Shown here: piece by piece, positions 1 through 64,000 of the stretch
How positions within the stretch are numbered: the first letter of the stretch is position 1
Layout of the letters: each line of letters starts with the position of its first letter
Assembly: GCA_951406725.2 (NCBI GenBank)
Contig: OX597829.1
Span: 32,922,001-32,986,000 of the forward strand
Source of the DNA: Octopus vulgaris
Lineage: Eukaryota
DNA length: 64,000 nt
Direction of reading: 5' to 3'
The notes under the pieces: model-generated
The model's input: only the letters and a program-made list of their open reading frames with translations
Told to the model about the DNA's origin: nothing
Database searches by the model: none
Translations under genes and position numbers: made by a program

Positions 1-59
1 TATTATCATCATTATCAATGTAAACATAAACAGAGGTAGTGATGATTGATTACATCAAT

Positions 60-1740
60 ATAAAAGAAGACGATGTAATAAGGGCTATAGATGAGATGAA
101 CCCAAACTCATCTACTAGCCCTGATGGATTCCCAGCAATCCTTCAAAGATCATGTAAGGGAGTTCTAGCAAGACCACTGCAGTTTCTCTTCTAGATATTC
201 TTTGCAACTTCCAAGCAAGCTGTGGGAAGGTAAAATATGCCTCAATTGTAAAGGAAGTAGCAGAGCAGCAGCCAAAAACTACAGACCTGTCTCTCTGACC
301 TCGCACATCAGCAAAATCGTGTAATGAATAGTCAGAAGAAAACTAACCACGCTCCTTGAGGAAAATGACTTGCTGACTGACACCCAACATGGTTTCCAAC
401 CACAAAGAAGCAGCCTGACTCAGCTCTTACAAAACTATGATTGGGTGTTGAAACAGCTGCTCAACCACTCAAATGTGGATTTGATATATCTAGACTTTGC
501 AAAGACTTTTGATAAAGTTGATCATGGAATGATATGTCACAAACTGCGTGATCTCAGCATATTTAAGAAATTTGGAGAATGACTGCATGACTTTCTGCAA
601 GATAGACGTCAAGCAGGAGTAGCCAATGGAGCCACCTCTAATGACATGTAAATAGTGTGCGGTATTCCGCAAGGTACTGATCTGGGATCACTACTGTTCA
701 TAATGGCCCTCTCGGATATGCCCTTAGCCACACAGAGAGCCACAATCACAAGTTATGCAGGTGATACAGAAGTCTCGCAGGTGATACAGAACTGAAGATG
801 CTATGCAGCTGCAATGTGAATTAGATGAAATATACAAGTGGGCTAAGAATAGCATGCTGTTTAATGTTGAAAAGTTTTGCATTCTGATAACAAGCCCTAT
901 GTTATCAGAATGCAAAACTAAATGCAATACCAATTAAATATAAGGTTGTCCCAAAAGTTCGTAGAAAGTCTTGGAAAATAATGGTCTTTATTTTGAGGAA
1001 TAATTTTTGTTGTTTTTGGTAGTACTTGGCGAGTAAAAATTCAATTTTCGCAAGTGTTTACGAACTTTTGGGACAACCTAATACTTTGAACCTGGAGGGA
1101 TTGCGATGCCAGAGACACAGTAAGTGCGAAACCTGGGCATTTACATGAGTAATGATGCATCCTTCCATGTGCATGTTGCTAAGTTGACAATGAAATGCAG
1201 ACCAGATGGATACTTAGATCTTTTAAAATGAAAGATCAGGAAGCCATGATGGTCGCCTGGAGGACATTTGTCCTAAGCCACTTCAACTATTGCTTCCAGC
1301 TATGGTCACCAACCAGTGTGAAATTAATTGCAGAACTTGAGTCAATTCAACAAAGCTACAGAAAGACAACTTCTATATAGCATATAAGTTACAGGTTGAG
1401 ATTCTATTCCCTAGAATATGCCGTAATATACATTTGGAAGATCATGGAGAGACTTGTCCCAAACAATGGCATTGAGAATTATACTAATGCTAAAACAGTG
1501 TTCCACTGCATAATGCCAAAGACTCCAACTTTGACATCAAAATATAGGACAAGATATTGCAACAGCTCTTCAATATCCTCCCAAAGGATCTGAGAGACCT
1601 GCACAGGCTGGATGTGTTTTAAAAATGAAACTAGATCTCTTACTGTCAAGTGTCCCAGATGAACCAACTTCACAACAGGAAGTGCAAATGAGAGCAGCGG
1701 CATCAAACTCCCTCATGCACCAAATGTCAGGTTCTAAAAA
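60..1740 (+). pseudogene. Degraded CR1/L2-group non-LTR retrotransposon, RT and C-terminal region
   Basis: Fragments DTQHGFQPQRSSLTQL, DLIYLDFAKTFDKVDH, GIPQGTDLG, SYAGDT (decayed YADD) and FNYCFQLWSP; many stops and frameshifts. Confidence 0.8.
941..1081. mobile_element. ~140-bp Tc1/mariner-type MITE inserted in the CR1-like remnant
   Basis: TIRs taaggttgtcccaaaagttcgta / tacgaacttttgggacaacctaa, with TA on both flanks. Confidence 0.8.
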
Positions 1741-1779
1741 GATTTAGTGAAGTAAAAATTATGTAGCAACACCAAATGG

Positions 1780-2940
1780 CGCTATAGGAAAGATATCCAG
1801 ATAATGCAGTCATTCAAGCCTAATATAATGACTGACACCAACTTAACAGCTGTTAATTTCCTTGGTGTAACCTTAAATCTACTGCAGAATACCTACGAGC
1901 CCTATAGAAAGCCCAATGACAGAATTAGTTATATCAATATATGTTCTTGATACCTACACATAGTTTTAAAGAATTTAGTTAAGAATATCAGTAGAAAAAT
2001 TTCTAACCTCTCATTTAATATAAACATAAGTGTTGCACCTTTGTATAATAGTGCACTTAAAGCTAGTGGCTTTAATGAAAATTAATATATACTCCCAATG
2101 TTAGGTCAGATATAAAGAATAGGAAAAATAGAAACAGGAAAATATTCTGGTTTGCACCTCCTTACTCTCTGGAAGTGAATTTTAAGATATGTAAATACTT
2201 CCTATCACTTATATAATAAGCATTTCCCAAGTCAGAATAAATTTAGAAAACTTTTTAATAGGCATAATCTGAATATTAGTTTTAGCTTGACACCTAATTT
2301 CAAGAATATAATTACTTATAAAACTGCACAGCATAGTAAAGACCCAATGAATGGTTAGAGTGAGGTCATTGTTTATGAAGCTACTGTGAGTTCTACCAGC
2401 ACTAGCAATGCAGCTGTAACTAAAAAATATATGGGTCTTACGGAGGAAAATTTCCTTAAATGGTCCTTAAAAGCGCAAGGAGTTAACTACAGCATTAGCT
2501 GGAAGATATTAGCAAAATGCAAACCTTATACTAACGGTAGTGGTAGATGACTTATCTGAAAGAGTTCATTAGATCCAAATACATATTTAAATTCAAAGTT
2601 TGAGCTCTTTGGAACTTGTCTACATGTCACAAAATTCCTGCTTGGAGTTTGGGCCTTCCCAAGATAATACTTAAAGACTTCATCGACTTGTTCCTCATAA
2701 GATATATATTTTTCTTTTGCCCACATTTTAGATATGAGTTGCTTCCCTTCGGTACTTATTTTACTTATTTTCAATTTGATATGAGTTGCTCCCCTTGAAT
2801 TTTAGCGTTGAGATTCAATTTTAAAATTTGTTTTTCAGAGTTTCATAGAATTATATTGTATAACTATTATTGTAATAATTAAGTAAAGTTTCTTCTATAT
2901 TTGATATACTGAGGTTTCATTTTTTTTGTGTATACTTCAA
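1780..2940 (+). pseudogene. Degraded Penelope-like element 3' part (RT thumb and GIY-YIG)
   Basis: VNFLGVTLNL..YEPYRKPNDRISYIN, IFWFAPPYS, IVYEATV..KKYMGLTE; followed by hammerhead-bearing repeats. Confidence 0.7.
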
Positions 2941-2969
2941 TACAGCAAAACTCGCCAAGAAGGTTTTGA

Positions 2970-3030
2970 AACCACCTGAAGAATGTCTCAAAGATGTGCT
3001 GAAATAAGACATGAAACGGTCGTAGTGGTT
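2970..3030 (+). ncRNA. Type I hammerhead ribozyme motif
   Basis: aaccac-CTGAAGA-atgtct..agacat-GAAA-cggtcg-TA-gtggtt: catalytic boxes, stems I and II pair, short near-palindromic stem III. Confidence 0.8.
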
Positions 3031-3186
3031 ATTTATAATTGTTAAATTTCTAAATTTATGTAAATTAATTTAGGTATTGGCTTAAGTCTTTCTTTGTTTG
3101 ATTTGCATAATAGTGGTTTTGTCTCTAATTTAATATTTTATATATATATATATATATATATAAACCTCGCCAAGTTAAATATTTAA

Positions 3187-3254
3187 ACCACCTGAAGAAT
3201 GACTGTAACTCGGAAATTTTAAGAATTGAACAGCCATGAAACGATCGTAGTGTT
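3187..3254 (+). ncRNA. Type I hammerhead ribozyme motif (second tandem copy)
   Basis: cac-CTGAAGA-atgactgt..acagccat-GAAA-cgatcg-TA-gtg. Confidence 0.8.
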
Positions 3255-3383
3255 ATATTAATTATCTTTTTTAATAATTTTGATATATATTTAAATAATA
3301 TAAATTAATTAATCTTATGTATTGGCTTAAGTTTTTCATTGTATGATTTGCCTAATAGTGGTTTTATCTCTAATTTAATATAG

Positions 3384-3415
<32 letters not shown>

Positions 3416-3419
3416 TGAG

Positions 3420-6400
3420 GACCTAGAAATACCTGGTATGGTGCCCAGGCGTGCAGAAAGCCTACCAGGGTGGATCAGACCCTTTAGTGTTGACTCTCAC
3501 AACTGACTGATCTAGGAGACGGAACACTCTTACAAGAAAATCCTGCGATCGTTTTATCATCTGACGTGTGGCACACCGTCCACCTGTACAGACCATGTTA
3601 ATTCGATGGAGAGAGTGTGCTTTGTTCAGCACAAGCAATGACCACTTTAAACAAGTCAAAGTGCTGGTTGTTCAGTAAACCATTTTCACTCAATAACACC
3701 TAAGGTTTGGCGCATCGATAGGTATCTTTTGTTTGTTTGTTTTTTTTATTAAATCCTATGGCGATGATGGGATTGTGACGGGAACAGGTGAAGGATGTCA
3801 CTGGTAGTTCCTAACATGAACATTGCACATAGGTGGTGGAAGGTAGATGGCCATTTTACACAACACCCGCAAGTAATTGTGTGACTCGTGTCCTCCTTTC
3901 ATAACAAAGCAGCCCTTTTTAGGATGGCACTGCTTTCCTCTTCATGGGGAGGGATTTATAAAAAATGACCTAAACATTGCTTACTTGCTCTTGTCCCTGT
4001 CATCTGGAGCAGATGACTGGGCATCCAATATTGCACCCAAATCAAAAGTAGAAAGAAAATACATGGTACAAATATGTTCATTGCGTCTAGGATGGTGAGA
4101 ACACTCCAAGATAACAAAAAGAACCCTGAATGAAGAACCGCTATCATAGCACGTGTGTTGAAGCATCATAAAACTGGTATTGCAGCTCTTTCTGAAACCA
4201 GGTTTGCTAATATGGGACAGTTAGAGGAAGTTGAAGGTGGGTACACTTTCTATTGGATAGGAAAAGCAAGTTCTGAGAAACGTGAATCAGGCGTTGGTTT
4301 TGCCATCAGGAATGATATTGTCAAAAATCTTGACTCTCTGCCTGTTGGTATAAATGACAGACTTATGTCCTTGCGCATTGCGGTAGAAAAAGACATATAT
4401 GCTACATTTTTGAGTTGCTAAAAGAAAGTTTTTACTCCTCTTTATGTGAACAGATTAACAGATTATCTATTCAAGATAAGCTGTTTATCTTAGGTGACTT
4501 CAATGCTCGTGTAGGTAGTGATACACAATTTTGGAGCAACGTTGGTTCACACGGAATTGGTAAAGTCAACTCAAACGGTGTTCTCTTATTGTCTCTTTGC
4601 AGTGAGTTTGATCTTTTGCTCACTAATACCGTGTTTCAGTTACCTAATTGCAAGAAAGCCAGTTGGAAGCATCCTCGGTCTAATCATTATCATCTCATTG
4701 ACTATGTCATTGTACATCGTTCTGATAGACAAGATGTAAGTCTTACACGCTCTTACAGTATAGGGAAATGTTGGTTAGATCACAAATTGATCTGCTCCAC
4801 AATCAAGATGAAAATCAAACGCCCTGTTCGAAATCAACGTAGTTCTCCCATCAAGAGAATTGATGTGGACAAATTGAAGGTTAAGGAGGCCATGCAGTCA
4901 TTTCAAAAGGTTACTGATGAAAAGCTGTCCTCCATTATATGTGGGAATGACATTGAGGCATCTTGGTCAGAGTTTAAAACTGCAGTGTATGACTCTGCCA
5001 AAGAGTCATTAGGATATGTTCGAAGGAAGAACCAAGATTGGTTTGATGAAAATGATCCAACCATCCTCCTTTTGCTCAGTAACATACATCAAACCCATCA
5101 AAGTGTGGATTACTGACAAAAATTCTTCAGTAAAACACAAGGCTTTTCGAATGGCCAAAAAATTGGCACAATCTCAGCTCCGGGAAATGAAACAAAACTG
5201 GTGGAAGTTGAAAGCCCAGGCCTTACAAGATGCAGCGAATAAGTGCGATTTTAAATCTTTCTACCAAAATCTCAAAGGTGTCTTTGGTCCCATCTCAAAG
5301 GGGGTATCTTCAATATTTTCATCAGATGGCACTCTCCTTACTGATAAGAAAGAAATTACTAAGCGCTGGGCTGAAAATTTTTCAAATGTTTTAAACAGAG
5401 AATCGACCGTGGATCAGGAAGTGATTGATAATATTCCTCAGAAGCCAGCCATCGAGAATCTTGCTGACAGTCCATCCATGTCGGAGGTCGAAAAGGCTAT
5501 AAAGCAATTGTCAAATGGTAAAGCTCCAGGTGATGATGGGATACCTGCAGAAATATACAAATGTGGAAGCCAACTGCTAATCAGGAAACTAAGTGCTCTG
5601 TTTTCATCAATATGGGAACTTGGTACCATGCCACAACAGTTCAAAGATGCTTCAATTATTCACCTGTTTAAGCACAAAGGAAATAAATATGGAGTGTGAT
5701 AACCATAGAGGAATTTCTCTCTTATCTGTTGCTGGTAAGATTCTAGCGCGTGTAATCTTAAACAGACTCAATGATTCAATTTGTAAAACTGTGCTCCCAG
5801 AAACCCAATGTGGTTTCCAGTCTGAAAGAGGCACTGTGGATATGATCTTCAGCTTACGGCAACTACAAGAGAAAGCAAGGGAACAGAATAAGGACTTGTT
5901 TGTTACCTTTGTTGATCTCACTAAGGCATTTGATACCGTCTCCAGGGATGACCTGTGGACTATTTTGAGGAAGCTTGGTGTTCCAGACAAGATGTTGAAT
6001 GTGATTGTCTCCTTTCGTCATGGAATGATGGCGTCCGTACGGTCTGACTGCGAACAAAGTGAACCATTCGAAGTGTCAAATGGAACCAAGCAAGAATGTG
6101 TCCTTGCTCCGATCCTATTTGCTCTTTTCTTTTCAGTGATGCTTGAAACAGCCTTCAAAGACACCTCGGAAGGTGTAGGTGTTGAGTATTGATCAAGCGG
6201 AGGGTTATTTAACCAGCAGCGGTTCAAAGCCAAAACCCAGACTTTTGTGCAGACTGTTCTTGATCTTTTTTGCTGATGACTGTGCTCTTGTCACCCATAG
6301 TCTTGAGGACATGCAGAACATCCTCAATAGCTTCTCTGATGCATGTAAGGCCTTTGGTCTTACAATTAGCATAATGAAAACTGAACTTATTCACCAGCCA

Positions 6401-7355
6401 AAAACAAACTCTTCGCCCACTTCACAACCAGTGGTATATGTTGATGGTAAAGCTTTGAAAACAGTATTTTCTTTTACATACCACGGCTCTATTGTGTCTG
6501 ATGATGCAAAATTTGAAAAAGATATCCAAAACAGAATCAATAAAGCAAGTGAAGCATTTAATAGGTTGTGACACAGACTCTGGAACAGCCACGATGTGTC
6601 TCAAAGTAAAAGTAGCAGTCTACAAATCTGTTGTTCTATCTACTCTTCTGTATGGTGCTGAAACATGGACCTTGTATCGCAAACATATCAATCAGCTTGA
6701 TTCTTTCCATATGAGATGTCTTTGTTCTATTTGCAATGTTAAATGGCAAGATCGTGTTCGAAATAGTGAGTTACTGGAGAGGTGTGAGATCACTGGTATT
6801 GAAACATTTTTGATTAAGATACAAATGCGGTGGTCTGGTCATCTCATAAGAATGGATGACTCAAGAGTTCCAAAGCAGTTTTTTTATGGGCAATTGACAA
6901 ATTCTTCCCGTCCAACAGGGCGTCCTCTTCTTCGTTACAAGGATAAACTAAAAGACAATCTGAAGTGTTGTGACATTGCTCTGAGCTCCTGGGAGAGTGC
7001 AGCAGGGGATCACAGCAAATGGAGGAAAATGTGTTTTCTAAAGACTAGGGAATTTGAAAGTAACCGCCTTCGTCATAGGGACGCCCTTTGTGCAAATTTG
7101 AAAGCAACACATCAGCAAAATCCACCGAACAATGATTGTGTGTGTCACTGTGGGTTCAAAGCATGAAGCAAAGCTGGGTTAGCTGTCCACTCGAGAAGAC
7201 ATTTTGAACCAACGAATACATGCAAGTGTACCATTTGCGAGAAAGTGTGCAAGACATCTGGTGGATTGAAAGTACACATGTGGTGTCACAAGGCTTCGGA
7301 ATTGTTGAAGGTTATTTACTGAACTCTCATTCATCGTCTTCGATGAGTAAATCCA

Positions 7356-7358
<3 letters not shown>
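3420..7358 (+). mobile_element. Near full-length, disrupted RTE-clade LINE (APE, RT, C-terminal C2H2-like fingers)
   Basis: IAALSETRF, LGDFNARVG, LIDYV, KAPGDDGIPAE, RGISLLSVAGK, FVDLTKAFDTV, FADDCAL, LLYGAETW across frameshifted ORFs 4155-7166; CKCTICEKVCKTSGGLKVH near 7220; ends in (TA)n. Confidence 0.9.
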
Positions 7359-7397
<39 letters not shown>

Positions 7398-8013
7398 TCA
7401 TATATCTATGCATATTTTGTGTGAGTATGAGAATAAAGATGATAACGTCAAATTAGGAATATGTGCATTCTTTTAAAGAATGTTTTTCTGTGGATGTGTT
7501 GACATCAGCTCCTGTAAGTTGATTGAATTTCTCTCTCTTTATTTGGAATTTTAAAAAATTTTTGGGTGAAGGTGGTTCCTTATAAGATCTGCTTTGATCT
7601 GAGTGTTTTTCCACTCAAAAATTTTCCCAAATAGGTGGGAGTGTAGATACTTTTGCCAAGCCTTGCGACGTTAAGCTGAACTTAGCAAGTAGTATGACCA
7701 TGTTATACAACGATAGACTGAACTTACATATTTTTTATTATATTTTTACATTTGTTTTATGATATTTTTAACGTTATTTTTTATGTTATTACGCTCTAAT
7801 TTTTACTTTGTAAATTATGATTATTATATTTTATCATTTGTAAATTTTTTTCCGTGGATTAGGTTATATATCTTTTTTTTTTTTTTTTTGCATTTTGTCA
7901 TTCATTCATATTTGTTTAAGTCCACTTTTAACTATAGTTTTTATTCGAATATATATTTCTTTGTCACTGTTTATTTTATCATCACTATATTATATAGTCT
8001 TTTCATTATTATA

Positions 8014-9303
8014 CGAGGGACGTTCAATAAGTAATGCCTCTGACCCACTTGCAGTTGTTTGATCTAGCTGAAATTTTGCATGTGCAATCATTTATATCTC
8101 TATAGAGTAAGTGGCAAATTACAGCTCTGAATTAATTGTGGTTTCTGATTTACAGGTGTTTGAACTGAGTCAAGTGTGAAATGGAGCCTGTTGAGTGTCG
8201 AGCAGTGATCCGGTTTTTGTATTTGAAAGGACGCACACCACGGGAGACTTTTGATGAAATGAAAGTAACTTATGGTGATGATGCCCCATCATATGACCTT
8301 GTAAAACGCTGGCATTGTGAATTCAAACATAGTCGGAACTCTGTGGAAACAGCTCCCAGATCTGGTCGCTCCTTCTGCCATTGATGAGGCATCTGTCCGT
8401 CAAGTTGAGGCTGCCATTTTGGAAGATCGACGCATAATTATTCGCCAAATAGCCCATGAGGTCAAGATTAGTACCGGGTCTGTAGAAACTATCATTCATG
8501 ACCATTTGCATATGCAAAAGGTGTCTGCCAGATGGATTCCCAGGTTGCTCACGCCTTTCCAGAAGCAAGAACGCGTCGAGTGCTCGAGGGTGAATTTGGA
8601 GATGTGCCAAGAAGATGAGTCAAAATTTTTCAAAAGACTGATTACACAGGATGAAACCTGGGTCCATCACGATGATCCAGAGACCAAAGCCCAGTCAATG
8701 CAGAGGAAGCACCGTGACTCACCCCCTCCAAAGAAGGCAAGGGTGCAGCCCTCCGCTAGCAAGGTCATGCTCACAGTCTTCTGGGACCAGGACGGAGTAG
8801 TGATGACATATTTCCTGGCAAAGGGTACCACAATTGCAGGAGCTTATTATGCTTCACTTTTGAGGAAATTAAGAGAAGTTATCAAAATCAAGAGGCGGGG
8901 CAAGATCAGCAAAGGCATCCTGCTCCTGCAGGACAACGCTCCGGTCCACAACTCGCTTGTCGCCAGATCAGAAGCACAGGCGAATGGCTATGATCTCCTC
9001 CCCCATCCCCCTACTTTCCTGACCTTGCACCCTCTGATTTTCACCTCTTCCCAGTCATGAAGTTGTTTTTGAAAGGAAAGCGTTTCCAAGATGATGCAGC
9101 CTTGATTTCTGAAGTCACGTTCAGGTTGGAGGACCAAGCTGGGGTCTTCTACAAAAACGGTCTCCAGAGCTGCATCAAACAATGGGAGAAATGCGTAATT
9201 CTGGGTGGTTCCTATGTAAAAAAAGACTAATAACTGTGCCAAGTTTCGCTGCTCTACTGCTATGGGAAGTGGGTCAGGGGCATTACTTATTGAACGCCCC
9301 TCG
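8014..9303 (+). mobile_element. Full-length mariner DNA transposon with frameshifted transposase (8181-9231)
   Basis: TIRs cgagggacgttcaataagtaatgcc / ggcattacttattgaacgcccctcg, TA TSD; motifs WIPRLL, TQDETW, QDNAPVH and frameshifted HPP-PDLAPSDF. Confidence 0.95.
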
Positions 9304-9565
9304 TATCATCACTATTACACATTCTTTTCATTATTATATTATAATTTTCTTCATTCCTACATATTATTAATTTATATGCATGTTTATAGGCATAAGTCAC
9401 GTTTGAATTTAGTTTTGTAAATTTTTAATCAATTAAATTATAGCTTGCACAGCAAGGTTCGGCGAATTTATCTTCACACACGCATATTTGTCTGTTAGTT
9501 ACATTTGTAACTGTTAAAATATTAAAATATAGAAATAGTTATTGTGTTATAATAAATTTATCAAG

Positions 9566-9662
9566 AGTCCTGATGATTGGGGTTGCAGTTAAGATATGCT
9601 TCTGTGAAACATTGAGTGTCTAGGGAACGTTAAATGCACCTCATGAAACACGTGTAGAAGAG
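9566..9662 (+). ncRNA. Hammerhead-like motif with long stem II
   Basis: CTGATGA-tgggg(t)tgca...tgcacctca-tGAAA-cacgtg-TA; stem I is weak. Confidence 0.55.
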
Positions 9663-9835
9663 AAATTTAGAACTAATATAGTAAGTATTAAAATAAAATT
9701 TTATGATTTGTGTGATGTATATTAGGATTTGATGAATTGCATGGGGACTTCTATCTCTAAATAACATATATTTCCTTATAGTTATTTGAATCCCTATGAC
9801 ACCAGAATTTATATTCCCTAATAAATAAAATTACT

Positions 9836-9869
<34 letters not shown>

Positions 9870-10165
9870 TATATATATATAAATATATTATATATATATA
9901 ATATTGATATTTTTTTTTCTTTTATTTTTTTTTTTATCTAGTTTCAGCTCACAAGCTGTGGCCATGCTGGGCACTGCCATTATATATATAAATATATATA
10001 TAATATTGATATAGATAAATATATATATATAATATTGATATATATAAATATATATATATAATATTGATATATATAAATATATATATATAATATTGATATA
10101 TATAAATATATATATATAATATTGATATATATAAATATATATATATAATATTGATATATATAAAT

Positions 10166-10232
<67 letters not shown>
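9836..10232. repeat. (TA)n and AT-rich minisatellite (aatattgatatatataaatatatatatat), with a short unique insert near 9935-9980
   Basis: Direct tandem periodicity; similar tracts at ~17860-17970 and ~23020-23220. Confidence 0.9.
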
Positions 10233-10233
<1 letters not shown>

Positions 10234-10687
10234 AAACCAGCGGACGATCGTATTCCCTCCCTCATACTCGCTGCATCTTCCTGACAAAACACGGATTTTC
10301 AGAAAAATGGCCAGCTAAGACTTTAACTTTCAACCCGTTTCATTCATATTTTTAAGCGTTCCTACGAATTATATTCAAACAAACTCGTTGTTCCTACGAA
10401 TTATATTCAAACTCGTTGCTTCGAGGTTCGCCCGCCCTTCCACCCCCTCCACCAATACCGGAAGTTTCTACACCAATGCCGGAAGTTTCTACATGTGCGG
10501 GTGGCACGTAAAAAGCACCCACTACACTCACGGAGTGGTTGGCGTTAGGAAGGGCATCCAGCTGTAGAAACATTGCCAGATAAGACTGGAGCCTGGTGCA
10601 GCCTTCTGGCTTCCCAGATCCCCGGTCGAACCGTCCAACCCATGCTAGCATGGAGAACGGACGTTAAACGATGATGATGATGATGAT
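10234..10687 (+). mobile_element. Non-autonomous retroposon ending in the RTE-family 3' tail and (GAT)n
   Basis: 5' part matches 54813-55220; 3' part (ggcacgtaaaaagcaccc..ggcgttaggaagggcatccag..gatgatg) matches the RTE 3' UTR at 22835-23022. Confidence 0.8.
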
Positions 10688-10722
10688 ATATATATATAAA
10701 TATATACAGCAGGAGTGGCTGT

Positions 10723-10761
10723 AGGCACATGAGTGGCTGTGTGGTAAGTAGCTTGCTAACC
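10723..10761 (+). mobile_element. 5' head of tRNA-derived SINE (A-box half), split from its body by the inserted array
   Basis: gagtggctgtgtggtaagtagcttgctaacc; continues at 17458 as aagtagcttgctaaccaaccacatggttccgggttcagtccc. Confidence 0.85.
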
Positions 10762-11355
10762 TCGACATGTTTTTTGGCAGCTGCCAGTTGTGAGGTGTTT
10801 CAACGTGAATTGTTGAACTTTTGACTCGACTACAGGTAAGCGTTTTGTATTTTTGGGAGCTTAGTGAAGTTTATTGCTTGCATTTAATGTTTTTAGCATT
10901 TAATATTTTTTAGCAGATAATAAACTCCACTTTGCTCCAGATATAATTTTTCTGCCTGTTGTCGAGTGTAAAGACTCACTTTGCAGTGAGAATTGTATTT
11001 TTGAAGCGGCGTAGTCCGTCTGCAAAAATTGTTTTTGAAATTGTCTTTGTGTTATCCACGGGAATTACCAAGGAGTACCAAGGATTATTTTATCAAGAAG
11101 TTTTACCAGTTGAACATTTGGCCTGGAGTACCATTTTTTGGCCGAAAAATGTGAAAAGAAAAAAACAGAAAAAATTAATTTCTTTGTGTGGATTTGAACT
11201 CTCTTCCTCCGTCTATCATTTATTTTTAAAAGAAAAAGAACTTTTTTTGAACTGCTATTTCTAATTTTGTTTCTTCCCTTCTGTTGTGTTTTTCATTCAC
11301 CTTTTTGTGTCTTATTTACTTTATTACATTTTGAACTGTTTTTAAACCTTACGTT

Positions 11356-12541
11356 ATGGCAAAGAAATTCACTGTGTGGGAATTGACACCTCCCAAAAAA
11401 TATTTGAATGAGCTAGATGAAAAACCATGGTGCTGAGGACATACTCAAAGTCGCTCGACACCATAGCAGTCTTCCCAAAGGCTACTATTTTAAACGAGCT
11501 GGCAGACTACATGCCAGCCGTTAAATATATTGCACGGGGAGTTAAATACGCAACGGTTTCGTTGCTATTTGACTCCCCTAAAGCAGCTTGCGAATTTGCA
11601 AGCCAGCCCATTGAGGGCAAACAAATATTGTTTCTCCCAAATTACAAGGGAGAAAAATTGTTGAGAGCTTGGATCTGCGGCTTACCACCAGGCGTTGAGC
11701 CCGAGTGGATAGAGGACTCTATCCGCCAGGGCTTGGATGGTAGCAGTTCCAAGCTACTGAACGTAAAAGTACAGCCTGTGGCTGATTGGGAGGGGTCAAA
11801 AGCTGTTTTGACCCTATGGACCCAGTCAGCCAAAAGTCTGGTTTTTCCGGACTTTTTGAGGATGGCCAGGTCCAAGTATCCGGTGATGTTTGAGGGACGA
11901 CCCCCAAATGTCACCTGTGCCTGGAGACCGGCCACATTAAGAAGAACTGCCCCAGGGACCAAAGTAGGATCCTGGAGAAGTTGATATCGGAACCTCTCCC
12001 TGCCCCCCAAATGGAGGGAGAGAAACAGTACGAGGAAGCGGTGACTTCCTCAACGAGAAAACGAAAAGTGGGGAACAATGGTGACCCACTAAAAGACCTG
12101 GAAGCTACGGGAGAAAGAGTGGACCCGGCGTGTGCAACACCGGAACCTCAACCTCCCGTGGTCCACAGTAAAAAGAAAAAAAGAAAGAAGAGAAACGGAA
12201 CGCTGCCAGCTGATTGTAACATGCAGACGGCATGTCCCATGTCTCCTCCGGCGCTTGTGTATCCGGAGAAATATTATGTAATCCTCTTCTACAAAGGACG
12301 AATATTAGAAAATGAAACACGTAAAATGAGGAAGAGAAGCCAATGGGAGGGACTTCGGTCCTGCATGGAGGATCCCAAGTGGCCTTTGCAGCTGGCTGCG
12401 GAGGTCCTATTCCATAACGATCGGTGCAGGATCGAGAATTCTCTCCCGGAGGAGTCCTTTCAATTTAAACCTGTATGCGGGGGCCTGACAAGGAACGATT
12501 GCGTCAATAAGGCAAGAGCGTTCATCGGCCGGGTAACGTGA
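11356..12541 (+). pseudogene. gag/ORF1p-like protein (~395 aa when repaired) with CCHC zinc knuckle; two frameshifts
   Basis: ATG 11356 (MAKKFTVWELTPPKK); joins ORFs 11427-11984 and 11981-12541; CHLCLETGHIKKNC at 11909-11950 in the -1 frame. Confidence 0.8.
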
Positions 12542-12611
12542 ACCTGTTTTTGTATTATATTGAGATAGAAGTTTATTGCCTCTGGAAACATTTTTGAATT
12601 TGTAATTTGTA

Positions 12612-12712
12612 AAATTTGGAATTTTTGTGAAATTTTGGAATTTTTGTGAAATTTTGGAATTTTTGTGAAATTTTGGAATTTTTGTGAAATTTTGGAAATT
12701 TTGTGAAATTAT
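12612..12712. repeat. 19-bp tandem repeat (aattttggaatttttgtga) x~5 in the unit A 3' UTR
   Basis: Direct periodicity. Confidence 0.9.
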
Positions 12713-12882
12713 TGAAAAAAGAACAATGTCTCAGAGAAGCGGAAGTCGGCGGGCGCTTTCGTCTTCTCCCATCACCATCTTCATTCCATCACCATCATTC
12801 ATTAATGTCTATGTCCAGCCCGTAGCTACTATCTGTGTACTGCCCTTGTGGCAAATTAAATAAAATAAAGTAGCTTCTTACC

Positions 12883-14909
12883 AGACAGACGTGTTTTTTT
12901 GGCTGCTCCAAATGTCACGTGTTGCTACGTGAATAATTGAACTTTTGTTGAACTTTTTGACTTGACAGGTAGGTGTTTTATATTTTTAGGAGCTTAGTGA
13001 GGTTTATTGCTTGCTTTTAATGTTTTTAGCATTTAATGTTATTTAGCATTAAAATTTTTTAGTAGGTAATAGACTTCACTTTGCTCCAGGTATTTTTTCC
13101 TGCCTGTTGTCGGGTATAAAGACTCACTTTGCGGTGAGAATTGTGTTTTTTGAGGAGGCGTAGCCCCTCCTCAAAAATTAATTCAAATTGGATTTACCAA
13201 GAAGCACCAAGGATATTCAAGGACTGTTTTTTTGGATATACCAAGAAGCACCAAGAGTAACCAAAGATTGTTTCGACGCTTGGCCAGGAGTACCTTTTTG
13301 GCCAAAAAATTAATTCCTTTGCCAAATTTGAACTCTCTTCCTTCCAGCTATCTTTTATTTAAAAAAGAACTCTTTTTGAACTGTCGATTTTATTGTAATT
13401 CTTCTCTTCTGTTGTGTTTTCTCTTCTCACTCTTTCTATCGCATTTATTTTTACACCTGTTGAACTTTTATTGAATTCCGTTACAAAATGGCAGAGGAAC
13501 TAGAACCTCCCAAAAAATACTTGAAGCAGCTGGAGGACAAGACCGTGGTGTTGAGGACTTATTCAAAGTCGCTCAACACCATCGCTGTTTTTCCGAAGGC
13601 AACTATCATTAACGAGCTGGCAGACTATATGCCAGCCGTTAAATACATTGCACAGGGAGTAAAATACGCAACGGTTTGGTTGCTGTTTGACTCCCCTAAA
13701 GCAGCTTGCGACTTTGCAAGCAAGCCCATTGAGGGCAAGGAGATTTTGTTTCTCCCTAACTACAAGGGTGAAAAATTGCTGAGAGCGTGGATCTGCGGCC
13801 TACCACCTGGCATTGAACCCGAGTGGATAGAGGACTCTATCCGCTGGGGTCTGGGTGGTAGCAGCGCCAAGCTCCTAAATGTGAAAATACAGCCTGCGGC
13901 TGATTGGGAGGGGTCAAAAGCCACTTTGACCCTATGGACCCAATCAGCCAAAAGTCTGGTCTTGCCGGACTTTCTGAGGATCGCCGGGTACAGGTATCCG
14001 GTGTTGCTTGAGGGACGCCCCCCCCCCCCAAGTATCACCTGTGTCTGGAGACCGGTCACATTAAGAAGAACTGCCCCAGGGACCAGAGTAGGATCCTGGA
14101 GCAGTTGATATCGGAGCCTCTCCCTGCCCCCCCATTGGAGGGAGAGAAACAGAATGAGGAAGCAAAGACTTCCTCCAAAAGAAAAAGAAAGGTGGGGAGC
14201 AATGGCGACCCACCAAAAGACCTGGAAACTGCGGGAGAAGAGAACCCGGTGTGTGCAACTCCAGAACCTCAACCTCCCGTGGCCCAAGGCAAAAAGAAGA
14301 AAAAAAAAAGAGAAACGGAACGCCGTAGGCGGATTGTGATACGCAGACGGCGTCTCCCGGGTCTTCTCAGGCAGGTGTGCCGCCTGAGGGACAATTTGTG
14401 GAAAAATTTGTGCTCCTCTTTTTCAAAGGAGGAGCGGTGGAAGATACAGTGCGTAAAATGAAAAAGAGAGGCCATTGGGAGGGACTTCAGTCCTGCACGG
14501 AGGACCCCGAGTGGCCTTCGCAGCTGGCTGCGGAGGTCATAGGGAGGGGTAATCTAGGCAGGATCGTGGGTTCCTTCCCGATGGACTCATTCCAAATTAT
14601 ACCTTTGGACCACTGCCTGACCAGTGATTATTGCCTCAGTGAGGCAAGAGCGATGGTCGGCCAGGTTACATAGGCCCATTGAACATTTTTTATTATACTG
14701 AAAAAGAGGTTTATTGCCTCTTTTAAAATTTGTAATAATTTATTGAATTTTTTTGTCAAATTTTGAACAATGTCTTAGAGAAGCGAAAGTCGGCGGGCGC
14801 TTTCGTCTTCTCCCATCACCATCTTCATCCATCACCATCATTCATTAATGTTTTTTGTCCAGCCCGCAGCTACTCTGTATACTGCCCTAGTGGCAAATTT
14901 TATGAAATA
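12883..14909 (+). mobile_element. ORF1-only retroposon, unit B
   Basis: Homologous to unit A throughout; ORF 13488-14673 frameshifted; followed by target copy aagtagcttgctaacc at 14910-14925. Confidence 0.85.
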
Positions 14910-14925
14910 AAGTAGCTTGCTAACC

Positions 14926-15324
14926 ATCGACGTGTTCGGACGTGTTTTTTGGCAGCTGCCAGCTGTCACGTCTTTCGACATGAAATGTTGAATTTTTGAA
15001 ACTCGACTACAGGTAGGCATTTGTTGAATTTTATTTAGGGGCTTAGTGAAGTTTATTGCTTTGCATTTAATAATTTTTAGCAAGTAATAGACTTCACTTT
15101 GCTCCGGACATTTTTCCTGTCTGTGGTCGAGTGTAAAGACTCACTTTGCAGTGAGAATTGTGTTTTTGAAGAGGCGTAGTCCCTCTGCAAAAATTAATGT
15201 GTTTTGAAATTGTCTTTGTGTTTTCCACTGGATTTACCTCGGAGTACCAAGGATTCTTTTTGCAAGTTGTTTTACCAGCTGGACATTTGGCCTGGAGTAC
15301 CTTTTTTTGGCCGAAAAAAGAGAA
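14926..15324 (+). mobile_element. ORF1-only retroposon, unit C (5' UTR only, ends at an internal A-rich tract)
   Basis: Matches the first ~400 nt of units A and D; followed by degenerate target aagtagctccctaact. Confidence 0.75.
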
Positions 15325-15340
15325 AAGTAGCTCCCTAACT

Positions 15341-17457
15341 GTCGCCAAAGTCGCACGTGTTTTTTTTGGCGGGGAGTTGTTGCTGTTTTAATGTCACGTC
15401 GTTCGTCATGAAATATTGAATTTTGAGGCTCGACTACAGGTAGGCATTTGTTTTATATTTTTGAGGGCTTAGTGGAGTTTTTGCTCTGTATTTAATATTT
15501 TTCAGTGAGTAATAGACTCCACTCTGCTCCGGACATTTTCCTGCCTGTAGCCGCCTTTACAGACTCACTTTGCAGTGAGAATTGTGTTTTTGGAAGAGGT
15601 GTAGTCCCTCTGCAAAAATTAATGTGCTTTGAAATTGTCGTTGTGTTTTCCACTGGCTTTACCACGGAGTACCAAGGATTCTTTTTGCAAGTTGTTTTAC
15701 CAGCTGGACATTTGGCCTGGAGTACCTTTTTTTGGGCCGAAAAAAGAAAAAAGAAAAAAAAAATTAATTCCTTTGTCTGGATTTGAACTCTCTTCTTCGA
15801 GCTATCATTTATTTTTAAAAAAAGAACTTTTTTGAACTGCTATTTCTAATTTTGTTCCTTCTCTTCTGTTGTGTTTTTCATTCTCCTTTTGGTGTCTTAC
15901 TTTATTTTATTACATTTTGAACTGTTATTGAACTTTATGTTAACATGGCAAAGGAATTTACTGTGTGGGAATTGACACCTCCCAATAAGTATTTAAAAGA
16001 GCTGGAGGAGAAGACCGTGGTTTTGAGGACTTATTCGAAGTCGCTCGACACCATAGCAGTCTTCCCAAAGGCTACCATACTGAACGAGCTGGCGGATTAC
16101 ATGCCAGCCGTTAAATTTATCGCATGGGGAGTGAAATACACAACAGTTTGGTTGCTATTTGACTCCCCAAAAGAAGCTTGCGATTTTGCAAGCCAGCCCA
16201 TTGAGGGCAAACAAATATTGTTTCTCCCAAATTACAAGGGGGAAAAATTATTGAGAGCCTGGATCTGCGGCTTACCACCCGGCGTTGAACCCGAGTGGAT
16301 AGAGGATTCTATCCGCCGGGGTCTGGACGGTAGCAGTTCCAAGCTGCTGAATGTAAAAGTACTGCCTGTGGCTGATTGGGAGGGGGCGAAAGCGGTGTTG
16401 ACCCTGTGGACCCAATCAGCCAAAAGTCTGGTTTTTCTGGATTTCTTGAGGATGGCCGGGTCCAAGTATCCGGTGATGCTTGAGGACGCCCCGCCAAGTG
16501 TCACCTGTGCCTGGAGCCTGGACATATCAAGAGGAACTGTCCCAGGGGCCGTGGTGGTGCCCCGGAGCATGAAAAGGAAAAGGTGCCCGATGCCCCCTCA
16601 TTGGAGGGGGAGACGGAAGTGGTGGAGGAAGTTGCCTCCACGAAAAGAAAAAGACAGGTGAGCAACAATGGTTGCTCACCAAAGAATGTACAGACGGAGG
16701 AGGAGGATAGCGACCCCCCGCGTCTGCCGACAGAGCCCCCCGGGCTAGCATCCTCTGAAAAAGAGGAAAAAGAGAAAAAGAGGTCGGACGGCTGATGTTT
16801 CTGGGTCGCTGACGGAGCCGCGGGTGGGACGTGTGCCACCCGCAGACAGGGCTCCGTCAGTGGGAAGTGTGCCACTGACGGATCAGTGTGAGGTCCCTTC
16901 CTATGAAGAGGAGTTGTTTATCCTCCTTTACCACAAGGGAAGAAAGGTGGAAAAATTTTTTAATGGCTTGGGTGACCGAGAACGTATGGCCAAGGTCGGC
17001 TCAAGTAGTCCGTTATGGCCTCAGCAGGTGGCTGCGGAGGTAGTAACAGAAAACATGTTATCAAGGGTCGCAGCGACCTTTGACAGGAAAGAATTTACTT
17101 TTCTCTTTGCAGGCCTCGACTTGTCGTCGCAGAGTTGTCTGCAGGCGGCAAGTCACTTTGCTTCGGGGACCTGACAGGGAGAATTGTTGTGAATTTATGT
17201 GCCGCCCTTGTGGCAAATTAAATGAAAGAAAGAGGTTAATTGCCTCATGTGAAATTTGTAAAAGTTTGAAATTTTTGAAAACAAGATTTTTGAACTTATT
17301 GAAAAAAAGAACATTGTCTTAGAGAAGCGGGGGTCGGCGGGCACTTTCGTCTTCTCCCATCACCATCTTCATTCCATCACCATCATTCATTAATGTCTAT
17401 ATCCAGCCCGCGAAGCTACTCTCTGTGTACTGCCCTTGTGGCAAATTAAATAAAATT
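15341..17457 (+). mobile_element. ORF1-only retroposon, unit D
   Basis: ORF 15945-17174 frameshifted; knuckle CHLCLEPGHIKRNC at ~16499; divergent C-terminal half; conserved 3' end. Confidence 0.85.
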
Positions 17458-17842
17458 AAGTAGCTTGCTAACCAACCACATGGTTCCGGGTTCAGTCCCA
17501 CTGCGTGGCATCTTGGGCAAGTGCGTTCTGCTATAGCCCCGGGCCGACCAATGCCTTGTGAGTGGATTTGGTAGACGGAAACTGAAAGAAGCCTGTCGTA
17601 TATATGTATATATATGTATATGCGTGTGTGTGTTTGTGTGTCTGTGTTTGTCCCCCTAGCATTGCTTGACAACCAATGCTGGTATGTTTACGTCCCCGTC
17701 ACTTAGCGGTTCGGCAAAAGAGACAGATAGAATAAATACTGGGCTTACAAAGAATAAGTTCCGGGGTCGATTTGCTCGACTAAAGGCGGTGCTCCAGCAT
17801 GGCCGCAGTCAAATGACTGAAACAAGTAAAAGAGTAAAAGAG
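17458..17842 (+). mobile_element. Body of tRNA-derived SINE (B-box half, internal (TG)n, AAAAGAGT tail)
   Basis: ggttcagtccc B-box-like motif; homologous copy at 37332-37705. Confidence 0.85.
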
Positions 17843-18405
17843 TATATATGTATATATAATATCAATATATATAAATATATATATATACAATATTGATATA
17901 TATAAATATATATATATACAATATTGATATATATAAATATATATATATAATATTGATATATATAAATAATTTTCCCTCACGGGCTATTCTTTACTGGAAA
18001 GGCAATACTCTCGTATTGCATTACTAATTTTATTGAAACTTCTTCACCGTTCTCGTTCTGTTAGCGTTTTGGCGTTTCAGTCGAGTGTATTGGCATTAAT
18101 GTGGTAACATCTGAAATGTTGTCGTGGTATATGTTTGGCTGATGAAGATAGATCAAGTATATGTGTGCAGGCATATCTTGAAAAATCTGAAACTGGCTCC
18201 GGTCCCACATTATCCTTTTCTAGGTATTTCATCTTTCAGATGTTCTCCCTGGAGGTAAGACAATTTTTTTCAAGTTTCTTGCACTCACGCATTTTTGCTA
18301 GTACATACGCGGTGAAGCTATACATTAGCGTCGTATTATTATGTTCGCTATTTCCAGTAAATATCGGTACTTCGATGTGCCATATATTTACTTATATATA
18401 TTATA

Positions 18406-18454
<49 letters not shown>

Positions 18455-18457
<3 letters not shown>

Positions 18458-19135
18458 GCTGTTACAACATTTATTCATACGTTGCCACTGTTAAATGTCT
18501 CAAGTTGAAATAACTTGATTTGTCTTTCCTATCTCTCTCTCTACGAAATTTAACCTTTTTAGGCTACCTTCAAGCATTAACCCCATCTTTCCGCCATAAC
18601 TTGATTTGTCTTTCCTATCTCTCTCTCTACGAAATTTAACCTTTTTAGGCTACCTTCAAGCATTAACCCCATCTTTCCGCCATAACTTGATTTGGCTTTC
18701 CTATCTCTCTCTCTACGAAATTTAACCTTTTAGGCTACCTTCAAGCCTTAATCCCATCTTTCTCCATCTTTCCGCCATCGGCGGTCTTTCCTCCTCTTCT
18801 TCTTCTTCTTCTTCTTCTTCTTCTGCTCAAACTTGAAAAATTGCCATTACAATTTACAATTCCCAATTCAACTTCCTTTCTTCTTCAACTCAACTTCCGG
18901 TCGATACCCACAGCAAGTTTTTAAAAATTTATCTTATTATTTTTATTTTTCCATACATAGCACGGCATACATTCATTCGCTGTTACAACATTTATTCATA
19001 CATTGCCACTGTTAAATGTCTCAAGTTGAAATAACTTGATTTGGCTTTCCTATCTCTCTCTCTACGAAATTTAACCTTTTAGGCTACCTTCAAGCCTTAA
19101 TCCCATTTTTCCCCATCTTTCCGCCATCGGCGGTG
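18455..19135 (+). repeat. Tandem and segmental repeats (~86-bp units) upstream of the RTE 5' UTR
   Basis: ataacttgatttgtctttcctatctctctctctacgaaatttaacctttttaggctacc x3 plus a further copy; related to 62091-63248. Confidence 0.85.
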
Positions 19136-22100
19136 CGCCCCGCCCCACCACCCCTTCCTACCCCTTCTCCTCATATGCTTTCACTGTGAAAAGACAAGCT
19201 GCTAGCACCACAGCTCATCAACTGCCCACTGATCTTACGCTTCCTCCTGACACTGCCTCAATCCGACTATCTCCTTCCAGTCCCCTCCGTAATATCCTAC
19301 GTTTTTATTTCTTACGAACCTACACCAACCCTTCCTGCCATCGTTCCTCCTTACCCCAACCTTCCCCACTGGTGCTCCCCTATATTGACCGCACCCCCTC
19401 TACTATCTCTCCCTCTCTTTTCACTGGTGAAACCTTTCTCAGCTGGACCCCCCCAACTCAACTCTAGAATATCTGTATTTTTCCTCCTTACTACGCTACC
19501 TAATTACGTTACTCAGTGACGATAACGAATGTCCACTGCTAACACCAGCTCCTGTCCACGGCGTGGATAGGTCGGAAGAGAGATAAAAAGAAAAATGCCA
19601 CGAAAACTATCACCACCACAACAACCCTCCTCTTCTCAGGCGCTGAATTCCCCCTCCCCCCACATCTCCTTCCCAGTTTTCAGAGTTGGCACTATCAATG
19701 TTGGTACATTGACAGGCAAGTCTAGTGAGATTGTAGAGATGCTAGAGAGAAGACAGGTTGATGTATGCTGCATACAAGAGGTAAGATGGAGAGGTGCTTC
19801 GGCTAGGGTCCTCACGGGCAAGGCACTTAGGTACAAACTCTTCTGGCAAGGTAACGTGGAAGGTGTAGGGGGTGTAGGCATTCTCCTTGCGGAGAAATGG
19901 GTGGATGAGGTCATAGAGGTTGTCAGGGTTTGCGATAGAGTGCTTAAGCTCAGGTTGGTCCTACAGAGTGGCACAGCTATGATTATCTCCGCCTATGCCC
20001 CACAAGCGGGACTACCAAATGATCAGAAGGACAACTTTTATGATACCCTTCTGCAGGCTACTTCAAAGACTAGTAGCAAGGACCTCATCTTTGTAGGTGG
20101 AGATTTTAATGGGCATGTTGGGCGGGAATCGGGTATCTTCACTGGGGTACATGGTGGCTATGGTATTGGCACCAGAAATGATGAGGGAACTAGACTGCTG
20201 GAATTCTGTGATGCATGTAACCTTTCAATCTGCAACACTAACTTCAAGAAGCCAATCTGCCACCTTATAACTTATCAGTCAGGAGACTCCGCTAGCCAAA
20301 TAGACTTCATCCTCACCAGACAGCGGGATGCAGGGTTGCTCTTGAATACAAAGACCCTCCCGGGTGAAGAATGTATCCCTCAGCATAGACTAATCATCAG
20401 TGACTTTAAGCTTGAGGCCAGAAGGACTCCAAGAAACAAACCAATCCAGAAAAGAAGGATTTGGAGGCTAAAGAACCCTTCACATGGTCAGAAATTTAGG
20501 AACATACTCATCAAGAAATTTGATGAGAGGGAGGAGGAGCTTCAGACGTCAGACATAGAAGGTAGCTGGGAATTCCTACGGGACAGCTTGCTGAGTGCCA
20601 CAGACCGAGTCTGTGGATGGTGCAAAGTCCCTTCCAGACCTAGAATTACGTGGTGGTGGAATAGTGCAGTAGATAAAGCCATCTGTAAAAAGAGACGGGC
20701 CTGGAAAGCCTGGAAGGATGGGGGCAGCAGGGAACTGTACCAGATAGCCAAAAGGGAGGCTGAGCGGCAGGTATACATAGCCAAAGATGTAGCAGAAAAG
20801 AAGAAGTTTGCCAATGTCCAGCGACGCGAGGATCAAAGAGCTGAAGTATTTCGGATTGCCAGACAGTGTGTCAGAGAAAATAGTGATGTTATAGGAGAGA
20901 AATGTGTCCGCATGGATGATGGGGCACTTGCTTTTACTGCTAGTGAAAAGAAAGAGGCTTGGAGAAGCCATTATGAAAGACTGCTGAATGAGGAGAATGA
21001 ATGGGAGGAGGAGAGCCTGCCAAATGTTGACCCAGTAGAGGGACCAGCTACCCGAATAGACAGCTCCCTTGTAGATAAGGCAATTAAGGATATGAAACCA
21101 GGCAAAGCCCCTGGCCTATCAGGAATCACTGCTGAGATGCTTAAAACAGCTGGCTATGTGGGCTATACCATAGTCACCCGCATTGTAAACCAGGTAGTTC
21201 ACAATGGAGCCATACCCAATGACTGGTGCAGCAGCACCATAGTCAACTGCTACAAGGGTAAGGGTGATGCTCTAGATAGAAATAACTACAGAGGTATCAA
21301 ACTGTTGGACCAGGTGATGAAGGTCTCAGAGAAGGTCATAACCCATCTCATTAGGGAGAGAATTTGTTTAGATGAAATGCAGTTCGGTTTTGTGCCAGGT
21401 AGAAGCACCACTGATGCTATATTCCTGGTCCGACAACTGCAGGAGAAGTACCTAGCTAAAGATAAACCCCTCTACATAGCTTTTGTAGACTTGGAGAAAG
21501 CCTTTGACAGGGTTCCCCGTTCCCTTATCTGGTGGTCGATGCGGAAACTGGAGATTGAAGAATGGCTAATAAGGGCTGTACAGGCTCTCAGCAAGGTTAG
21601 GATTGGCAACGAATATAGTGAAGAATTCCGGGTAGAAGTAGGTGTGCACCAGGGCTCAGCCCTCAGTCCCCTTTTATTCATCATAGTCCTTCAGGCAATA
21701 ACAGAGGAATTCAAAACGGGATGCCCCTGGGAGCTCCTCTATGCCGATGACCTAGCTCTCATAGCAGAATCACTACCGGAACTAGAAGAGAAATTTCGGG
21801 TGTGGAAGCAAGGGTTGGAATCAAAGGGCCTTAGAATAAATGTAGCAAAGACCAAAGTATTAGTAAGCAGCAAGAGGTACTCAGCACACACCCCCTCGGG
21901 TAGGTGGCCCTGCTCAATCTGTAGGAAAGGTACAGGTAGAAACTCCATAAGATGCACCCAATGTAAGTTATGGACACATAAGAGGTGCAGCAACATTAAA
22001 GGGAAATTAACAGATAAGATAGCTTTCATGTGCGGCAGATGCACAGGGACAATAGACACAACAGACACTCAGAAAACAGATTCCATCACACTCCAGGGAG

Positions 22101-23022
22101 AGAAACTAGAAGTAGTTGATAGTTTCCGCTACCTGGGTGACCAAGTTAGTAGCGGAGGTGGATGCACAGAGAGTATCACCACTAGAATACGAATAGCCTG
22201 GGCAAAGTTCAGAAAGCTCCTACCCCTACTGGCAACAAAAGGTCTCTCCCTCAGAGCGAAAGGTAGATTGTATGATGCATGTGTGCGAACTGCCATGCTT
22301 CACGGTAATGAAACATGGGCTGTGACTACAGAGGACATGCGTAGACTTGAAAGAAATGAAGCTAGCATGATCCGCTGGATGTGTAGTGTCAGTGTGCACG
22401 CAAGACAGAGTGTAAGCATCCTAAGAGAAATGCTGGATATAAGAAGCATCAGATGTGGTGTGCAAGAGCGACGTTTGCGATGGTATGGTCATGTGCTGCG
22501 GATGGATGAAGAGAGATGTGTGAAGAAGTGCCACTCCCAAACAGTTGAAGGTATCAGGGGGAGAGGTAGACCCAGGAAGACATGGGATGAGGTAGTCAAG
22601 CATGACCTCAGAGCATTGGGCCTCACTGAGGCAATGGCGAAGGACCGAGATCTCTGGAGATATGCTGTGACTGCAAAGACCCGGGCTGCTTTCTGCAGCA
22701 ATTCCACATACCCCCTACCCATTCAAAGTACCCCGGATCCCCAAAGTACCCCGGACCCAGTTGCCCCCGTGCCGCTGGCACGTTAAAAGCTCGGACCGAT
22801 CGTGACCAATGCCGGACCCCCCGGCCCCTGTGCCGGTGACACGTAAAAAGCACCCAAACCACTCACGGAGTGGTTGGCGTTAGGAAGGGCATCCAGCCGT
22901 AGAAACTCTGCCAAATCAGACTGGAGCCTGGAGCGGCCCCTGGCTTCCCAGACCCCGGTCAAACCGTCCAACCCGTGCTAGCGCGGAAAACGGACGTTAA
23001 ACGATGATGATGATGATGATGA
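19130..23022 (+). mobile_element. Full-length RTE LINE with pyrimidine-rich 5' UTR, 3' UTR and (GAT)n tail
   Basis: 5' UTR shared with the copy at 63245-64000; 3' tail shared with short elements at 10495, 55325 and 57395. Confidence 0.9.
19595..22786 (+). CDS. RTE-clade LINE ORF: APE endonuclease, reverse transcriptase and PHD-like Cys/His insert; uninterrupted 1063 aa
   Basis: GTINVGTL, CIQEVRW, GGDFNGHVG, QIDFIL, FVDLEKAFDRV, GVHQGSALSP, LYADDL; CSIC..CTQC..HKRC..CGRC insert. Confidence 0.95.
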   Translation: MPRKLSPPQQPSSSQALNSPSPHISFPVFRVGTINVGTLTGKSSEIVEMLERRQVDVCCIQEVRWRGASARVLTGKALRYKLFWQGNVEGVGGVGILLAEKWVDEVIEVVRVCDRVLKLRLVLQSGTAMIISAYAPQAGLPNDQKDNFYDTLLQATSKTSSKDLIFVGGDFNGHVGRESGIFTGVHGGYGIGTRNDEGTRLLEFCDACNLSICNTNFKKPICHLITYQSGDSASQIDFILTRQRDAGLLLNTKTLPGEECIPQHRLIISDFKLEARRTPRNKPIQKRRIWRLKNPSHGQKFRNILIKKFDEREEELQTSDIEGSWEFLRDSLLSATDRVCGWCKVPSRPRITWWWNSAVDKAICKKRRAWKAWKDGGSRELYQIAKREAERQVYIAKDVAEKKKFANVQRREDQRAEVFRIARQCVRENSDVIGEKCVRMDDGALAFTASEKKEAWRSHYERLLNEENEWEEESLPNVDPVEGPATRIDSSLVDKAIKDMKPGKAPGLSGITAEMLKTAGYVGYTIVTRIVNQVVHNGAIPNDWCSSTIVNCYKGKGDALDRNNYRGIKLLDQVMKVSEKVITHLIRERICLDEMQFGFVPGRSTTDAIFLVRQLQEKYLAKDKPLYIAFVDLEKAFDRVPRSLIWWSMRKLEIEEWLIRAVQALSKVRIGNEYSEEFRVEVGVHQGSALSPLLFIIVLQAITEEFKTGCPWELLYADDLALIAESLPELEEKFRVWKQGLESKGLRINVAKTKVLVSSKRYSAHTPSGRWPCSICRKGTGRNSIRCTQCKLWTHKRCSNIKGKLTDKIAFMCGRCTGTIDTTDTQKTDSITLQGEKLEVVDSFRYLGDQVSSGGGCTESITTRIRIAWAKFRKLLPLLATKGLSLRAKGRLYDACVRTAMLHGNETWAVTTEDMRRLERNEASMIRWMCSVSVHARQSVSILREMLDIRSIRCGVQERRLRWYGHVLRMDEERCVKKCHSQTVEGIRGRGRPRKTWDEVVKHDLRALGLTEAMAKDRDLWRYAVTAKTRAAFCSNSTYPLPIQSTPDPQSTPDPVAPVPLAR

Positions 23023-23385
23023 TATATAAATATATTATATATATATAAATATATTGATATATATATAAATATATTGATATATATAAATATATTATATATA
23101 TAAATATTGATATATATAAATATATTATATATATAAATATTGATATATATAAATATTGATGTATATAAATATATTGATATATATAAATATATATAATATT
23201 GATATATATAGATATATTATACATGTATATATAATATTCATATATGTATATAATATAGAGAAAAACCTCTATTAAACAATTCAATAAAGAAAGATGTTAT
23301 TCACACCATATAGAAAATATATACTATGAAAAAAACCTTATTCTAAAAATCAATAAAGTACAATAAATAGTAAATAATAGTAAAA

Positions 23386-23502
23386 AGACTATGTGCGTTT
23401 CATGGCAATATTTTCAAATAGATAATAATAAAATCAATTCGATTTAAAATCAAATCGAACTAAAATTTATTCTATTTGAAAATATAGTTACTCAGCAGGT
23501 CT
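23386..23502 (-). ncRNA. Hammerhead-like motif with ~90-nt stem II hairpin (one core mismatch)
   Basis: Minus strand agac-CTGCTGA-long AT hairpin-GAAA-cgcaca-TA-gtct. Confidence 0.6.
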
Positions 23503-23653
23503 AAGATAATAAATAATAAAAAATGATAATAAAAGTACTTATATATGTGTGTGTGCTTTACCAGTAAGCTACCAGGTGTAAACCATTCGTTTTCTTATCC
23601 ATTAACCACTTTCCGATTTCTAGGAAGAAGATGCTTTACGGTAGCGTACCAAG

Positions 23654-26200
23654 ATGATGGATAAAATAACAATGGATGTTTCACTAAAGGACATACCTAT
23701 ACTCAGTAGGAAGGATTATATACGGAATCTCGTGGAGAAAACGAGCTAATTTGTGTGCAGAATAGAGTGGAAAGCTTTCTTTTTCGACAAGGAGCTTAAA
23801 CATAACGACAAACCTTAACATGGTCACCTACTAAGAAAAATATTCAAATCTAGAAGGAACCCAATGACAAACCAACACCTAACCAGATTTGAAAAAGAAT
23901 TATATAGTATTGTCAAGAACGTGAAGTTCAGGATGTACCCTAGGTGTAATATACATCAAAACAGAAAATCAGAAAATTACTTGTCGACTTCAAGAAAGCT
24001 CCAGGGATACTTGTACCAGTGGACAAAACAAGTAATGTTTCCATTGTTGATATTGATCTATATAAGTCTATGATTAGGAAGGAATTACGCAGCAAATATA
24101 GACATGCTAGTAATGATGTATTAAAAAGAATCAGCACTACAGGGCTATAAATCATCAAAGATCTAGCCATTGATGATAGAACAGAACCCTACATCCCCTG
24201 AAAACCCTGGATTTTGCTTAAGAACTATAAACCTAACTTTCTTATCGACCCCTCAGATTGATTTGTCCTAAATCCAATATAGGCATTATTAGTAAAAATA
24301 TCATTGACAGGGAAATACCTGTACTTAATTAGATTAGCCCTCTGGTCTGATACCCAAGAGGTGGTTGGATGGTTCTAGCTTCTAGAAATTAATATGACTA
24401 GTAAATTCTTGCAACTTGATATAGAGAGCTACTATGCCACTACTAACCTGATCGTTCTTAATCAAGCCCTGATTTTTAGCATGAAAAATTCTGATTTGTC
24501 CCAACACGAAATAGATATTTTTCTTGCCGCACGAGCCACTCTAGTAGATTTTAATGGTACATTATGGAGTCGATTAGACAAGAAAAATGCACTTGATATA
24601 GCAAAGGGCTCACATGATTCTGCTCAGGCCAGTGACCTAGTCAGAATATATATCCTTTCTTCCTTTCCTGAAGTAACAGGAGGTCTATATAGGGATGATG
24701 CCTTATTTTTTCTAGACAGAAGTAGTAAAGTACAGTTAGAAAGGCATAGAAAATATTTCTTTAGACTTTACAAAAATTTAGGATTAAATATTACTATAGG
24801 TAAGGATTACCATAGAGTGAATTTTCTTGACGCTATCTTCTGTCTTGATACTGGATTATTTGAACCATTTTATAAGCCGAATGATCATATTAAGTACATT
24901 AATGTAGCATCCAACCCTCCACCCTCAATTATACAGGGACTAGTTAAGAATATTTCTACTAAAATTTCTAGATTATATGCTACCAGTAAAATTTTCAAAT
25001 CTCATGCATCTTATTATAATGACACTGTAGCTAAGGCTTGGTACTATGATAGAATTCAATATTTACAAGATGCAGGTTTAAGCAACACTGGTAATTCCTA
25101 CAACTGCGATGCATATTGTATACCACCACAACGTTACCGTTTCAGAAATCACTCAGATAAAGAATACAGGCCAGAAAGAATTGATCGTGTCAATGATCTA
25201 CCAAAGAAAACTTAGACACATGCGACATAATAATTCATCTCCTTGTTCCAATCCTGTACAATATACTAGATCAAATAAACCTAACAGATATAGGAATCAG
25301 GATGTCCTCTGGTTCAACCCAATTTTCTGTTTGCATGTTTCAACCAGGATTGCTGGAAAATTTTTGCTGCTTTGGACATGCGTTTTCCTAAATCCAATCG
25401 GTATCATGCTATTTTTAATCGACACACTGTGAAGGTATCCTACACTAACTCTGCTAATTTGGAGCAGCTTATGCATCGCATAAACAATAGCAAAATGCAG
25501 CAATGGTTCAATAACCCACCCGCTAGCGTGCACACAAGGAGAGGGTCCTATGTTTACATTGGGCAGAAAGCTGATTAATTTAAGAATCCTTATCGTAATC
25601 ATGTTGCCAGCATTAGATCAATCAATAAGAGACATTTGACATCTTTGGCAGATTTTATATGGCGACTGAAGGAGGCTAATACAAAATACTACATTACTTG
25701 GTCCATAGTTAGACATGCAAAACCATAGTGTAAATTCCAGGAGATACTGTCTCCTTTCCGAGGATTCCACAGAATCCCTGTCCACAGAATTTCTGAACGC
25801 CTATCGAGAAGCCGACAGGCATATAAATGTATTTTCACACAATGCAGTAAGAATGAATTTTGAGTAACTGATAACTTAGTGTAATTTTACTTTAAGGTAT
25901 GGATGACTTAAGTTTACTTTTAACTGCGCCGTTCTTCTAAACACTTACTAAATAACTCGCTTTGTAATAATGTGTCCACCCAACCTCGCATGTGCGTCAG
26001 GTCACTTTTTTGCTAATGCTTGTATGAGCATGTGTACTCGTGCCATGCAGTTTGTGCAAGGGTGTTTATCCATCCATATCTGTTAAAGGTTATTTTCAAT
26101 ACTTTTCTCACTGGATAAAGGGTTCGTTTCTCTTTTTGTCTTCTACAATTTTATTTTTGGATCTTCTATATATATGAAGGATTTTCCTCTATCTGGCTGT
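23654..26200 (+). pseudogene. Degraded Penelope-like retroelement (RT and GIY-YIG)
   Basis: SLKDIPI..WKAFFF N-terminus; LDIESYY, GLYRDD, VNFLD, WFNPIF, YVYIGQ; ORF pieces 23864-25578. Confidence 0.85.
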
Positions 26201-26402
26201 TTTTCTTTCTACAAAAAGTTGCATTGTAGAACAATCATTTTAACAAGTTTTTTTTTATTTGTCATCCGACGAGATATGTCTGCACCACTGGATACTCCTG
26301 AACCAGTTGTTGAGTGTCTCACAATTGTTGTGATTAATAATATATTCTCATATATTCTATCATCTGTCTTTCACTTGTTAATACATATATATATATATAT
26401 GT

Positions 26403-26609
26403 TAAACCTCGCTAAGATAAATATTTCAATTACCTGAAGATTGACTGTAACCATAACTTGAATTATTACGAATTGGACAGCCATGAAACGATCGTAGTGT
26501 TTTACTCATTATCTTTTATTAAACTTTTAATACTTTTGATATATATTTAAAATAATATAAGTTAATTAATTTTATGTATTGGCTTATGTTTTTCATTGTT
26601 TGATTTGCC

Positions 26610-26612
<3 letters not shown>
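26403..26612 (+). mobile_element. ~210-bp hammerhead-containing unit (solo pseudo-LTR or retrozyme-like) between TA repeats
   Basis: Homologous to 3162-3355; CTGAAGA at 26434, GAAAcgatcgTA at 26485-26496. Confidence 0.75.
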
Positions 26613-26661
<49 letters not shown>

Positions 26662-27004
26662 ATAATAGTGAGCAAACCTTCGATGCAGGTCTCCAAGGCA
26701 ACCTTCTCCAATGCATATCTTCAATGCAGTCTTGACCAATAGTACCCCTAGGAGGGGTTAGGACTAGATTGGGATTAGTCGCTGCCTCTTAGATGCTCCT
26801 CAGCCCCCTTTTGCTAGGTTAGCTTAGGCTTAGGTTAAGGCTTAGTTGTGATCCGAACATAACTCCTTCTGACACAGAGGATCGGGAGCCCTTTTGGGCG
26901 TTCTATTTTCTTTGCCAGAAGGGCTTCCAACCCATGGGCCAAGGGGGGTTATCACCCGACGAGATATGTCTGCACCACTGGATACTCCTGAACCAGTTGT
27001 TGAG

Positions 27005-29405
27005 TGTCCCACATTCATTGTGGTTAAAGTACAGACATGACCTATCAGAAGACTTCTATTACCAGGCCCAACTGCATCATACCTGCTTGTCTGCTGAAAA
27101 TGAATTCATTTACAACTGTGCTTTCCTTAACATAGAGAACAAGACTGTTTCTGTGGGAGGTAATACCTTACCTACATATGGGCTGCCACAATCATTGCAC
27201 CATGGGACACCTTCAATACCAACAGAGTTAATATGTGAAACGTCTTATGACACTGAAGCCCTTAATCAATACATCCAGCAAAATGAGCCCAAACTTCTGC
27301 CTGAGCAACAGTGAGCTTACAGTACCATCTTTGACCACATGCAGAAACGAAAAGGGGGTATTTTTTCTTGATGCACCTGGAGGGACTGGAAAAACGTTCG
27401 TTATTCAGCTTCTCCTTGTAAAAGTAAGGCACCGAAATGACGTAGCCGTAGCTGTGGCCTCCTCTGGCATTGCAGCAACTTTACTGCCCGGTGGCAGGAC
27501 AGTGCACTCAACCTTTAAGCTACTTTAACATCACCAAAACGTGTGAAAACGGCTTGCTTCTCCGGAGTTACCAGCTGATAATTTGGAATGAATGCACAAT
27601 GGCCCACAAGCGATCCCTTGAAGCTCTCAACACCACTCTTGAAGACATCAGAGACTGTCCCGCTATGATGGGTGGTATAACTCTTCTCCTGTCTGGCAAT
27701 TTCCCAAAGGAACCAGGGAAGATGTAATCAGGGCCTGCCTAAAGTCCTCACCCCTGTAGCAAATGTTACAACATTATCTCTCAAAACAAACATGAGAGCA
27801 CAGCTTCGTGGTGACCAGATGGCATCAGATTTTGCATATGACATATTGTCAATCGGACAGAAAACAGAAAACTGTCACTAACTCACCTCTGATGTATTAT
27901 CAGTAATTCCAATGAACTAGAGGCACATGTCTTCCCAAATCTACAAAGGAACTACCTTGACATGAATTGGATTTCAGAAAGAGCCATTTTGGCTCCAAAA
28001 AACAACACAGTGGCCACTCTCAATGCTAAGCTGCTGCTTTTGCTTCCGAGAAGGCTGCACATGTATGGGTCAATCAATTCTGTACCCGACAATGACCAGG
28101 CAGTGAGCTATCCAGTGGAGTTTCTTAATTCCCTTGACTCACATGGCCTGCCTCCTCATACACTGGAAGTAAAAGTCGGAGCTCCTGTCATGCTGCTGAG
28201 GAATTTAGACCTTCCAAAGCTTTGCAATGGGACACACTTGGTTATTAAGAAGGCTATGCAGTTTGACCCTATGGACCCAATCAGCCGAAAGTCTGGCTTT
28301 TCCAGATTTTTTGAGGATGGCCGGGTCTAGGTATCTGGTGATGCTCGAGGGATGCCCACCCCCAAGTGTCACCTGTGCCTAGAAACCAGCCACATCAAGA
28401 AAAACTGCCCCAATGACCAAAATAGGGTCCTGGAGCAGTTAATAGAGGCATCACTCCCTGCTCCCTCATTGGAGGGAGAGGAGGAGGAGGATGTCGAGGA
28501 GGTGGAAACCTCCTCAAAAAAACGAAAGTGAAAGGTGGGCAACAATGGTTGCCCACCAAAAGACCCGAGGGCTGCGGGAGGAAGGGAGAACCTGCTGGAC
28601 ACAGCAAAGAAACACCACCCTCCCACGGCCCAAGGGAAAAAGAAAAAAGAAAAACAGGAGATTGCCAGCAGTTTGTGACATGCTGCCAGCATATCCCGAT
28701 GCTTCTTCAGTGGATGAGCCGCTGCAGGAGGAATTTGTTGTCCTCTTCCATAAGGGAGGGACATTGCAAAATGCTATTAGTAAAATTGAAAGGAAGGGCC
28801 GGTGGGGCTTCTGTCCCGCATAGAGGACCCTGAGTGGCCTTTGCAGGTGGCTGCGGAGGTCATATGAGATAACGATTTGTGCAGGATAATGAATTCCTTC
28901 CCAGCGGACTCTTTTAGATATATGGCCAAGGCTTGGAACCGACTAGATGCTTCAATGAAGCAAGGAGCCTGGCCGGACAGAAAAATTGAAATGTGGGACA
29001 ATTGTGTAAGAAGTGTATTACCTCAAAATATTTTGTTGAATATATAAAGTAAGATGATTATTGCCTCATGTGTGCTCCTGTACCTACTGAACTGTGAAAG
29101 AGGTTTATTGCCTCATTTTGTGATTCTAAAAAAGAACAATGTTTTAGAGAAGCGAAAGTCGGCGGGCGCTTTACATCTTCTCCCATTCTCATCATCCTTG
29201 TATCATTATCATTCATTCCATTAATGTCTGTGTCCAGCTCGCAAACTTCTTTGTGCGCTACCCTTGTGGCAAATTTAATAAAATAAAGAAGGCTATGCAG
29301 TACGTTCATGAAGTCACCATTTTGTCTGGCTGTGGCAAAGGAGAGGACATTTTCATCCCCAGAATCCCCCTCATTCTATCTGGTGCAGATGTTCCCTTTG
29401 CATTT
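27005..29405 (+). pseudogene. Helitron PIF1-type helicase remnant, interrupted at 28263-29285
   Basis: FFLDAPGGTGKTF, VASSGIAATLLPGGRT, WISERAILAPKN, VMLLRNLDLPKLCNGT; resumes after the TSD with TILSGCGKGEDIFIPRIP. Confidence 0.85.
28263..29285 (+). mobile_element. 5'-truncated ORF1-only retroposon, unit G, with 16-bp TSD
   Basis: aagaaggctatgcagt at 28247-28262 and 29286-29301; starts mid-ORF; conserved 3' end and A-rich tail. Confidence 0.9.
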
Positions 29406-29409
29406 TACC

Positions 29410-29886
29410 TGTAGCATGTAGCCATTCAAATATTGGCACCAACTTCTGGCAGCCGGCAATATGACATAATGTTGTACTGCTGAGGAAATATGATTATCGT
29501 TTTCCCATTGGTTGAAATAACTGCTCATATAGGAATTCTGAAAATTAGTAAAAGAATATTTTTATAAGATTTCTATTCTTTAAAGTCAAGATGAGTAGTT
29601 ATAAAAACCCTGGATTTTGGGGAAAACTTTAGCATTTGTGGGATGTTACTAAACTCCATGACACTCACTCTTTGAGATATTGGCTAATTTTCGTGCCATG
29701 TCTATGATAAAAATCCAACAAGACTTATTTGAATTGTTGTGAACTCTAGTAGTTAGTATGAAGGATTAGCTAATGTGAATTTTAAGTCGTAATTCTCTAC
29801 GACAAAATGACTTTACTTTCCAATTGTACTATAAATGCTAAATGTACATAAGGAAACTAATGTAGTAATTATTTTCTCTTTCTACA
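29410..29886 (+). repeat. ~475-bp dispersed repeat with TG...CA ends (solo-LTR-like)
   Basis: Near-full copy at 53148-53626; partial copies at 41755-42035 and 44905-45135. Confidence 0.65.
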
Positions 29887-29999
29887 TGTTCTTCAACTTG
29901 TTAATGAAATTTATTTCTGTAATTATGAAACTGTACTTTTTTTATAGCGGTTAAACGAACACAAATTTATTTATCTTCAACATACATGCATACATAAGA

Positions 30000-30306
30000 T
30001 GTCAGTTAGCGTTTCAGAGTATGTTTCTCGCTATGGCATTTATGTAGCTGCAGTCAGGATTTATGTATAATGTTAACACTTATAAGTAAGTTATAAGTGA
30101 CATGTTTATCAATATATATTCCTACTTCAAAAGTAAAATATATTTATTAACTATTTCCAAACAGGAAACATATAAAAGTAGTGTTACACAAACAGTAACC
30201 AAACGAGCTTTCAATGACAAGATAGAAAAACTTTATAAGACAGCAACATCTAGAGTTCAAATTATAGTAGTAGAAATATTTATGGTACAGCTAACATGGT
30301 AATAAC
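30000..30306 (+). repeat. LTR-like repeat related to the Gypsy LTR at 49900-50165
   Basis: Shared tgtataatg.taacactta..agttataagtgac segment; begins tgt, ends taaca. Confidence 0.5.
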
Positions 30307-30419
30307 ATCGGTAAATGGAGTCGGGACTGCCTTATATCCAAATAAATATGATAAATACTCAATCAGAGAAAAATCAAAATGCTCTTTGATGAATCTTTGT
30401 ATGAGTACAAATCTTGTAT

Positions 30420-31070
30420 ATAAATGCACCAAGCACACATTGGGCAGATGGCTAATTCATTTAAGAATCGCTATCGTAACCACATCACCAGCTTTAAGAC
30501 AATCAATAAGAGACATTCAACATCTTTGGCCAATTTTGTATGGCAGCTGAAGGAGGATAAAATGAAGTACAGCATAACTTGGTCCGTAGTAAGGCATGCG
30601 AAACCATACAATATAATTTCCAGGAGATGCCATCTCTGCTACAAGGAATCCTTGTCTATTCTGTGGACTAATGAGAAGATCATTATTAGTATTTCTGAAA
30701 GATTCTCAAGATGCCTACATGCATATAAATGTACTTTCACACAATGCACTGGGAATGAATTTTAAGTAACTGTTAACATAATTTAATTTAAGGTATGGAT
30801 GACTTAAGTTTACTGTTAACCTCCCCATTCTTACAAACACCAAGTAAATAACTCGCTTTGTGATCATGAGTGTACACAGCCTCACATGTGCGTATGCTCA
30901 CATTTTCACGGGTGCTTGTATGGGCGAGTGTATTTGTGCCATGCAGCTTGCCTGAGTGCATTCGTACATCCATATTTGTTAATGGTTATTTTTAATACTT
31001 CATTTCTTTTTTTCCATGTGATTTTATTTCTGATCTTCTATATAAATGAAGATATTTCCTCTGTCTGATT
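30420..31070 (+). pseudogene. Penelope-like GIY-YIG and 3' fragment, same family as 25550-26200
   Basis: HIGQMANSFKNRYRNHITSF..CHLCYKE; clear DNA similarity to 25555-26200. Confidence 0.8.
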
Positions 31071-31075
31071 GCTTT

Positions 31076-33473
31076 TCAATATCTATAAATCTGAAATGCG
31101 AAAAGTTTGTCTCATTTTGGCATTGGAATGGGTTAAGGGGCACTAGATGGGGTCAGACTGACTCCAAAATTTACAGGACATGTAAAATGAGGTGAGGATG
31201 CGAGTGGGCTAGGTTAGAAATCCCTATCCTAAAAGGTGTGGTTAGAAGGGCAAAAAAAGCACACTTTGACAAGTCTTTCATATATGACCTTTTCTTCCTC
31301 CGTCTCTCTCTCTCTCTCTTTCCTACCTTCCTTTCACGTTCTCTCTATAACGTTGTTTGATAGCATCTGTTACTCTTTCTTCCACCACCCCTCTCACTGT
31401 ATGATTGTCGTTTCTTTGGCTAACTGCCTGTCTTCCTCTGTCTCTCTCTCTTTCCCCTTCCCTCCACTTTCTCTCTCTATAACAACGTTTGACACCTCCG
31501 CCATCTCTCTTTCATCTCCACCACCTCTCTCAATGTATTTATGTTTGTATCTATAAAGACAAAACGTGACAGCCGCAGAAGTTTAAATATTCCCACCACA
31601 GGTCTTTCAGAAAGGTGAATTATCTCCCACCACCACCACCACACAATTATAACAGATATTATTTATCAGAAGATGTTATTATTTTGCGTGGATAAAAGAT
31701 TTGCTGAGCTAAGAAACATTATACCCTTTTAAAGAATTTATTTGTATGCTTAAGCTGACCGTCGTTAACAAAAATTTGTCGGTAAATTTGAAAAATTTTC
31801 CAGTTTTGAAATATTTACTTCTTAACTATTTCATTCGTTTTCTCATTGTAAACCAAATCATCTTTAGGTTTCAAAATATTTTATTTTTCAGTCCTGTCTT
31901 TCATATATCCCCTTTTCTTCCTCGATCTCTCTCTTTTCCCCCTTCCCTTCAAATTCTTTCTATAACTATGTTTGACAGCTTCGCCGTCTCTCTTTTACTC
32001 TTTCTTCCACCACCCCTCTCACTGTATGATTGTCGTTTCTTTGGCTAACGGCCTGTCTTCCTCCGTCTCTCTCTCTTTCCTCCTTCCCTCTACTTTCTTC
32101 TCCATCGCCTCTCTCAATGTATTTATGTTTGTATCTATAAAGACGAAATGTGACAGATGCAAAAGTTTACATATTCCTACCACAGGTCTTTCAGAAAGGT
32201 GAATTATTATCTCCCACCACCACCGCACAATTATAACAGATATTATCTATCAGAAGATATGCTGTTATTTTGCGTGAATAAAAGATTTGCTGTGCTAAGA
32301 AGCATTATACCTTTTAAAGAATTTATTTGTATGCTCAAGGCGACCGTCGTTAACAATAATTTGTTGGAAACGCCTGAAATATGCAATGGAACCCAAATGG
32401 TTATAAGGAGGATTCAAAGCCATGTTATAACTGCTGAAATTTTGAGTGGACCATTCATAGGAACAATGAAGATGATACATAAAATGAGTATTTCACCCTC
32501 TGATGTTCCCATTCAGTTTAAACGCTATCAATTTCTGATAAAACTATGCTTCGCGATGACAATCAACAAGTCACAGGGACAATCACTGGACATTGTAGGC
32601 GTTAACCTGTCACAACCGGTCTTCAGTCATGGTCAATTGTACGTAGCCTGTTCTCGAGTTGGAAATCCGCATAACCTCTTCATTCTTGGCGATCATGAGC
32701 GCACAAGGAACGTAGTTTATCAGGAGGCTCTGACAAAACAAGATTGATTGTAAGTCATGAGATTTTGCTCGAGTTTTTCTTCTGCACGTCTTGATTACCT
32801 CTTCATTCTTGAAAATAAAGACATTAAAAAGAACATGGTTCATAAAGAAGATTGGTTTAAGATTTTTGCAAACATTTGATCCAACTCATTCGTCTCTTTA
32901 TTCCTCATTTTCCAATTCCTTCTACATCTCCATTGAATGGTTTTGTCAATTGTTTCTTCGCCAACATAAGACATTCATAAAGTGAATGAGTTGTTAATTA
33001 CATTTTATACACTGTTCCATTGTTTAGGTGGTGTCGAAAGGACTGGCATATAACCATATAACCATATAACCTCTGTGAGTCAAACTCTCAACTCATGTAT
33101 CCACATCGCGATACTCTTTCTACAAAACTGAGCTGGGTGTGAATTCTAATTTCAAACATTATTGCAGATGTGAGTTTACAGTCTGCCTTTTTTGGTTTAA
33201 ACTATCTTCCTGCAGGTTAAAAAACATTTTTTTTTTTAGAGTCCTCAACAATATTCGCCACTGAAATTCCATTTTTCAATTTTATGATTATACCCAGAGT
33301 GCTCTAAACGAATATGAACTGTCTTCCCATTGGAGGACGTTTGTCTTTTTTTTTTTTTTTAGAACTAAACGCATTGCCTCTTTCGTTTTAAAACAATAAA
33401 ACAATGCTACATTAATACATTGGTCCAACGACCAAAACATCACCCGTGCATAAAGCGGGTCACATTAAGCTAG
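31076..33473 (+). mobile_element. Internally deleted Helitron (5' end, internal duplication, helicase C-terminus, 3' hairpin and CTAG)
   Basis: 5' tcaatatctataaa as at 49084; 32365-33473 nearly identical to 47974-49080; acccg..cgggt hairpin then CTAG|T. Confidence 0.9.
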
Positions 33474-34540
33474 TCTTTCTATAAAATGAGAAGTTACATT
33501 GTGGAACTGGTATTTTAATGAGTTGTATCTATTTATCATCCGATAAGATACATCTGCCCCACCGGATGCTCCTGAACCACTCGTTGAATGTCCCACCCAA
33601 GAGGGATCGATGCTTGATGTGTCGAAACAATTGTCATGATTAATAAATTCTTGTATATTCCATTTTCCGTCTTTCATTTGCCAAATATGTCATACATGTA
33701 GTGACTGACAACAGAATGTTATAGTCTAGTCTTACTGCATGTCCTGACAATATATATCTAGCTTGCCTACAAAAGTGTAAGAGGGCCATTGAGGTTTGCG
33801 TGGTGATCAGGGAAGAGGACAGAGTTGTGTAAGCGACAAATATGAAGTGGGGACGGAACATTAATGTTGTCATTCAAAGATACACACACACACTTTCAAT
33901 CTCTTTCTATCTTGTGTCTCTTTTTGTCTGCCACTCTCAGTCTGTTTGCCTCTCTCTCACTCTGTCTCTCTGTAACACACGCACATACACACACACTCAC
34001 AAATCTATAAATAAATATGTGATGTTTAAACTGGAAATAACCAAAGTATTCCTTTGTTCTATTTATGAACACACGATAAAAAAGTTATCATCTTCTAAAT
34101 ACTTAGAGTCAAATCACTTTCCTTTTCAGGAAGACGTTTCAAGTCAACATTGAAGGTGAAGTACCTTATTAATTTCGTTTTTATTATTTACAAAATTATA
34201 CTCACTCATTCATCTATCTATCTCTCTGTCTATGGAAGTGCTGTCACTTCGACTCCGAAGGTAATCGTTTATTTTGACTATTTATAGCCCAATTTTTGTG
34301 TACATTTTTGTAAATAAGTTGTGTAAGGCACCCAACTTTCGTTTGAGTGCTTTTCCAAGGGAGGAATTCGCCCCTAGGGGCAGTTTCAACCCTATTTAAT
34401 TTTTGTAATTTCTTTCTAGACATTTTCAAAATGTCTAGAAATTGTATTGTAGAACGATGGTCACGTTCCTTTATCGACCAGCTTAGTATCTTTAAACTAA
34501 AGGTGAACTCCCTTACAGAATTTATTGAAAAATATTCAAC

Positions 34541-34578
34541 AGGCTCAGGAGTGCCTGTGTGGTAAGAAGCTTGCTTCC
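34541..34578 (+). mobile_element. 5' head of a second tRNA-derived SINE copy, split by insertions
   Basis: aggctcaggagtgcctgtgtggtaagaagcttgctt; body resumes at 37332. Confidence 0.85.
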
Positions 34579-36348
34579 GGTTCTGGTTGTTAGTTGTTCT
34601 TCACTCGCCTGTTGAAGTCGCCACGCTGGTGTGCAGCTGGCGAAAATTGAAGTGAAGTCGTCACGCTGGTGTGCAGCTGGCGAAAACTGAAAGACGCTCT
34701 ACTGTAAGGTAAGACTTTTTGCTCCGTGAGTCCAGTAGGATTTGTTGCTTGTAGGTTTATTTTTTTGTACTAGCAAGAAGTCCTTATGGATTCGGAGCTT
34801 TTTGTCTGCCTTGCGGTGGAGATATGTATTTTCTCACATAATTGTGAGAAATTATTTTTGAAAATGTTTGTGCCCATGTGGATTACAAGGATAGGCCAGA
34901 AGTACCTTTTCGGCCAAAAATTAATTTCTTTGCCAGGATTTGAACTCTCTTTCCACACTATCATTTATTTTAAAAAAAAGAACTTTATTTGAACTGTTAT
35001 ATTTTATTTCTTCCCTTCTGTTGTGTCTTTCCTTCTTTTTTTGTGTCTTTCTTTATTTTACACTTTGAACTGTATTTGAACATTTTTAAATGGCAAAGGA
35101 ATTACTTGTGTGGGATTTAACACCTCCCAAAAAATGGATGAAAGAGCTCGAAAGGAAGACGGTGGTGTTGAGGACTTATTCTAAGTCACTCGACACCATA
35201 ACTGTCTTCCCGAAGGCCACAATTTTGAAGGAGCTGGCAGAGTACATGCCAGCCATTAAATTCATTTCACAGGGAGTCAAGTATGCAACGGTCTGGTTAC
35301 TATTTGACTCCCCCAAGAAGCTTGCGATTTTGCAAGCCGGCCCCCTGAGGGCAAGGAAATCATGTTCCTTCCCAGCTATTGTGGAAAGAAGTTATTGAAG
35401 GCTTGGGTCTGCGGTTTGCCACCCGGAATTGAGCCTGAGTGGATAGAGGATTCTATCCACTGGGGTCTGGGTAGTAGCAGTACCAAGCTGCTTAATGTGA
35501 AAATTTTGTCTGCGGCTGATTGGGAGGGGTCAAAAGCTGTTTTGACCCTATGGACCCAAACAGCTGAAAGTCTGGTCTTTCCAGATTTTTTGAGGATGGT
35601 CGGGTCTAGGTACCCAGTGATGCTTAAGGGACTCCCCCACCAAGTGTCATCTGTGTCTGGAGAGCAGTCACATTAAGAAAAACTGCCCCAAGGACCAAAA
35701 TAGGATCCTGGAGCAGTTAATAGTGGAATCTCTCCCTGCTCCCTCAATGGAGGGAGAGAAGGAGGAGGATGATGAGGAGGTTTCCACATCCTCAAAAAAA
35801 CAAAAGAGGTGGGCAACAATGGTTGCCCACCGAAGGACCTGAGGGCTGCAGGAGAAAAGGAGGACCTGCTGCACGCATCACAGGAACCCCACCCTCCCGC
35901 GGCCCAAGGGAAAAAGAAAAGAAAGAAGAAAAACGGGACATTGCCGGCGGGTTGTGACACGCTGCCAGCATGTCCCAATTCTCCTCCGGCGGGTGTGCCG
36001 CTGGAGGATGAATTTGTGGTCCTCTTCCACAAAGGAGGAACTGTACAAAATGAAATTAAGAAAATGGAAAGGAGGGACCGGTGGGAGGGGCTTCTGTCCT
36101 GCACGGAGGACCCTGAGTGGGCTTTGCAGGTAGCTGCGGAGGTCCTATGGGATAGTGATCTGTGCAGGATCATGAAATCCTTCCCAGAGAACTCCTATAG
36201 ATTTGTGTCTGTGTGGCCCGGCCTGGAACCAGGTAGATGCTTCAGTGTAGCAAGGAGCCTGGTTGGCCGGAAAACTCGTATCATTCATCCCATTAATGTC
36301 CGCAAGCTTCTATCTGTGTGATGCCCTTGTGGCAAATTGAATGAAATA
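34579..36348 (+). mobile_element. ORF1-only retroposon, unit E (second subfamily; 3' UTR partly deleted)
   Basis: ORF from 35090 (MAKELLVWDLTPPKK), frameshifted; CHLCLESSHIKKNC at ~35645; ends cccttgtggcaaatt..aaataa then target copy at 36349-36362. Confidence 0.85.
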
Positions 36349-36362
36349 AAGAAGCTTGCTTC

Positions 36363-37331
36363 TGGTTCCGGTTGTTAGTCGTTCTTCACTTGACTGCTGA
36401 AGTCGTCACGCTGGTGTGCAGTGGAAGAAAATTGAATTTGTAAGACACTCTACCGTAAGGTAAGACTTTTTGCTCTTTGAGTCCAGTAGGATTTGTTGCC
36501 TGTAGGTTTTATGTTTTGTACAAGCAAGGAGTCCTTACTGGAAAAAACAAAAACAAAAGGTGGGCAACAATGGTTGCCCACCAAAGGACCTGAGGGCTGC
36601 AGGAGGAAGGGAAAACCTGCTGGACGCAGCAAAGGAACACCACCCTCCTGCAGTCCAAGGGGAAAAGAAAAGAAAAAAGAAAAATGGGACATTGCCGGCA
36701 GTTTGTGACACGCTGCTGGCATGTCCCAATGCTTCTTTGGCAGATGAGCCGCTGGAGGAGGAATTTGTTGTCCTCTTCCATAAGTGATGGACATTACAAA
36801 ATGTGATTAGAAAAATTGAAAGGAAGGGCCGGTGGGAGGGGTTTCTGTCCCGCATGGAGGACCCTGAGTGGCCTTCGCAGGTGGCTGCGGAGGTCATATG
36901 GGATAACGATCTGTGCAGGATAATGAATTCCTTCCCAGTGGACTCCTTTAGATATATGGCCAAGTGGTCTGGCTTGGAACCGACTAGATGCTTCAATGAA
37001 GCGAGGAACCTGGCCGGACAGAAAAATTGAAATGTGGGACAATGGTATAAGCGGTGTATTACCTCAAAAAGACTCTGTAAAATGTAAAAAGTTAGAGGAT
37101 TATTGCCTTGTGTGTGGTTTTCATTCTGAACTATGTAAGAGGTTTATCACCTCATTGTGTGTTTAAAAAAGAAAAAAGAACAATGTTTTAGAGAAGCGAA
37201 AGTTGGCAGGCGCTTTTCATCTTCTCCCATCCTTATCATCCTTGTATCATTATCATTCATCCCATTAATGTCTGTGTCCAGCCCACAAGCTTCTCTCTGT
37301 GTGCTGCCCTTGTGGAAAATTTAATAAAATA
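36363..37331 (+). mobile_element. ORF1-only retroposon, unit F (internally deleted near 36540)
   Basis: 5' end like unit E, 3' half close to unit G; followed by target copy at 37332-37344. Confidence 0.85.
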
Positions 37332-37705
37332 AAGAAGCTTGCTTACCAGCCACATGGTTCCTGGGTTCAGTCCAACTACGTGGCACCTTGGGCAAGTGTT
37401 TTCTACTATAGCTTCAAGCCTTCAAGCTGACCAAAGCCTTGTGAGTGGATTTGGTAGATGGAAAGAAGCTCGTCGTATATATGTGTGTGTGTGTGCGTGT
37501 TTGTGTGTCTGTGTTTGTCCACCCCACCAACATCACTTGACATCCAATGCTGGTGTGGTTACATCTCCGTAACTTAGAGGTTCAGCAAAAAGAGGCCAAT
37601 AGAATAAATACTAGGCTTACAAAGAATAAGTATTGGAGTCAATCTGCTTGACTAAAAGATGGTGCTCCAGCATAGCGGCAGTCAAATAAAAGAATAAAAG
37701 AATAA
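37332..37705 (+). mobile_element. Body of the second tRNA-derived SINE
   Basis: Homologous to 17458-17842. Confidence 0.85.
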
Positions 37706-37842
37706 ATTACATGAATTTATTAATTCATTCCTTTCATAAAGTCATGGGTGATGGTAACTGTATGTTCAGAGCTGTGTCACTCTAGCTCAAAAACAACAGA
37801 AATTACCAAACTCTTTGGGAAGAGTCTGTACGATACATATGC

Positions 37843-38236
37843 AACTAGAAAAGCACTCAGAGAGCGCAGACCTCCGCCAAGCTCATTTCAAGATAGATCC
37901 GCGAGTAAAATTACTAATAGAGGAACAAAAATAAACTTTGGAAACAGCAACGCCACCATGGGTTACGTGGCAACAATGAACGTGTTTTCAAGGGAGATAA
38001 TCAAAGAATGTAATGTAATACTTCATATAAAGTAAATATAACAAATCCTTCAAGAATCCATAAAAATTCCCGGATCACTACCAAAATTTCATCATCTGTT
38101 CCTTGTGTCATTACCAACTTTTCCTGCAAGTTTCATCAAATACTGTTCACAACTTTTTGAGTTATTTTGCACACAGATGGACAGACAGACAAACTAATGC
38201 CAATGAAAACATAACCTCCTTCCTTGGTGGAGGTAA
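37843..38236 (-). mobile_element. Non-autonomous Helentron-type (HINE/DINE-like) element inserted in the OTU domain
   Basis: Subterminal inverted repeat acctccgccaag / cttggtggaggt, (CAGA)n tract, terminal aactag. Confidence 0.65.
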
Positions 38237-38979
38237 TGATTGGAAGTATTTTCATTCTCTTATTTCTAATAGTACAATGCAGGAATATCAAGCATACATG
38301 AGTAGAGATGGAACATATGGAGGTAATGTTGAATTAGCTGTTATTAGTGAATTGTACAATGTTGCAATTCAGGTTCAACACAAAAATGACAATGAAATTA
38401 TCCTTCCTCTGTTCACTGTTTGTGGTCGAACATTTACAGAAAGGAAGATTTCAGAGTCATATAGTGGTGAATTTGGCAATGTCCACTATGATGCTCTCTT
38501 TCCCATAAACATTCATGAGCATGAAAGAAAGGTAGAAGGAAATAAGATATCACAAGACAATAAAAAAAGACCAAAGAATGAGAATTCAAACACTAAGTAT
38601 GAAAATTATAGAAGAAGGTAAAAAACCAGCGGAAAGTTTGGTTGCAAAAAATGAGGGGATATGAAAGGAGGACAAGAGAACAAGAAGGTGATAAAGGTAG
38701 GGAAATAAGATTGCAGAGAAAGGAGGAAAATTATAGAAATAAAAAAGTACAAGAAAATAAAAAAGACGAAGAAATACGATTGCAAAAAAGAAGAGAAAAA
38801 GGTAGAATAAACAGCAAACAAAAGAATGAAAGCAACTGAAAAATATAACTAAAATGGAGAAAGCTTTCCAGAGAAAATCAGAAGTATACACAATTTCAAT
38901 GGCAAGGTGTAGCATTTAATTGTGATCCTAATCGTAATTATGAATCTGAAAAATCTGTGTCCCTGGGATCTATGTGCAA

Positions 38980-39482
38980 AATTTTCCACCATGTTCTCAT
39001 AATAAAGATTGGTGGACTCCAGCTCCAATTGGTCCAGTTCATACTGAGGTCTGAACATATGCAATCGGTAATTGGGCAAATTCCAATCCAATCCAAATAA
39101 CACTTTCAAAACACCCATAGAAATGGTGGCCAGGTAGTTTGTCAGCAGCTTCATAGGTGCCTGTTTCACGCTTGCCCATCAACTGAAGTCTGACACTCTT
39201 ATACTTTGAATAAATGGACGTGGATTTGTCAGTCTCAACCAAGTCCATTTATTCAAAGTATAAGAATGCCAGACTTCAGTTGATGGGAAAGCGTGAAACA
39301 GGCACCTATGAAGCTGCTGACAAACTACCTGGCCACCATTTCTATGGGTGTTTTGAAAGTGTTATCTGGATTGGATTGGAATTTGCCCAATTACCGATTG
39401 CATATGTTCAGACCTCAGTATGAACTGGACCAATTGGGGCTGGAGTCCACCAATCTTTATTATGAGAACATGGTGCAAAATT
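38980..39482. repeat. ~500-bp palindrome (two ~244-bp arms, ~15-nt spacer)
   Basis: Near-identical mirror ORFs 38849-39169(-)/39293(+) and 39039-39248(-)/39214-39423(+). Confidence 0.95.
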
Positions 39483-42216
39483 GGTATCCAAACAGATCCA
39501 ATTTGATGGAGTACATGAGTTTGTATGAGATAGCAAGTAAATACGAATGTGTGCCTCCAAACAAAGCCAGAAATGCTAATGAAGGAATACAGCTGAGAAA
39601 TAAACTTGGCTATTTCTATTCTGTCAAAGAGCGAATTGTAAAGTCACCAAACATTAGATTGACCATGGATACTTCGGAGCATTATTACCACAATCTGCTC
39701 ATGCTCGTCAAGCCTTGGCATGACGAGGAAAAAGATTTGCTTGAAGGTTGCAAGACTTATAAGGAGTCCTTTGATCAATGTGCCAATGGTTTATCTGAAG
39801 TGGTCAGGTTCCAGAATGTGCACAAACATATAGAGGATGCGCTGGAACATGGCAAAATTATTCAAAGTGAATCTCAGACTGATCTCAATGATGACTATTC
39901 TTATGGTGATCATATGGAGGCTTTGGCAGATGAAGATGTTGATGTCAATTTGTCTTGCACAAGAAATGTCACTGAGACATAAAGAAAGCCAACTGAATGA
40001 TCTGCAAAGGAAAATTTATTATGACACTGTGGCCTGTATTGAGAAACAAAACAATCACTGGAATAATGAACCTTATCCGCGATGTCATTGTAATGACTGT
40101 GCACAAGTTTTGAAATTTGTTTCTGGTGTTGGTGGCACAGGCAAAAGTTTTTTGATAAAATTCAGTACATGTACCCAAATGACAATGGCCCAAGTGTAGT
40201 GATATCAGCACTAACAGGAATGGTCGCTTTCCAACTAAACAGAATGATTGTTCATCGATTGCTAAAACTCAAAGTGCAGCACAGCAAAACTCCTGTGTAT
40301 GAGGAACTATCAAAAGACAATCTAAAACTGTTGTGGATGATGCTTCAGTATATGAGACTGATTATAATCGATGAGGTTAGCATGATCAGTCACTTGCAGC
40401 TGGCTTTTATTCACTTGATATTATGCCAACTGTTTGAATCTACACAACAGAGTTCGCCTTTCAGACACATAAATGTGGTTGTCTTTGGTGATTTGTTTCA
40501 ATTATCACCTGTTAGAGAAAAACCAGTGTTTAAAAGCATCAGTCACCACGATGCCCAAAGAGCATGCTTAGGCATTAGCAGCCACCACTTGTAGAGATTC
40601 TTTGACTCTGATAAGTTAACAGTTAATGTGTGTCAGAAAGACGATATGGAAAATTATATTCACATGCTTGGCCGAATCAGATTGGGTTCACTGCTTGACA
40701 CTGATATCCAAATTCTTTATGAGCATAGAATTGAAGCCAACAGCAAAGTTTCTCTCAAACAGGCTGCTGACAAAATGTGAGCTGACTCAAGACAACTGAT
40801 TTGAGTATCGTTTGTATTATGCCTCTGAACGAGTTGGTGTCAGAGTTACGCTTGAGAAACTTGGTATTAGTACTGTCAAGATTGTGGCTATTGATTTCAG
40901 CGTACAGCAAACCAAAGGTCAAAAAAAGAAAGCTAAAAGCAAGAAACTGACTAGCAAAGGGAAAAAAAAAATCTGATACTGTTGGTCTTGAAACCATCCT
41001 TAAAGTTGGCATTAATGCTCAAGTAATGCTTAAGCATGACATGGACAGTAGTTTGTGCAACAGTGTGATGGTAACTGTCAAGAAACTCAACTACGAATTC
41101 GGAAAGATTGCTTCCAGAGGCGTTCTCATTGTTAGTTTAAACAATGTCTTTTCTATCAGAACTGTCACGAATTGTCATCTGGTGTGTTCATCACTAGAGA
41201 TCAATTTCCGTTGTGTATTGCATATGCAATTTCTATCCACAAACACAGGTAATAAGCGTCAATGGTGTCATTGTTGATTTGGGTACCAGCGTTTTCTCCA
41301 ACAGTATGGCTTATGTGTCCTTGTCAAGAGCTCACAAACTGCAATGTTCCCTTGATTGATCTTGATCCATCAAGTTTGATTATGTGCAATTCCAGTGCTC
41401 GGAAAGAATACAACTATTTGAGGGAACACATTAATATGGAGCCACATCCAATGTGTAACGTGAGCCCCAAAATTATTAAACTGGCTAAAAAGGGAACTAA
41501 GAAGAGTAAAGATGCCATAAATATGGATAGTGGAATCATCAACTTCACAAAACTGAAAAAGACTAGATTTGACAACATGGCTGTAAAGTCATACATCTCA
41601 CTGATCAACAAGAGAAACGCTTGCTTTGTGAATAGCACAATACAGGTTACCTGCCAGCTGCCTTTATTGACCAAACACATGCAGTCCAGTAATGATATTG
41701 TCATTCATGAAATTCACAATATTACATCTTCATCCAGAGCTAATTCGGTAGCCAGTGTAGCAAGCAGCCATTTTTAAATAAGTGCGCCAATTTGTGGTAG
41801 CTAGCAATATGACATAATGTCGTATTGCTGAAGAAATATTATTGTCGTTTTTCCATTGGTTAATATAACTGCTCATATAGGAATTCTAAGAGTTACTTAA
41901 AGAATATTTGTATGTAATTTCGATTCTTTAAAATCAAGTTGAGCAGTTATAAAAACCCTAGATTTTAGGAAAAACTTCAGTGTTTGTTGGATGTAACTCA
42001 ACTCCATGACACTCACTCCTTTGAGACACTGGTGATTTTTTTTGATAGATTATACATTATATCCTTTTTTCACTTAATACTTATATAGCTACTTCTTTTT
42101 CTTTAGTCATCTTCAATGCTATAAAGAACCAAATTCATCTCAACAACACTGAGAAAAAACCGTTGAAAGTACCATCTAGAGATTTCATTACCTTCGTGCG
42201 ACCAGGTCAGTGGATC

Positions 42217-42663
42217 TGTAGTGACATCATGTTCCAGTGTGCGCACACGCAACGTCATTCTTCAGTGTGCGTGTGCGGGGTTGGAACCTTCTGGAAAGGC
42301 ATAGGGAAGTTCCCTCATGCACATGCGCTAGAGACTGAAGAATAAATTCTATCGCGTTCCTTAATAGCGTCGGGGACTTGAGACATGGTGATAGAAGAGA
42401 AAGGACGTATTTTCATACGTGTGTTCAGCCTATTCTCCTGTCCCAGACGCTTAGGATTTAACCTGTTCTATTTATGCTGAATTGTTGTAAGAAGCTTACA
42501 AACGTTAGAATTCAGCCTTGCTGTGTTGAACTAGGTGGATACCAGTATACCATCGTGTTTCGTTGTTGAACCAAGAGAATAAAGAATTGTATATATTTCT
42601 AAACTTGCGTTTCGTTCCTGACTGGTAGTTTCTAGAAACAAAAAGAAAGGAAATTGTGTTGCA
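42217..42663 (+). repeat. Possible solo LTR
   Basis: Starts tgtagtg, ends ttgca, internal aataaa; single copy, no TSD confirmed. Confidence 0.35.
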
Positions 42664-42699
42664 CCCAAGTTGCACCCCAAAAGTGTAAAGAAGCAACCA

Positions 42700-43330
42700 G
42701 TTCCCTTTACAGATCCGTTTCAAGAAGAAGATCAAGAAACTTCCTGAGAGAAATGAAAAGTGGAACGGCTATTGGGAGGTAACTGCAGATTTACCTGGGT
42801 GCCAGGTTTTCTTTCCCATCCCAGTTACGAAAAAACCAGATATTTTGATGTGGTGTGAAAGAAAGAAAGTTGTAAATATAGTCGAGCTAACGGTTCCTCA
42901 TGAAGATAATATGGACGCCGCTCAGGCTCGAAAACTGAACCGTTATGTAAACCTCCTCGAGGAATGTGAAGACGCAAGCTGGAAAGCGGAACATTTTCCT
43001 ATCGAAGTCGGATGTAGAGGGTTTGTTGGACACAGCGTGAGACAACTGTTGTTATAGGTAGGCCTAACTCATCGTAAAGTCAATACCACCATGACTGATA
43101 TCCAATCTACAGTGGAGAAGGCTAGCCACTGGATTTGGTTAAAAAGAGACGATGAGCGATGGCTAGAAGGATATTGAGTTTAACTTCATAACCAGCTGAT
43201 CTAGCAAGCGGGGCCTCATATTAGTGAGGGGGGCCGGTGCGCATTGATGCTGTCGAGAGGTAGGCCCCGAAACAGTGCGCATTCTCTCCTGATGACCCCA
43301 TACACCTGCTGGCTTCCGGTATACGGAGCT
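42700..43330 (+). pseudogene. 3' fragment of HERO/NeSL-type non-LTR element (restriction-like endonuclease)
   Basis: KPDILMW..IVELTVPHED..RKLNRY..FPIEVGCRGF. Confidence 0.85.
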
Positions 43331-43504
43331 TTTGACTGGTAGCACTTGCATGTGCAAGTTGTTTGCAAGACATATTCATATTATTATTATACATTTGTAT
43401 ATGCCTGTACATATGTACATTTATGCCCACATTTGCATGTATGTAGATGTATATGCATGAATGTTTGTGTATGTGTATATATGGGTGTGTGTGCATGTGT
43501 GTAT

Positions 43505-43936
43505 CACAAATTCCTTCAGGTAGATGGCCCTGTTCTATCTGTAAAAAAGGCGTAGGTAGAAACTCCATAAGATGTATCCAGTGTAAGCTATGGACACATA
43601 AGAGGTGCAGAAATATCAAAGGAAACCTAAGTGAGAAGAGTTTTTGTGTATGGCAAATGCTCAGGAGCAATAAACACTGAAAATGTGCAGAGAACAGCAT
43701 CCATCATATTCCAGGGGGAATAACTACAAGTAGTTGATAGCTTCTGTTACCTAGGTGACCAAATCTGTAGCGGGGGTGGATGCTCTGAGGGTGTAGCTGC
43801 TAAAATAAGAAAAGCTTGGGCAAAGTTCAGAGAGTTCCTACCTCTGCTGGCAATAAAGGGCCTCTCACTCAGAGTGAAAGGTAGACTGTATGATGCATGT
43901 GTGCAAACTGCCATGCTACATGGCGGTGAAACATGA
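43505..43936 (+). pseudogene. Internal fragment of the PHD-containing RTE family
   Basis: PSGRWPCSICKKGVGRNSIRCIQCKLWTHKRC; homologous to 21890-22320. Confidence 0.9.
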
Positions 43937-45139
43937 TTCACTTCTTTAAAAAGGTTTCTCAATGTCAACTTCCATTATTGACATAGCAACAGCAAAGTTT
44001 TCTGTTTTCTGTTTTCATTTGCAAAATCTCTCACTCTCTATTTTAATGTTTTCATTTCAAGTTTTAATGCACTATTTGCAAACAACTATGATTAGTTACT
44101 GAAAGAACATTTACTAAGTTCACAAATTTGAATATTTGGTTCAAGATAGTCTTTACAAGCTTTTGTTTATATGATTTTTTTTCATTTCATGTTTATTTCA
44201 TTCATTGTTTGCAATGTTCTCTCTCCCTCTCTTTCTCACAAACACACACACAAGTCAGTTACACACTCACACGTGTTTTTGTATGTACATTTGTATATAT
44301 TCATGTATGTGCATGTGCTAGCGTGAAAGAGAGAAGGGCTATGTTGTCCTGTATACATACATTTTTTTTGTACGTGTGTGTGTGCGTGCATCTGTATGAG
44401 ACAGGGAGAGAGTGATGTCTAAGTGGCATCCTCTCTCTGTCACACACACACACAAAAAAAAAAGATGTATGCATATTTATGTCTGTACGTATACATGACA
44501 ACACACCCCTTCTATCTCTCTCACACACGTGTCCATGTCATCTGTTGTTTGATACTCTGTGCGCGTGTGCACATGTGTGTGTGTGTGTGTGCATGCGTGG
44601 GGCATTCCACAATCTCCATTTATTTCAATCACTAGTGTGATGATATTCATGTAACTCATCTTTTCATTTAATCCCCATTTTAATTTTCGAAAAAATTTCC
44701 GAGAACAATGTTCTTGCTCTCTGCAACAGGAGTCGGGATAGATGAAGATGATTAGTATTCTACAGTGAAGCAAAGACAATTCTGCAACTCTGTTAACTCT
44801 ATTAAGTATGTTTGCAAATATATAAACAAAGGTTTAGATGCTGCAACATACACTCTTATGCAGAATGGCAGGCAGGAAATAAATAAAAATTACAAAGATG
44901 CACAGTGTAACAAGTAGCCATTTTAGCCATTTTTGAAATAAAGCGCAAATTGGCAATATGACGTAATGTCGTATTGCCGAAGGATTATTATTTTCGTTTT
45001 TTCCATTGGTTAATATAACTGCTCATAAAGATTCTAAAAAGTTACGTAAAGAATATTTGTAATGGATTCTTTTAAGTCAAGTTGCTCAGTTATAAAAACC
45101 CTGGATTTGGGGAAAACTTTAGTGTTTGTTGGATGAAGA

Positions 45140-48100
45140 CGTGACTTTTGTTTCAAAATACACCGATGTTATGATTGCTTGCAGTACCCTCTCCTTTTTC
45201 CTCATGGAGAGGATGGATACCACTTAAAAATTAAAAAGGTTGATCCCACAATTTTCACACTTCTTGACAAGGTTTCCTGCAAGACATTTTACGCCTATCG
45301 ACTCATGATGAGAGAAAACGAGTTTAATTTATTACTAAGGTGCCATTCTTTGACCAATCAGTTTTTTGTCAACATGTATTGTAAAGTTGAGTCTGAACGT
45401 TTAAAATACATTCGTTCTCACCAGGACCAATTGAGAGCGACAGAATACGTTAATCTAGAGGATGCAATACGGCAAGACAGTGATGCAGCCAACGTTGGAA
45501 AGCGTATTATTCTCCCTTCAACATTTCTTGGCTCACCTCGGTATATGTATAAACGAATGCAGGACGCAATGGCATATCTCGGTAAGTTTGGAAAGCCGGA
45601 TCTCTTCATTACATTTACCTGCAATCCTACCTGGCCAGAGATTAAAGAGAATGTGTTCGCTGGCCAGCTGCCAGAGCACAGATATGACATCTGTGGTGCG
45701 CGTTTTTCATGCCAAGTTGATGAAAATGCTGTTTTTACTGAAGGTTGTGCATATTTTTGGCCCACTGTCTGCTTGGATGTATACTGTGGAATGGCTGAAG
45801 AGAGGTCTTCCACACATTCATAAGCTAGCCTGGTGCCAGGATAGAATCCACCCTGCTGATATTGACAAAATTATATCTGCTGAGTTGCCTGATCCAAATG
45901 CTGATCCTCAGCTGCACAGCAGTGTTACAAAGCATATGATTCACGGTCCATGTGGTGACCTTAATCCAATAAGTTCATGCATGAAGAATAAAAGATGTTC
46001 GAAGCGGTACCCTAGAGACTATTGTGGTCAAACCTGCACTACGAATGACGGCTATCCCATCTACCGAAGACATGACCCAGGTTTTGGTGGCCGGAGAGCT
46101 AGAGTTAGACACCGGTTAATAACATTCAATGCTGATAATACCTGGATTGTTCTATTCAACAAGTACATTAATAAGGGCGATGATATGGCCGTGTTTGTGT
46201 TCAGTGATGAAGACCTTAGATATGACGAGATTAAACAATTCGTTTTGGGTAGGTATGTATCCTCCAATTATGCAGTGTGGCACATTTTTGGATACGAGAT
46301 TCATCTAAGCTCACCATCAGTTGATGAGTTTGCTGCTACTTTCATTTACCCTGAAGTACCGGAATATTACATATACAACAACAATAATTGGAAGCGCAGG
46401 TCACATGGAACAGAACTTGACAATTGGCCCGGTGTTTCTAGGAAGAATGTCATTGGGCGTGTGTATAATATTCATCCTACCAAACAGGAAATCTTCTTTT
46501 TGAGAATGCTGCTTCATGTAGTTACTGGACCGAAGTCTTTTGCTGATCTTCGCATGGTTGATGGTGTCATCTGCGACACTTACAAGGAAGTATGTTTGAG
46601 GCAAGTACTACTTCTCAATGATGAGCACTTACACAGGACACTGGCAGAGGCCTCAAATTGTAAACTGCCATGGCAAATGTGTTGATTGTTTTGTAGCATA
46701 TTAATCCACTGTAATACCAGCAACCCTCTTAACCTTTGGGAATCATTCAGACAGAGCCTATCAAAGGACATACAGGCTAATTTAGCACTACGTGATGGCA
46801 ACGACGATGTTTATAATGAGGCATCAATTCGACATGGACAGACACATCAGATGTTATGTTATACGCGGTTTAAGTGAATTCCATCTGCCAACACCGGTCC
46901 ATCATGAAGCGCCTTTGGATGTTGAATACATGTCGGAAAAAAACTACAACATTGCCAAATTGACGGAAACGATTACGCAAGATGAACCAAGACTTTTGCC
47001 TGAACAAAGAAAGATTTATAATGAAATTCTTGACAGCGTTAGATTGAACCAAGGAAAGCTTTTCTTTTTGAATGCTCCAGGTGGTACAGGTAAAACTTTC
47101 CTTATCAATTTGATTCTCGCAAAACTGCGCGCTGAACGTCGAAGTGCCATTGCATGTGCCTCCAGTGGTTTTGTGGCAACACTGCTTCAAGGCGGCCGTA
47201 CGGCACATTGTGCATTCAAATTGCCCATGGACATTGGAAAAAAAGATAATCCTATATGTAATATAGATCGTAGTTCCTCAAGAGCAAGACTTCTTCATGA
47301 ATGCAGTCTTTTTATTTGGGATGAGGCTACAATGAGTAATAAGGCCATGTTTGAGGCTCTTGACAGAACCCTCCAAGAATTGCGTCACGATACAAGAATA
47401 ATGGGTGGAGCTACGTTTCTCATGGCAGGAGATTTTTGACAAACTCTTCCTGTTGTCCAAAGAGGCACTCGAGCCGATGAGATTAATGCATGTATAAAGC
47501 ATTCTTATGTGTGGCACAGTATAATCAGTCGTCATCTTGAAACAAACATGGGAGTCCACCTACAAGGTGATGTGGAGTCTGAGGCTTTCGCAAAACAGCT
47601 ATTAGATCTTGGTGATGGAGTTTTGCCTTTGGTTGATGAGCATATTCGGTTGCCTTTTGGGAATTTCGTTCCAAATGTAGAAGACCTTATAAGAGCCGTT
47701 TTACCTGACGTCAAAACCAACTTCCAGGATCTTGATTGGCTGAGGACGAGAGCTATTCTATCGTCTCATAATACAACAGCTGATGCTACTAATAAACAAG
47801 CGCTTGATATGATTCCTGGAGAGGAAGTTTCTTTCATGTCCATCGATACAAATAAAGATGAGAATGATGCAGTCAAATATCCACCCAAGCTACTCAACAA
47901 GCTAACACCTCCAGGGCTTCCACCTCATCATTTTTGTTTGAAAGTTGGTGCTCCAATCATGGTGCTCAGAAACATGGAAACGCCTGAAATATGCAATGGA
48001 ACCCAAATGGTTATAAGGAGGATTCAAAGCCATGTTATAACTGCTGAAATTTTGAGTGGACCATTCATAGGAACAATGAAGATGATACATAAAATGAGTA

Positions 48101-49080
48101 TTTCACCCTCTGATGTTCCCATTCAGTTTAAACGCTATCAATTTCCGATAAAACTATGCTTCGCGATGACAATCAACAAGTCACAGGGACAATCACTGGA
48201 CATTGTAGGCATTAACCTGTCACAACCGGTCTTCAGTCATGGTCAATTGTACGTAGCCTGTTCTCAAGTTGGAAATCCGCATAACCTCTTCATTCTTGGC
48301 GATCATGAGCGCACAAAGAACGTGGTTTATCAGGAGGCTCTGACAAAACAAGATTGATTGTAAGTCATGAGATTTTGCTTGAGTTTTTCTTCTGCACGTC
48401 TTGATTACCTCTTCATTCTTGAAAATAAAGACATTAAAAAGAACATGGTTCATAAAGAAGATTGGTTTAAGGTTTTTGCAAACATTTGATCCAACTCATT
48501 CGTCTCTTTATTCCTCATTTTCCAATTCCTTCTACGCCTCCATTGAACGGTTTTGTCAAGTTATTGTTTCTTCGCCAACATAAGACATTCATAAAATGAA
48601 TGAGTTGTTAATTACATTTTATACACTGTTCCATTGTTTAGGTGGTGTCGAAAGGACTGGCATGTGTCACCATATAACCTCTGTGAGTCAAACTCCCAAC
48701 TCATGCATCCACATCACGATACTCTTTCTACAAAACTGAGCTGGGTGTGAATTCTAATTTCAAACACTATTGCAGATGTGAGTTTACAGTCTGCCTTTTT
48801 TGGTTTAAGCTATCTTCCTGCATGTTAAAATACTTCTTTTTATTTTAAGAGTCCTCAACAATATTTGCCTCCGAAATTCCATTTTTCAATTTTATGATTA
48901 TACCCAGAGTGCTCTAATCAAATATGAACTGTCTTCCCATTGGCGGACATTTGTCTTTTTTTTTTTTAGAAATAAACGCATTGCCTCTTTCATTTTAAAA
49001 CAATAAAACGATGCTACATTAATACATTGGTCCAACAACCAAAACATCACCCGTGCGTAGAGCGGGTCGCCTTAAGCTAG
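45140..49080 (+). mobile_element. Helitron RepHel remnant with intact 3' end
   Basis: LQYPLLFPHGEDG, GKPDLFITFTCNPTW, VEWLKRGLPHIH, HMIHGPCG, NAPGGTGKTF, FAMTINKSQGQS; hairpin and CTAG at 49049-49080. Confidence 0.95.
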
Positions 49081-49083
49081 TCA

Positions 49084-49886
49084 TCAATATCTATAAATCT
49101 GAAATGCGAAAAGTTTATCTCATTTTGGCATTGGAACGGGTTAAGGGGAACTAGATGGGGTCGGATTGACTCCAAAATTTACAGGGACATGTAAAATGAG
49201 GTGAGGGTGCGAGTGGGCTAGGTTAGAAATCCCTATCTTAAAAGGTGTGGTTACTAGGGCAAAAAAAAACACTTTGACAAGTCTTCTCTCTTTCATATAT
49301 GACCTTTTCTTCCTGTCTTTCTCTCTTTCCTCCCTTCCTTTCACATTCTCTCTATAACGTTGTTTGATAGCGTCTGTTATTCTTTCTTCCACCACCCCTC
49401 TCACTGTATGATTGTCGTTTCTTTGGCTAACTGCCTGTCTTCCTCTGTCTTTCTCTCTTTCCCCTTCCCTCCACTTTCTCTCTCTATAATGACGTTTGAC
49501 ACCTCCGCCATCTCTCTGTCTTCTCCACCACCTCTCTCAATGTATTTATGTTTGTATCTATAAAGACGAAAAGTGACAGCCGCAGAAATTTAAATATTCC
49601 CACCACAGGTCTTTCAGAAAGGTGAATTATTATCTCCCACCACCACCGCACAATTATAAGATATTATTTATCAGAAGATATGTTACTATTTTGCGTGGAT
49701 AAAAAATTTGCTGTGCTAAGAAACATTATACCCTTTTAAAGAATTTATTTGTATGCTCAAGGCGACTGTCGTTAACAATAAATGCATTGCCTCTTTCGTT
49801 TTAAAACAATAAAACAATGCTACATTAATACATTGGTCCAACAACCAAAACATCACCCGCGCATAGAGCAGGTCACCTTAAGCTAG
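49084..49886 (+). mobile_element. ~800-bp non-autonomous Helitron of the same family, head-to-tail with the previous one
   Basis: 5' end matches 31076 onward; 3' hairpin and CTAG|T at 49883-49887. Confidence 0.9.
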
Positions 49887-49899
49887 TATTATACATACA

Positions 49900-51032
49900 T
49901 GATGTTAATATTCATAGCGTTCCATAAGTATATTTCTCTATGGCGTTATATACTGTAGTTCGGATTTGTGTATAATGATAACACTTAAGTTATAAGTGAC
50001 GTTTTAATCATTATATACACCCTTATTCAAAAAGCCAAATAAAATAATCTATTTCCCAATAGGAAACATAATAAATAGCATTACATTACTGTAACAAAAC
50101 TAAATAGAGAATCTACTATAATAATATAACCTAAGAGAGAGCTCACGATAGATTAATATCGCTAAAGGAAAATTGGTGACCCTCGTGAGTCTATATTAAA
50201 TAATAAATTGGTGAACCTTTGAGTTCATATAAAATAAGATAAAATGGTGAACCCTCATGTAACCAGAAAAAAATTGGTGAACCCTCGTGTAACCAAATAA
50301 TAAAATTGGTGACCTTTGTGTAACCAGACTATAAGAAAACTGGTGAAACCTCATGTGTCCCGATAATAAGAAAACTGGTGACAACAACGAAAACATTTTT
50401 TTTTTAAATAAAAAAATTATAAACACCATTTGGTTAGCACAACTGGAGGCAAGCTTTAAAGCTAACCGAATTACAAATGAAGAACAAAAATACAATATAA
50501 TGCTGAGCAATTTACCTCCACCTCTAAGTAATGAAATTAGAGATTTGCTACTAAACCCTATCGAACCAGTTTCCTATTCTTCCAATAAAGAAGAAATATT
50601 GAAACGAACTTCAAATTCGAAACAAAAAGAGTTTGCGAAGTTATTTAACAATGAAGAATTGGGAAATAAAAAACCCACACAACTTCTGCGAAGGATGAAT
50701 GAACTTCTGGGAGATCAGTAGATAGAAGAATCTTTTCTCAAAGAAGTGTTCTTCACTAAATTGCCATATAAAACTCAAACTTTGCTTTCGGCCATTAAAA
50801 ACCAAAACTCTATTCAACAGTTGGCAGATTTAGCAGACGGTATTCTGGATTTATCGTCAAGAGAGTCTGTGAATGCAATTCCATCTATTTCGAATGAAAC
50901 GAAAAACAATTCGAGTTATTAACAGAAAAAAATCGAAAGTATATTTCTCTATGGCATTATATACTGTATTCGGATTTGTGTATAATGATAACACTTAAGT
51001 TATAAGTGACAATAGATTAATACCGCTATAAC
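49900..51032 (+). mobile_element. Deleted Gypsy-like LTR element: LTR, PBS array, gag fragment, partial LTR
   Basis: Direct repeat 49928-50000 / 50938-51010; tggtgaccc PBS; gag WLAQLEASFKANRITNEEQKY..ELGNKKPTQLLRRM. Confidence 0.75.
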
Positions 51033-51049
51033 AGTATGACAGAGGATGA

Positions 51050-51905
51050 TACATCAGTACCAATGAGGCATTTTGCTGCATCTTCTATTTTCCCATTCAT
51101 GAGAGGCACCCAACCATCATTCATCTAAGTGTCCATCTAGAGAATGGCCACAGAGTTATCTTTACAAAACAAAAAGCACTTTCTCCAAAAGAAACTACAC
51201 TAACTGCCTTTTTTTAAGTTGTATCAAGTAGATGAAGATTCAAGAAAACTCCTTTACCCACAATTACCCAAGTATTACACCTGGAGAAACAATAAATGGC
51301 ACAAGATGAAACAGGCTGATGCTATTGCAAGAGTTTACAGTGTCCCCACCCCTGCCAAGCCAAGCAGAATGCTACTACTTACGGTTCCTTTTGCATGAAG
51401 TACATAGTCCCAAATCATTTAAAGATTCAAGGAGGATAAATGGTCATGTGTGTGAAACTTATAGGGAAGCATGCTATCAACAAGGATTTTTTTTTAGAAA
51501 ATAATGAGCACTGGGACCTTGCATTAACTGAAACATCTGTATCAGATTTTCCAAGGAAACTCTGTAAACTTTTTGTAATTATACTGAACATGTGTCAACT
51601 TGGCAGTTCCCTACAGCTTTGGATGAAATATTGTGATGACATAGCTGAAGACATGAAGTATGCAATTCAACAGGCAAACCCAGACATCAATATTCAGTTC
51701 TCTGAAACAATTTTTAACCAAGCACTGATTGAAATTGAGGATCAAGTTTTGGCCATGGACTGCCAAAAACAAACAATAAATTTGTAATTTAACTTCAAGA
51801 GATAACAAGAAAGGCAAATTATGACATCACAGACTTGGCTGCATTTATGAATGAACATGAACCTAAACTTCTTCCAGAACAATGCTGTGCATATGATCAA
51901 ATTTT
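51050..51905 (+). pseudogene. Helitron RepHel central-region fragment
   Basis: FPIHERHPTIIHLSVHLENG, ECYYLRFLLHEV, CETYREAC. Confidence 0.8.
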
Positions 51906-52017
51906 TCATTTTTTATTATTGCTATTATTTTTTTGTATCATGAATTCAGAATTGATATCCCAATTGAAGAATAAATTGAATTTAGAATAACAAATTTCTA
52001 CATACACACACTATAAG

Positions 52018-52086
<69 letters not shown>

Positions 52087-52299
52087 AGTACACACAAAGG
52101 TACCACATGAGTGCCTACATCGCTAAAAATAGAAGTCAAAAATACTTCTGTACCACAGAATAGTCATAAATCTAATACAGGCATGGTAAGAATAAATTCC
52201 AGTGAACATTAAAAATATCTTACCTCTATCCCTTTCTTTTATATATTACATTTTATGAGGATGTAAAACTCTGTCTTTCTTCAACTTCTCTTTTTCCCT

Positions 52300-53140
52300 A
52301 CTCTCTGACTAAGGATTGCATCCGAAACATTGGATATTCTACTCCTCACAGCAAGTTCACTGTACCTCTTTCAAATTTTTCTATTTTTTTCAAGCCTTGC
52401 TGACGCAAAGCTACACAAGATTCCTTGAACTTTGCCTGATTATACCCAATCACTAAATTCTGCAAACTGCCTTTCTCACTTATGCCTACACTTAAATGTC
52501 TCAACACACAGTTGCACCACACTTTTAAGGCTTTTCTTCTTTCTTTCTTCCTCTCTGCTGACAGCTACCATATCACTTTTAGATATTCTAATTTCATTTT
52601 CAAGAAAACTCATTATTGCAGCCATTTGAACTTTTTGGGATGCTGTCTGCACCTTAATTTCAAACCACACTGCTTCAAACTGAATTTCCATCTTCCTTCA
52701 GACAGCACAACTCTACTCAATATCCTCTGAAATCACCAACATCCTTGCTTCTACTTCCAAACAACTCATGAGAGCAACCACCTGCACCCTATACACCCAG
52801 TACAACCACATCACACAGGAAATCCCCCACTACCATTCTCTTCTCACTGCTCTTTGCACAACCACAACTTCAGGCCATACTCCTTCAGACATGCCACCTC
52901 AATAGCAAACTGTATGACTTCCTTGTTGCACAAAAGACACACAATATTCACTCACTTATCCCCCACCATTCCACTTCTCCTGCCTTGCTCTATACCATCC
53001 TGAGCAATTTACTATTCACTCATGCTGAACGAGCTTAGCAGAGGTTATAATTTCATTCCTGTCAAAAACACATCCTATGAATTTGACACACATGCTGATA
53101 CAAAAAGTTTCCTCCGTCGCATCCAACTCAGAATTTTTCT
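52300..53140 (+). pseudogene. Penelope-like element 5' fragment
   Basis: LSRGYNFIP..KSFLRRIQLR near 53035-53135; degenerate hammerhead-like ctgactaaggat..atccgaaac at 52305. Confidence 0.5.
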
Positions 53141-53147
53141 ATAATAA

Positions 53148-53626
53148 TGTAACGTGCAGCCTTTCAAATAGTGGCGCCAATTTGTAACAGCTGGCAATAT
53201 GACATAACGTCATATTGCCAAGGAAATATGATTATTATTTTCCCATTAGTTGAAATAACTGCTCATATAGGAATTCTGAAAATTAGTAAAAGAATATTTT
53301 TATAAGATTTCCATTCTTTAAAGTCAAGATGAGCAGTTAAAAAACCCTGGATTTGGGGGGAAAACTTTAGTGTTTGTGGGATGTTACTAAACTCCATGAC
53401 ACTCACTCTTTGAAATATTGGCTATTTTTTATGCCATGTCTTTGATAAAAATCCAACAAAACTTATTTGAATTGTTGTGAACTCTAGTAGTTAGTATGAA
53501 GGATTAGCTAGTGCGACTTTTAAGTCGTAATTCTCTACGACAAAATGACTTTACTTTCCAATTGTACTATAAATGCTAAATGTACATAAGTAAACTAATG
53601 TAGTAATTATTTTCTCTTTCTTCACA
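53148..53626 (+). repeat. Second full copy of the ~475-bp TG...CA repeat
   Basis: Colinear with 29410-29886. Confidence 0.7.
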
Positions 53627-54812
53627 TTTTATATAAATACCACATGGTGGTATTTATATAAAATGTTATACAAGCAGAGGCACCCGGCGTTGCTCGGAAA
53701 TGAAATAATTGTGTTGGCTCGAAGACAGTATTAACCTCCTGCAGGCCACCGTCACTGAAAACAAGAACTGGACAGGACAGACACTGAACATTATTCTACA
53801 AACTGAACAAAAAATTCTAGAACAACTCCCCGAAATTGTAGAAGTGGGGGAGGAAGTGCTAAACATTTTTGTTGAGTGGCGTAAGCCCTGATGTTTCCAG
53901 TGTGGCCAATTAGGTCACATCAAAAATACTGTAAAGAAGTAGAAGAGTCAGAGGGTGAGGAGGAAGAAAAAGAAAAAGAACAAGAGGAAAAAAAAAATAA
54001 TAAAAGGAAGATGGAAAGAGCAAACCAGCAGAAGCAGAACGAGCTAAGACCGAAAAAGATGCCAAGAGAGACAGACCGAAGAAGGCGGGAAGAGTGGTGA
54101 AGAGAAAAATAGCAGCTCTATATAGTAAAAACCAAGATCTTATGAGAGAAATAAAAGCTAAGAAATCAGCAACAAGAATAATGGAACTGTCTGAAAAATA
54201 CGAAAATTACGAATTTTATGAAATGGACGATAAGACATACAATAGGTTGTCTAATACTTATAGGAAATCAGTATCAACGTAGAGACCCGATTTCCATCAA
54301 ACCATGTTTGAAGGTCTACCAACTCCAACCCCAAGTTAAGAAAAGGTGGAGGACTCCCCTCCACAAGACACTCCGATCTAAAATGTAAGACATGTCTATT
54401 CACATTGGTTGTTTAAATGTTCATGGCCTGATGTCAAGCTGGAAGCAAGGTCGCTTTTTAAATGACATCAGGTCGAGAAATTTGGATGTAATTGTTGCAA
54501 TGGAAACCCGGGTGAAGGGGCCAAGAGATCTGCTCCCCCTCCTGAACGGCTACGAAAAATACGTTTCTCTGAGTCGGGCGGGAGGTGGGGTATTGGTCCT
54601 ACTAAAAAGAGACCGGGTAGCCAAGAAAAAGTTGGTTTTTTTCTGACTCGGAAGGCAAGCTGGTCGTTCTGGACCTGACATTCAGTTATGGCAAGATAAT
54701 CAGGCTGGTGGCTATTTACGCACCAAATATTACTGGCCCGCAAACTGATTATTTTCGTGACCTGGGAAAGTTCTTAGCCACATCACATTTGTTAGTACTG
54801 TTAGGAGACTTT

Positions 54813-55572
54813 AAATGGCCAGCTAAGACTTTAACTTTCAACCTGTTTCATTCATATTTTTAAGCGTTCCTACGAATTATATTCAAACTCATTGTTCCTA
54901 CGAATTATATTCAAACTCGTTAAACCAGCGGACGATCATGTTCCCTCCCTCATACTCGCTGCATCTTCCTGACAAAACACGGATTTTCAGAAAAACGGCC
55001 AGCTAAGACTTTAACTTTCCTACGAATTATATTCAAACTCGTTGCTTCGAGGTTCGCCCGCCCTCCCACCCCCTCCACCAATACCGGAAATTTCTACACC
55101 AATACCGGAAGTTTCTACACCAATACCGGAAGTTTCTACACCAATACCGGAAGTTTCTACACCAATACCGGAAGTTTCTACACCAATACCGGAAGTTCCT
55201 ACATCAATACCGGAAGTTTCTACCCCTGTCTTACTTGACTATCCCCTCCTGAGTATACCCCCACTCGCACCTCTATGTAGGGTTTATTTGATCATATAGC
55301 ACAGCGCCGCCTCGACTGGCTTCCATGCCGGTGGCACGTAAAATGCACCAATCCGACCGTGGATGTTGCCAGCCTCGCCTGGCACCTATGCGGGTGGCAC
55401 GTAAAAAGCACCCACTACACTCACGGAGTGGTTGGCGTTAGGAAGGGCATCCAGCTGTAGAAACATTGCCAGATAAGACTGGAGCCTGGTGCAGCCTTCT
55501 GGCTTCCCAGATCCCCGGTCGAACCGTCCAACCCATGCTAGCATGAAGAACAGACGTTAAACGATGATGATG
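54813..55572 (+). mobile_element. Non-autonomous retroposon with RTE 3' tail (family of 10234-10687)
   Basis: Duplicated 5' modules, 21-bp repeats, RTE-type tail with (GAT)n. Confidence 0.85.
55078..55223. repeat. 21-bp tandem repeat ccaataccggaagtttctaca x~7
   Basis: Direct periodicity; two copies also at 10452-10493. Confidence 0.95.
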
Positions 55573-55955
55573 TGCAGCACACACAGATTGTGTTGGCTCG
55601 AACCCAAACTTGAATAGAAAATGTAACCAAGGCTTACGAGATCTGCTAAGTCAATTTCAGTTAGCAGATCCATATAGGTTGGAGCACCCGAACACTCCAC
55701 AGTGGACGTGGTCAAATAGTGACTGGTCTTCCAGAACATATATAGATAGGATTTTAATTAGAGAAACAGATAAGTCCATAGTCGAGTGTCCACAGTTTTT
55801 TCTAGTCAGCTACAGTGAACACAAGATGGTTACCTGTAAACTGACAGTAGTTAAGTTGCATAGACAGGGATCTGGCTACTGGAAACTCAATATGTCACTT
55901 TTGGCGATTGAGGAGTACAGAAAGAGGATCAAAAATATTAATACAGAGGGCATTA

Positions 55956-56879
55956 GTGTTTCCAGGATCTGAAAACCTTTGATGAATAGGTATGTGGAAC
56001 ATAGTGGTAGGCCTATTTCAATCACGGGTTGCTAAAAGATGGAGCACAGTGGGATGCAATGCTGCCACAGGCAGCTGCATCAAAGTGCCAGCCTTGGGAG
56101 AGTTTATACAGTCTATCACAGTCAACAGGAGTGTTTCTACCTCAGTCTTTTACTGCACGAGGTCAGAAGATCAACATGTTTCCATGACCTGAAAACTTTT
56201 GATGGCAAGGTATGTGGGAAATACAGGAAGGCCTGCTTCAAGCATGGTTTGCTAGAAGATGGGGCAGTGTTATGCAACGCTGGCAGAGGCCACTGCATCA
56301 AAGTCCCTTGAAAGCCTCAGGGCATTCTTTGCAGTGATATTGCAAACATGCATGTTATGAGATCCCAGTTCTTTGTGGCTGAAGTAAATGGAAGTGAAAA
56401 GGGAGATGCATACTGAGGATTTGCCTTTTTCCATGAGGAGCAGAAATCCCCTTCACTTTCAGGCAGTTGCAATTTCCTGTTCGTGTAAGTCTTGTGCTGT
56501 CCAGCAACAAATCACTGGGGCAAACACATTCAGTTGCAGGACTTCACCTCAACTACTTGTTAACAGCACTGCCAAAGTTGGTAAATTTCTACAGTTTTGT
56601 ATGTTCTTACATGTTCTTAAATTTCAATATTCTTCCTTTCTATGTATTTTCATCAATTTCAATTTTTCTAAGAAAAACCAGTATTTTTCTATATTCCTAT
56701 GGTTGTGACATACTTCAAAAATATTTTCTAGGTTTTTGTGAGTTTTGGTGCATTTTGTCATGGAGTTATGTACGTTTTTCAAAGAAGCTTCAGCAATGCT
56801 GGTCATTAGAATAGAAACTAAGTGTTCTTATAATGACATAACATTCACACTCTGAGCAATGCCAGGTACCTCTGCTAGT
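55956..56879 (+). mobile_element. Helitron fragments with 3' terminus
   Basis: LGRVYTVYHSQQECFYLSLLLHEV; helicase remnants; ends gagcaatgccaggtacctctgCTAG|T. Confidence 0.7.
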
Positions 56880-57394
56880 AAAAAAATAAAAATAAGATTA
56901 ATAGTAATTGGGAACAGTGGGAAGAAGAGTTAAGTCCATCAAGAATAAGGAAATGGAATGTTTTTGAGTGGTCAGAATTGTGTTCTTGTCAAAAGATGAC
57001 CTGTGTGGTGTTTATTGATTCAGTTCTCACAGGTGGTATGGTGTACACACACACACACACACACACACATGTATATATACACACATATACACATACTAAT
57101 ATAATTATATGCCTCTTAACCTTTATACCTTTTGTATGTACACATATATATGCATACATGCATGCATACATACACAGGAATTGAAGCTATAAATTTCTGG
57201 TTAACAAAACCCGAATCATATCAGGGAAAGATACTCAAAAACCTTTATTTTAGAAGGATTAAAATTAATACTGGAAAATAATCACTTCAACAACTTCTAT
57301 TTACAAATAAAAGGAACAGTGATGGTGACAAAAGTAGCCACAACCAATGCAACACTCATGATGGGTTTCTTAGGTCAAACTATTCCCAACTAAC

Positions 57395-57640
57395 ATCATC
57401 ATCATTGTTTAACGTCCACTTTCCATGCTAGCATGGGTTGGATAATTTGACTGAGGTCTGGCGAACCAGATGGCTGCACCAAACTCCAATCTGATCAGGC
57501 AGAGTTTCTACATCTGGATGCCCTTCCTAACGCCAACCACTCCGAGAGTGTAGTGGGTGCTTTTACGTGCCACGGGCACGAGGGCCAGTCAGGCGGTACT
57601 GGCAACGACCACGTTCAAATGACCGTTGCCAGTACCACCT
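57395..57640 (-). mobile_element. RTE-tail short retroposon, minus strand
   Basis: catcatcatc..ggatgcccttcctaacgccaaccactcc is the reverse complement of the RTE 3' UTR. Confidence 0.85.
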
Positions 57641-58609
57641 AACTAATATAAACAGTAATGCAATCAAGATGGAAAAACGGGTAATGGGTGTTTATGCCAT
57701 ACTTCAGATGTTGGCTGAAACCTAAGCAACATTGCTGATTGACAGGTAGACCAATGTAGTGATCTCATTCATAGCATGCCCTCCTCCTGGTTCGAAGGCC
57801 TGTGCCACCAAACAGCTGGCTGGCTCTGGCTGCTGGGACTGAAACTAACACGACACTGTTGGAAGGCAGGTTTAGAGAGGGCGCAGGCCAAAACTACGTG
57901 CCCTTCCCCTCCATTGGTCAGTTGAAGCTAAGACAGTGACATGTGACAGCTGGTGCTGGCTGCTGGAGCCTACCAGTGAGTATTTAAAGAGGAATTTGGC
58001 AGGATGGTCATTCGCCCACTGACATTCATTGACACTGCATCAAAGAAACCAAAGAACAAAAGAAAAAAACAGAGAAAGAAAAAACGCACTCAACACCAGA
58101 GCTGAAGACACCTCCAAAAGGTGTAGGGTGGGGATGCCTCATCGAAAACGGTAGTGGAGTAGGGGCTGAAACCAGACATGGTTCCTCCTGATGATGTCTT
58201 TAGCCACTGGATCCTATAAAGGAGCTGTTGAGGTAGCAAACCACAAAACATGGTTGGAATTCCTATGATGTTTCATATATCAATATGTTTAATATAAGCA
58301 ATGCAATCAAAAATGATAAAACGGGTAACAGGTGTATCTGTCATATTTTAGGAGTTCATGCTCCTTCAGCACCACATCCAACCTTTTAACCATCCACAAA
58401 CTCATTGCTTTAATAGAAAGTCTATAGAGACGACCTTAACAAATGATGTAATAGCACTGCTAACACAGTAGAACATGGTATTCGCTTATAAAAGCATTTA
58501 ATATTCTTTATAGTATATTATGGTTGCATAATGAAGTGTGGTGTCCCTACAAGTCATTAATTCTCTGTTTATATTTTTAAATATTTTAACAACTTGTTTC
58601 TATGTTTGG

Positions 58610-58950
58610 GTACCCTTACTAAATATGTTGCAGTCAATTAAGCATGAAGCAACTCTCATCACTTGGTTACGGTATTCAGAATGGCTTGTGCTCTACCCAT
58701 TAGGATTATTTCTAGAAGGCGAGATTATAACAGAAACATGTCAGCTATTAAAATTCATCCCTTCTTGTGTGCTTTGTATCAACTTATTATTATTGCTCGT
58801 CTTTGTTTGAAAGGGAGACTATGTTGTACATTTGCGAACCAGTTATTATCCTCATTATTGCAAAAGTTATATCATTCATCTCATTTTCTTTTTCTTTAAT
58901 CATATTTTAACTTTTAATTTCTATTTTCTTTTTAGGAACTATAGTATTAG
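58610..58950 (+). pseudogene. HACD3: Decayed exons of a very-long-chain 3-hydroxyacyl-CoA dehydratase (HACD3/4, PTPLA family)
   Basis: YPY(fs)MLQSIKHEATLITWLRYSEWLVLYPLGLFLE matches the family motif LTWLRY..W..LYPLG..E; exon 58610-58718 has non-canonical ends (tttgg, gcgag); next acceptor tttag at 58935. Confidence 0.7.
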
Positions 58951-59620
58951 CTTGAGACAGGAGAGTTCATAAGCTTTGAGAGCCAAACAACGTTCTGGGC
59001 AGCTGTTGACAGCCTTGTCAAGCATGGTCCTGACATTCCAGCAGGCAACTTTCAACTCCTGCTTACTTTTCTTCAGTTTTGTTTCCATGTTTGTTCGACT
59101 GCTCTGAAGATGCCCATTGACCGCGGCTAGCCAACTGGGTATAGAGGAGACAAGCTTTGTTTAGGCGGACCTTTTCTAATGCCCCTCTCCATGTGGAGCA
59201 GGCAGTGCTCTCCCTAAATAGGGCTACCTGGTCGCTCAGGATGCTGCTGAGTGGTGTCGGACGCCTCCGGGTCAACAACCAGGCAACCAAAGTTTTGAGC
59301 CACCTACATGTAGGGTTGAGACTACAGCTTCCAGTAACATCTTCCACTTGCCGCTTTCGCCCCTTTCCCATCACTGCAGGGCTTTTAGGATGGCTGGTCA
59401 CAGAAAGTGGACATGTCCTTTGGCCTGCGCCAAGGAGTTTTAAGGTAAAGTGCGGTGCACGCAAACTGGCCCCACCCTTTAAGCACGAGGTTCATCTGCC
59501 ATGGTCTAGCGAGCTGGGATGGTGACAGTGAGATCCTCGGGCCGTAGGTTTGAAGTTGGAGTTATCCTCTCCTGGGAGGGTTGCCAACCATGGCTGACAA
59601 GCCCCTCCTGCCCGTGCCAT
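58950..59620 (-). pseudogene. RTE LINE 5' fragment (5' UTR and APE start), minus strand
   Basis: Reverse strand reads KQELKVACWNVRTML..AYELS; RTE-type 5' motif near 59550-59610. Confidence 0.75.
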
Positions 59621-59661
59621 CCAAACCATGGTGAAAGAGAAAAAAGGATCCATGGTTTTCA

Positions 59662-60291
59662 GTAGGCATATACTACCCGGTTGCCTAGGCCGGAGTAGAG
59701 GGTTAGCTTAGGAGGCCCCACCCGGAGCCTTTGATTAAAAAGTCTATACACAAGGCAGCAGAGCGATATCAGGGAGTCGCACCCATTGATAGACGATGAC
59801 GAGTAGACTAGTTCATACGCCTTTGCTTGGTCATTAACCAAACTGGGGTCCCAATGATCACAAAACTCCATTTGAGCCGTTGACTAAATGGTTCTTCCGC
59901 TTCTTCTGGGATACAATGCCTCGGCTGAGACAGAGGACAGTGACAATACGATATGTACATTTTATATACACAAAGAGAATTTAAAATGCAATATATACAC
60001 CATATGCAGAGTTTTAAAAAAATGCAATACATACAATGCACACACACACACACGCACAAAGCACTCCACACACACGTTGTTGGATATGTTGTAGTTCTTC
60101 CGCCCTTTGACGGCCCTTATTTTTTGTCCTGCAGGGTGTCCAACAAACACCCGCCTCACCAAGCAAGCCTGGTGGGGTTGCCAGTTTAGTCACCAACGAC
60201 CCAACCATGTAACAGGTTGTACTGGACTACATGGTACCAGTAGCACTCAAGTGACCTGACCCATATGTATGTATGTATGTATGTATGTATG
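59662..60291 (+). mobile_element. Probable short retroposon with internal (CA)n and (ATGT)n tail
   Basis: GC-richer non-coding block ending in atgtatgt repeats; single copy in this window. Confidence 0.35.
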
Positions 60292-60299
60292 TCTTTTTA

Positions 60300-62090
60300 A
60301 AGCCAATGGAAAATGTTGCATTCCTCAACTTCCACTCAAAGAGGAGCTCAACAAACCACCCACCCTTGAAGAAATTATTGAAGCCAAAGGATAACTCAAG
60401 AGTCGCAAAGCAGCAGGAGTTGACGGCATCCCACCAGAAATCTGGAAGAATGGAGGTCCGATGCTCCATGACAAGCTCCATGATTTTCTTGTCGGCTGCT
60501 GGGAGCAGAGCAAGCTGCCACAGGATCTTCGTGACACCGTAATCATAACCCTGTACAAGAACAAGGGTGAAAAGTCTGACTACTCCAACTACCAGGGAAT
60601 CACCCTACTCTCCATCGCCGGCAAAGTACTTGCCAGGATCAACCATCGCTAAATAAAACCTCCCCGAGAGCCAGTGTGGCTTCAGAGCCAACAGAGGCAC
60701 GACGGATATGGTGTTCGTCCTCCGCCAACTTCAGGAGAAGTGCCGAGAACAAAACAGGGGACTCTATGCTACTTTTGTCGACCTCACAAAAGCATTTGAC
60801 ACAGTGAGCAGGACAGGACTATGGCTCATCCTGGAACGACTTGGCTGTCCCACCAAGTTTCTACAGATGGTGATCTAGCTGCACGAGAATCAGCGTGGTC
60901 AGATCAGACTCAATGGTGACCTGTCGGAGTCCTTCCCCATCTCCAATGGCATGAAGCAGGGTTGTGTCCTGGCACCGACTCTCTTCAGCATCTTCTTCAG
61001 CATGATGATCAAGCATGCAACTGAAGATATGGAGGATGAGGATGGGGTGTATGTTAGGTATCGTCTGGATGGCGCCTCCAAGCCCACACCAAGACCCAGG
61101 AGAGGCTGATCCGAGACCTTCTCTTCACAGACGACGCTGTCCTTGTCGCCCACACAGAGCGAGCGCTGCAGCGCATCATGTCCTGCTTTGCAGACGCCTC
61201 ACAGCTCTTTGGCCTCGAGTTCAGCCTCAAGAAGATAGAGGTACTTCACCAACCTACACTCCAAGAGGAATACTGCCCACCCCACATCACTATCTACGGT
61301 ACCGAACTGAAATCAACTCAGCAGTTTACATTACTGGGCTGCATCATCTCATTCGATGCAAGGATTGACAAAGAAATTGAAAATAGACTCTCTAAGGCAA
61401 ATAACTCCTTTGGCAGATTGTACAAACGTGTTTGGCACAATAATAACCTGAAGAGCAAAACAAAGATCAGTGTCTACGGGGCCATGGTTCTCACCACTCT
61501 TCTCTATGGCTCAGAGACCTGGGTCACTTACCACAGTCACATCTCTCTCCTCGAGCGCTTCCACCAGCGATGTTTCCGTGCCATCCTCAACATACACAGG
61601 TGTGACTTTATCACAAACATTGGAGTCTTGGAGCGGGCCGAGGTCTCCAGCATTGAAGCCATGCTACTGAAGTCCCACCTCCGATAGGCAGGGAATGTCT
61701 CCAGAATGGAGAACCATCACCTTCCTAAGATTATCCTGTTTGGCGAACTCTCCACCGGCCACCGTGTGAGAGGAGCTCCGAGAAAGCACTACAAAGACTG
61801 CCTCAAGAAGTCTTTAACAGCATGTCATATTAACCACCAATGCTGGTCCGACCTAGCTGCAGACCGTGATGTCTGGTGCCACACAATCTTTAACGCAGTC
61901 AGCAAGTTTGAGGAACATAGAAGAGACTGAGGAGGAAGGCGCAAGCTGCCTCTGACACCACACCGGATGTTACCCTCATCTGTGGACACTGCTCATAGAC
62001 CTGCCTTTCCCATATCGGACTTGTCAGTCATGAGCGTACATGCACGCAACGTGGACTGCCTTCCTGATCTTTGTTCACGAAGCCGAGCCG
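60300..62090 (+). pseudogene. 5'-truncated degraded RTE LINE (RT and 3' end)
   Basis: AGVDGIPPE, GITLLSIAGK, FVDLTKAFDTVSR, KQGCVLAP, FTDD, LLYGSETW; ends cgaagccgagcc. Confidence 0.9.
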
Positions 62091-63248
62091 AAAATTTAAC
62101 CTTTTTAGGCTACTTTCAAGCCTTCACCATAACTTGATTTATCTTTCCTATCTCTCTCTCTACAAAATTTAACCGTAGGCTGCCTCAAGCCGTAATCCCA
62201 TCTTTTCCCATCTTTCAGCCATTGGCGGTCTTCTTTTCCTCCTCTTCTTCTTCTTATGCTAAAACTTGAAAACCGCCATTACCATTACGATTCTGCAATT
62301 TAAATTCCCAGTTCAACTTACTTTCTTCTTCAATTTCAACTCCCGCTCGATGACCGCAGCAAGTTCTTAAAAATTTATCTTACTATTTTTTTTATTCGTT
62401 GTTACTACGTTTATTCATACACTGTTACGAAAATTTAACCTTTTTAGGCTACTTTCAAGCCTTCGCCATAACTTGATTTATCTTTCCTATCTCTCTCTCT
62501 ACAAAATTTAACCGTAGGCTGCCTCAAGCCGTAATCCCATCTTTTCCCATCTTTCAGCCATTGGCGGTCTTCTTTTTCCTCCTCTTCTTCTTCTTATGCT
62601 AAAACTTGAAAACCGCCATTACCATTACGATTCTGCAATTTAAATTCCCAGTTCAACTTACTTTCTTCTTCAATTTCAACTCCCGCTCGATGACCGCAGC
62701 AAGTTCTTAAAAATTTATCTTACTATTTTTTTTATTCGTTGTTACTACGTTTATTCATACACTGTTACGAAAATTTAACCTTTTTAGGCTACTTTCAAGC
62801 CTTCGCCATAACTTGATTTATCTTTCCTATCTCTCTCTCTACAAAATTTAACCGTAGGCTGCCTCAAGCCGTAATCCCATCTTTTCCCATCTTTCAGCCA
62901 TTGGCGGTCTTCTTTTTCCTCCTCTTCTTCTTCTTATGCTAAAACTTGAAAACCGCCATTACCATTACGATTCTGCAATTTAAATTCCCAGTTCAACTTA
63001 CTTTCTTCTTCAATTTCAACTCCCGCTCGATGACCGCAGCAAGTTCTTAAAAATTTATCTTACTATTTTTTTTATTCGTTGTTACTACGTTTATTCATAC
63101 ACTGTTACGAAAATTTAACCTTTTTAGGCTACTTTCAAGCCTTCGCCATAACTTGATTTATCTTTCCTATCTCTCTCTCTACAAAATTTAACCGTAGGCT
63201 GCCTCAAGCCGTAATCCCATCTTTTCCCATCTTTCAGCCATTGGCGGT
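62091..63248 (+). repeat. ~340-bp tandem repeat x3.4 directly upstream of an RTE 5' UTR
   Basis: Unit starts at 62091, 62430, 62770 and 63110; near-identical. Confidence 0.95.
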
Positions 63249-64000
63249 GCGCCCGCCCCCCACCCCCACCACCAATACCGTTGAACACTGTTCTCACCCC
63301 CACCACCAATACCGTTGAACACTGTTCTCACCCCCACCACCAATACCGTTGAACACTGTTCTCACCCCCCCACCACCAATACCAGTATACCCCGTTCTCT
63401 CCATCTACACCGGATACGCCTTACTCCCTCCTCCTCCCCCCACTACCCCTTCTCCTCATATGCTTAAGACAAGCTGCTAGCGCCATAGCTCATCAACTGC
63501 CCACCGATCTTACGCTTCCTCCTGACACTGCCTCAATCCGACCATCCCCTTTTAGTACCCTCCCGCCTCGTAATATCCTACGTTTTTATTTCTTAGGAAC
63601 CTACACCAACCCTTCCTGCCATCGTTCCTCCTTACCCCAACCTTCCCCACTGGTTGCTCCCCTATATTACCCGCCTCAACTGGACCCCCCCTCCCCAACT
63701 CAACTCTAGAATATCTGTATTTCTTTCCTCTACCTAATTACGTTACTCAGTGACGATAACAAATGTCCACTGCTAACACCAGCTCCTGCCCACGGCGTGG
63801 TCAGGTTGGAAGAGAGATCAAAAGAAAAATACCACGAAAACTATCACCACCACTACAACCCTCCTCTTCTCAGGCGCCGAATCCCCCCTGTCCCCCCACA
63901 TCTCCTTCCCAGTTTTCAGAGTTGGCACTATCAATGTTGGTACATTGACAGGCAAGTCTAGTGAGATTGTAGAGATGCTAGAGAGAAGACAGGTTGATGT
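63245..64000 (+). mobile_element. 5' part of a second copy of the PHD-RTE family (runs off the window)
   Basis: Colinear with 19130-19765; start ATG mutated to ATA; short tandem repeat x3 at ~63270-63380. Confidence 0.9.

Follow-up and report, generated by a model that had tools for sequence, protein, structure and literature searches.

ORF1-only retroposons stacked at one site in the tRNA-like head of an Octopus vulgaris SINE, and an L1/Tx1-type LINE that is their likely partner

A SINE interrupted by a stack of retroposons

In the stretch of Octopus vulgaris DNA analysed here (the window; 64,000 nt of contig OX597829.1), the head of a SINE is separated from its body by several co-oriented units that carry the same short motif at their junctions. 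The question is what these units are and what moves them. The original prediction saw four diverged ORF1-only retroposons, inserted sequence-specifically into the SINE and served by a Tx1-type LINE. Our analysis supports the observation, and the reading proved largely right, with the amendments given below. The features are as follows (positions in the window).

10724..10745, + strand: 5′ part of the SINE, tRNA-like head, A-box-like motif at 10734-10744
10746..10761, + strand: junction 1, a duplicated piece of target joined to a target mimic carried by the element
10762..12867, + strand: unit A, ORF1-only retroposon; ATG 11356, stop 12541, 3′ hairpin 12841-12853
12868..12882, + strand: junction 2, a 15-nt variant present also at other loci (e.g. 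L007, L010, L034)
12883..14909, + strand: unit B, ORF1-only retroposon; ATG 13488, stop 14673, 3′ hairpin 14883-14895
14910..14925, + strand: junction 3
14926..15324, + strand: unit C, 5′UTR piece only, ending in an internal A-rich tract
15325..15340, + strand: junction 4, a 3-mismatch variant
15341..17457, + strand: unit D, ORF1-only retroposon; ATG 15945, stop 17174, 3′ hairpin 17431-17443
17458..17845, + strand: junction 5, the original target, followed by the remaining SINE sequence with a B-box-like motif at 17489-17498
28247..29301, + strand: off-target, 5′-truncated copy of the ORF1-only family (28263-29285) with a 16-nt target duplication (28247-28262 and 29286-29301)
34541..37706, + strand: second stack, in the AAGAAGC SINE variant; head to 34563, junctions at 34564, 36349 and 37332

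The insertion point lies between positions 10745 and 10746, and the A-box-like and B-box-like motifs flank the whole of it. Units A, B and D are full units of ~2.1 kb each, whereas unit C, predicted as a fourth unit, is a 399-nt piece of 5′UTR with no ORF, 3′ end or 3′ hairpin; its kind of junction, at the end of an internal A-rich tract, was absent from all other loci examined. Unit D contains a second, internal copy of the 3′ terminus at 17198-17230. The second stack consists of two units, both with internal deletions, followed by the SINE body.

The junction motif starts at 10746, 12868, 14910, 15325 and 17458; the copy at 12868 has a 1-nt deletion, read directly from the sequence. Searching the window with up to 3 mismatches gave five matches against 0.57 expected, a number reached in none of 100 shuffles; four were junctions of stack A-D and one (37332) belonged to the second stack. 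The 16-mer was therefore found at all five junctions as predicted, but its 5′ copy is often not a pure target duplication, being composed of 8-12 duplicated nucleotides and an element-borne target mimic that contributes the last 6-8 nt. Those last nucleotides apart, the 16-mer is not an intrinsic terminal repeat: the 3′ copy tracks the local SINE variant and is missing at off-target sites.

Identity between the co-oriented units was 75.8% (A-B), 82.5% (A-D), 74.4% (B-D) and 89.5% (C-D). The best relatives elsewhere in the genome were 94% identical over 1164 nt for unit A, 84% for B and 87% for D. As every unit has a closer relative elsewhere, local tandem duplication is rejected for stack A-D, although it probably explains some homogeneous arrays, such as L032, whose units are 98.9-99.8% alike.

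The target SINE and insertion sites across the genome

The target is a tRNA-derived SINE with A and B boxes, dispersed and in high copy number. Genome-wide, 53,949 exact copies of the joined empty site were counted, in line with the abundant SINE of the original prediction. With relaxed ARAGORN settings (-ps70), 26 of 29 empty heads folded like a tRNA, compared to 41 of 290 shuffles; at -ps80 the numbers were 6/29 and 10/290, and at -ps90 there were none. ARAGORN at default settings reported no tRNA anywhere in the window. Rfam gave no tRNA match on one SINE copy, so the head is degenerate. Exact heads of the AAGAAGC variant number 11,867; because heads of the two variants were counted with patterns of unequal length (33 and 21 nt), the counts give a bound on their ratio. 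The octopus SINE families OK, OR1 and OR2 were reportedly named by Ohshima and Okada in 1994.

Random flanks are rejected, since 609 of the 801 ORF1-only-type 3′ ends in the genome are followed by AAGWAGC. Sixteen ends lacking the exact motif were inspected: six lay at the same site with a mutated motif, two involved the same SINE, at another position or in rearranged form, and eight lay off-site, seven of the latter beginning with AAG or AAAG. None of the 20 non-matching flanks read, from ORF1-only and partner ends together, had the appearance of a true tRNA gene. Thirty of the 40 best 3′-end matches, distributed over many chromosomes, ran into the SINE body (17), the 5′ end of another element (10) or other sequence (3). 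In a hand count of the first 100 ends listed, one end type was at AAGTAGC in 33/33 cases, and two others were at AAGAAGC in 8/8 and 7/7.

Solo full-length copies were found between SINE head and body, as were truncated copies with short duplications. The constant 3′ end, variable 5′ truncation and target duplications are hallmarks of target-primed reverse transcription, and the ORF1-only units are non-LTR retroposons moved in this way.

The ORF1-only protein

A single CCHC-knuckle ORF had been predicted for each full unit. Intact ORFs exist in copies elsewhere (15 distinct, 393-415 aa), but units A, B and D are all frameshifted: none has one open ORF in the window, and each reads in three frames. 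The breaks lie near 11421 and 11894-11918 in unit A, near 14012-14024 and about 14290-14330 in B, and near 16484 and 16750-16795 in D, mostly at or near homopolymer runs. A programmed −1 frameshift at the knuckle was considered, since the reading frame changes phase alike in A, B, D and the copy at 28 kb, and was rejected because the lesions differ and the 15 distinct copies are open through that point. The Pfam zf-CCHC match in the three units was weak and under the curated cut-off.

The protein combines two RRM-like domains with the CCHC knuckle and also has a C-terminal domain of ~90 aa. The predicted model of residues 1-206 (pLDDT 86) had RRM domains as its best structural matches, the top one with Z of 9.3 and rmsd of 2.9 over 82 residues; the full-length model had a pLDDT of 49, and its Foldseek matches served as a lead only. 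As predicted, the elements encode neither endonuclease (EN) nor reverse transcriptase (RT), with similarity to ORF2 in 0 of 96 segments running from the ATG to the 3′ end (duplicates included).

The dN/dS ratio was about 0.2, with values of 0.17-0.22 in every bin with dS >0.03, and over the N-terminal 205 columns it persisted up to dS >1; the youngest bin gave 0.56 (9 pairs), and the pairs are not independent. Compared to ORF1 of the partner LINE described below, the protein is 25% identical (E 1e-16), and in the tree the ORF1-only clade is separated by a long branch (1.8) from all four autonomous ORF1s tested. Because of this low identity together with the purifying selection, the units appear, on sequence comparison, to be an old lineage under constraint and not a fresh deletion derivative. 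Of 8,958 ORF1 candidates, 150 were scored, and an autonomous parent nearer in sequence could have escaped this sampling. The more distant LINE copies L181-L183 were rejected as such a parent, with 24-31% identity and positions outside the SINE site. The named relatives looked up were all octopod proteins (8 of 10 representatives were named). Mosaic ORFs and 5′ ends point to template exchange between subfamilies.

A candidate partner LINE at the same site

The Tx1-type partner anticipated in the original prediction has a counterpart at the same SINE site: a young, 5.45-kb APE-RT LINE of L1/Tx1 type with two ORFs. Its ORF2 contains Exo_endo_phos (APE endonuclease), RVT_1 (RT) and C-terminal zf-RVT (zinc finger) domains. 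Among solved structures the best match is human L1 ORF2p (E 1e-66), ahead of R2 proteins (1e-19), these being the sole LINE reverse transcriptases matched in the PDB; by this comparison the RT is nearer to the L1 group than to other clades. No named Tx1 protein was present among the 120 matches listed or the 10 clusters looked up.

The motif follows 100 of the 108 exact 3′ ends of this LINE (~93%), well above the preference in >20% of flanks by which Tx1 target specificity was recognised in PMC4494074. All 100 ends at the motif carry AAGTAGC, despite the abundance of exact AAGAAGC heads. Four further ends were checked, three of which were the same site in mutated form, and the SINE site is where all 13 copies selected by their long open ORF2 terminate. 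Both element types occur together in mixed stacks (L174-L177) and share a terminal TGCC-N5-GGCA hairpin with a fixed stem and variable loop; their 3′-end similarity is confined to the last ~35-40 nt. Moreover, the genome contains ORF1-only copies with 98-99% identity as well as partner copies with 98-99.7%, so both have been active together. Judged from these sequences, the 5.45-kb LINE is likely the partner that supplies the enzymes in trans. Both element types are covered by contigs of four presumed RNA runs, evidence that does not bear on transcription, strand or start sites.

Proposed mechanism

We consider it highly probable that the units are old but still-young-copying, protein-coding non-autonomous retroposons moved in trans by the site-sharing L1/Tx1-type APE-RT LINE. 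Since insertion parts the SINE A and B boxes by kilobases, an ORF1-only element would be transcribed from its own internal promoter, and its RNA would be packaged by the ORF1 protein through two RRMs and a CCHC knuckle. The partner ORF2 protein may recognise the common 3′ hairpin and the A-rich end. As the flanks suggest, its endonuclease would nick the bottom strand opposite the boundary between GGT and AAGTAGCT, just 3′ of the A box, reading a core of about 7-9 nt and using near-cognate sites ~1 time in 10. Target-primed reverse transcription would follow, and its footprints are seen in 3′ ends that stay constant, 5′ truncations of varying extent, inversions, and duplications 0-18 nt long. 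Full-length copies would join their 5′ end via the short element-borne target mimic. The motif is restored at each junction, and elements of both kinds, autonomous and non-autonomous, accumulate there in stacks like A-D.

A more far-reaching reading, tentative and in our view somewhat more probably wrong than right, is a long-lived system of three layers, in which the LINE and its ORF1-only satellite are specialised on the Pol III promoter of the SINE and track changes in its sequence. In such a system the 5′ mimic would have been captured, the strongly diverged satellite ORF1 would act in cis to win the partner ORF2, and each insertion would disable the SINE promoter. Occupied junctions would be preferred targets, and therefore stacks would be self-reinforcing nurseries where subfamilies recombine. 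Older elements would occupy the AAGAAGC head and young ones only AAGTAGC; a target mimic at the 5′ end would secure full-length joining.

Alternative explanations

It is rather unlikely, though compatible with the preferred explanation, that the SINE is an incidental sink, that is, that the endonuclease reads a short motif, ancestrally perhaps of a tRNA gene, of which the SINE happens to supply most copies. Off-target sites matching just the first 3-7 nt of the motif, one insertion into a similar motif at another place in the SINE body and the sheer abundance of the SINE would fit this. Against it stand the pairing of element subfamilies with SINE variants, the restriction of the young partner to AAGTAGC with 11,867 exact AAGAAGC heads on offer, and the 5′ mimic of the SINE's next bases; the outcome bears only on how SINE-specific the targeting is. 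Very unlikely, in our view, is mobilisation by, or deletion from, an unsampled LINE with a closer ORF1, which would make the 5.45-kb LINE a mere co-tenant. The low ORF1 identity, the long branch and the fraction of candidates scored leave room for it, as do older autonomous families with other 3′ ends at the same SINE site (L111, L114, L174). Nevertheless, when 30 filled sites were sampled blind to family, the P0005 lineage was the sole RT-bearing insert identified, the ORF1-only segments bear no ORF2 trace, and the young copies of both element types were active together.

How the stacks form is a separate matter. Stacks were found at 8 of 26 independent loci, an estimate drawn from 30 loci, compared to about 4% or less under equal site use, and motif regeneration alone does not explain this excess. 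Single events, in which the reverse transcriptase jumps between templates or read-through transcripts are copied, or else unequal crossing-over at the repeated junctions would fit that frequency, the mosaic ORFs and 5′ ends, and homogeneous arrays such as L032 or seven equal ends 2 kb apart on C1. However, the window units are 74-83% alike, with unequal distances to their nearest relatives, internal junctions bear the target motif together with the 8 nt at its start that derive from the SINE, and no fixed age order was seen; as the main source of stacks, in place of successive insertions, such events are unlikely. A fixed polarity of stack growth was also rejected, as nearest-relative identities gave no consistent 5′ or 3′ age order and depended on sampling. 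A single local tandem duplication, an array of host genes or an artefact of assembly is scarcely credible as the origin of the block: the frameshifts, mostly at homopolymers, could be sequencing errors, but hundreds of dispersed copies share their ends, target duplications are present, the same window holds a second stack and a truncated copy, and closer relatives lie on other chromosomes.

Relation to known elements

HeT-A is added to chromosome ends, and together with its partner it makes up head-to-tail arrays; HAL1 is not known to be site-specific. The octopus elements differ from both in having L1/Tx1-type relatives and in inserting at an endonuclease-defined internal sequence with target duplications. 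With a single ORF homologous to LINE ORF1, kept by selection, and no EN or RT, they belong to the ORF1-present non-autonomous LINEs, described for HeT-A (Jockey clade), HAL1 (L1 clade) and Ag-Sponge (CR1 clade), which likewise encode one ORF1-type protein without EN/RT and need an autonomous LINE (PMC5786205). The ORF1-present LINE listing in that source contains no Tx1-derived case.

Tx1 LINEs that target other transposable elements are exemplified by crocodilian Tx1-Mar with SINEU-3 and by Xenopus Tx1L, the reported targets being Mariner-N4_AMi, Tx1D and some LTR and Harbinger elements (PMC4494074). There, too, a non-autonomous passenger uses the same site and tandem copies sandwich the target duplication; however, those insertions go into DNA transposons or LTR elements, and a non-coding SINE is the passenger (PMC4494074), whereas in the octopus the target is a tRNA-like SINE head between its A and B boxes and the passenger has a conserved ORF1 of its own. 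Multicopy sites where insertion does little harm are also used sequence-specifically by the Tx1 families Keno (U2 snRNA) and Kibi/Koshi (microsatellites) (PMC4494074) and by Dada DNA transposons, which insert in tRNA genes (PMC8869645). These elements go into RNA genes of the host or into simple repeats and not into a SINE, and the available parts of these two sources describe no ORF1-only satellite for them.

The repeat annotation of O. vulgaris lists 13 recently active L1-Tx1 families with 421 insertions (PMC13282606), among which the partner LINE may be included; the text available from that source mentions no targets, stacks or ORF1-only families. Precedents thus exist separately for ORF1-only elements (HeT-A, HAL1, Ag-Sponge) and for targeting of transposable elements (Tx1L, Tx1-Mar/SINEU). 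Our literature search, with Repbase, Dfam and subscription journals outside its scope, found no SINE-targeting LINE, no Tx1-derived ORF1-only element and no combination of the two.

Significance

An L1/Tx1-type, site-specific member joins the short list of ORF1-only retroposons, and a SINE head appears as the dedicated landing site of a LINE; the ORF1-only satellite, its partner LINE and the SINE would amount to a parasite of a parasite inside a third. Because intact young copies of all three players are present in one genome, tests become feasible of the reason for which a non-autonomous element retains an ORF1, of the way in which an endonuclease adapts its specificity when the target changes, and of how 5′ junctions form. 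Targeted gene insertion could also profit from a compact APE-type LINE that inserts at its motif in about 93% of cases. In octopus genomics, the ORFs are currently annotated as uncharacterised proteins of the host (P0004) and should be masked as repeats.

Stacked units in the window

The original prediction described a SINE whose tRNA-like head is split from its body by a stack of co-oriented retroposon units (A to D), with a 16-mer, exact or variant, at every junction. The window sequence bears out this arrangement: the 16-mer matched five times with ≤ 3 mismatches against 0.57 expected, and A-box-like and B-box-like motifs flank the stack.

Features of the window (forward-strand coordinates)
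10744: end of the A-box-like motif of the SINE, before the stack
10746, 12868, 14910, 15325, 17458: junction motifs of the A–D stack, read from the window sequence
10834–10841, with equivalents in B, C and D: splice-donor-like motif
17198–17230: terminal hairpin repeated within unit D, ahead of the one at its 3′ end
17489: start of the B-box-like motif of the SINE, after the stack
34541–37706: second stack
Off-target site: 5′-truncated copy of the family, with a 16-nt duplication
27300–28250 and 29300–29410; 32365–32720 and 47975–48274: helicase-like remnants with a readable DAPGGTGKT-type motif, presumably Helitron/PIF1
38980–39482: inverted repeat, almost perfect, with two 244-nt arms (97% complementary) around a spacer of 15 nt
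62089–63256: tandem array of a 340-nt unit, units 95–100% alike

Four units were expected, the full ones of ~ 2.1 kb with one ORF. A, B and D are indeed 2.0–2.1 kb long and 74–83% alike, but each carries two frameshifts, and C is a 399-nt piece of 5′UTR. Internal priming, a jump between templates or a deletion may lie behind the C-type junction, a single case among the loci compared. Every window unit had its nearest relative elsewhere in the genome and not among its stack-mates, which argues against one local tandem duplication. The 5′-truncated retroposon copy at the off-target site sits inside one of the helicase-like remnants, and the inverted repeat is possibly a MITE or fold-back.

Genome-wide insertion pattern

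The 2.8-Gb genome was searched with the last 138 nt of unit D, and 30 loci were taken from the 40 best matches. The D-type end was followed by the SINE body in 17/30, by the 5′ end of another element in 10/30, and by other sequence, partly similar at its start, in 3/30. Flanks were not random across the family either, with AAGWAGC directly after 609 of the 801 exact matches to a family-wide end pattern, a few of which may be older autonomous ends. The motif was missing in 16 of the first 100 matches listed (six at the same site in mutated form, two at another position of the SINE or at a rearranged SINE site, and eight off-site). Truncated copies bore the marks typical of target-primed reverse transcription: duplications of ~ 0–18 nt, microhomology and inverted pieces of the flank.

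The empty target, as an exact 33-mer, occurs 53,949 times. At a relaxed threshold, 26/29 empty heads folded like tRNA versus 41/290 shuffles, a result not upheld for these sets at stricter thresholds; the target is best described as a tRNA-derived SINE with a degenerate head. At L042:3990–5627, the SINE head and the start of its body form a tandem array with a period of ~ 185 nt.

A probable autonomous partner at the same site

A family-blind search for filled SINE sites (706 exact matches, 30 fetched) brought another type of 3′ end to light. It belonged to a 5.45-kb LINE, set between SINE head and body and containing ORF1, APE endonuclease, RT and zf-RVT. All 13 copies picked for a long open ORF2 ended at the SINE site, and the motif directly followed 100/108 exact ends. 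At four loci, autonomous and ORF1-only units shared mixed stacks. The closest solved relative of the partner was human L1 ORF2p, and its architecture and specificity make membership of the Tx1 clade likely.

Both families end in a TGCC-N5-GGCA hairpin of variable loop and an A-rich end. Their ORF1s were only 25% identical over 195 residues, and in a tree of 30 ORF1s, which left out six near-duplicate rows, a long branch led to a single cluster (100/99) of the 12 ORF1-only rows and an Octopus sinensis protein. By this divergence and separate grouping, the ORF1-only units are an old lineage and did not arise by a recent deletion of the partner.

A second abundant SINE sat at the same target site in 2/30 filled sites (L104 and L108, just before 1504 in match orientation). 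Its tail resembles the 3′ ends of the partner and of more distant L1/Tx1-type LINEs (L181, L182), which suggests that this LINE group moved it. L104 is a chimera with the ORF1-only hairpin at its end.

Some units carry a second internal terminal hairpin (also at L064 and L074), as if a new 3′ end had been added behind the old one. Most full-length units have a splice-donor-like motif (AG/GTAGG or GTAAG) ~ 75–105 nt past the 5′ junction (53/56 by loose match within 160 nt), as does partner copy L112 near 4108. Spliced copies did not turn up, and the motif may act as a U1 site in support of transcription.

The ORF1-only protein

As predicted, the units lack RT and endonuclease, with no ORF2 similarity in 96 ATG-to-end segments. 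The ORF was open, at 393–415 aa, in 15 distinct copies. Residues 1–206 were modelled (pLDDT 86) as two βαββαβ domains and a knuckle, with RRMs as top structural matches (La RRM: Z 9.3, rmsd 2.9, 82 residues). The dN/dS of the N-terminal domain was 0.17–0.22 across dS from 0.03 to above 1, and dN/dS was 0.56 in nine near-identical pairs, the pairs not being independent of one another. Subfamilies were mosaic, with N- and C-halves exchanged. The O. sinensis protein was the sole protein relative from a word search, and 8/10 profile hits looked up were named octopod proteins; on these two results the host was taken to be an octopus.

Target choice, junctions and stacking

The AAGAAGC variant of the SINE head occurs as 11,867 exact 21-mers. 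By hand count among the first 100 matches listed, one end type lay on AAGTAGC in 33/33 cases and two others on AAGAAGC in 8/8 and 7/7; each of the 18 AAGAAGC flanks inspected belonged either to this SINE variant or to a junction within a stack. The young partner lay on AAGTAGC in 100/100, with a chance of 0.006 or less if AAGAAGC makes up at least 5% of sites. Either the endonuclease has followed changes in the SINE, or the pattern is shaped by age and by the state of the sites.

The 16-mer retains its role as target at the 3′ junction but not entirely at the 5′ one. In 34 solo full-length insertions, the two copies agreed over at least 16 letters in 12, over 8–12 in 20 and over fewer in two. 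Variants of the 5′ copy went with element subfamily at unrelated loci, irrespective of the local SINE variant. Hence the target itself is the 3′ copy; the 5′ copy consists of a short duplication followed by initial bases that belong to the element and mimic the target. Such a mimic would guide 5′ joining, and may have arisen through capture of an upstream duplication. At three unrelated 5′ junctions (L031, L037, L046), A replaces the T of the SINE just before the junction, a hint that transcripts of the element can begin 5′ of the duplication. In one young ORF1-only subfamily (L043, L045, L033, L034), the first ~ 200 nt of the 5′UTR are repeated 2–3 times, like promoter monomers.

Stacks made up ~ 8/26 independent loci versus ~ 4% or less expected under equal site use. 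Motif regeneration allows stacking and leaves this excess unaccounted for; open chromatin at the element promoter, a better A-rich context and template jumping are candidate causes. Some homogeneous arrays look like local duplications.

Precedents

ORF1-only non-autonomous LINEs occur in the Jockey, L1 and CR1 clades (PMC5786205), and Xenopus and crocodilians have Tx1 elements targeting other transposons, a non-coding passenger and TSD-sandwiched tandems (PMC4494074). A 2026 octopus repeat annotation gives active L1-Tx1 families, with no targets in the text consulted (PMC13282606); its library or supplement may include the partner or ORF1-only families. Literature outside Repbase and Dfam yielded no SINE-targeting LINE or Tx1-derived ORF1-only family; each part has precedent, and we could not find the combination described there. 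The system itself is real, genome-wide and well supported.

Follow-up and report, generated by a model that had tools for sequence, protein, structure and literature searches.

The closest described systems are Tx1 of Xenopus, which lies in Tx1D, and Tx1-Mar of crocodilians, both APE-type LINEs found at a fixed site of an abundant repeat; the non-autonomous SINEU passengers share the site of Tx1-Mar, and their tandem insertions sandwich a 16-bp duplication (parts of PMC4494074). Fidelity is incomplete in that system, with 313 of 347 SINEU-3 copies next to the target (same parts of PMC4494074). Precise insertion by APE-type LINEs with loose endonucleases was posed as an open question in parts of PMC1919474, where the R1Bm endonuclease is given a consensus of only 5 nt despite its precise insertion; for R2Ol, parts of PMC6530143 report that efficiency is raised by read-through annealing.

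We studied an arrangement of the same kind in Octopus vulgaris (genome size 2.8 Gb): an autonomous APE-type LINE sits at a fixed site in the head of an abundant SINE, and a family of non-autonomous, ORF1-only passengers shares that site and forms tandem insertions around short duplications. The window referred to throughout is the whole 64,000-nt stretch of DNA analysed; one of the passenger copies in it lies outside the SINE, in a decayed helicase (Table 1). We regard it as probable that this copy is an off-target insertion made through target-primed reverse transcription (TPRT) with the enzymes of an autonomous Tx1-like LINE that reads a short core, Y/AAGWAG (the first slash in each motif marks the insertion point), and that a second step favours the SINE.

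Table 1 Features of the helicase insertion and of the SINE-site arrays in the window
Positions	Strand	Feature	Remarks
10746..17473	+	Array at SINE target, AAGT type	Three ORF1-only units with 15-16 bp duplications between them, inside a split SINE head
27012..28246	+	Decayed Helitron-type Pif1 helicase	Portion upstream of the insertion
28247..28262	+	Left target-site duplication, 16 bp	Its final 1-5 nt are shared with the element through microhomology
28263..29285	+	5'-truncated copy of the ORF1-only Tx1-like retroposon	1023 bp
28263..28924	+	3' part of ORF1	Broken (frameshifts, stops); includes the CCHC zinc knuckle region
29241..29250	+	Tail motif, A-type	Complement of the top strand at the AAGA-type SINE target; one base is mismatched here
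29264..29285	+	Fixed 3' terminus, without poly(A)	Common to 297 family copies; the autonomous LINE has an almost identical end
29286..29301	+	Right target-site duplication, 16 bp	
29302..29409	+	Host helicase	Portion downstream of the insertion
34564..37346	+	Array at SINE target, AAGA type	Two units inside a second split SINE head

The 16-mers on both sides of the insert were identical and could not be extended in either direction, and 0.07 matches with up to two mismatches were expected by chance in the 64,000-nt window. The insert aligned with four other units of the window from the middle of ORF1 to a common 3' end, had its start near residue 133 of an intact ORF1 segment (374 aa) and was 82-92% identical to the closest relatives compared. 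The first-pass annotation had read it as a 5'-truncated copy with a perfect 16-bp duplication; the truncation and the exact repeat stand, but the true duplication is 11-16 bp because of microhomology at the 5' junction (1 nt if the register is kept strictly, 4-5 nt if one T is allowed to slip). At the 23 off-SINE sites of the family described below, duplications measured 10-20 bp, 16 bp being the commonest length (11 sites).

Removal of the insert and one duplicate gave an open frame across the site, in agreement with the initial reading that a Helitron helicase frame is restored: the rejoined frame carried a Pif1 2B domain (PF21530, E 9e-18) and was 39% identical to the helicase of a Helitron elsewhere in the window. 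This Pif1-family helicase occurs as dispersed decayed copies; of the two, only the Helitron elsewhere showed the Helitron N domain. Searching with the flank to the right of the insert returned 11 matches; eight paralogues were inspected, and all seven close ones had a single uninterrupted site, two of them with the identical 16-mer. Since the close paralogues are empty, the helicase copy is a real single insertion and its site is not a recurrent second target. A check for polymorphism in the fragmented contigs of four runs gave one joint across the insert, which could derive from a paralogous helicase. Elsewhere the window contained a 1071-aa open frame of an endonuclease-RT retrotransposon of another kind (19571-22786), a 244-bp inverted repeat (38980-39482; 97% complementary, 15 nt apart), a 340-bp tandem repeat (62089-63256), and other decayed LINE, Helitron and mariner-like frames spread over its length.

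Full units of the passenger family measured 2.0-2.5 kb between duplications and had one ORF of about 375-400 aa with a CCHC knuckle, without ORF2; among 112 ORF1 copies scored, many were stop-free over a wide range of identity. The knuckle matched with an E value of 1e-3, just below the Pfam cut-off. The N-terminal half of ORF1 reached an ESM Atlas score of 0.90 to the cluster of the ZCCHC3 RNA-binding domain, which we take to be connected with the ORF1 of Tx1; PF23057/8 was not called by Pfam. The sole database homologue of ORF1 was a protein of Octopus sinensis; within the O. vulgaris genome, ORF1 was homologous to the ORF1 of Tx1-like APE-RT LINEs (E 1e-32 and 3e-20). Because it was only 27% identical to the ORF1 of the helper LINE (see below), the family is not a recent deletion product of that helper. 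Another ORF1-only family, with 1.7-kb units, five in a row, and a different terminus, was present in L203 and in L166 (8640-9200), which suggests repeated origins of ORF1-only passengers within the genome.

The 3' end of the family was a fixed terminus ending in AATRAAATA, without poly(A) or a variable simple-repeat tail, and a genome-wide search with one terminus pattern gave 297 exact matches; a first look had yielded 1444 candidate 3' ends. The A-rich tail that had been cited as a TPRT hallmark is therefore a terminus common to the family and not poly(A). Slipped repeats of the terminal AAATA unit, seen occasionally at several junctions, are compatible with reverse-transcription starts, and inserts from less than 50 bp to full length shared the one terminus, i.e., 5' truncation was variable. 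Tail-to-tail inverted insertions and one 5'-inverted copy were also observed (L170, L297, L125); 5'-inverted copies are known for twin priming. At two of 30 loci a young Tx1-like LINE of another family was nested in an ORF1-only unit (L172 2870-8175, G000:C7; L174/L210), in one case within ORF1 and in the other within the 3' part, with the same first six bases following it each time; this may reflect a hyperparasite preference.

About 90% of the 297 family 3' ends (~267-270) adjoined one site in the SINE head, 27 rows being clearly non-SINE and three uncertain; 150 rows were examined directly and 147 only through filters at flank positions 10, 11-12 and 15, and arrays inflate the SINE-site count. 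The head is presumably of tRNA origin, and Rfam and ARAGORN searches with it gave no match. The share exceeds the 20% of flanks in one repeat that PMC4494074 takes as target preference. Copies at the SINE site were often arrayed, with 15-16 bp duplications between units and up to seven units per array, and the second unit of the AAGA-type array in the window was 86% identical to the helicase copy. A second SINE with a Tx1-like tail (L231-L260; 293 genome matches) inserts at the same base of the first SINE head and also in its own head.

Ten stretches with array units of divergent ORF1 were fetched as candidates for the autonomous element. In seven, a LINE about 5.45 kb long occupied the SINE site between copies of the duplication found there, and an eighth contained a partial ORF2. 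In the L355 copy an intact frame of 1140 aa encoded an APE endonuclease, an RT and, C-terminally, a zinc finger (PF03372, PF00078, PF13966), and the last 20 nt of the LINE nearly equalled the passenger terminus. Domain order and target preference suggest that the LINE system is Tx1-like; none of the 120 homologues listed bore a Tx1 name. LINE ends of the AAGT type adjoined AAGTAG in 69 of the 69 listed, and a separate filter recovered two off-SINE cases (L372, L375). At AAGAAG sites we found decayed LINE relics (L389, L404 and probably L395), i.e., decayed pieces only and no intact AAGA-type helper. The helper of the helicase copy was likely this older AAGA-type lineage, because the copy has an AAGA-type tail. 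Truncation, duplication, a family without ORF2 and an autonomous LINE that shares both terminus and site all agree with the earlier proposal of target-primed insertion in trans.

Other candidates for the helper were rejected. The abundant Tx1-like family nested in L172 ends differently, and of 30 copies not one lay at the SINE site; a second abundant Tx1-like family adjoined other repeats in the 29 of 30 loci where its end was visible, and the target of an 84% relative is a tandem repeat. Junctions with another terminus numbered 293, and all 30 loci inspected proved to carry the second SINE. For inserts ending in poly(A) at the SINE site there were 18 matches, and no LINE was seen in the 90 nt examined. 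The genome contained an abundant Tx1-like LINE, many of whose 1132-aa frames are intact and which forms tandem arrays of 5.26 kb where a fixed site of another repeat is occupied (L299-L334), and a further Tx1-like family at one site of a tandem repeat of ~340 bp (L205-L209).

The sites used outside the SINE were compiled in a logo of 23 non-SINE insertions for which both duplicates were found, a small and partly hand-curated set that includes one LINE copy (L372) and one copy of a sister family (L381). Left out were loci with SINE head or body in the flank (L069, L100, L121, L128, L129, L157), one with a possibly decayed SINE (L108), those with very short or unclear duplications (L131, L132, L156, L364), duplicate loci (L382 and the second L120 row), and rows with no findable left duplicate (L113, L115, L116, L119, L122, L123, L124, L127, L374, L375, L377, L024), most of which entered only the base-4 test (see below). 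Position -1 was C in 12 sites, T in nine and A in two (Y in 21/23). It was followed by A at +1 (20 of 23) and +2 (18), G at +3 in every site (p 1e-17), A, T or G at +4 (13, 8 and 2; W in 21/23), A at +5 (20) and G at +6 (13). Positions 7-10 were near background, positions 7-9 being unfiltered in the searches; the filters excluded SINE-like bases at 10, 11, 12 or 15, so that these columns are biased and were left uninterpreted.

The consensus of the off-target sites is thus Y/AAGWAG, likely the part read by the endonuclease, and it extends beyond T/AA. This bears out the relaxed specificity around AAGWAG that the first-pass annotation had proposed, with a logo of non-SINE sites as the check; sites lacking any consensus past T/AA, the result named there as refuting, were not what the logo showed. 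Of the motif T/AAG(T/A)AG-CT given there, AAGWAG was recovered; the strict T at -1 was not, nor was the trailing CT, which occurred at 7-8 or 8-9 in 2 of 23 sites against 2.7 expected. The full motif fits the helicase copy alone among the 23, and its CT is therefore a chance extra resemblance. The Y at -1 lies beyond the primer and points to a protein contact, whereas +1 to +6 are the last six primer bases, so that protein reading and RNA pairing are both possible there.

The 7-nt core is too short to explain the usual accuracy of insertion at the SINE. In 200 kb of evenly chosen background, ~24 of 73 T/AAGWAG sites, about a third, were SINE heads as judged by eye, and a core matrix built from the off-target sites predicted a SINE share of 3% there. 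As this falls short of the ~90% observed, a second, non-additive determinant beyond the endonuclease core likely raises SINE use. The earlier idea of a trans-acting endonuclease that recognises the site is supported for mobilisation in trans and not for the enzyme as sole determinant.

An endonuclease that by itself reads a longer site, from about -8 to +15, through many weak contacts would do without any RNA or tethering step, stray sites being those that keep the strongest contacts. The Tx1L and TRAS1 endonucleases read ~10 bp (parts of PMC1919474), weak enrichments at -6 (G or T in 21 of 23 sites), -4 and +8 match the SINE, two helper lineages (AAGA and AAGT) would account for base 4, and families without the tail motif within 125 nt of the end (L402, L403, L410, L412, L406) still use the site. 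We nevertheless think this rather unlikely, as C, the SINE base at +7, was present in 3 of 23 sites and a wide additive matrix (-8 to +9, +13 and +14), noise included, predicted a SINE share of 20% in the same background, ~37-fold lower odds than observed. With n = 23 the set is small and many weak positional preferences are compatible with it, the wide matrix lifting the prediction from 3% to 20%.

The tail motif of the passengers offers another candidate for the second determinant. As a built-in guide it would pair over 8-11 nt with the top strand of the target, open the duplex and free the primer, so that RNA helps to choose the site. Tail motif type and target base 4 agreed at 68 of 71 SINE-site junctions, and both LINE lineages had the matching motif variant ~80 nt before their end. 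Away from the SINE, tails of the T type were found with T in 7 of 7 cases and A-type tails with T in 2 of 23 (p 2e-5; a curated test that includes sites with the 3' junction only), an agreement not caused by the supply of SINE targets, because these sites lie outside the SINE. Against a guide stand five exceptions (T-type tails in the AAGA sites L388, L396 and L407; A-type tails at T in L112 and L360), the families without the motif, and the fact that tail type also marks lineage and era, so that the motif is fully confounded with the helper enzyme. Pairing of the motif in cis, with read-through RNA, is just as feasible. In folds of the tail with the read-through the pairing formed and was no more stable than in shuffles (z -0.06 to -1.85), and at +1 to +6 differences of the right duplicate pointed four times toward the consensus and five times away, leaving no trace of read-through copying. 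A role of the tail as guide is hence quite improbable. Its fuller version, in which an APE-type LINE and its passengers use a 3'-tail RNA guide, the enzyme reads Y/AAG, the tail pairs with the next 8-11 bases and one guide-base change from AAGA to AAGT followed the host SINE, we also hold to be unlikely; if true, target choice in a LINE would be programmed by RNA and could be redirected through edits of the tail.

Most off-SINE copies had A-type tails (23 vs 7), and the older A-type lineage may have been less strict in its target choice. ORF1 itself has, at 35315-35325 of the window and in homologous places, a stretch of 11 nt that matches the AAGA-type target and has C at -1; no insertion at it was seen among the junctions examined.

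Alternatively, polymerase III factors or an element inserted earlier could tether the machinery and so create the SINE preference, the endonuclease contributing the core only. Judged by sequence, an A-box-like stretch of the SINE head immediately precedes the site, arrays reach seven units, and ORF1-guided recruitment has been proposed for R1Bm (parts of PMC1919474). Most SINE copies are decayed, however, and tethering alone does not explain the tail motif; we consider it very improbable. Finally, an ordinary L1-type nick at TT/AAGA, a common L1-type site, with the resemblance to the SINE target due to chance, is hardly credible: the helicase site does read TT/AAGA, but TT at -2/-1 occurred in 2 of 23 sites, C was as frequent as T at -1, +3 was invariably G and poly(A) was absent, so that the L1-type preference for TT before the nick and an A-run after it was not seen.

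We thus favour a short enzyme-read core followed by a second step at the SINE. The anatomy of the insertion, the empty paralogous sites, the core consensus and the LINE that shares the passenger terminus and the SINE site were observed directly, and on these we base the following sequence of events. The helper LINE would mobilise the ORF1-only passenger in trans, nicking the bottom strand between Y and A; the RNA would be copied starting at its fixed 3' end, the top strand nicked ~15-16 nt further on, and the unfinished cDNA joined via microhomology. At the SINE, the second step would most likely consist of pairing between the element RNA, reading through into its own duplication, and the longer SINE site.

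A single stray copy such as that in the helicase is ordinary, and it is the off-target set that constitutes the useful result. The stray copies act as a natural specificity assay, in which a 7-nt core is separated from the remaining 40- to 270-fold SINE preference. Helper lineages and target variants come in pairs here, and these and the tail motif differ at one base only, so that models based on the enzyme, on RNA pairing and on tethering become separable. The system also bears on the use of LINEs as site-specific gene-insertion tools.

In the open literature we found no description of a SINE-targeting Tx1 system in octopus, though repeat databases (Repbase, Dfam), subscription journals and supplements may hold the families; term searches of parts of the octopus papers PMC13282606 and PMC12988792 gave no passage on it, and no off-target logo for Tx1-type systems was seen in parts of PMC4494074. 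The octopus target is a SINE head, whereas the targets of the Tx1 systems are a DNA transposon, an LTR element or a microsatellite (parts of PMC4494074). Unlike the passengers of the Tx1-Mar system as described in those parts, the octopus passengers are 2-2.5 kb long and retain ORF1, and their tail mirrors the target. In coding for ORF1 only they are similar to mammalian HAL1 (half-L1), a non-autonomous LINE derivative (parts of PMC5753468), with which they share an intact ORF1, the lack of ORF2 and independent copies with duplications; in contrast to HAL1, the family is Tx1-like and not L1-derived, site-specific and without poly(A). Lastly, the octopus system resembles R1Bm in combining a short enzyme consensus with precise insertion, and R2Ol in the help that annealing of read-through RNA would give (parts of PMC1919474 and PMC6530143); these two belong to other clades, have rDNA targets and were characterised by experiment, whereas in octopus we infer the second determinant.

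Follow-up and report, generated by a model that had tools for sequence, protein, structure and literature searches.

Within the 64-kb stretch of Octopus vulgaris DNA that was analyzed here (the window), a copy of a repeat that we take to be an octopus SINE is interrupted in its head by two units, E (1.77 kb) and F (0.97 kb), which are arranged head-to-tail and bounded by 13-bp duplications (Table 1). The exact sequence of these duplications, AAGAAGCTTGCTT, is found at only three sites in the window, 34564, 36349 and 37332, precisely where an earlier note on this DNA had placed them. The 5′ ends of the two units are 86% alike and the units as a whole 84% alike, with different deletions: an internal stretch of about 1 kb is missing from F, and about 0.25–0.3 kb of the 3′UTR from E. 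The window also contains a first array, whose units A, B and C2 are 76–78% identical to E in the ORF region; the motif AGCTACT, which complements their target, is present in those units of the array whose 3′ end is preserved. As had been noticed, the 5′ ends of E and F are of another kind; blastn gave no match between them and the 5′ ends of the four units (A, B, C1 and C2) of the first array. When the insertions are excised in silico, the two host SINE copies align at the same cut, with bodies that are 77.5% identical, which agrees with the original observation that a second SINE copy is interrupted at the homologous position. The SINE body had been said to begin at 37332; it does resume after the array, but 37332–37344 is the duplication and the body proper starts at 37345. 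A further relative, G, is 86% identical to F and lies in a Helitron-like helicase remnant, where it is flanked by a 15-bp duplication, AAGAAGGCTATGCAG, at 28247 and 29286, that begins with AAGAAG. The sequence AAGAAGCTTGCGA inside ORF1 (35315 and 16171) was considered as a junction and rejected because it is coding sequence, and the false duplication calls were discarded.

Table 1. Features of the E/F array and of the related insertions in the window
Feature	Position	Strand	Evidence or remark
Host SINE 5′ head, AAGAAG variant	34541..34563	+	blastn, 34541-34575 against the head of the first array, 88.6%
Junction repeat AAGAAGCTTGCTT, 5′ copy	34564..34576	+	
Unit E, ORF1-only non-autonomous LINE with complete 5′ end and internal 3′UTR deletion	34577..36348	+	
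ORF1 remnant of E, frameshifted	35090..36276	+	tblastn with the intact 399-aa relative from L109, matches in two frames
Zinc knuckle codons of E, CX2CX4HX4C	35645..35686	+	read from the sequence
3′UTR motif of E, GCAAGCTTCT, exact reverse complement of the target AGAAGCTTGC	36302..36311	+	
Terminal stem-loop of E, TGCC-CTTGT-GGCA, followed by a short A-rich tail without poly(A)	36322..36334	+	
Junction repeat, middle copy, E/F boundary	36349..36361	+	
Unit F, of the family of E, 5′ 181 bases fused to the last ~790 bases	36362..37331	+	
3′UTR antisense motif of F, CAAGCTTCT	37286..37294	+	predicted pairing with read-through target, probability about 0.8
Terminal stem-loop of F, one mismatch	37305..37317	+	
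Junction repeat, 3′ copy	37332..37344	+	
Host SINE body	37345..37706	+	77.5% to the SINE of the first array
Unit G, 5′-truncated relative (28262-29285), off-target	28247..29300	+	
First array, with four units of the AAGT type in a SINE of the AAGTAG variant	10746..17470	+	

The host SINE presumably has an A-box-like stretch in its head and a B-box-like one in its body, which the insertions split apart. A tRNA origin of the head was considered and set aside: ARAGORN gave no match in the 64-kb window, and Rfam gave no tRNA match (E ≤ 10) for one intact copy. About 95,000 exact heads are present in the 2.8-Gb genome searched, and they fall into two variants that are distinguished at position +4 of the duplication: AAGT (84,927 heads) and AAGA (9,745). 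The AAGA SINEs are older, with a median divergence of 13.8% (n = 25) versus 5.9% for the AAGT SINEs (n = 65).

The intact relatives of E and F are two-ended elements of ~2 kb with a single ORF of 399 aa (about 400 aa), in which the zinc knuckle gives a weak PF00098 match (E = 0.004, under the cut-off). The sole database relative of this protein is one from Octopus sinensis (60%), and in an ORF1 tree E groups with the AAGA-targeting copies L031 and L113. Copies of the family end in a small stem-loop followed by a GAAATA tail; 95% of the cells in an alignment of this stem-loop are paired, and one pair has changed on both sides. Many copies are 5′-truncated, to 50–1000 bases, and the two-ended loci have matching duplications of 8–20 bases, typically 13–18 in truncated or off-target copies. 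In 13 of the 57 two-ended loci both copies of the duplication share private mutations. Such ends, truncations and duplications are the marks of target-primed reverse transcription (TPRT), and the family, which has an A-rich 3′ end and no LTR, is a non-LTR retrotransposon moved in this way. From its sequence it can further be classed as an ORF1-only non-autonomous LINE of the HAL1 kind, with an ORF1 homologous to that of an autonomous LINE and no ORF2; the label is used here for an element that works like HAL1, and does not imply an origin within the L1 clade of the species in which HAL1 was named. A young copy is represented among contigs from presumed RNA runs, and a tandem junction is bridged by two of these contigs, but they prove neither transcription nor the ends of the RNA. 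A few identical tandem or duplicated copies are found elsewhere (e.g., L076–L078).

An autonomous partner is present in the same genome. A full-length LINE of 5.45 kb (L257 and L259) has the insertion site, the terminal stem-loop and the GAAATA tail of the ORF1-only family, and encodes an ORF1 with a CCHC motif and an ORF2 with an apurinic endonuclease (APE; PF03372, E = 2e-12), a reverse transcriptase (RT; PF00078, E = 4.5e-28) and a zf-RVT domain (PF13966, E = 2.5e-9). The closest solved structure is human L1 ORF2p (E = 9e-11) and, judged by its APE, RT and C-terminal zinc domain, this LINE belongs to the L1 group. We take it to be of the Tx1 type, a label drawn from its CCHC ORF1 and its insertion specificity; no Tx1-named protein occurs among the best 120 of its 608 homologues. 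Its ORF1 and that of the ORF1-only family are 27% identical over 195 aa (E = 1e-20). About 80 copies of the endonuclease are 95–100% identical, several of them within open frames of 1140–1150 aa. Of 41 3′ ends of such LINEs, a set partly chosen by target, 33 continue into the SINE body, 6 lead to target-like junctions and 2 lie in off-target sequence; these LINEs insert sequence-specifically into a multicopy sequence. The 5.45-kb LINE is the probable helper of the ORF1-only passengers, which it would mobilize in trans. A genome search by junction alone returned 591 exact AAGT-type and 138 exact AAGA-type junctions, of which 30 and 70, respectively, were inspected. The long ORFs upstream of L133 and L136, which had been candidates for ORF2, are parts of other, unrelated LINEs that lie outside the SINE head.

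These results make it quite likely that E and F are two successive insertions, in an order that the junctions do not reveal, of an ORF1-only LINE derivative that its 5.45-kb relative copies in trans by TPRT at GGT^AAG[T/A]AGCTTGCT in the SINE head. Every such insertion duplicates the site, and hence the arrays can grow. As checks on this reading, flanks shared between loci, two-ended copies that lack duplications and the absence of a same-site helper were considered, and none of these was seen. Recurrent independent targeting, which had been proposed from the two arrays in the window, is also evident genome-wide: at loci picked without regard to their target, 133 of 195 3′ ends continue into the SINE body, 39 lead to target-like junctions and 23 lie in off-target sequence. 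Three rows of this analysis (L007, L046 and L059, read as ‘G/A’) are parsing errors, a ratio of 70:1 being used, and up to four mis-registered rows were passed over by the script.

The suggestion that subfamilies prefer particular SINE variants also holds in a genome-wide tally. The tail of the young helper is followed by AAGT 104 times and by AAGA never (P = 1.2e-5 versus the 10.3% share of AAGA). For the tail of 2a, an ORF1-only subfamily that is likewise young, the counts are 37 for AAGA and 1 for AAGT. Subfamily 2a, which was sampled from best matches, is diverged by about 1.6% (a cluster of 30 including 6 sister copies; ages estimated from 95–150 bases). At the off-target sites, positions 1–6 match the target in 22, 20, 21, 20, 17 and 10 of the 23 cases and later positions at about the chance level; the search required most of the tail plus AAG, which biases positions 1–3 and leaves position 4 unbiased, and about 3 of the 23 sites are decayed or mis-registered SINEs. 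The preference is real and hinges on one base, the +4 of the duplication.

The 3′UTR has a motif that usually mirrors this base. In E it lies about 45 bases before the 3′ end and complements the element's own target; the motif of the helper, about 75 bases upstream, ends in ACC, the complement of the GGT that precedes the cut. A first set of 130 candidate ends gave 70 with motif-T at AAGA, 35 with motif-A at AAGT, 2 discordant and 23 other or unreadable. In the final set of 269 ends, the helpers gave 17 + 20 concordant, no discordant and 4 other ends, and the remaining ORF1-only copies 91 + 64 concordant, 6 discordant (two of them, L133 and L172, parsing errors) and 15 other ends; 24 ends have no clear motif. 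Motif and target thus correspond in all 37 informative helper ends and in 155 of 161 other ORF1-only ends outside 2a. Subfamily 2a is the exception, with 27 of its 28 ends discordant, carrying an AAGT-matching motif at AAGA. In 38 hand-picked ends, 95.5% of the cells of the stem formed by motif and read-through, together with the terminal hairpin, can pair, and double changes at +4 keep the pair in 16 of the 38, a figure that counts sequences and not events. Exchanging the +4 base has scarcely any effect on the predicted pairing in AAGT passengers (0.57 versus 0.53), but lowers it from 0.69 to 0.42 in AAGA passengers and changes it in the helpers as well.

Phylogeny gives some indication of how often the motif and the target have changed together. 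A helper tree built with the variable base masked has three coupled motif/target switches, although its branch support is weak (5 of 37 branches starred) and a single origin is compatible with it. The ORF1 tree has 6 motif changes and 8 target changes; its independent pairs are 4 concordant, 0 discordant and 1 uninformative (p = 0.125), with the qualification that ORF and 3′ end may be mismatched in some rows (e.g., L208, L220 and L270) and that L172 occurs twice. The co-variation of motif and target is strong and has probably arisen repeatedly.

The earlier note had also concluded that the junction repeat is dictated by the target and not by the element. This is correct for the 3′ junctions and for 5′-truncated copies, as the private mutations described above indicate, but not for the 5′ junctions of full-length copies beyond the first ~8–10 bases. 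There, identity with the 3′ copy often breaks off at base 8–10, and position 9 is a C in 14 of 43 full-length 5′ junctions; none of 114 empty or 3′ sites, a comparison set selected in part by exact pattern, has this C. Variants of the 5′ junction recur at unrelated loci that have one and the same element 5′ end; among the E-like junctions, for example, 8 of 16 read AAGAAGCTTGCTTCCGGTT, while the continuation of this SINE itself is GCTTACC. Full-length copies bring along the distal half of their 5′ junction, and the repeat therefore follows the target only in part; the RNA probably starts within target-derived sequence. An apparent correction of 3′ junctions toward the consensus (10 versus 2) was set aside because several of the loci had been chosen by an exact 3′ pattern.

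A mechanism can be proposed that accommodates these features. The endonuclease would nick a loose T^AAG(A/T) site, and a transcript that runs on through the downstream duplication would anneal by its read-through to the nicked strand, so that the first 4–6 bases must match. The 3′UTR motif would pair with the read-through as a stem and would adapt once a lineage has changed its target, and the target-like 5′ end may anneal to the top strand to complete integration or second-strand joining.

Two alternatives would dispense with recurrent targeting or with a true preference. The array might be a segmental or tandem duplication of one insertion, the alternative that the earlier note had singled out; the tandem layout and the few identical copies known elsewhere are in its favor. 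However, the 3-kb flanks on each side of the E/F array and of the first array give no blastn match to each other (E ≤ 0.01), which rules out a segmental duplication, the two SINE copies are only 77.5% alike, and E and F are 84% alike and differ in their deletions; for this locus such an origin is refuted, its chance being next to negligible. The preference, for its part, might reflect timing only, with the AAGA elements having moved before the AAGT SINEs and the AAGT elements having simply met the commoner SINE. The greater age of the AAGA SINEs and the abundance of AAGT heads are in accord with this, and timing may contribute for copies of the age of E and F (about 5%). Timing alone nevertheless fails to account for the 104:0 of the young helper and the 37:1 of the young 2a; moreover, the AAGT SINEs (5.9%) predate 2a (about 1.6%), and 20 of the 23 off-target sites retain the +4 base. 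Unless 2a is much older than its sequence identity suggests, these counts refute a role of timing alone, and we regard it as most improbable.

What sets the +4 base is a finer question. That read-through annealing does so falls, in our estimation, a little short of an even chance, and a change of the endonuclease is nearly as likely: helper lineages would have altered their +4 specificity and the passengers would follow whichever helper binds them, the stem being secondary and serving in 3′ end handling. An endonuclease that reads +4 would give identical junctions, and the motif and target types track helper lineages; the target choice of Tx1 is, according to the consulted part of PMC4494074, mainly set by the endonuclease. 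Elements devoid of the motif behave as this reading expects: the families L267–L274 are on the target site, and a distant family (L337, L339 and L340), whose endonuclease is 62–65% identical, is found at AAGAAAT outside the SINE. On the other side stands subfamily 2a, for which no AAGA-type helper of comparable youth was found among the 70 of 138 exact AAGA junctions inspected, nor did a degenerate-pattern search for AAGA-type helper tails give any match. The 2a copies are 95–98% alike versus 92–95% for the AAGA-type helper families found (nearest-neighbor medians 0.995 versus 0.935), the best pairwise values being 97–98% for 2a and 93–95% for those helpers. A helper of the AAGT type may thus have served 2a; it may also be, however, that a young AAGA-type helper was overlooked, and such a helper would remove this argument for a choice set by RNA. 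It is also conceivable that the internal motif itself selects the site by pairing with the top strand of the target DNA, alone or by exchange with the read-through stem. Its co-variation with the target, seen in 192 of the 198 informative ends that do not belong to 2a, would be expected, as would the ACC of the helper motif, which complements a GGT that is absent from the read-through RNA; the predicted duplex with the intact target is 2–4 kcal/mol stronger than that with the read-through, although shuffled controls gain about equally. But the 2a motif matches AAGT and the copies lie at AAGA (27 of 28 ends; 37 of 38 genome-wide), and the 24 ends without a clear motif and the motif-less families on the target fit no strict guide. 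As the determinant of +4 the internal guide is largely refuted, and we hold it to be improbable. A broader form of the read-through reading seems to us somewhat doubtful: the read-through of a master copy into its own downstream duplication would be kept in a stem by the motif and would swap strands with the nicked SINE, and a single helper protein could thereby deliver each passenger to its own SINE variant. If true, the landing site would be remembered in RNA, and retargeting at single-base resolution could be achieved by RNA change alone.

The habit of a LINE that inserts at a fixed site of another repeat is known, and the comparisons that follow refer to the consulted portions of the papers cited. 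In crocodilians, Tx1-Mar LINEs and SINEU occupy Mariner-N4_AMi (PMC4494074). As in the octopus, a LINE shares one fixed site in an abundant mobile element with a non-autonomous passenger, tandem copies enclose the duplication, which is 16 bp long there, and the families vary in site preference; the octopus system differs in its SINE host, its ORF1-coding passenger, its one-base preference and its tracking antisense 3′UTR motif. Tx1 of Xenopus laevis in Tx1D is, as described there, another APE-type LINE that targets a transposon, with a different host element and no mention of variant-specific subfamilies. HAL1, HeT-A and Ag-Sponge are ORF1-only LINEs, a class for which origins from L1, Jockey and CR1 are given (PMC5786205), and like the octopus passenger they consist of an ORF1-bearing 5′ part plus a 3′ tail, have no ORF2 and are moved in trans; none is described in that text as a sequence-specific element riding a SINE-targeting helper. 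The SIDEs of R2 and R2/R1 (PMC3414825) are also site-specific and non-autonomous; they are deletion derivatives whose RNA is processed out of co-transcripts with flanking target, but they have an rDNA target, a ribozyme 5′ end and no ORF. With regard to priming, the target-like 3′ end of R1Bm and SART1Bm RNA anneals to the nicked strand (PMC7265360), and in the snap-velcro priming of L1 about four terminal matches suffice (PMC3649969), a rule that the octopus off-target sites, in which positions 1–6 are kept, resemble. The motifs of these three elements are sense to the target, whereas the internal motif in the octopus is antisense and the putative read-through varies by subfamily. Thirteen recently active L1-Tx1 families have been reported in Octopus vulgaris (PMC13282606), in a text whose consulted portion does not use the word ‘target’. 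No account of the octopus system, or of an antisense 3′UTR motif that tracks a target, was found in the literature consulted, the scope of which excluded subscription journals, Repbase and supplements; consensus lists of the Repbase type in such supplements may already include these families.

What appears to be new, as read from the genome, is the combination of a SINE host, ORF1-only passengers, a single-base subfamily preference, an antisense stem and an element-borne 5′ junction. The mirroring of the target base in the RNA hints at a role of the RNA in the choice of landing site, and the system offers a natural experiment on the respective shares of the endonuclease and of RNA–DNA pairing in the target choice of APE-type site-specific LINEs. 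Its insertions number in the hundreds, its two target variants are separated by a single base, and lineages have switched between them several times; the motif of the passengers may match, mismatch or be absent, and the young helper has open ORF2 copies. The system is therefore directly testable in vitro. It also portrays a LINE lineage that follows the turnover of a SINE serving as its safe landing pad, and it marks those SINE copies in which the promoter halves have been separated. At one locus, L358, a 2a fragment lies between the start of an AAGT-type SINE and a downstream junction of the AAGA type, an arrangement that fits either RNA-templated read-through or later recombination.

Several additional ORF1-only families of the SINE-targeting LINEs (L267-L274) carry different ORF1 sequences and lack the antisense motif, the stretch of the 3'UTR that is reverse-complementary to the target; all nevertheless use the same AAGA site, and this combination suggests that the passengers, as we call these nonautonomous elements, were born independently several times. 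A distant family (L337, L339, and L340), whose endonuclease is 62-65% identical and whose tail is of the same type, is also without the antisense motif and is inserted at AAGAAAT, outside the SINE.

The two target variants meet at a single locus, L358 (positions 1-160), where a fragment of the young ORF1-only subfamily 2a is preceded by 35 bases of AAGT-type SINE and followed by an AAGA-type junction; this arrangement could possibly have originated by RNA-templated read-through or by recombination. At L064, L072, L073, and L191, on the opposite strand, the element's 3' junction read backwards looks like a SINE head with its target, a by-product of the putative stem between the antisense motif and the read-through target.

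Two AAGT-type copies (L062 and L086) lie at AACTAGCTT, directly ahead of the head of an apparently different SINE, and may represent a single duplicated event. Elsewhere (G000:C9:2664551-2679055), the young autonomous helper occurs three times at a spacing of ~5.45 kb, a tandem array of full-length elements.

The splice-donor-like sequence GGTAAG occurs at window positions 34708-34713 and at the corresponding place in the other units and the helper, 80-130 bases inside the 5'UTR in passengers and helper alike. The AAGT target sequence is itself GGTAAGT, a splice-donor consensus, and an unspliced intron, or a link to U1, is possible.

The other elements of the window include presumably Helitron-like remnants (table below), where two segments, 32365-33475 and 47975-49082, share 95% identity.

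Other LINE sequences, transposon remnants and repeats in the window
Feature	Window position	Remarks
APE endonuclease fragment	55571-55972	PF03372, E 0.029; similar type
LINE-like open frame, 1071 aa	19571-22786	carries motifs of an endonuclease and an RT; no connection with the SINE-targeting elements
Replication and PIF1 helicase remnants	27893-29400, 32154-32747, 45137-48357	presumably Helitron-like
Transposase remnant	8305-9060	presumably Mariner-like
340-bp unit, 3.4 repeats	62089-63248	99% identity; related to 18446-19154
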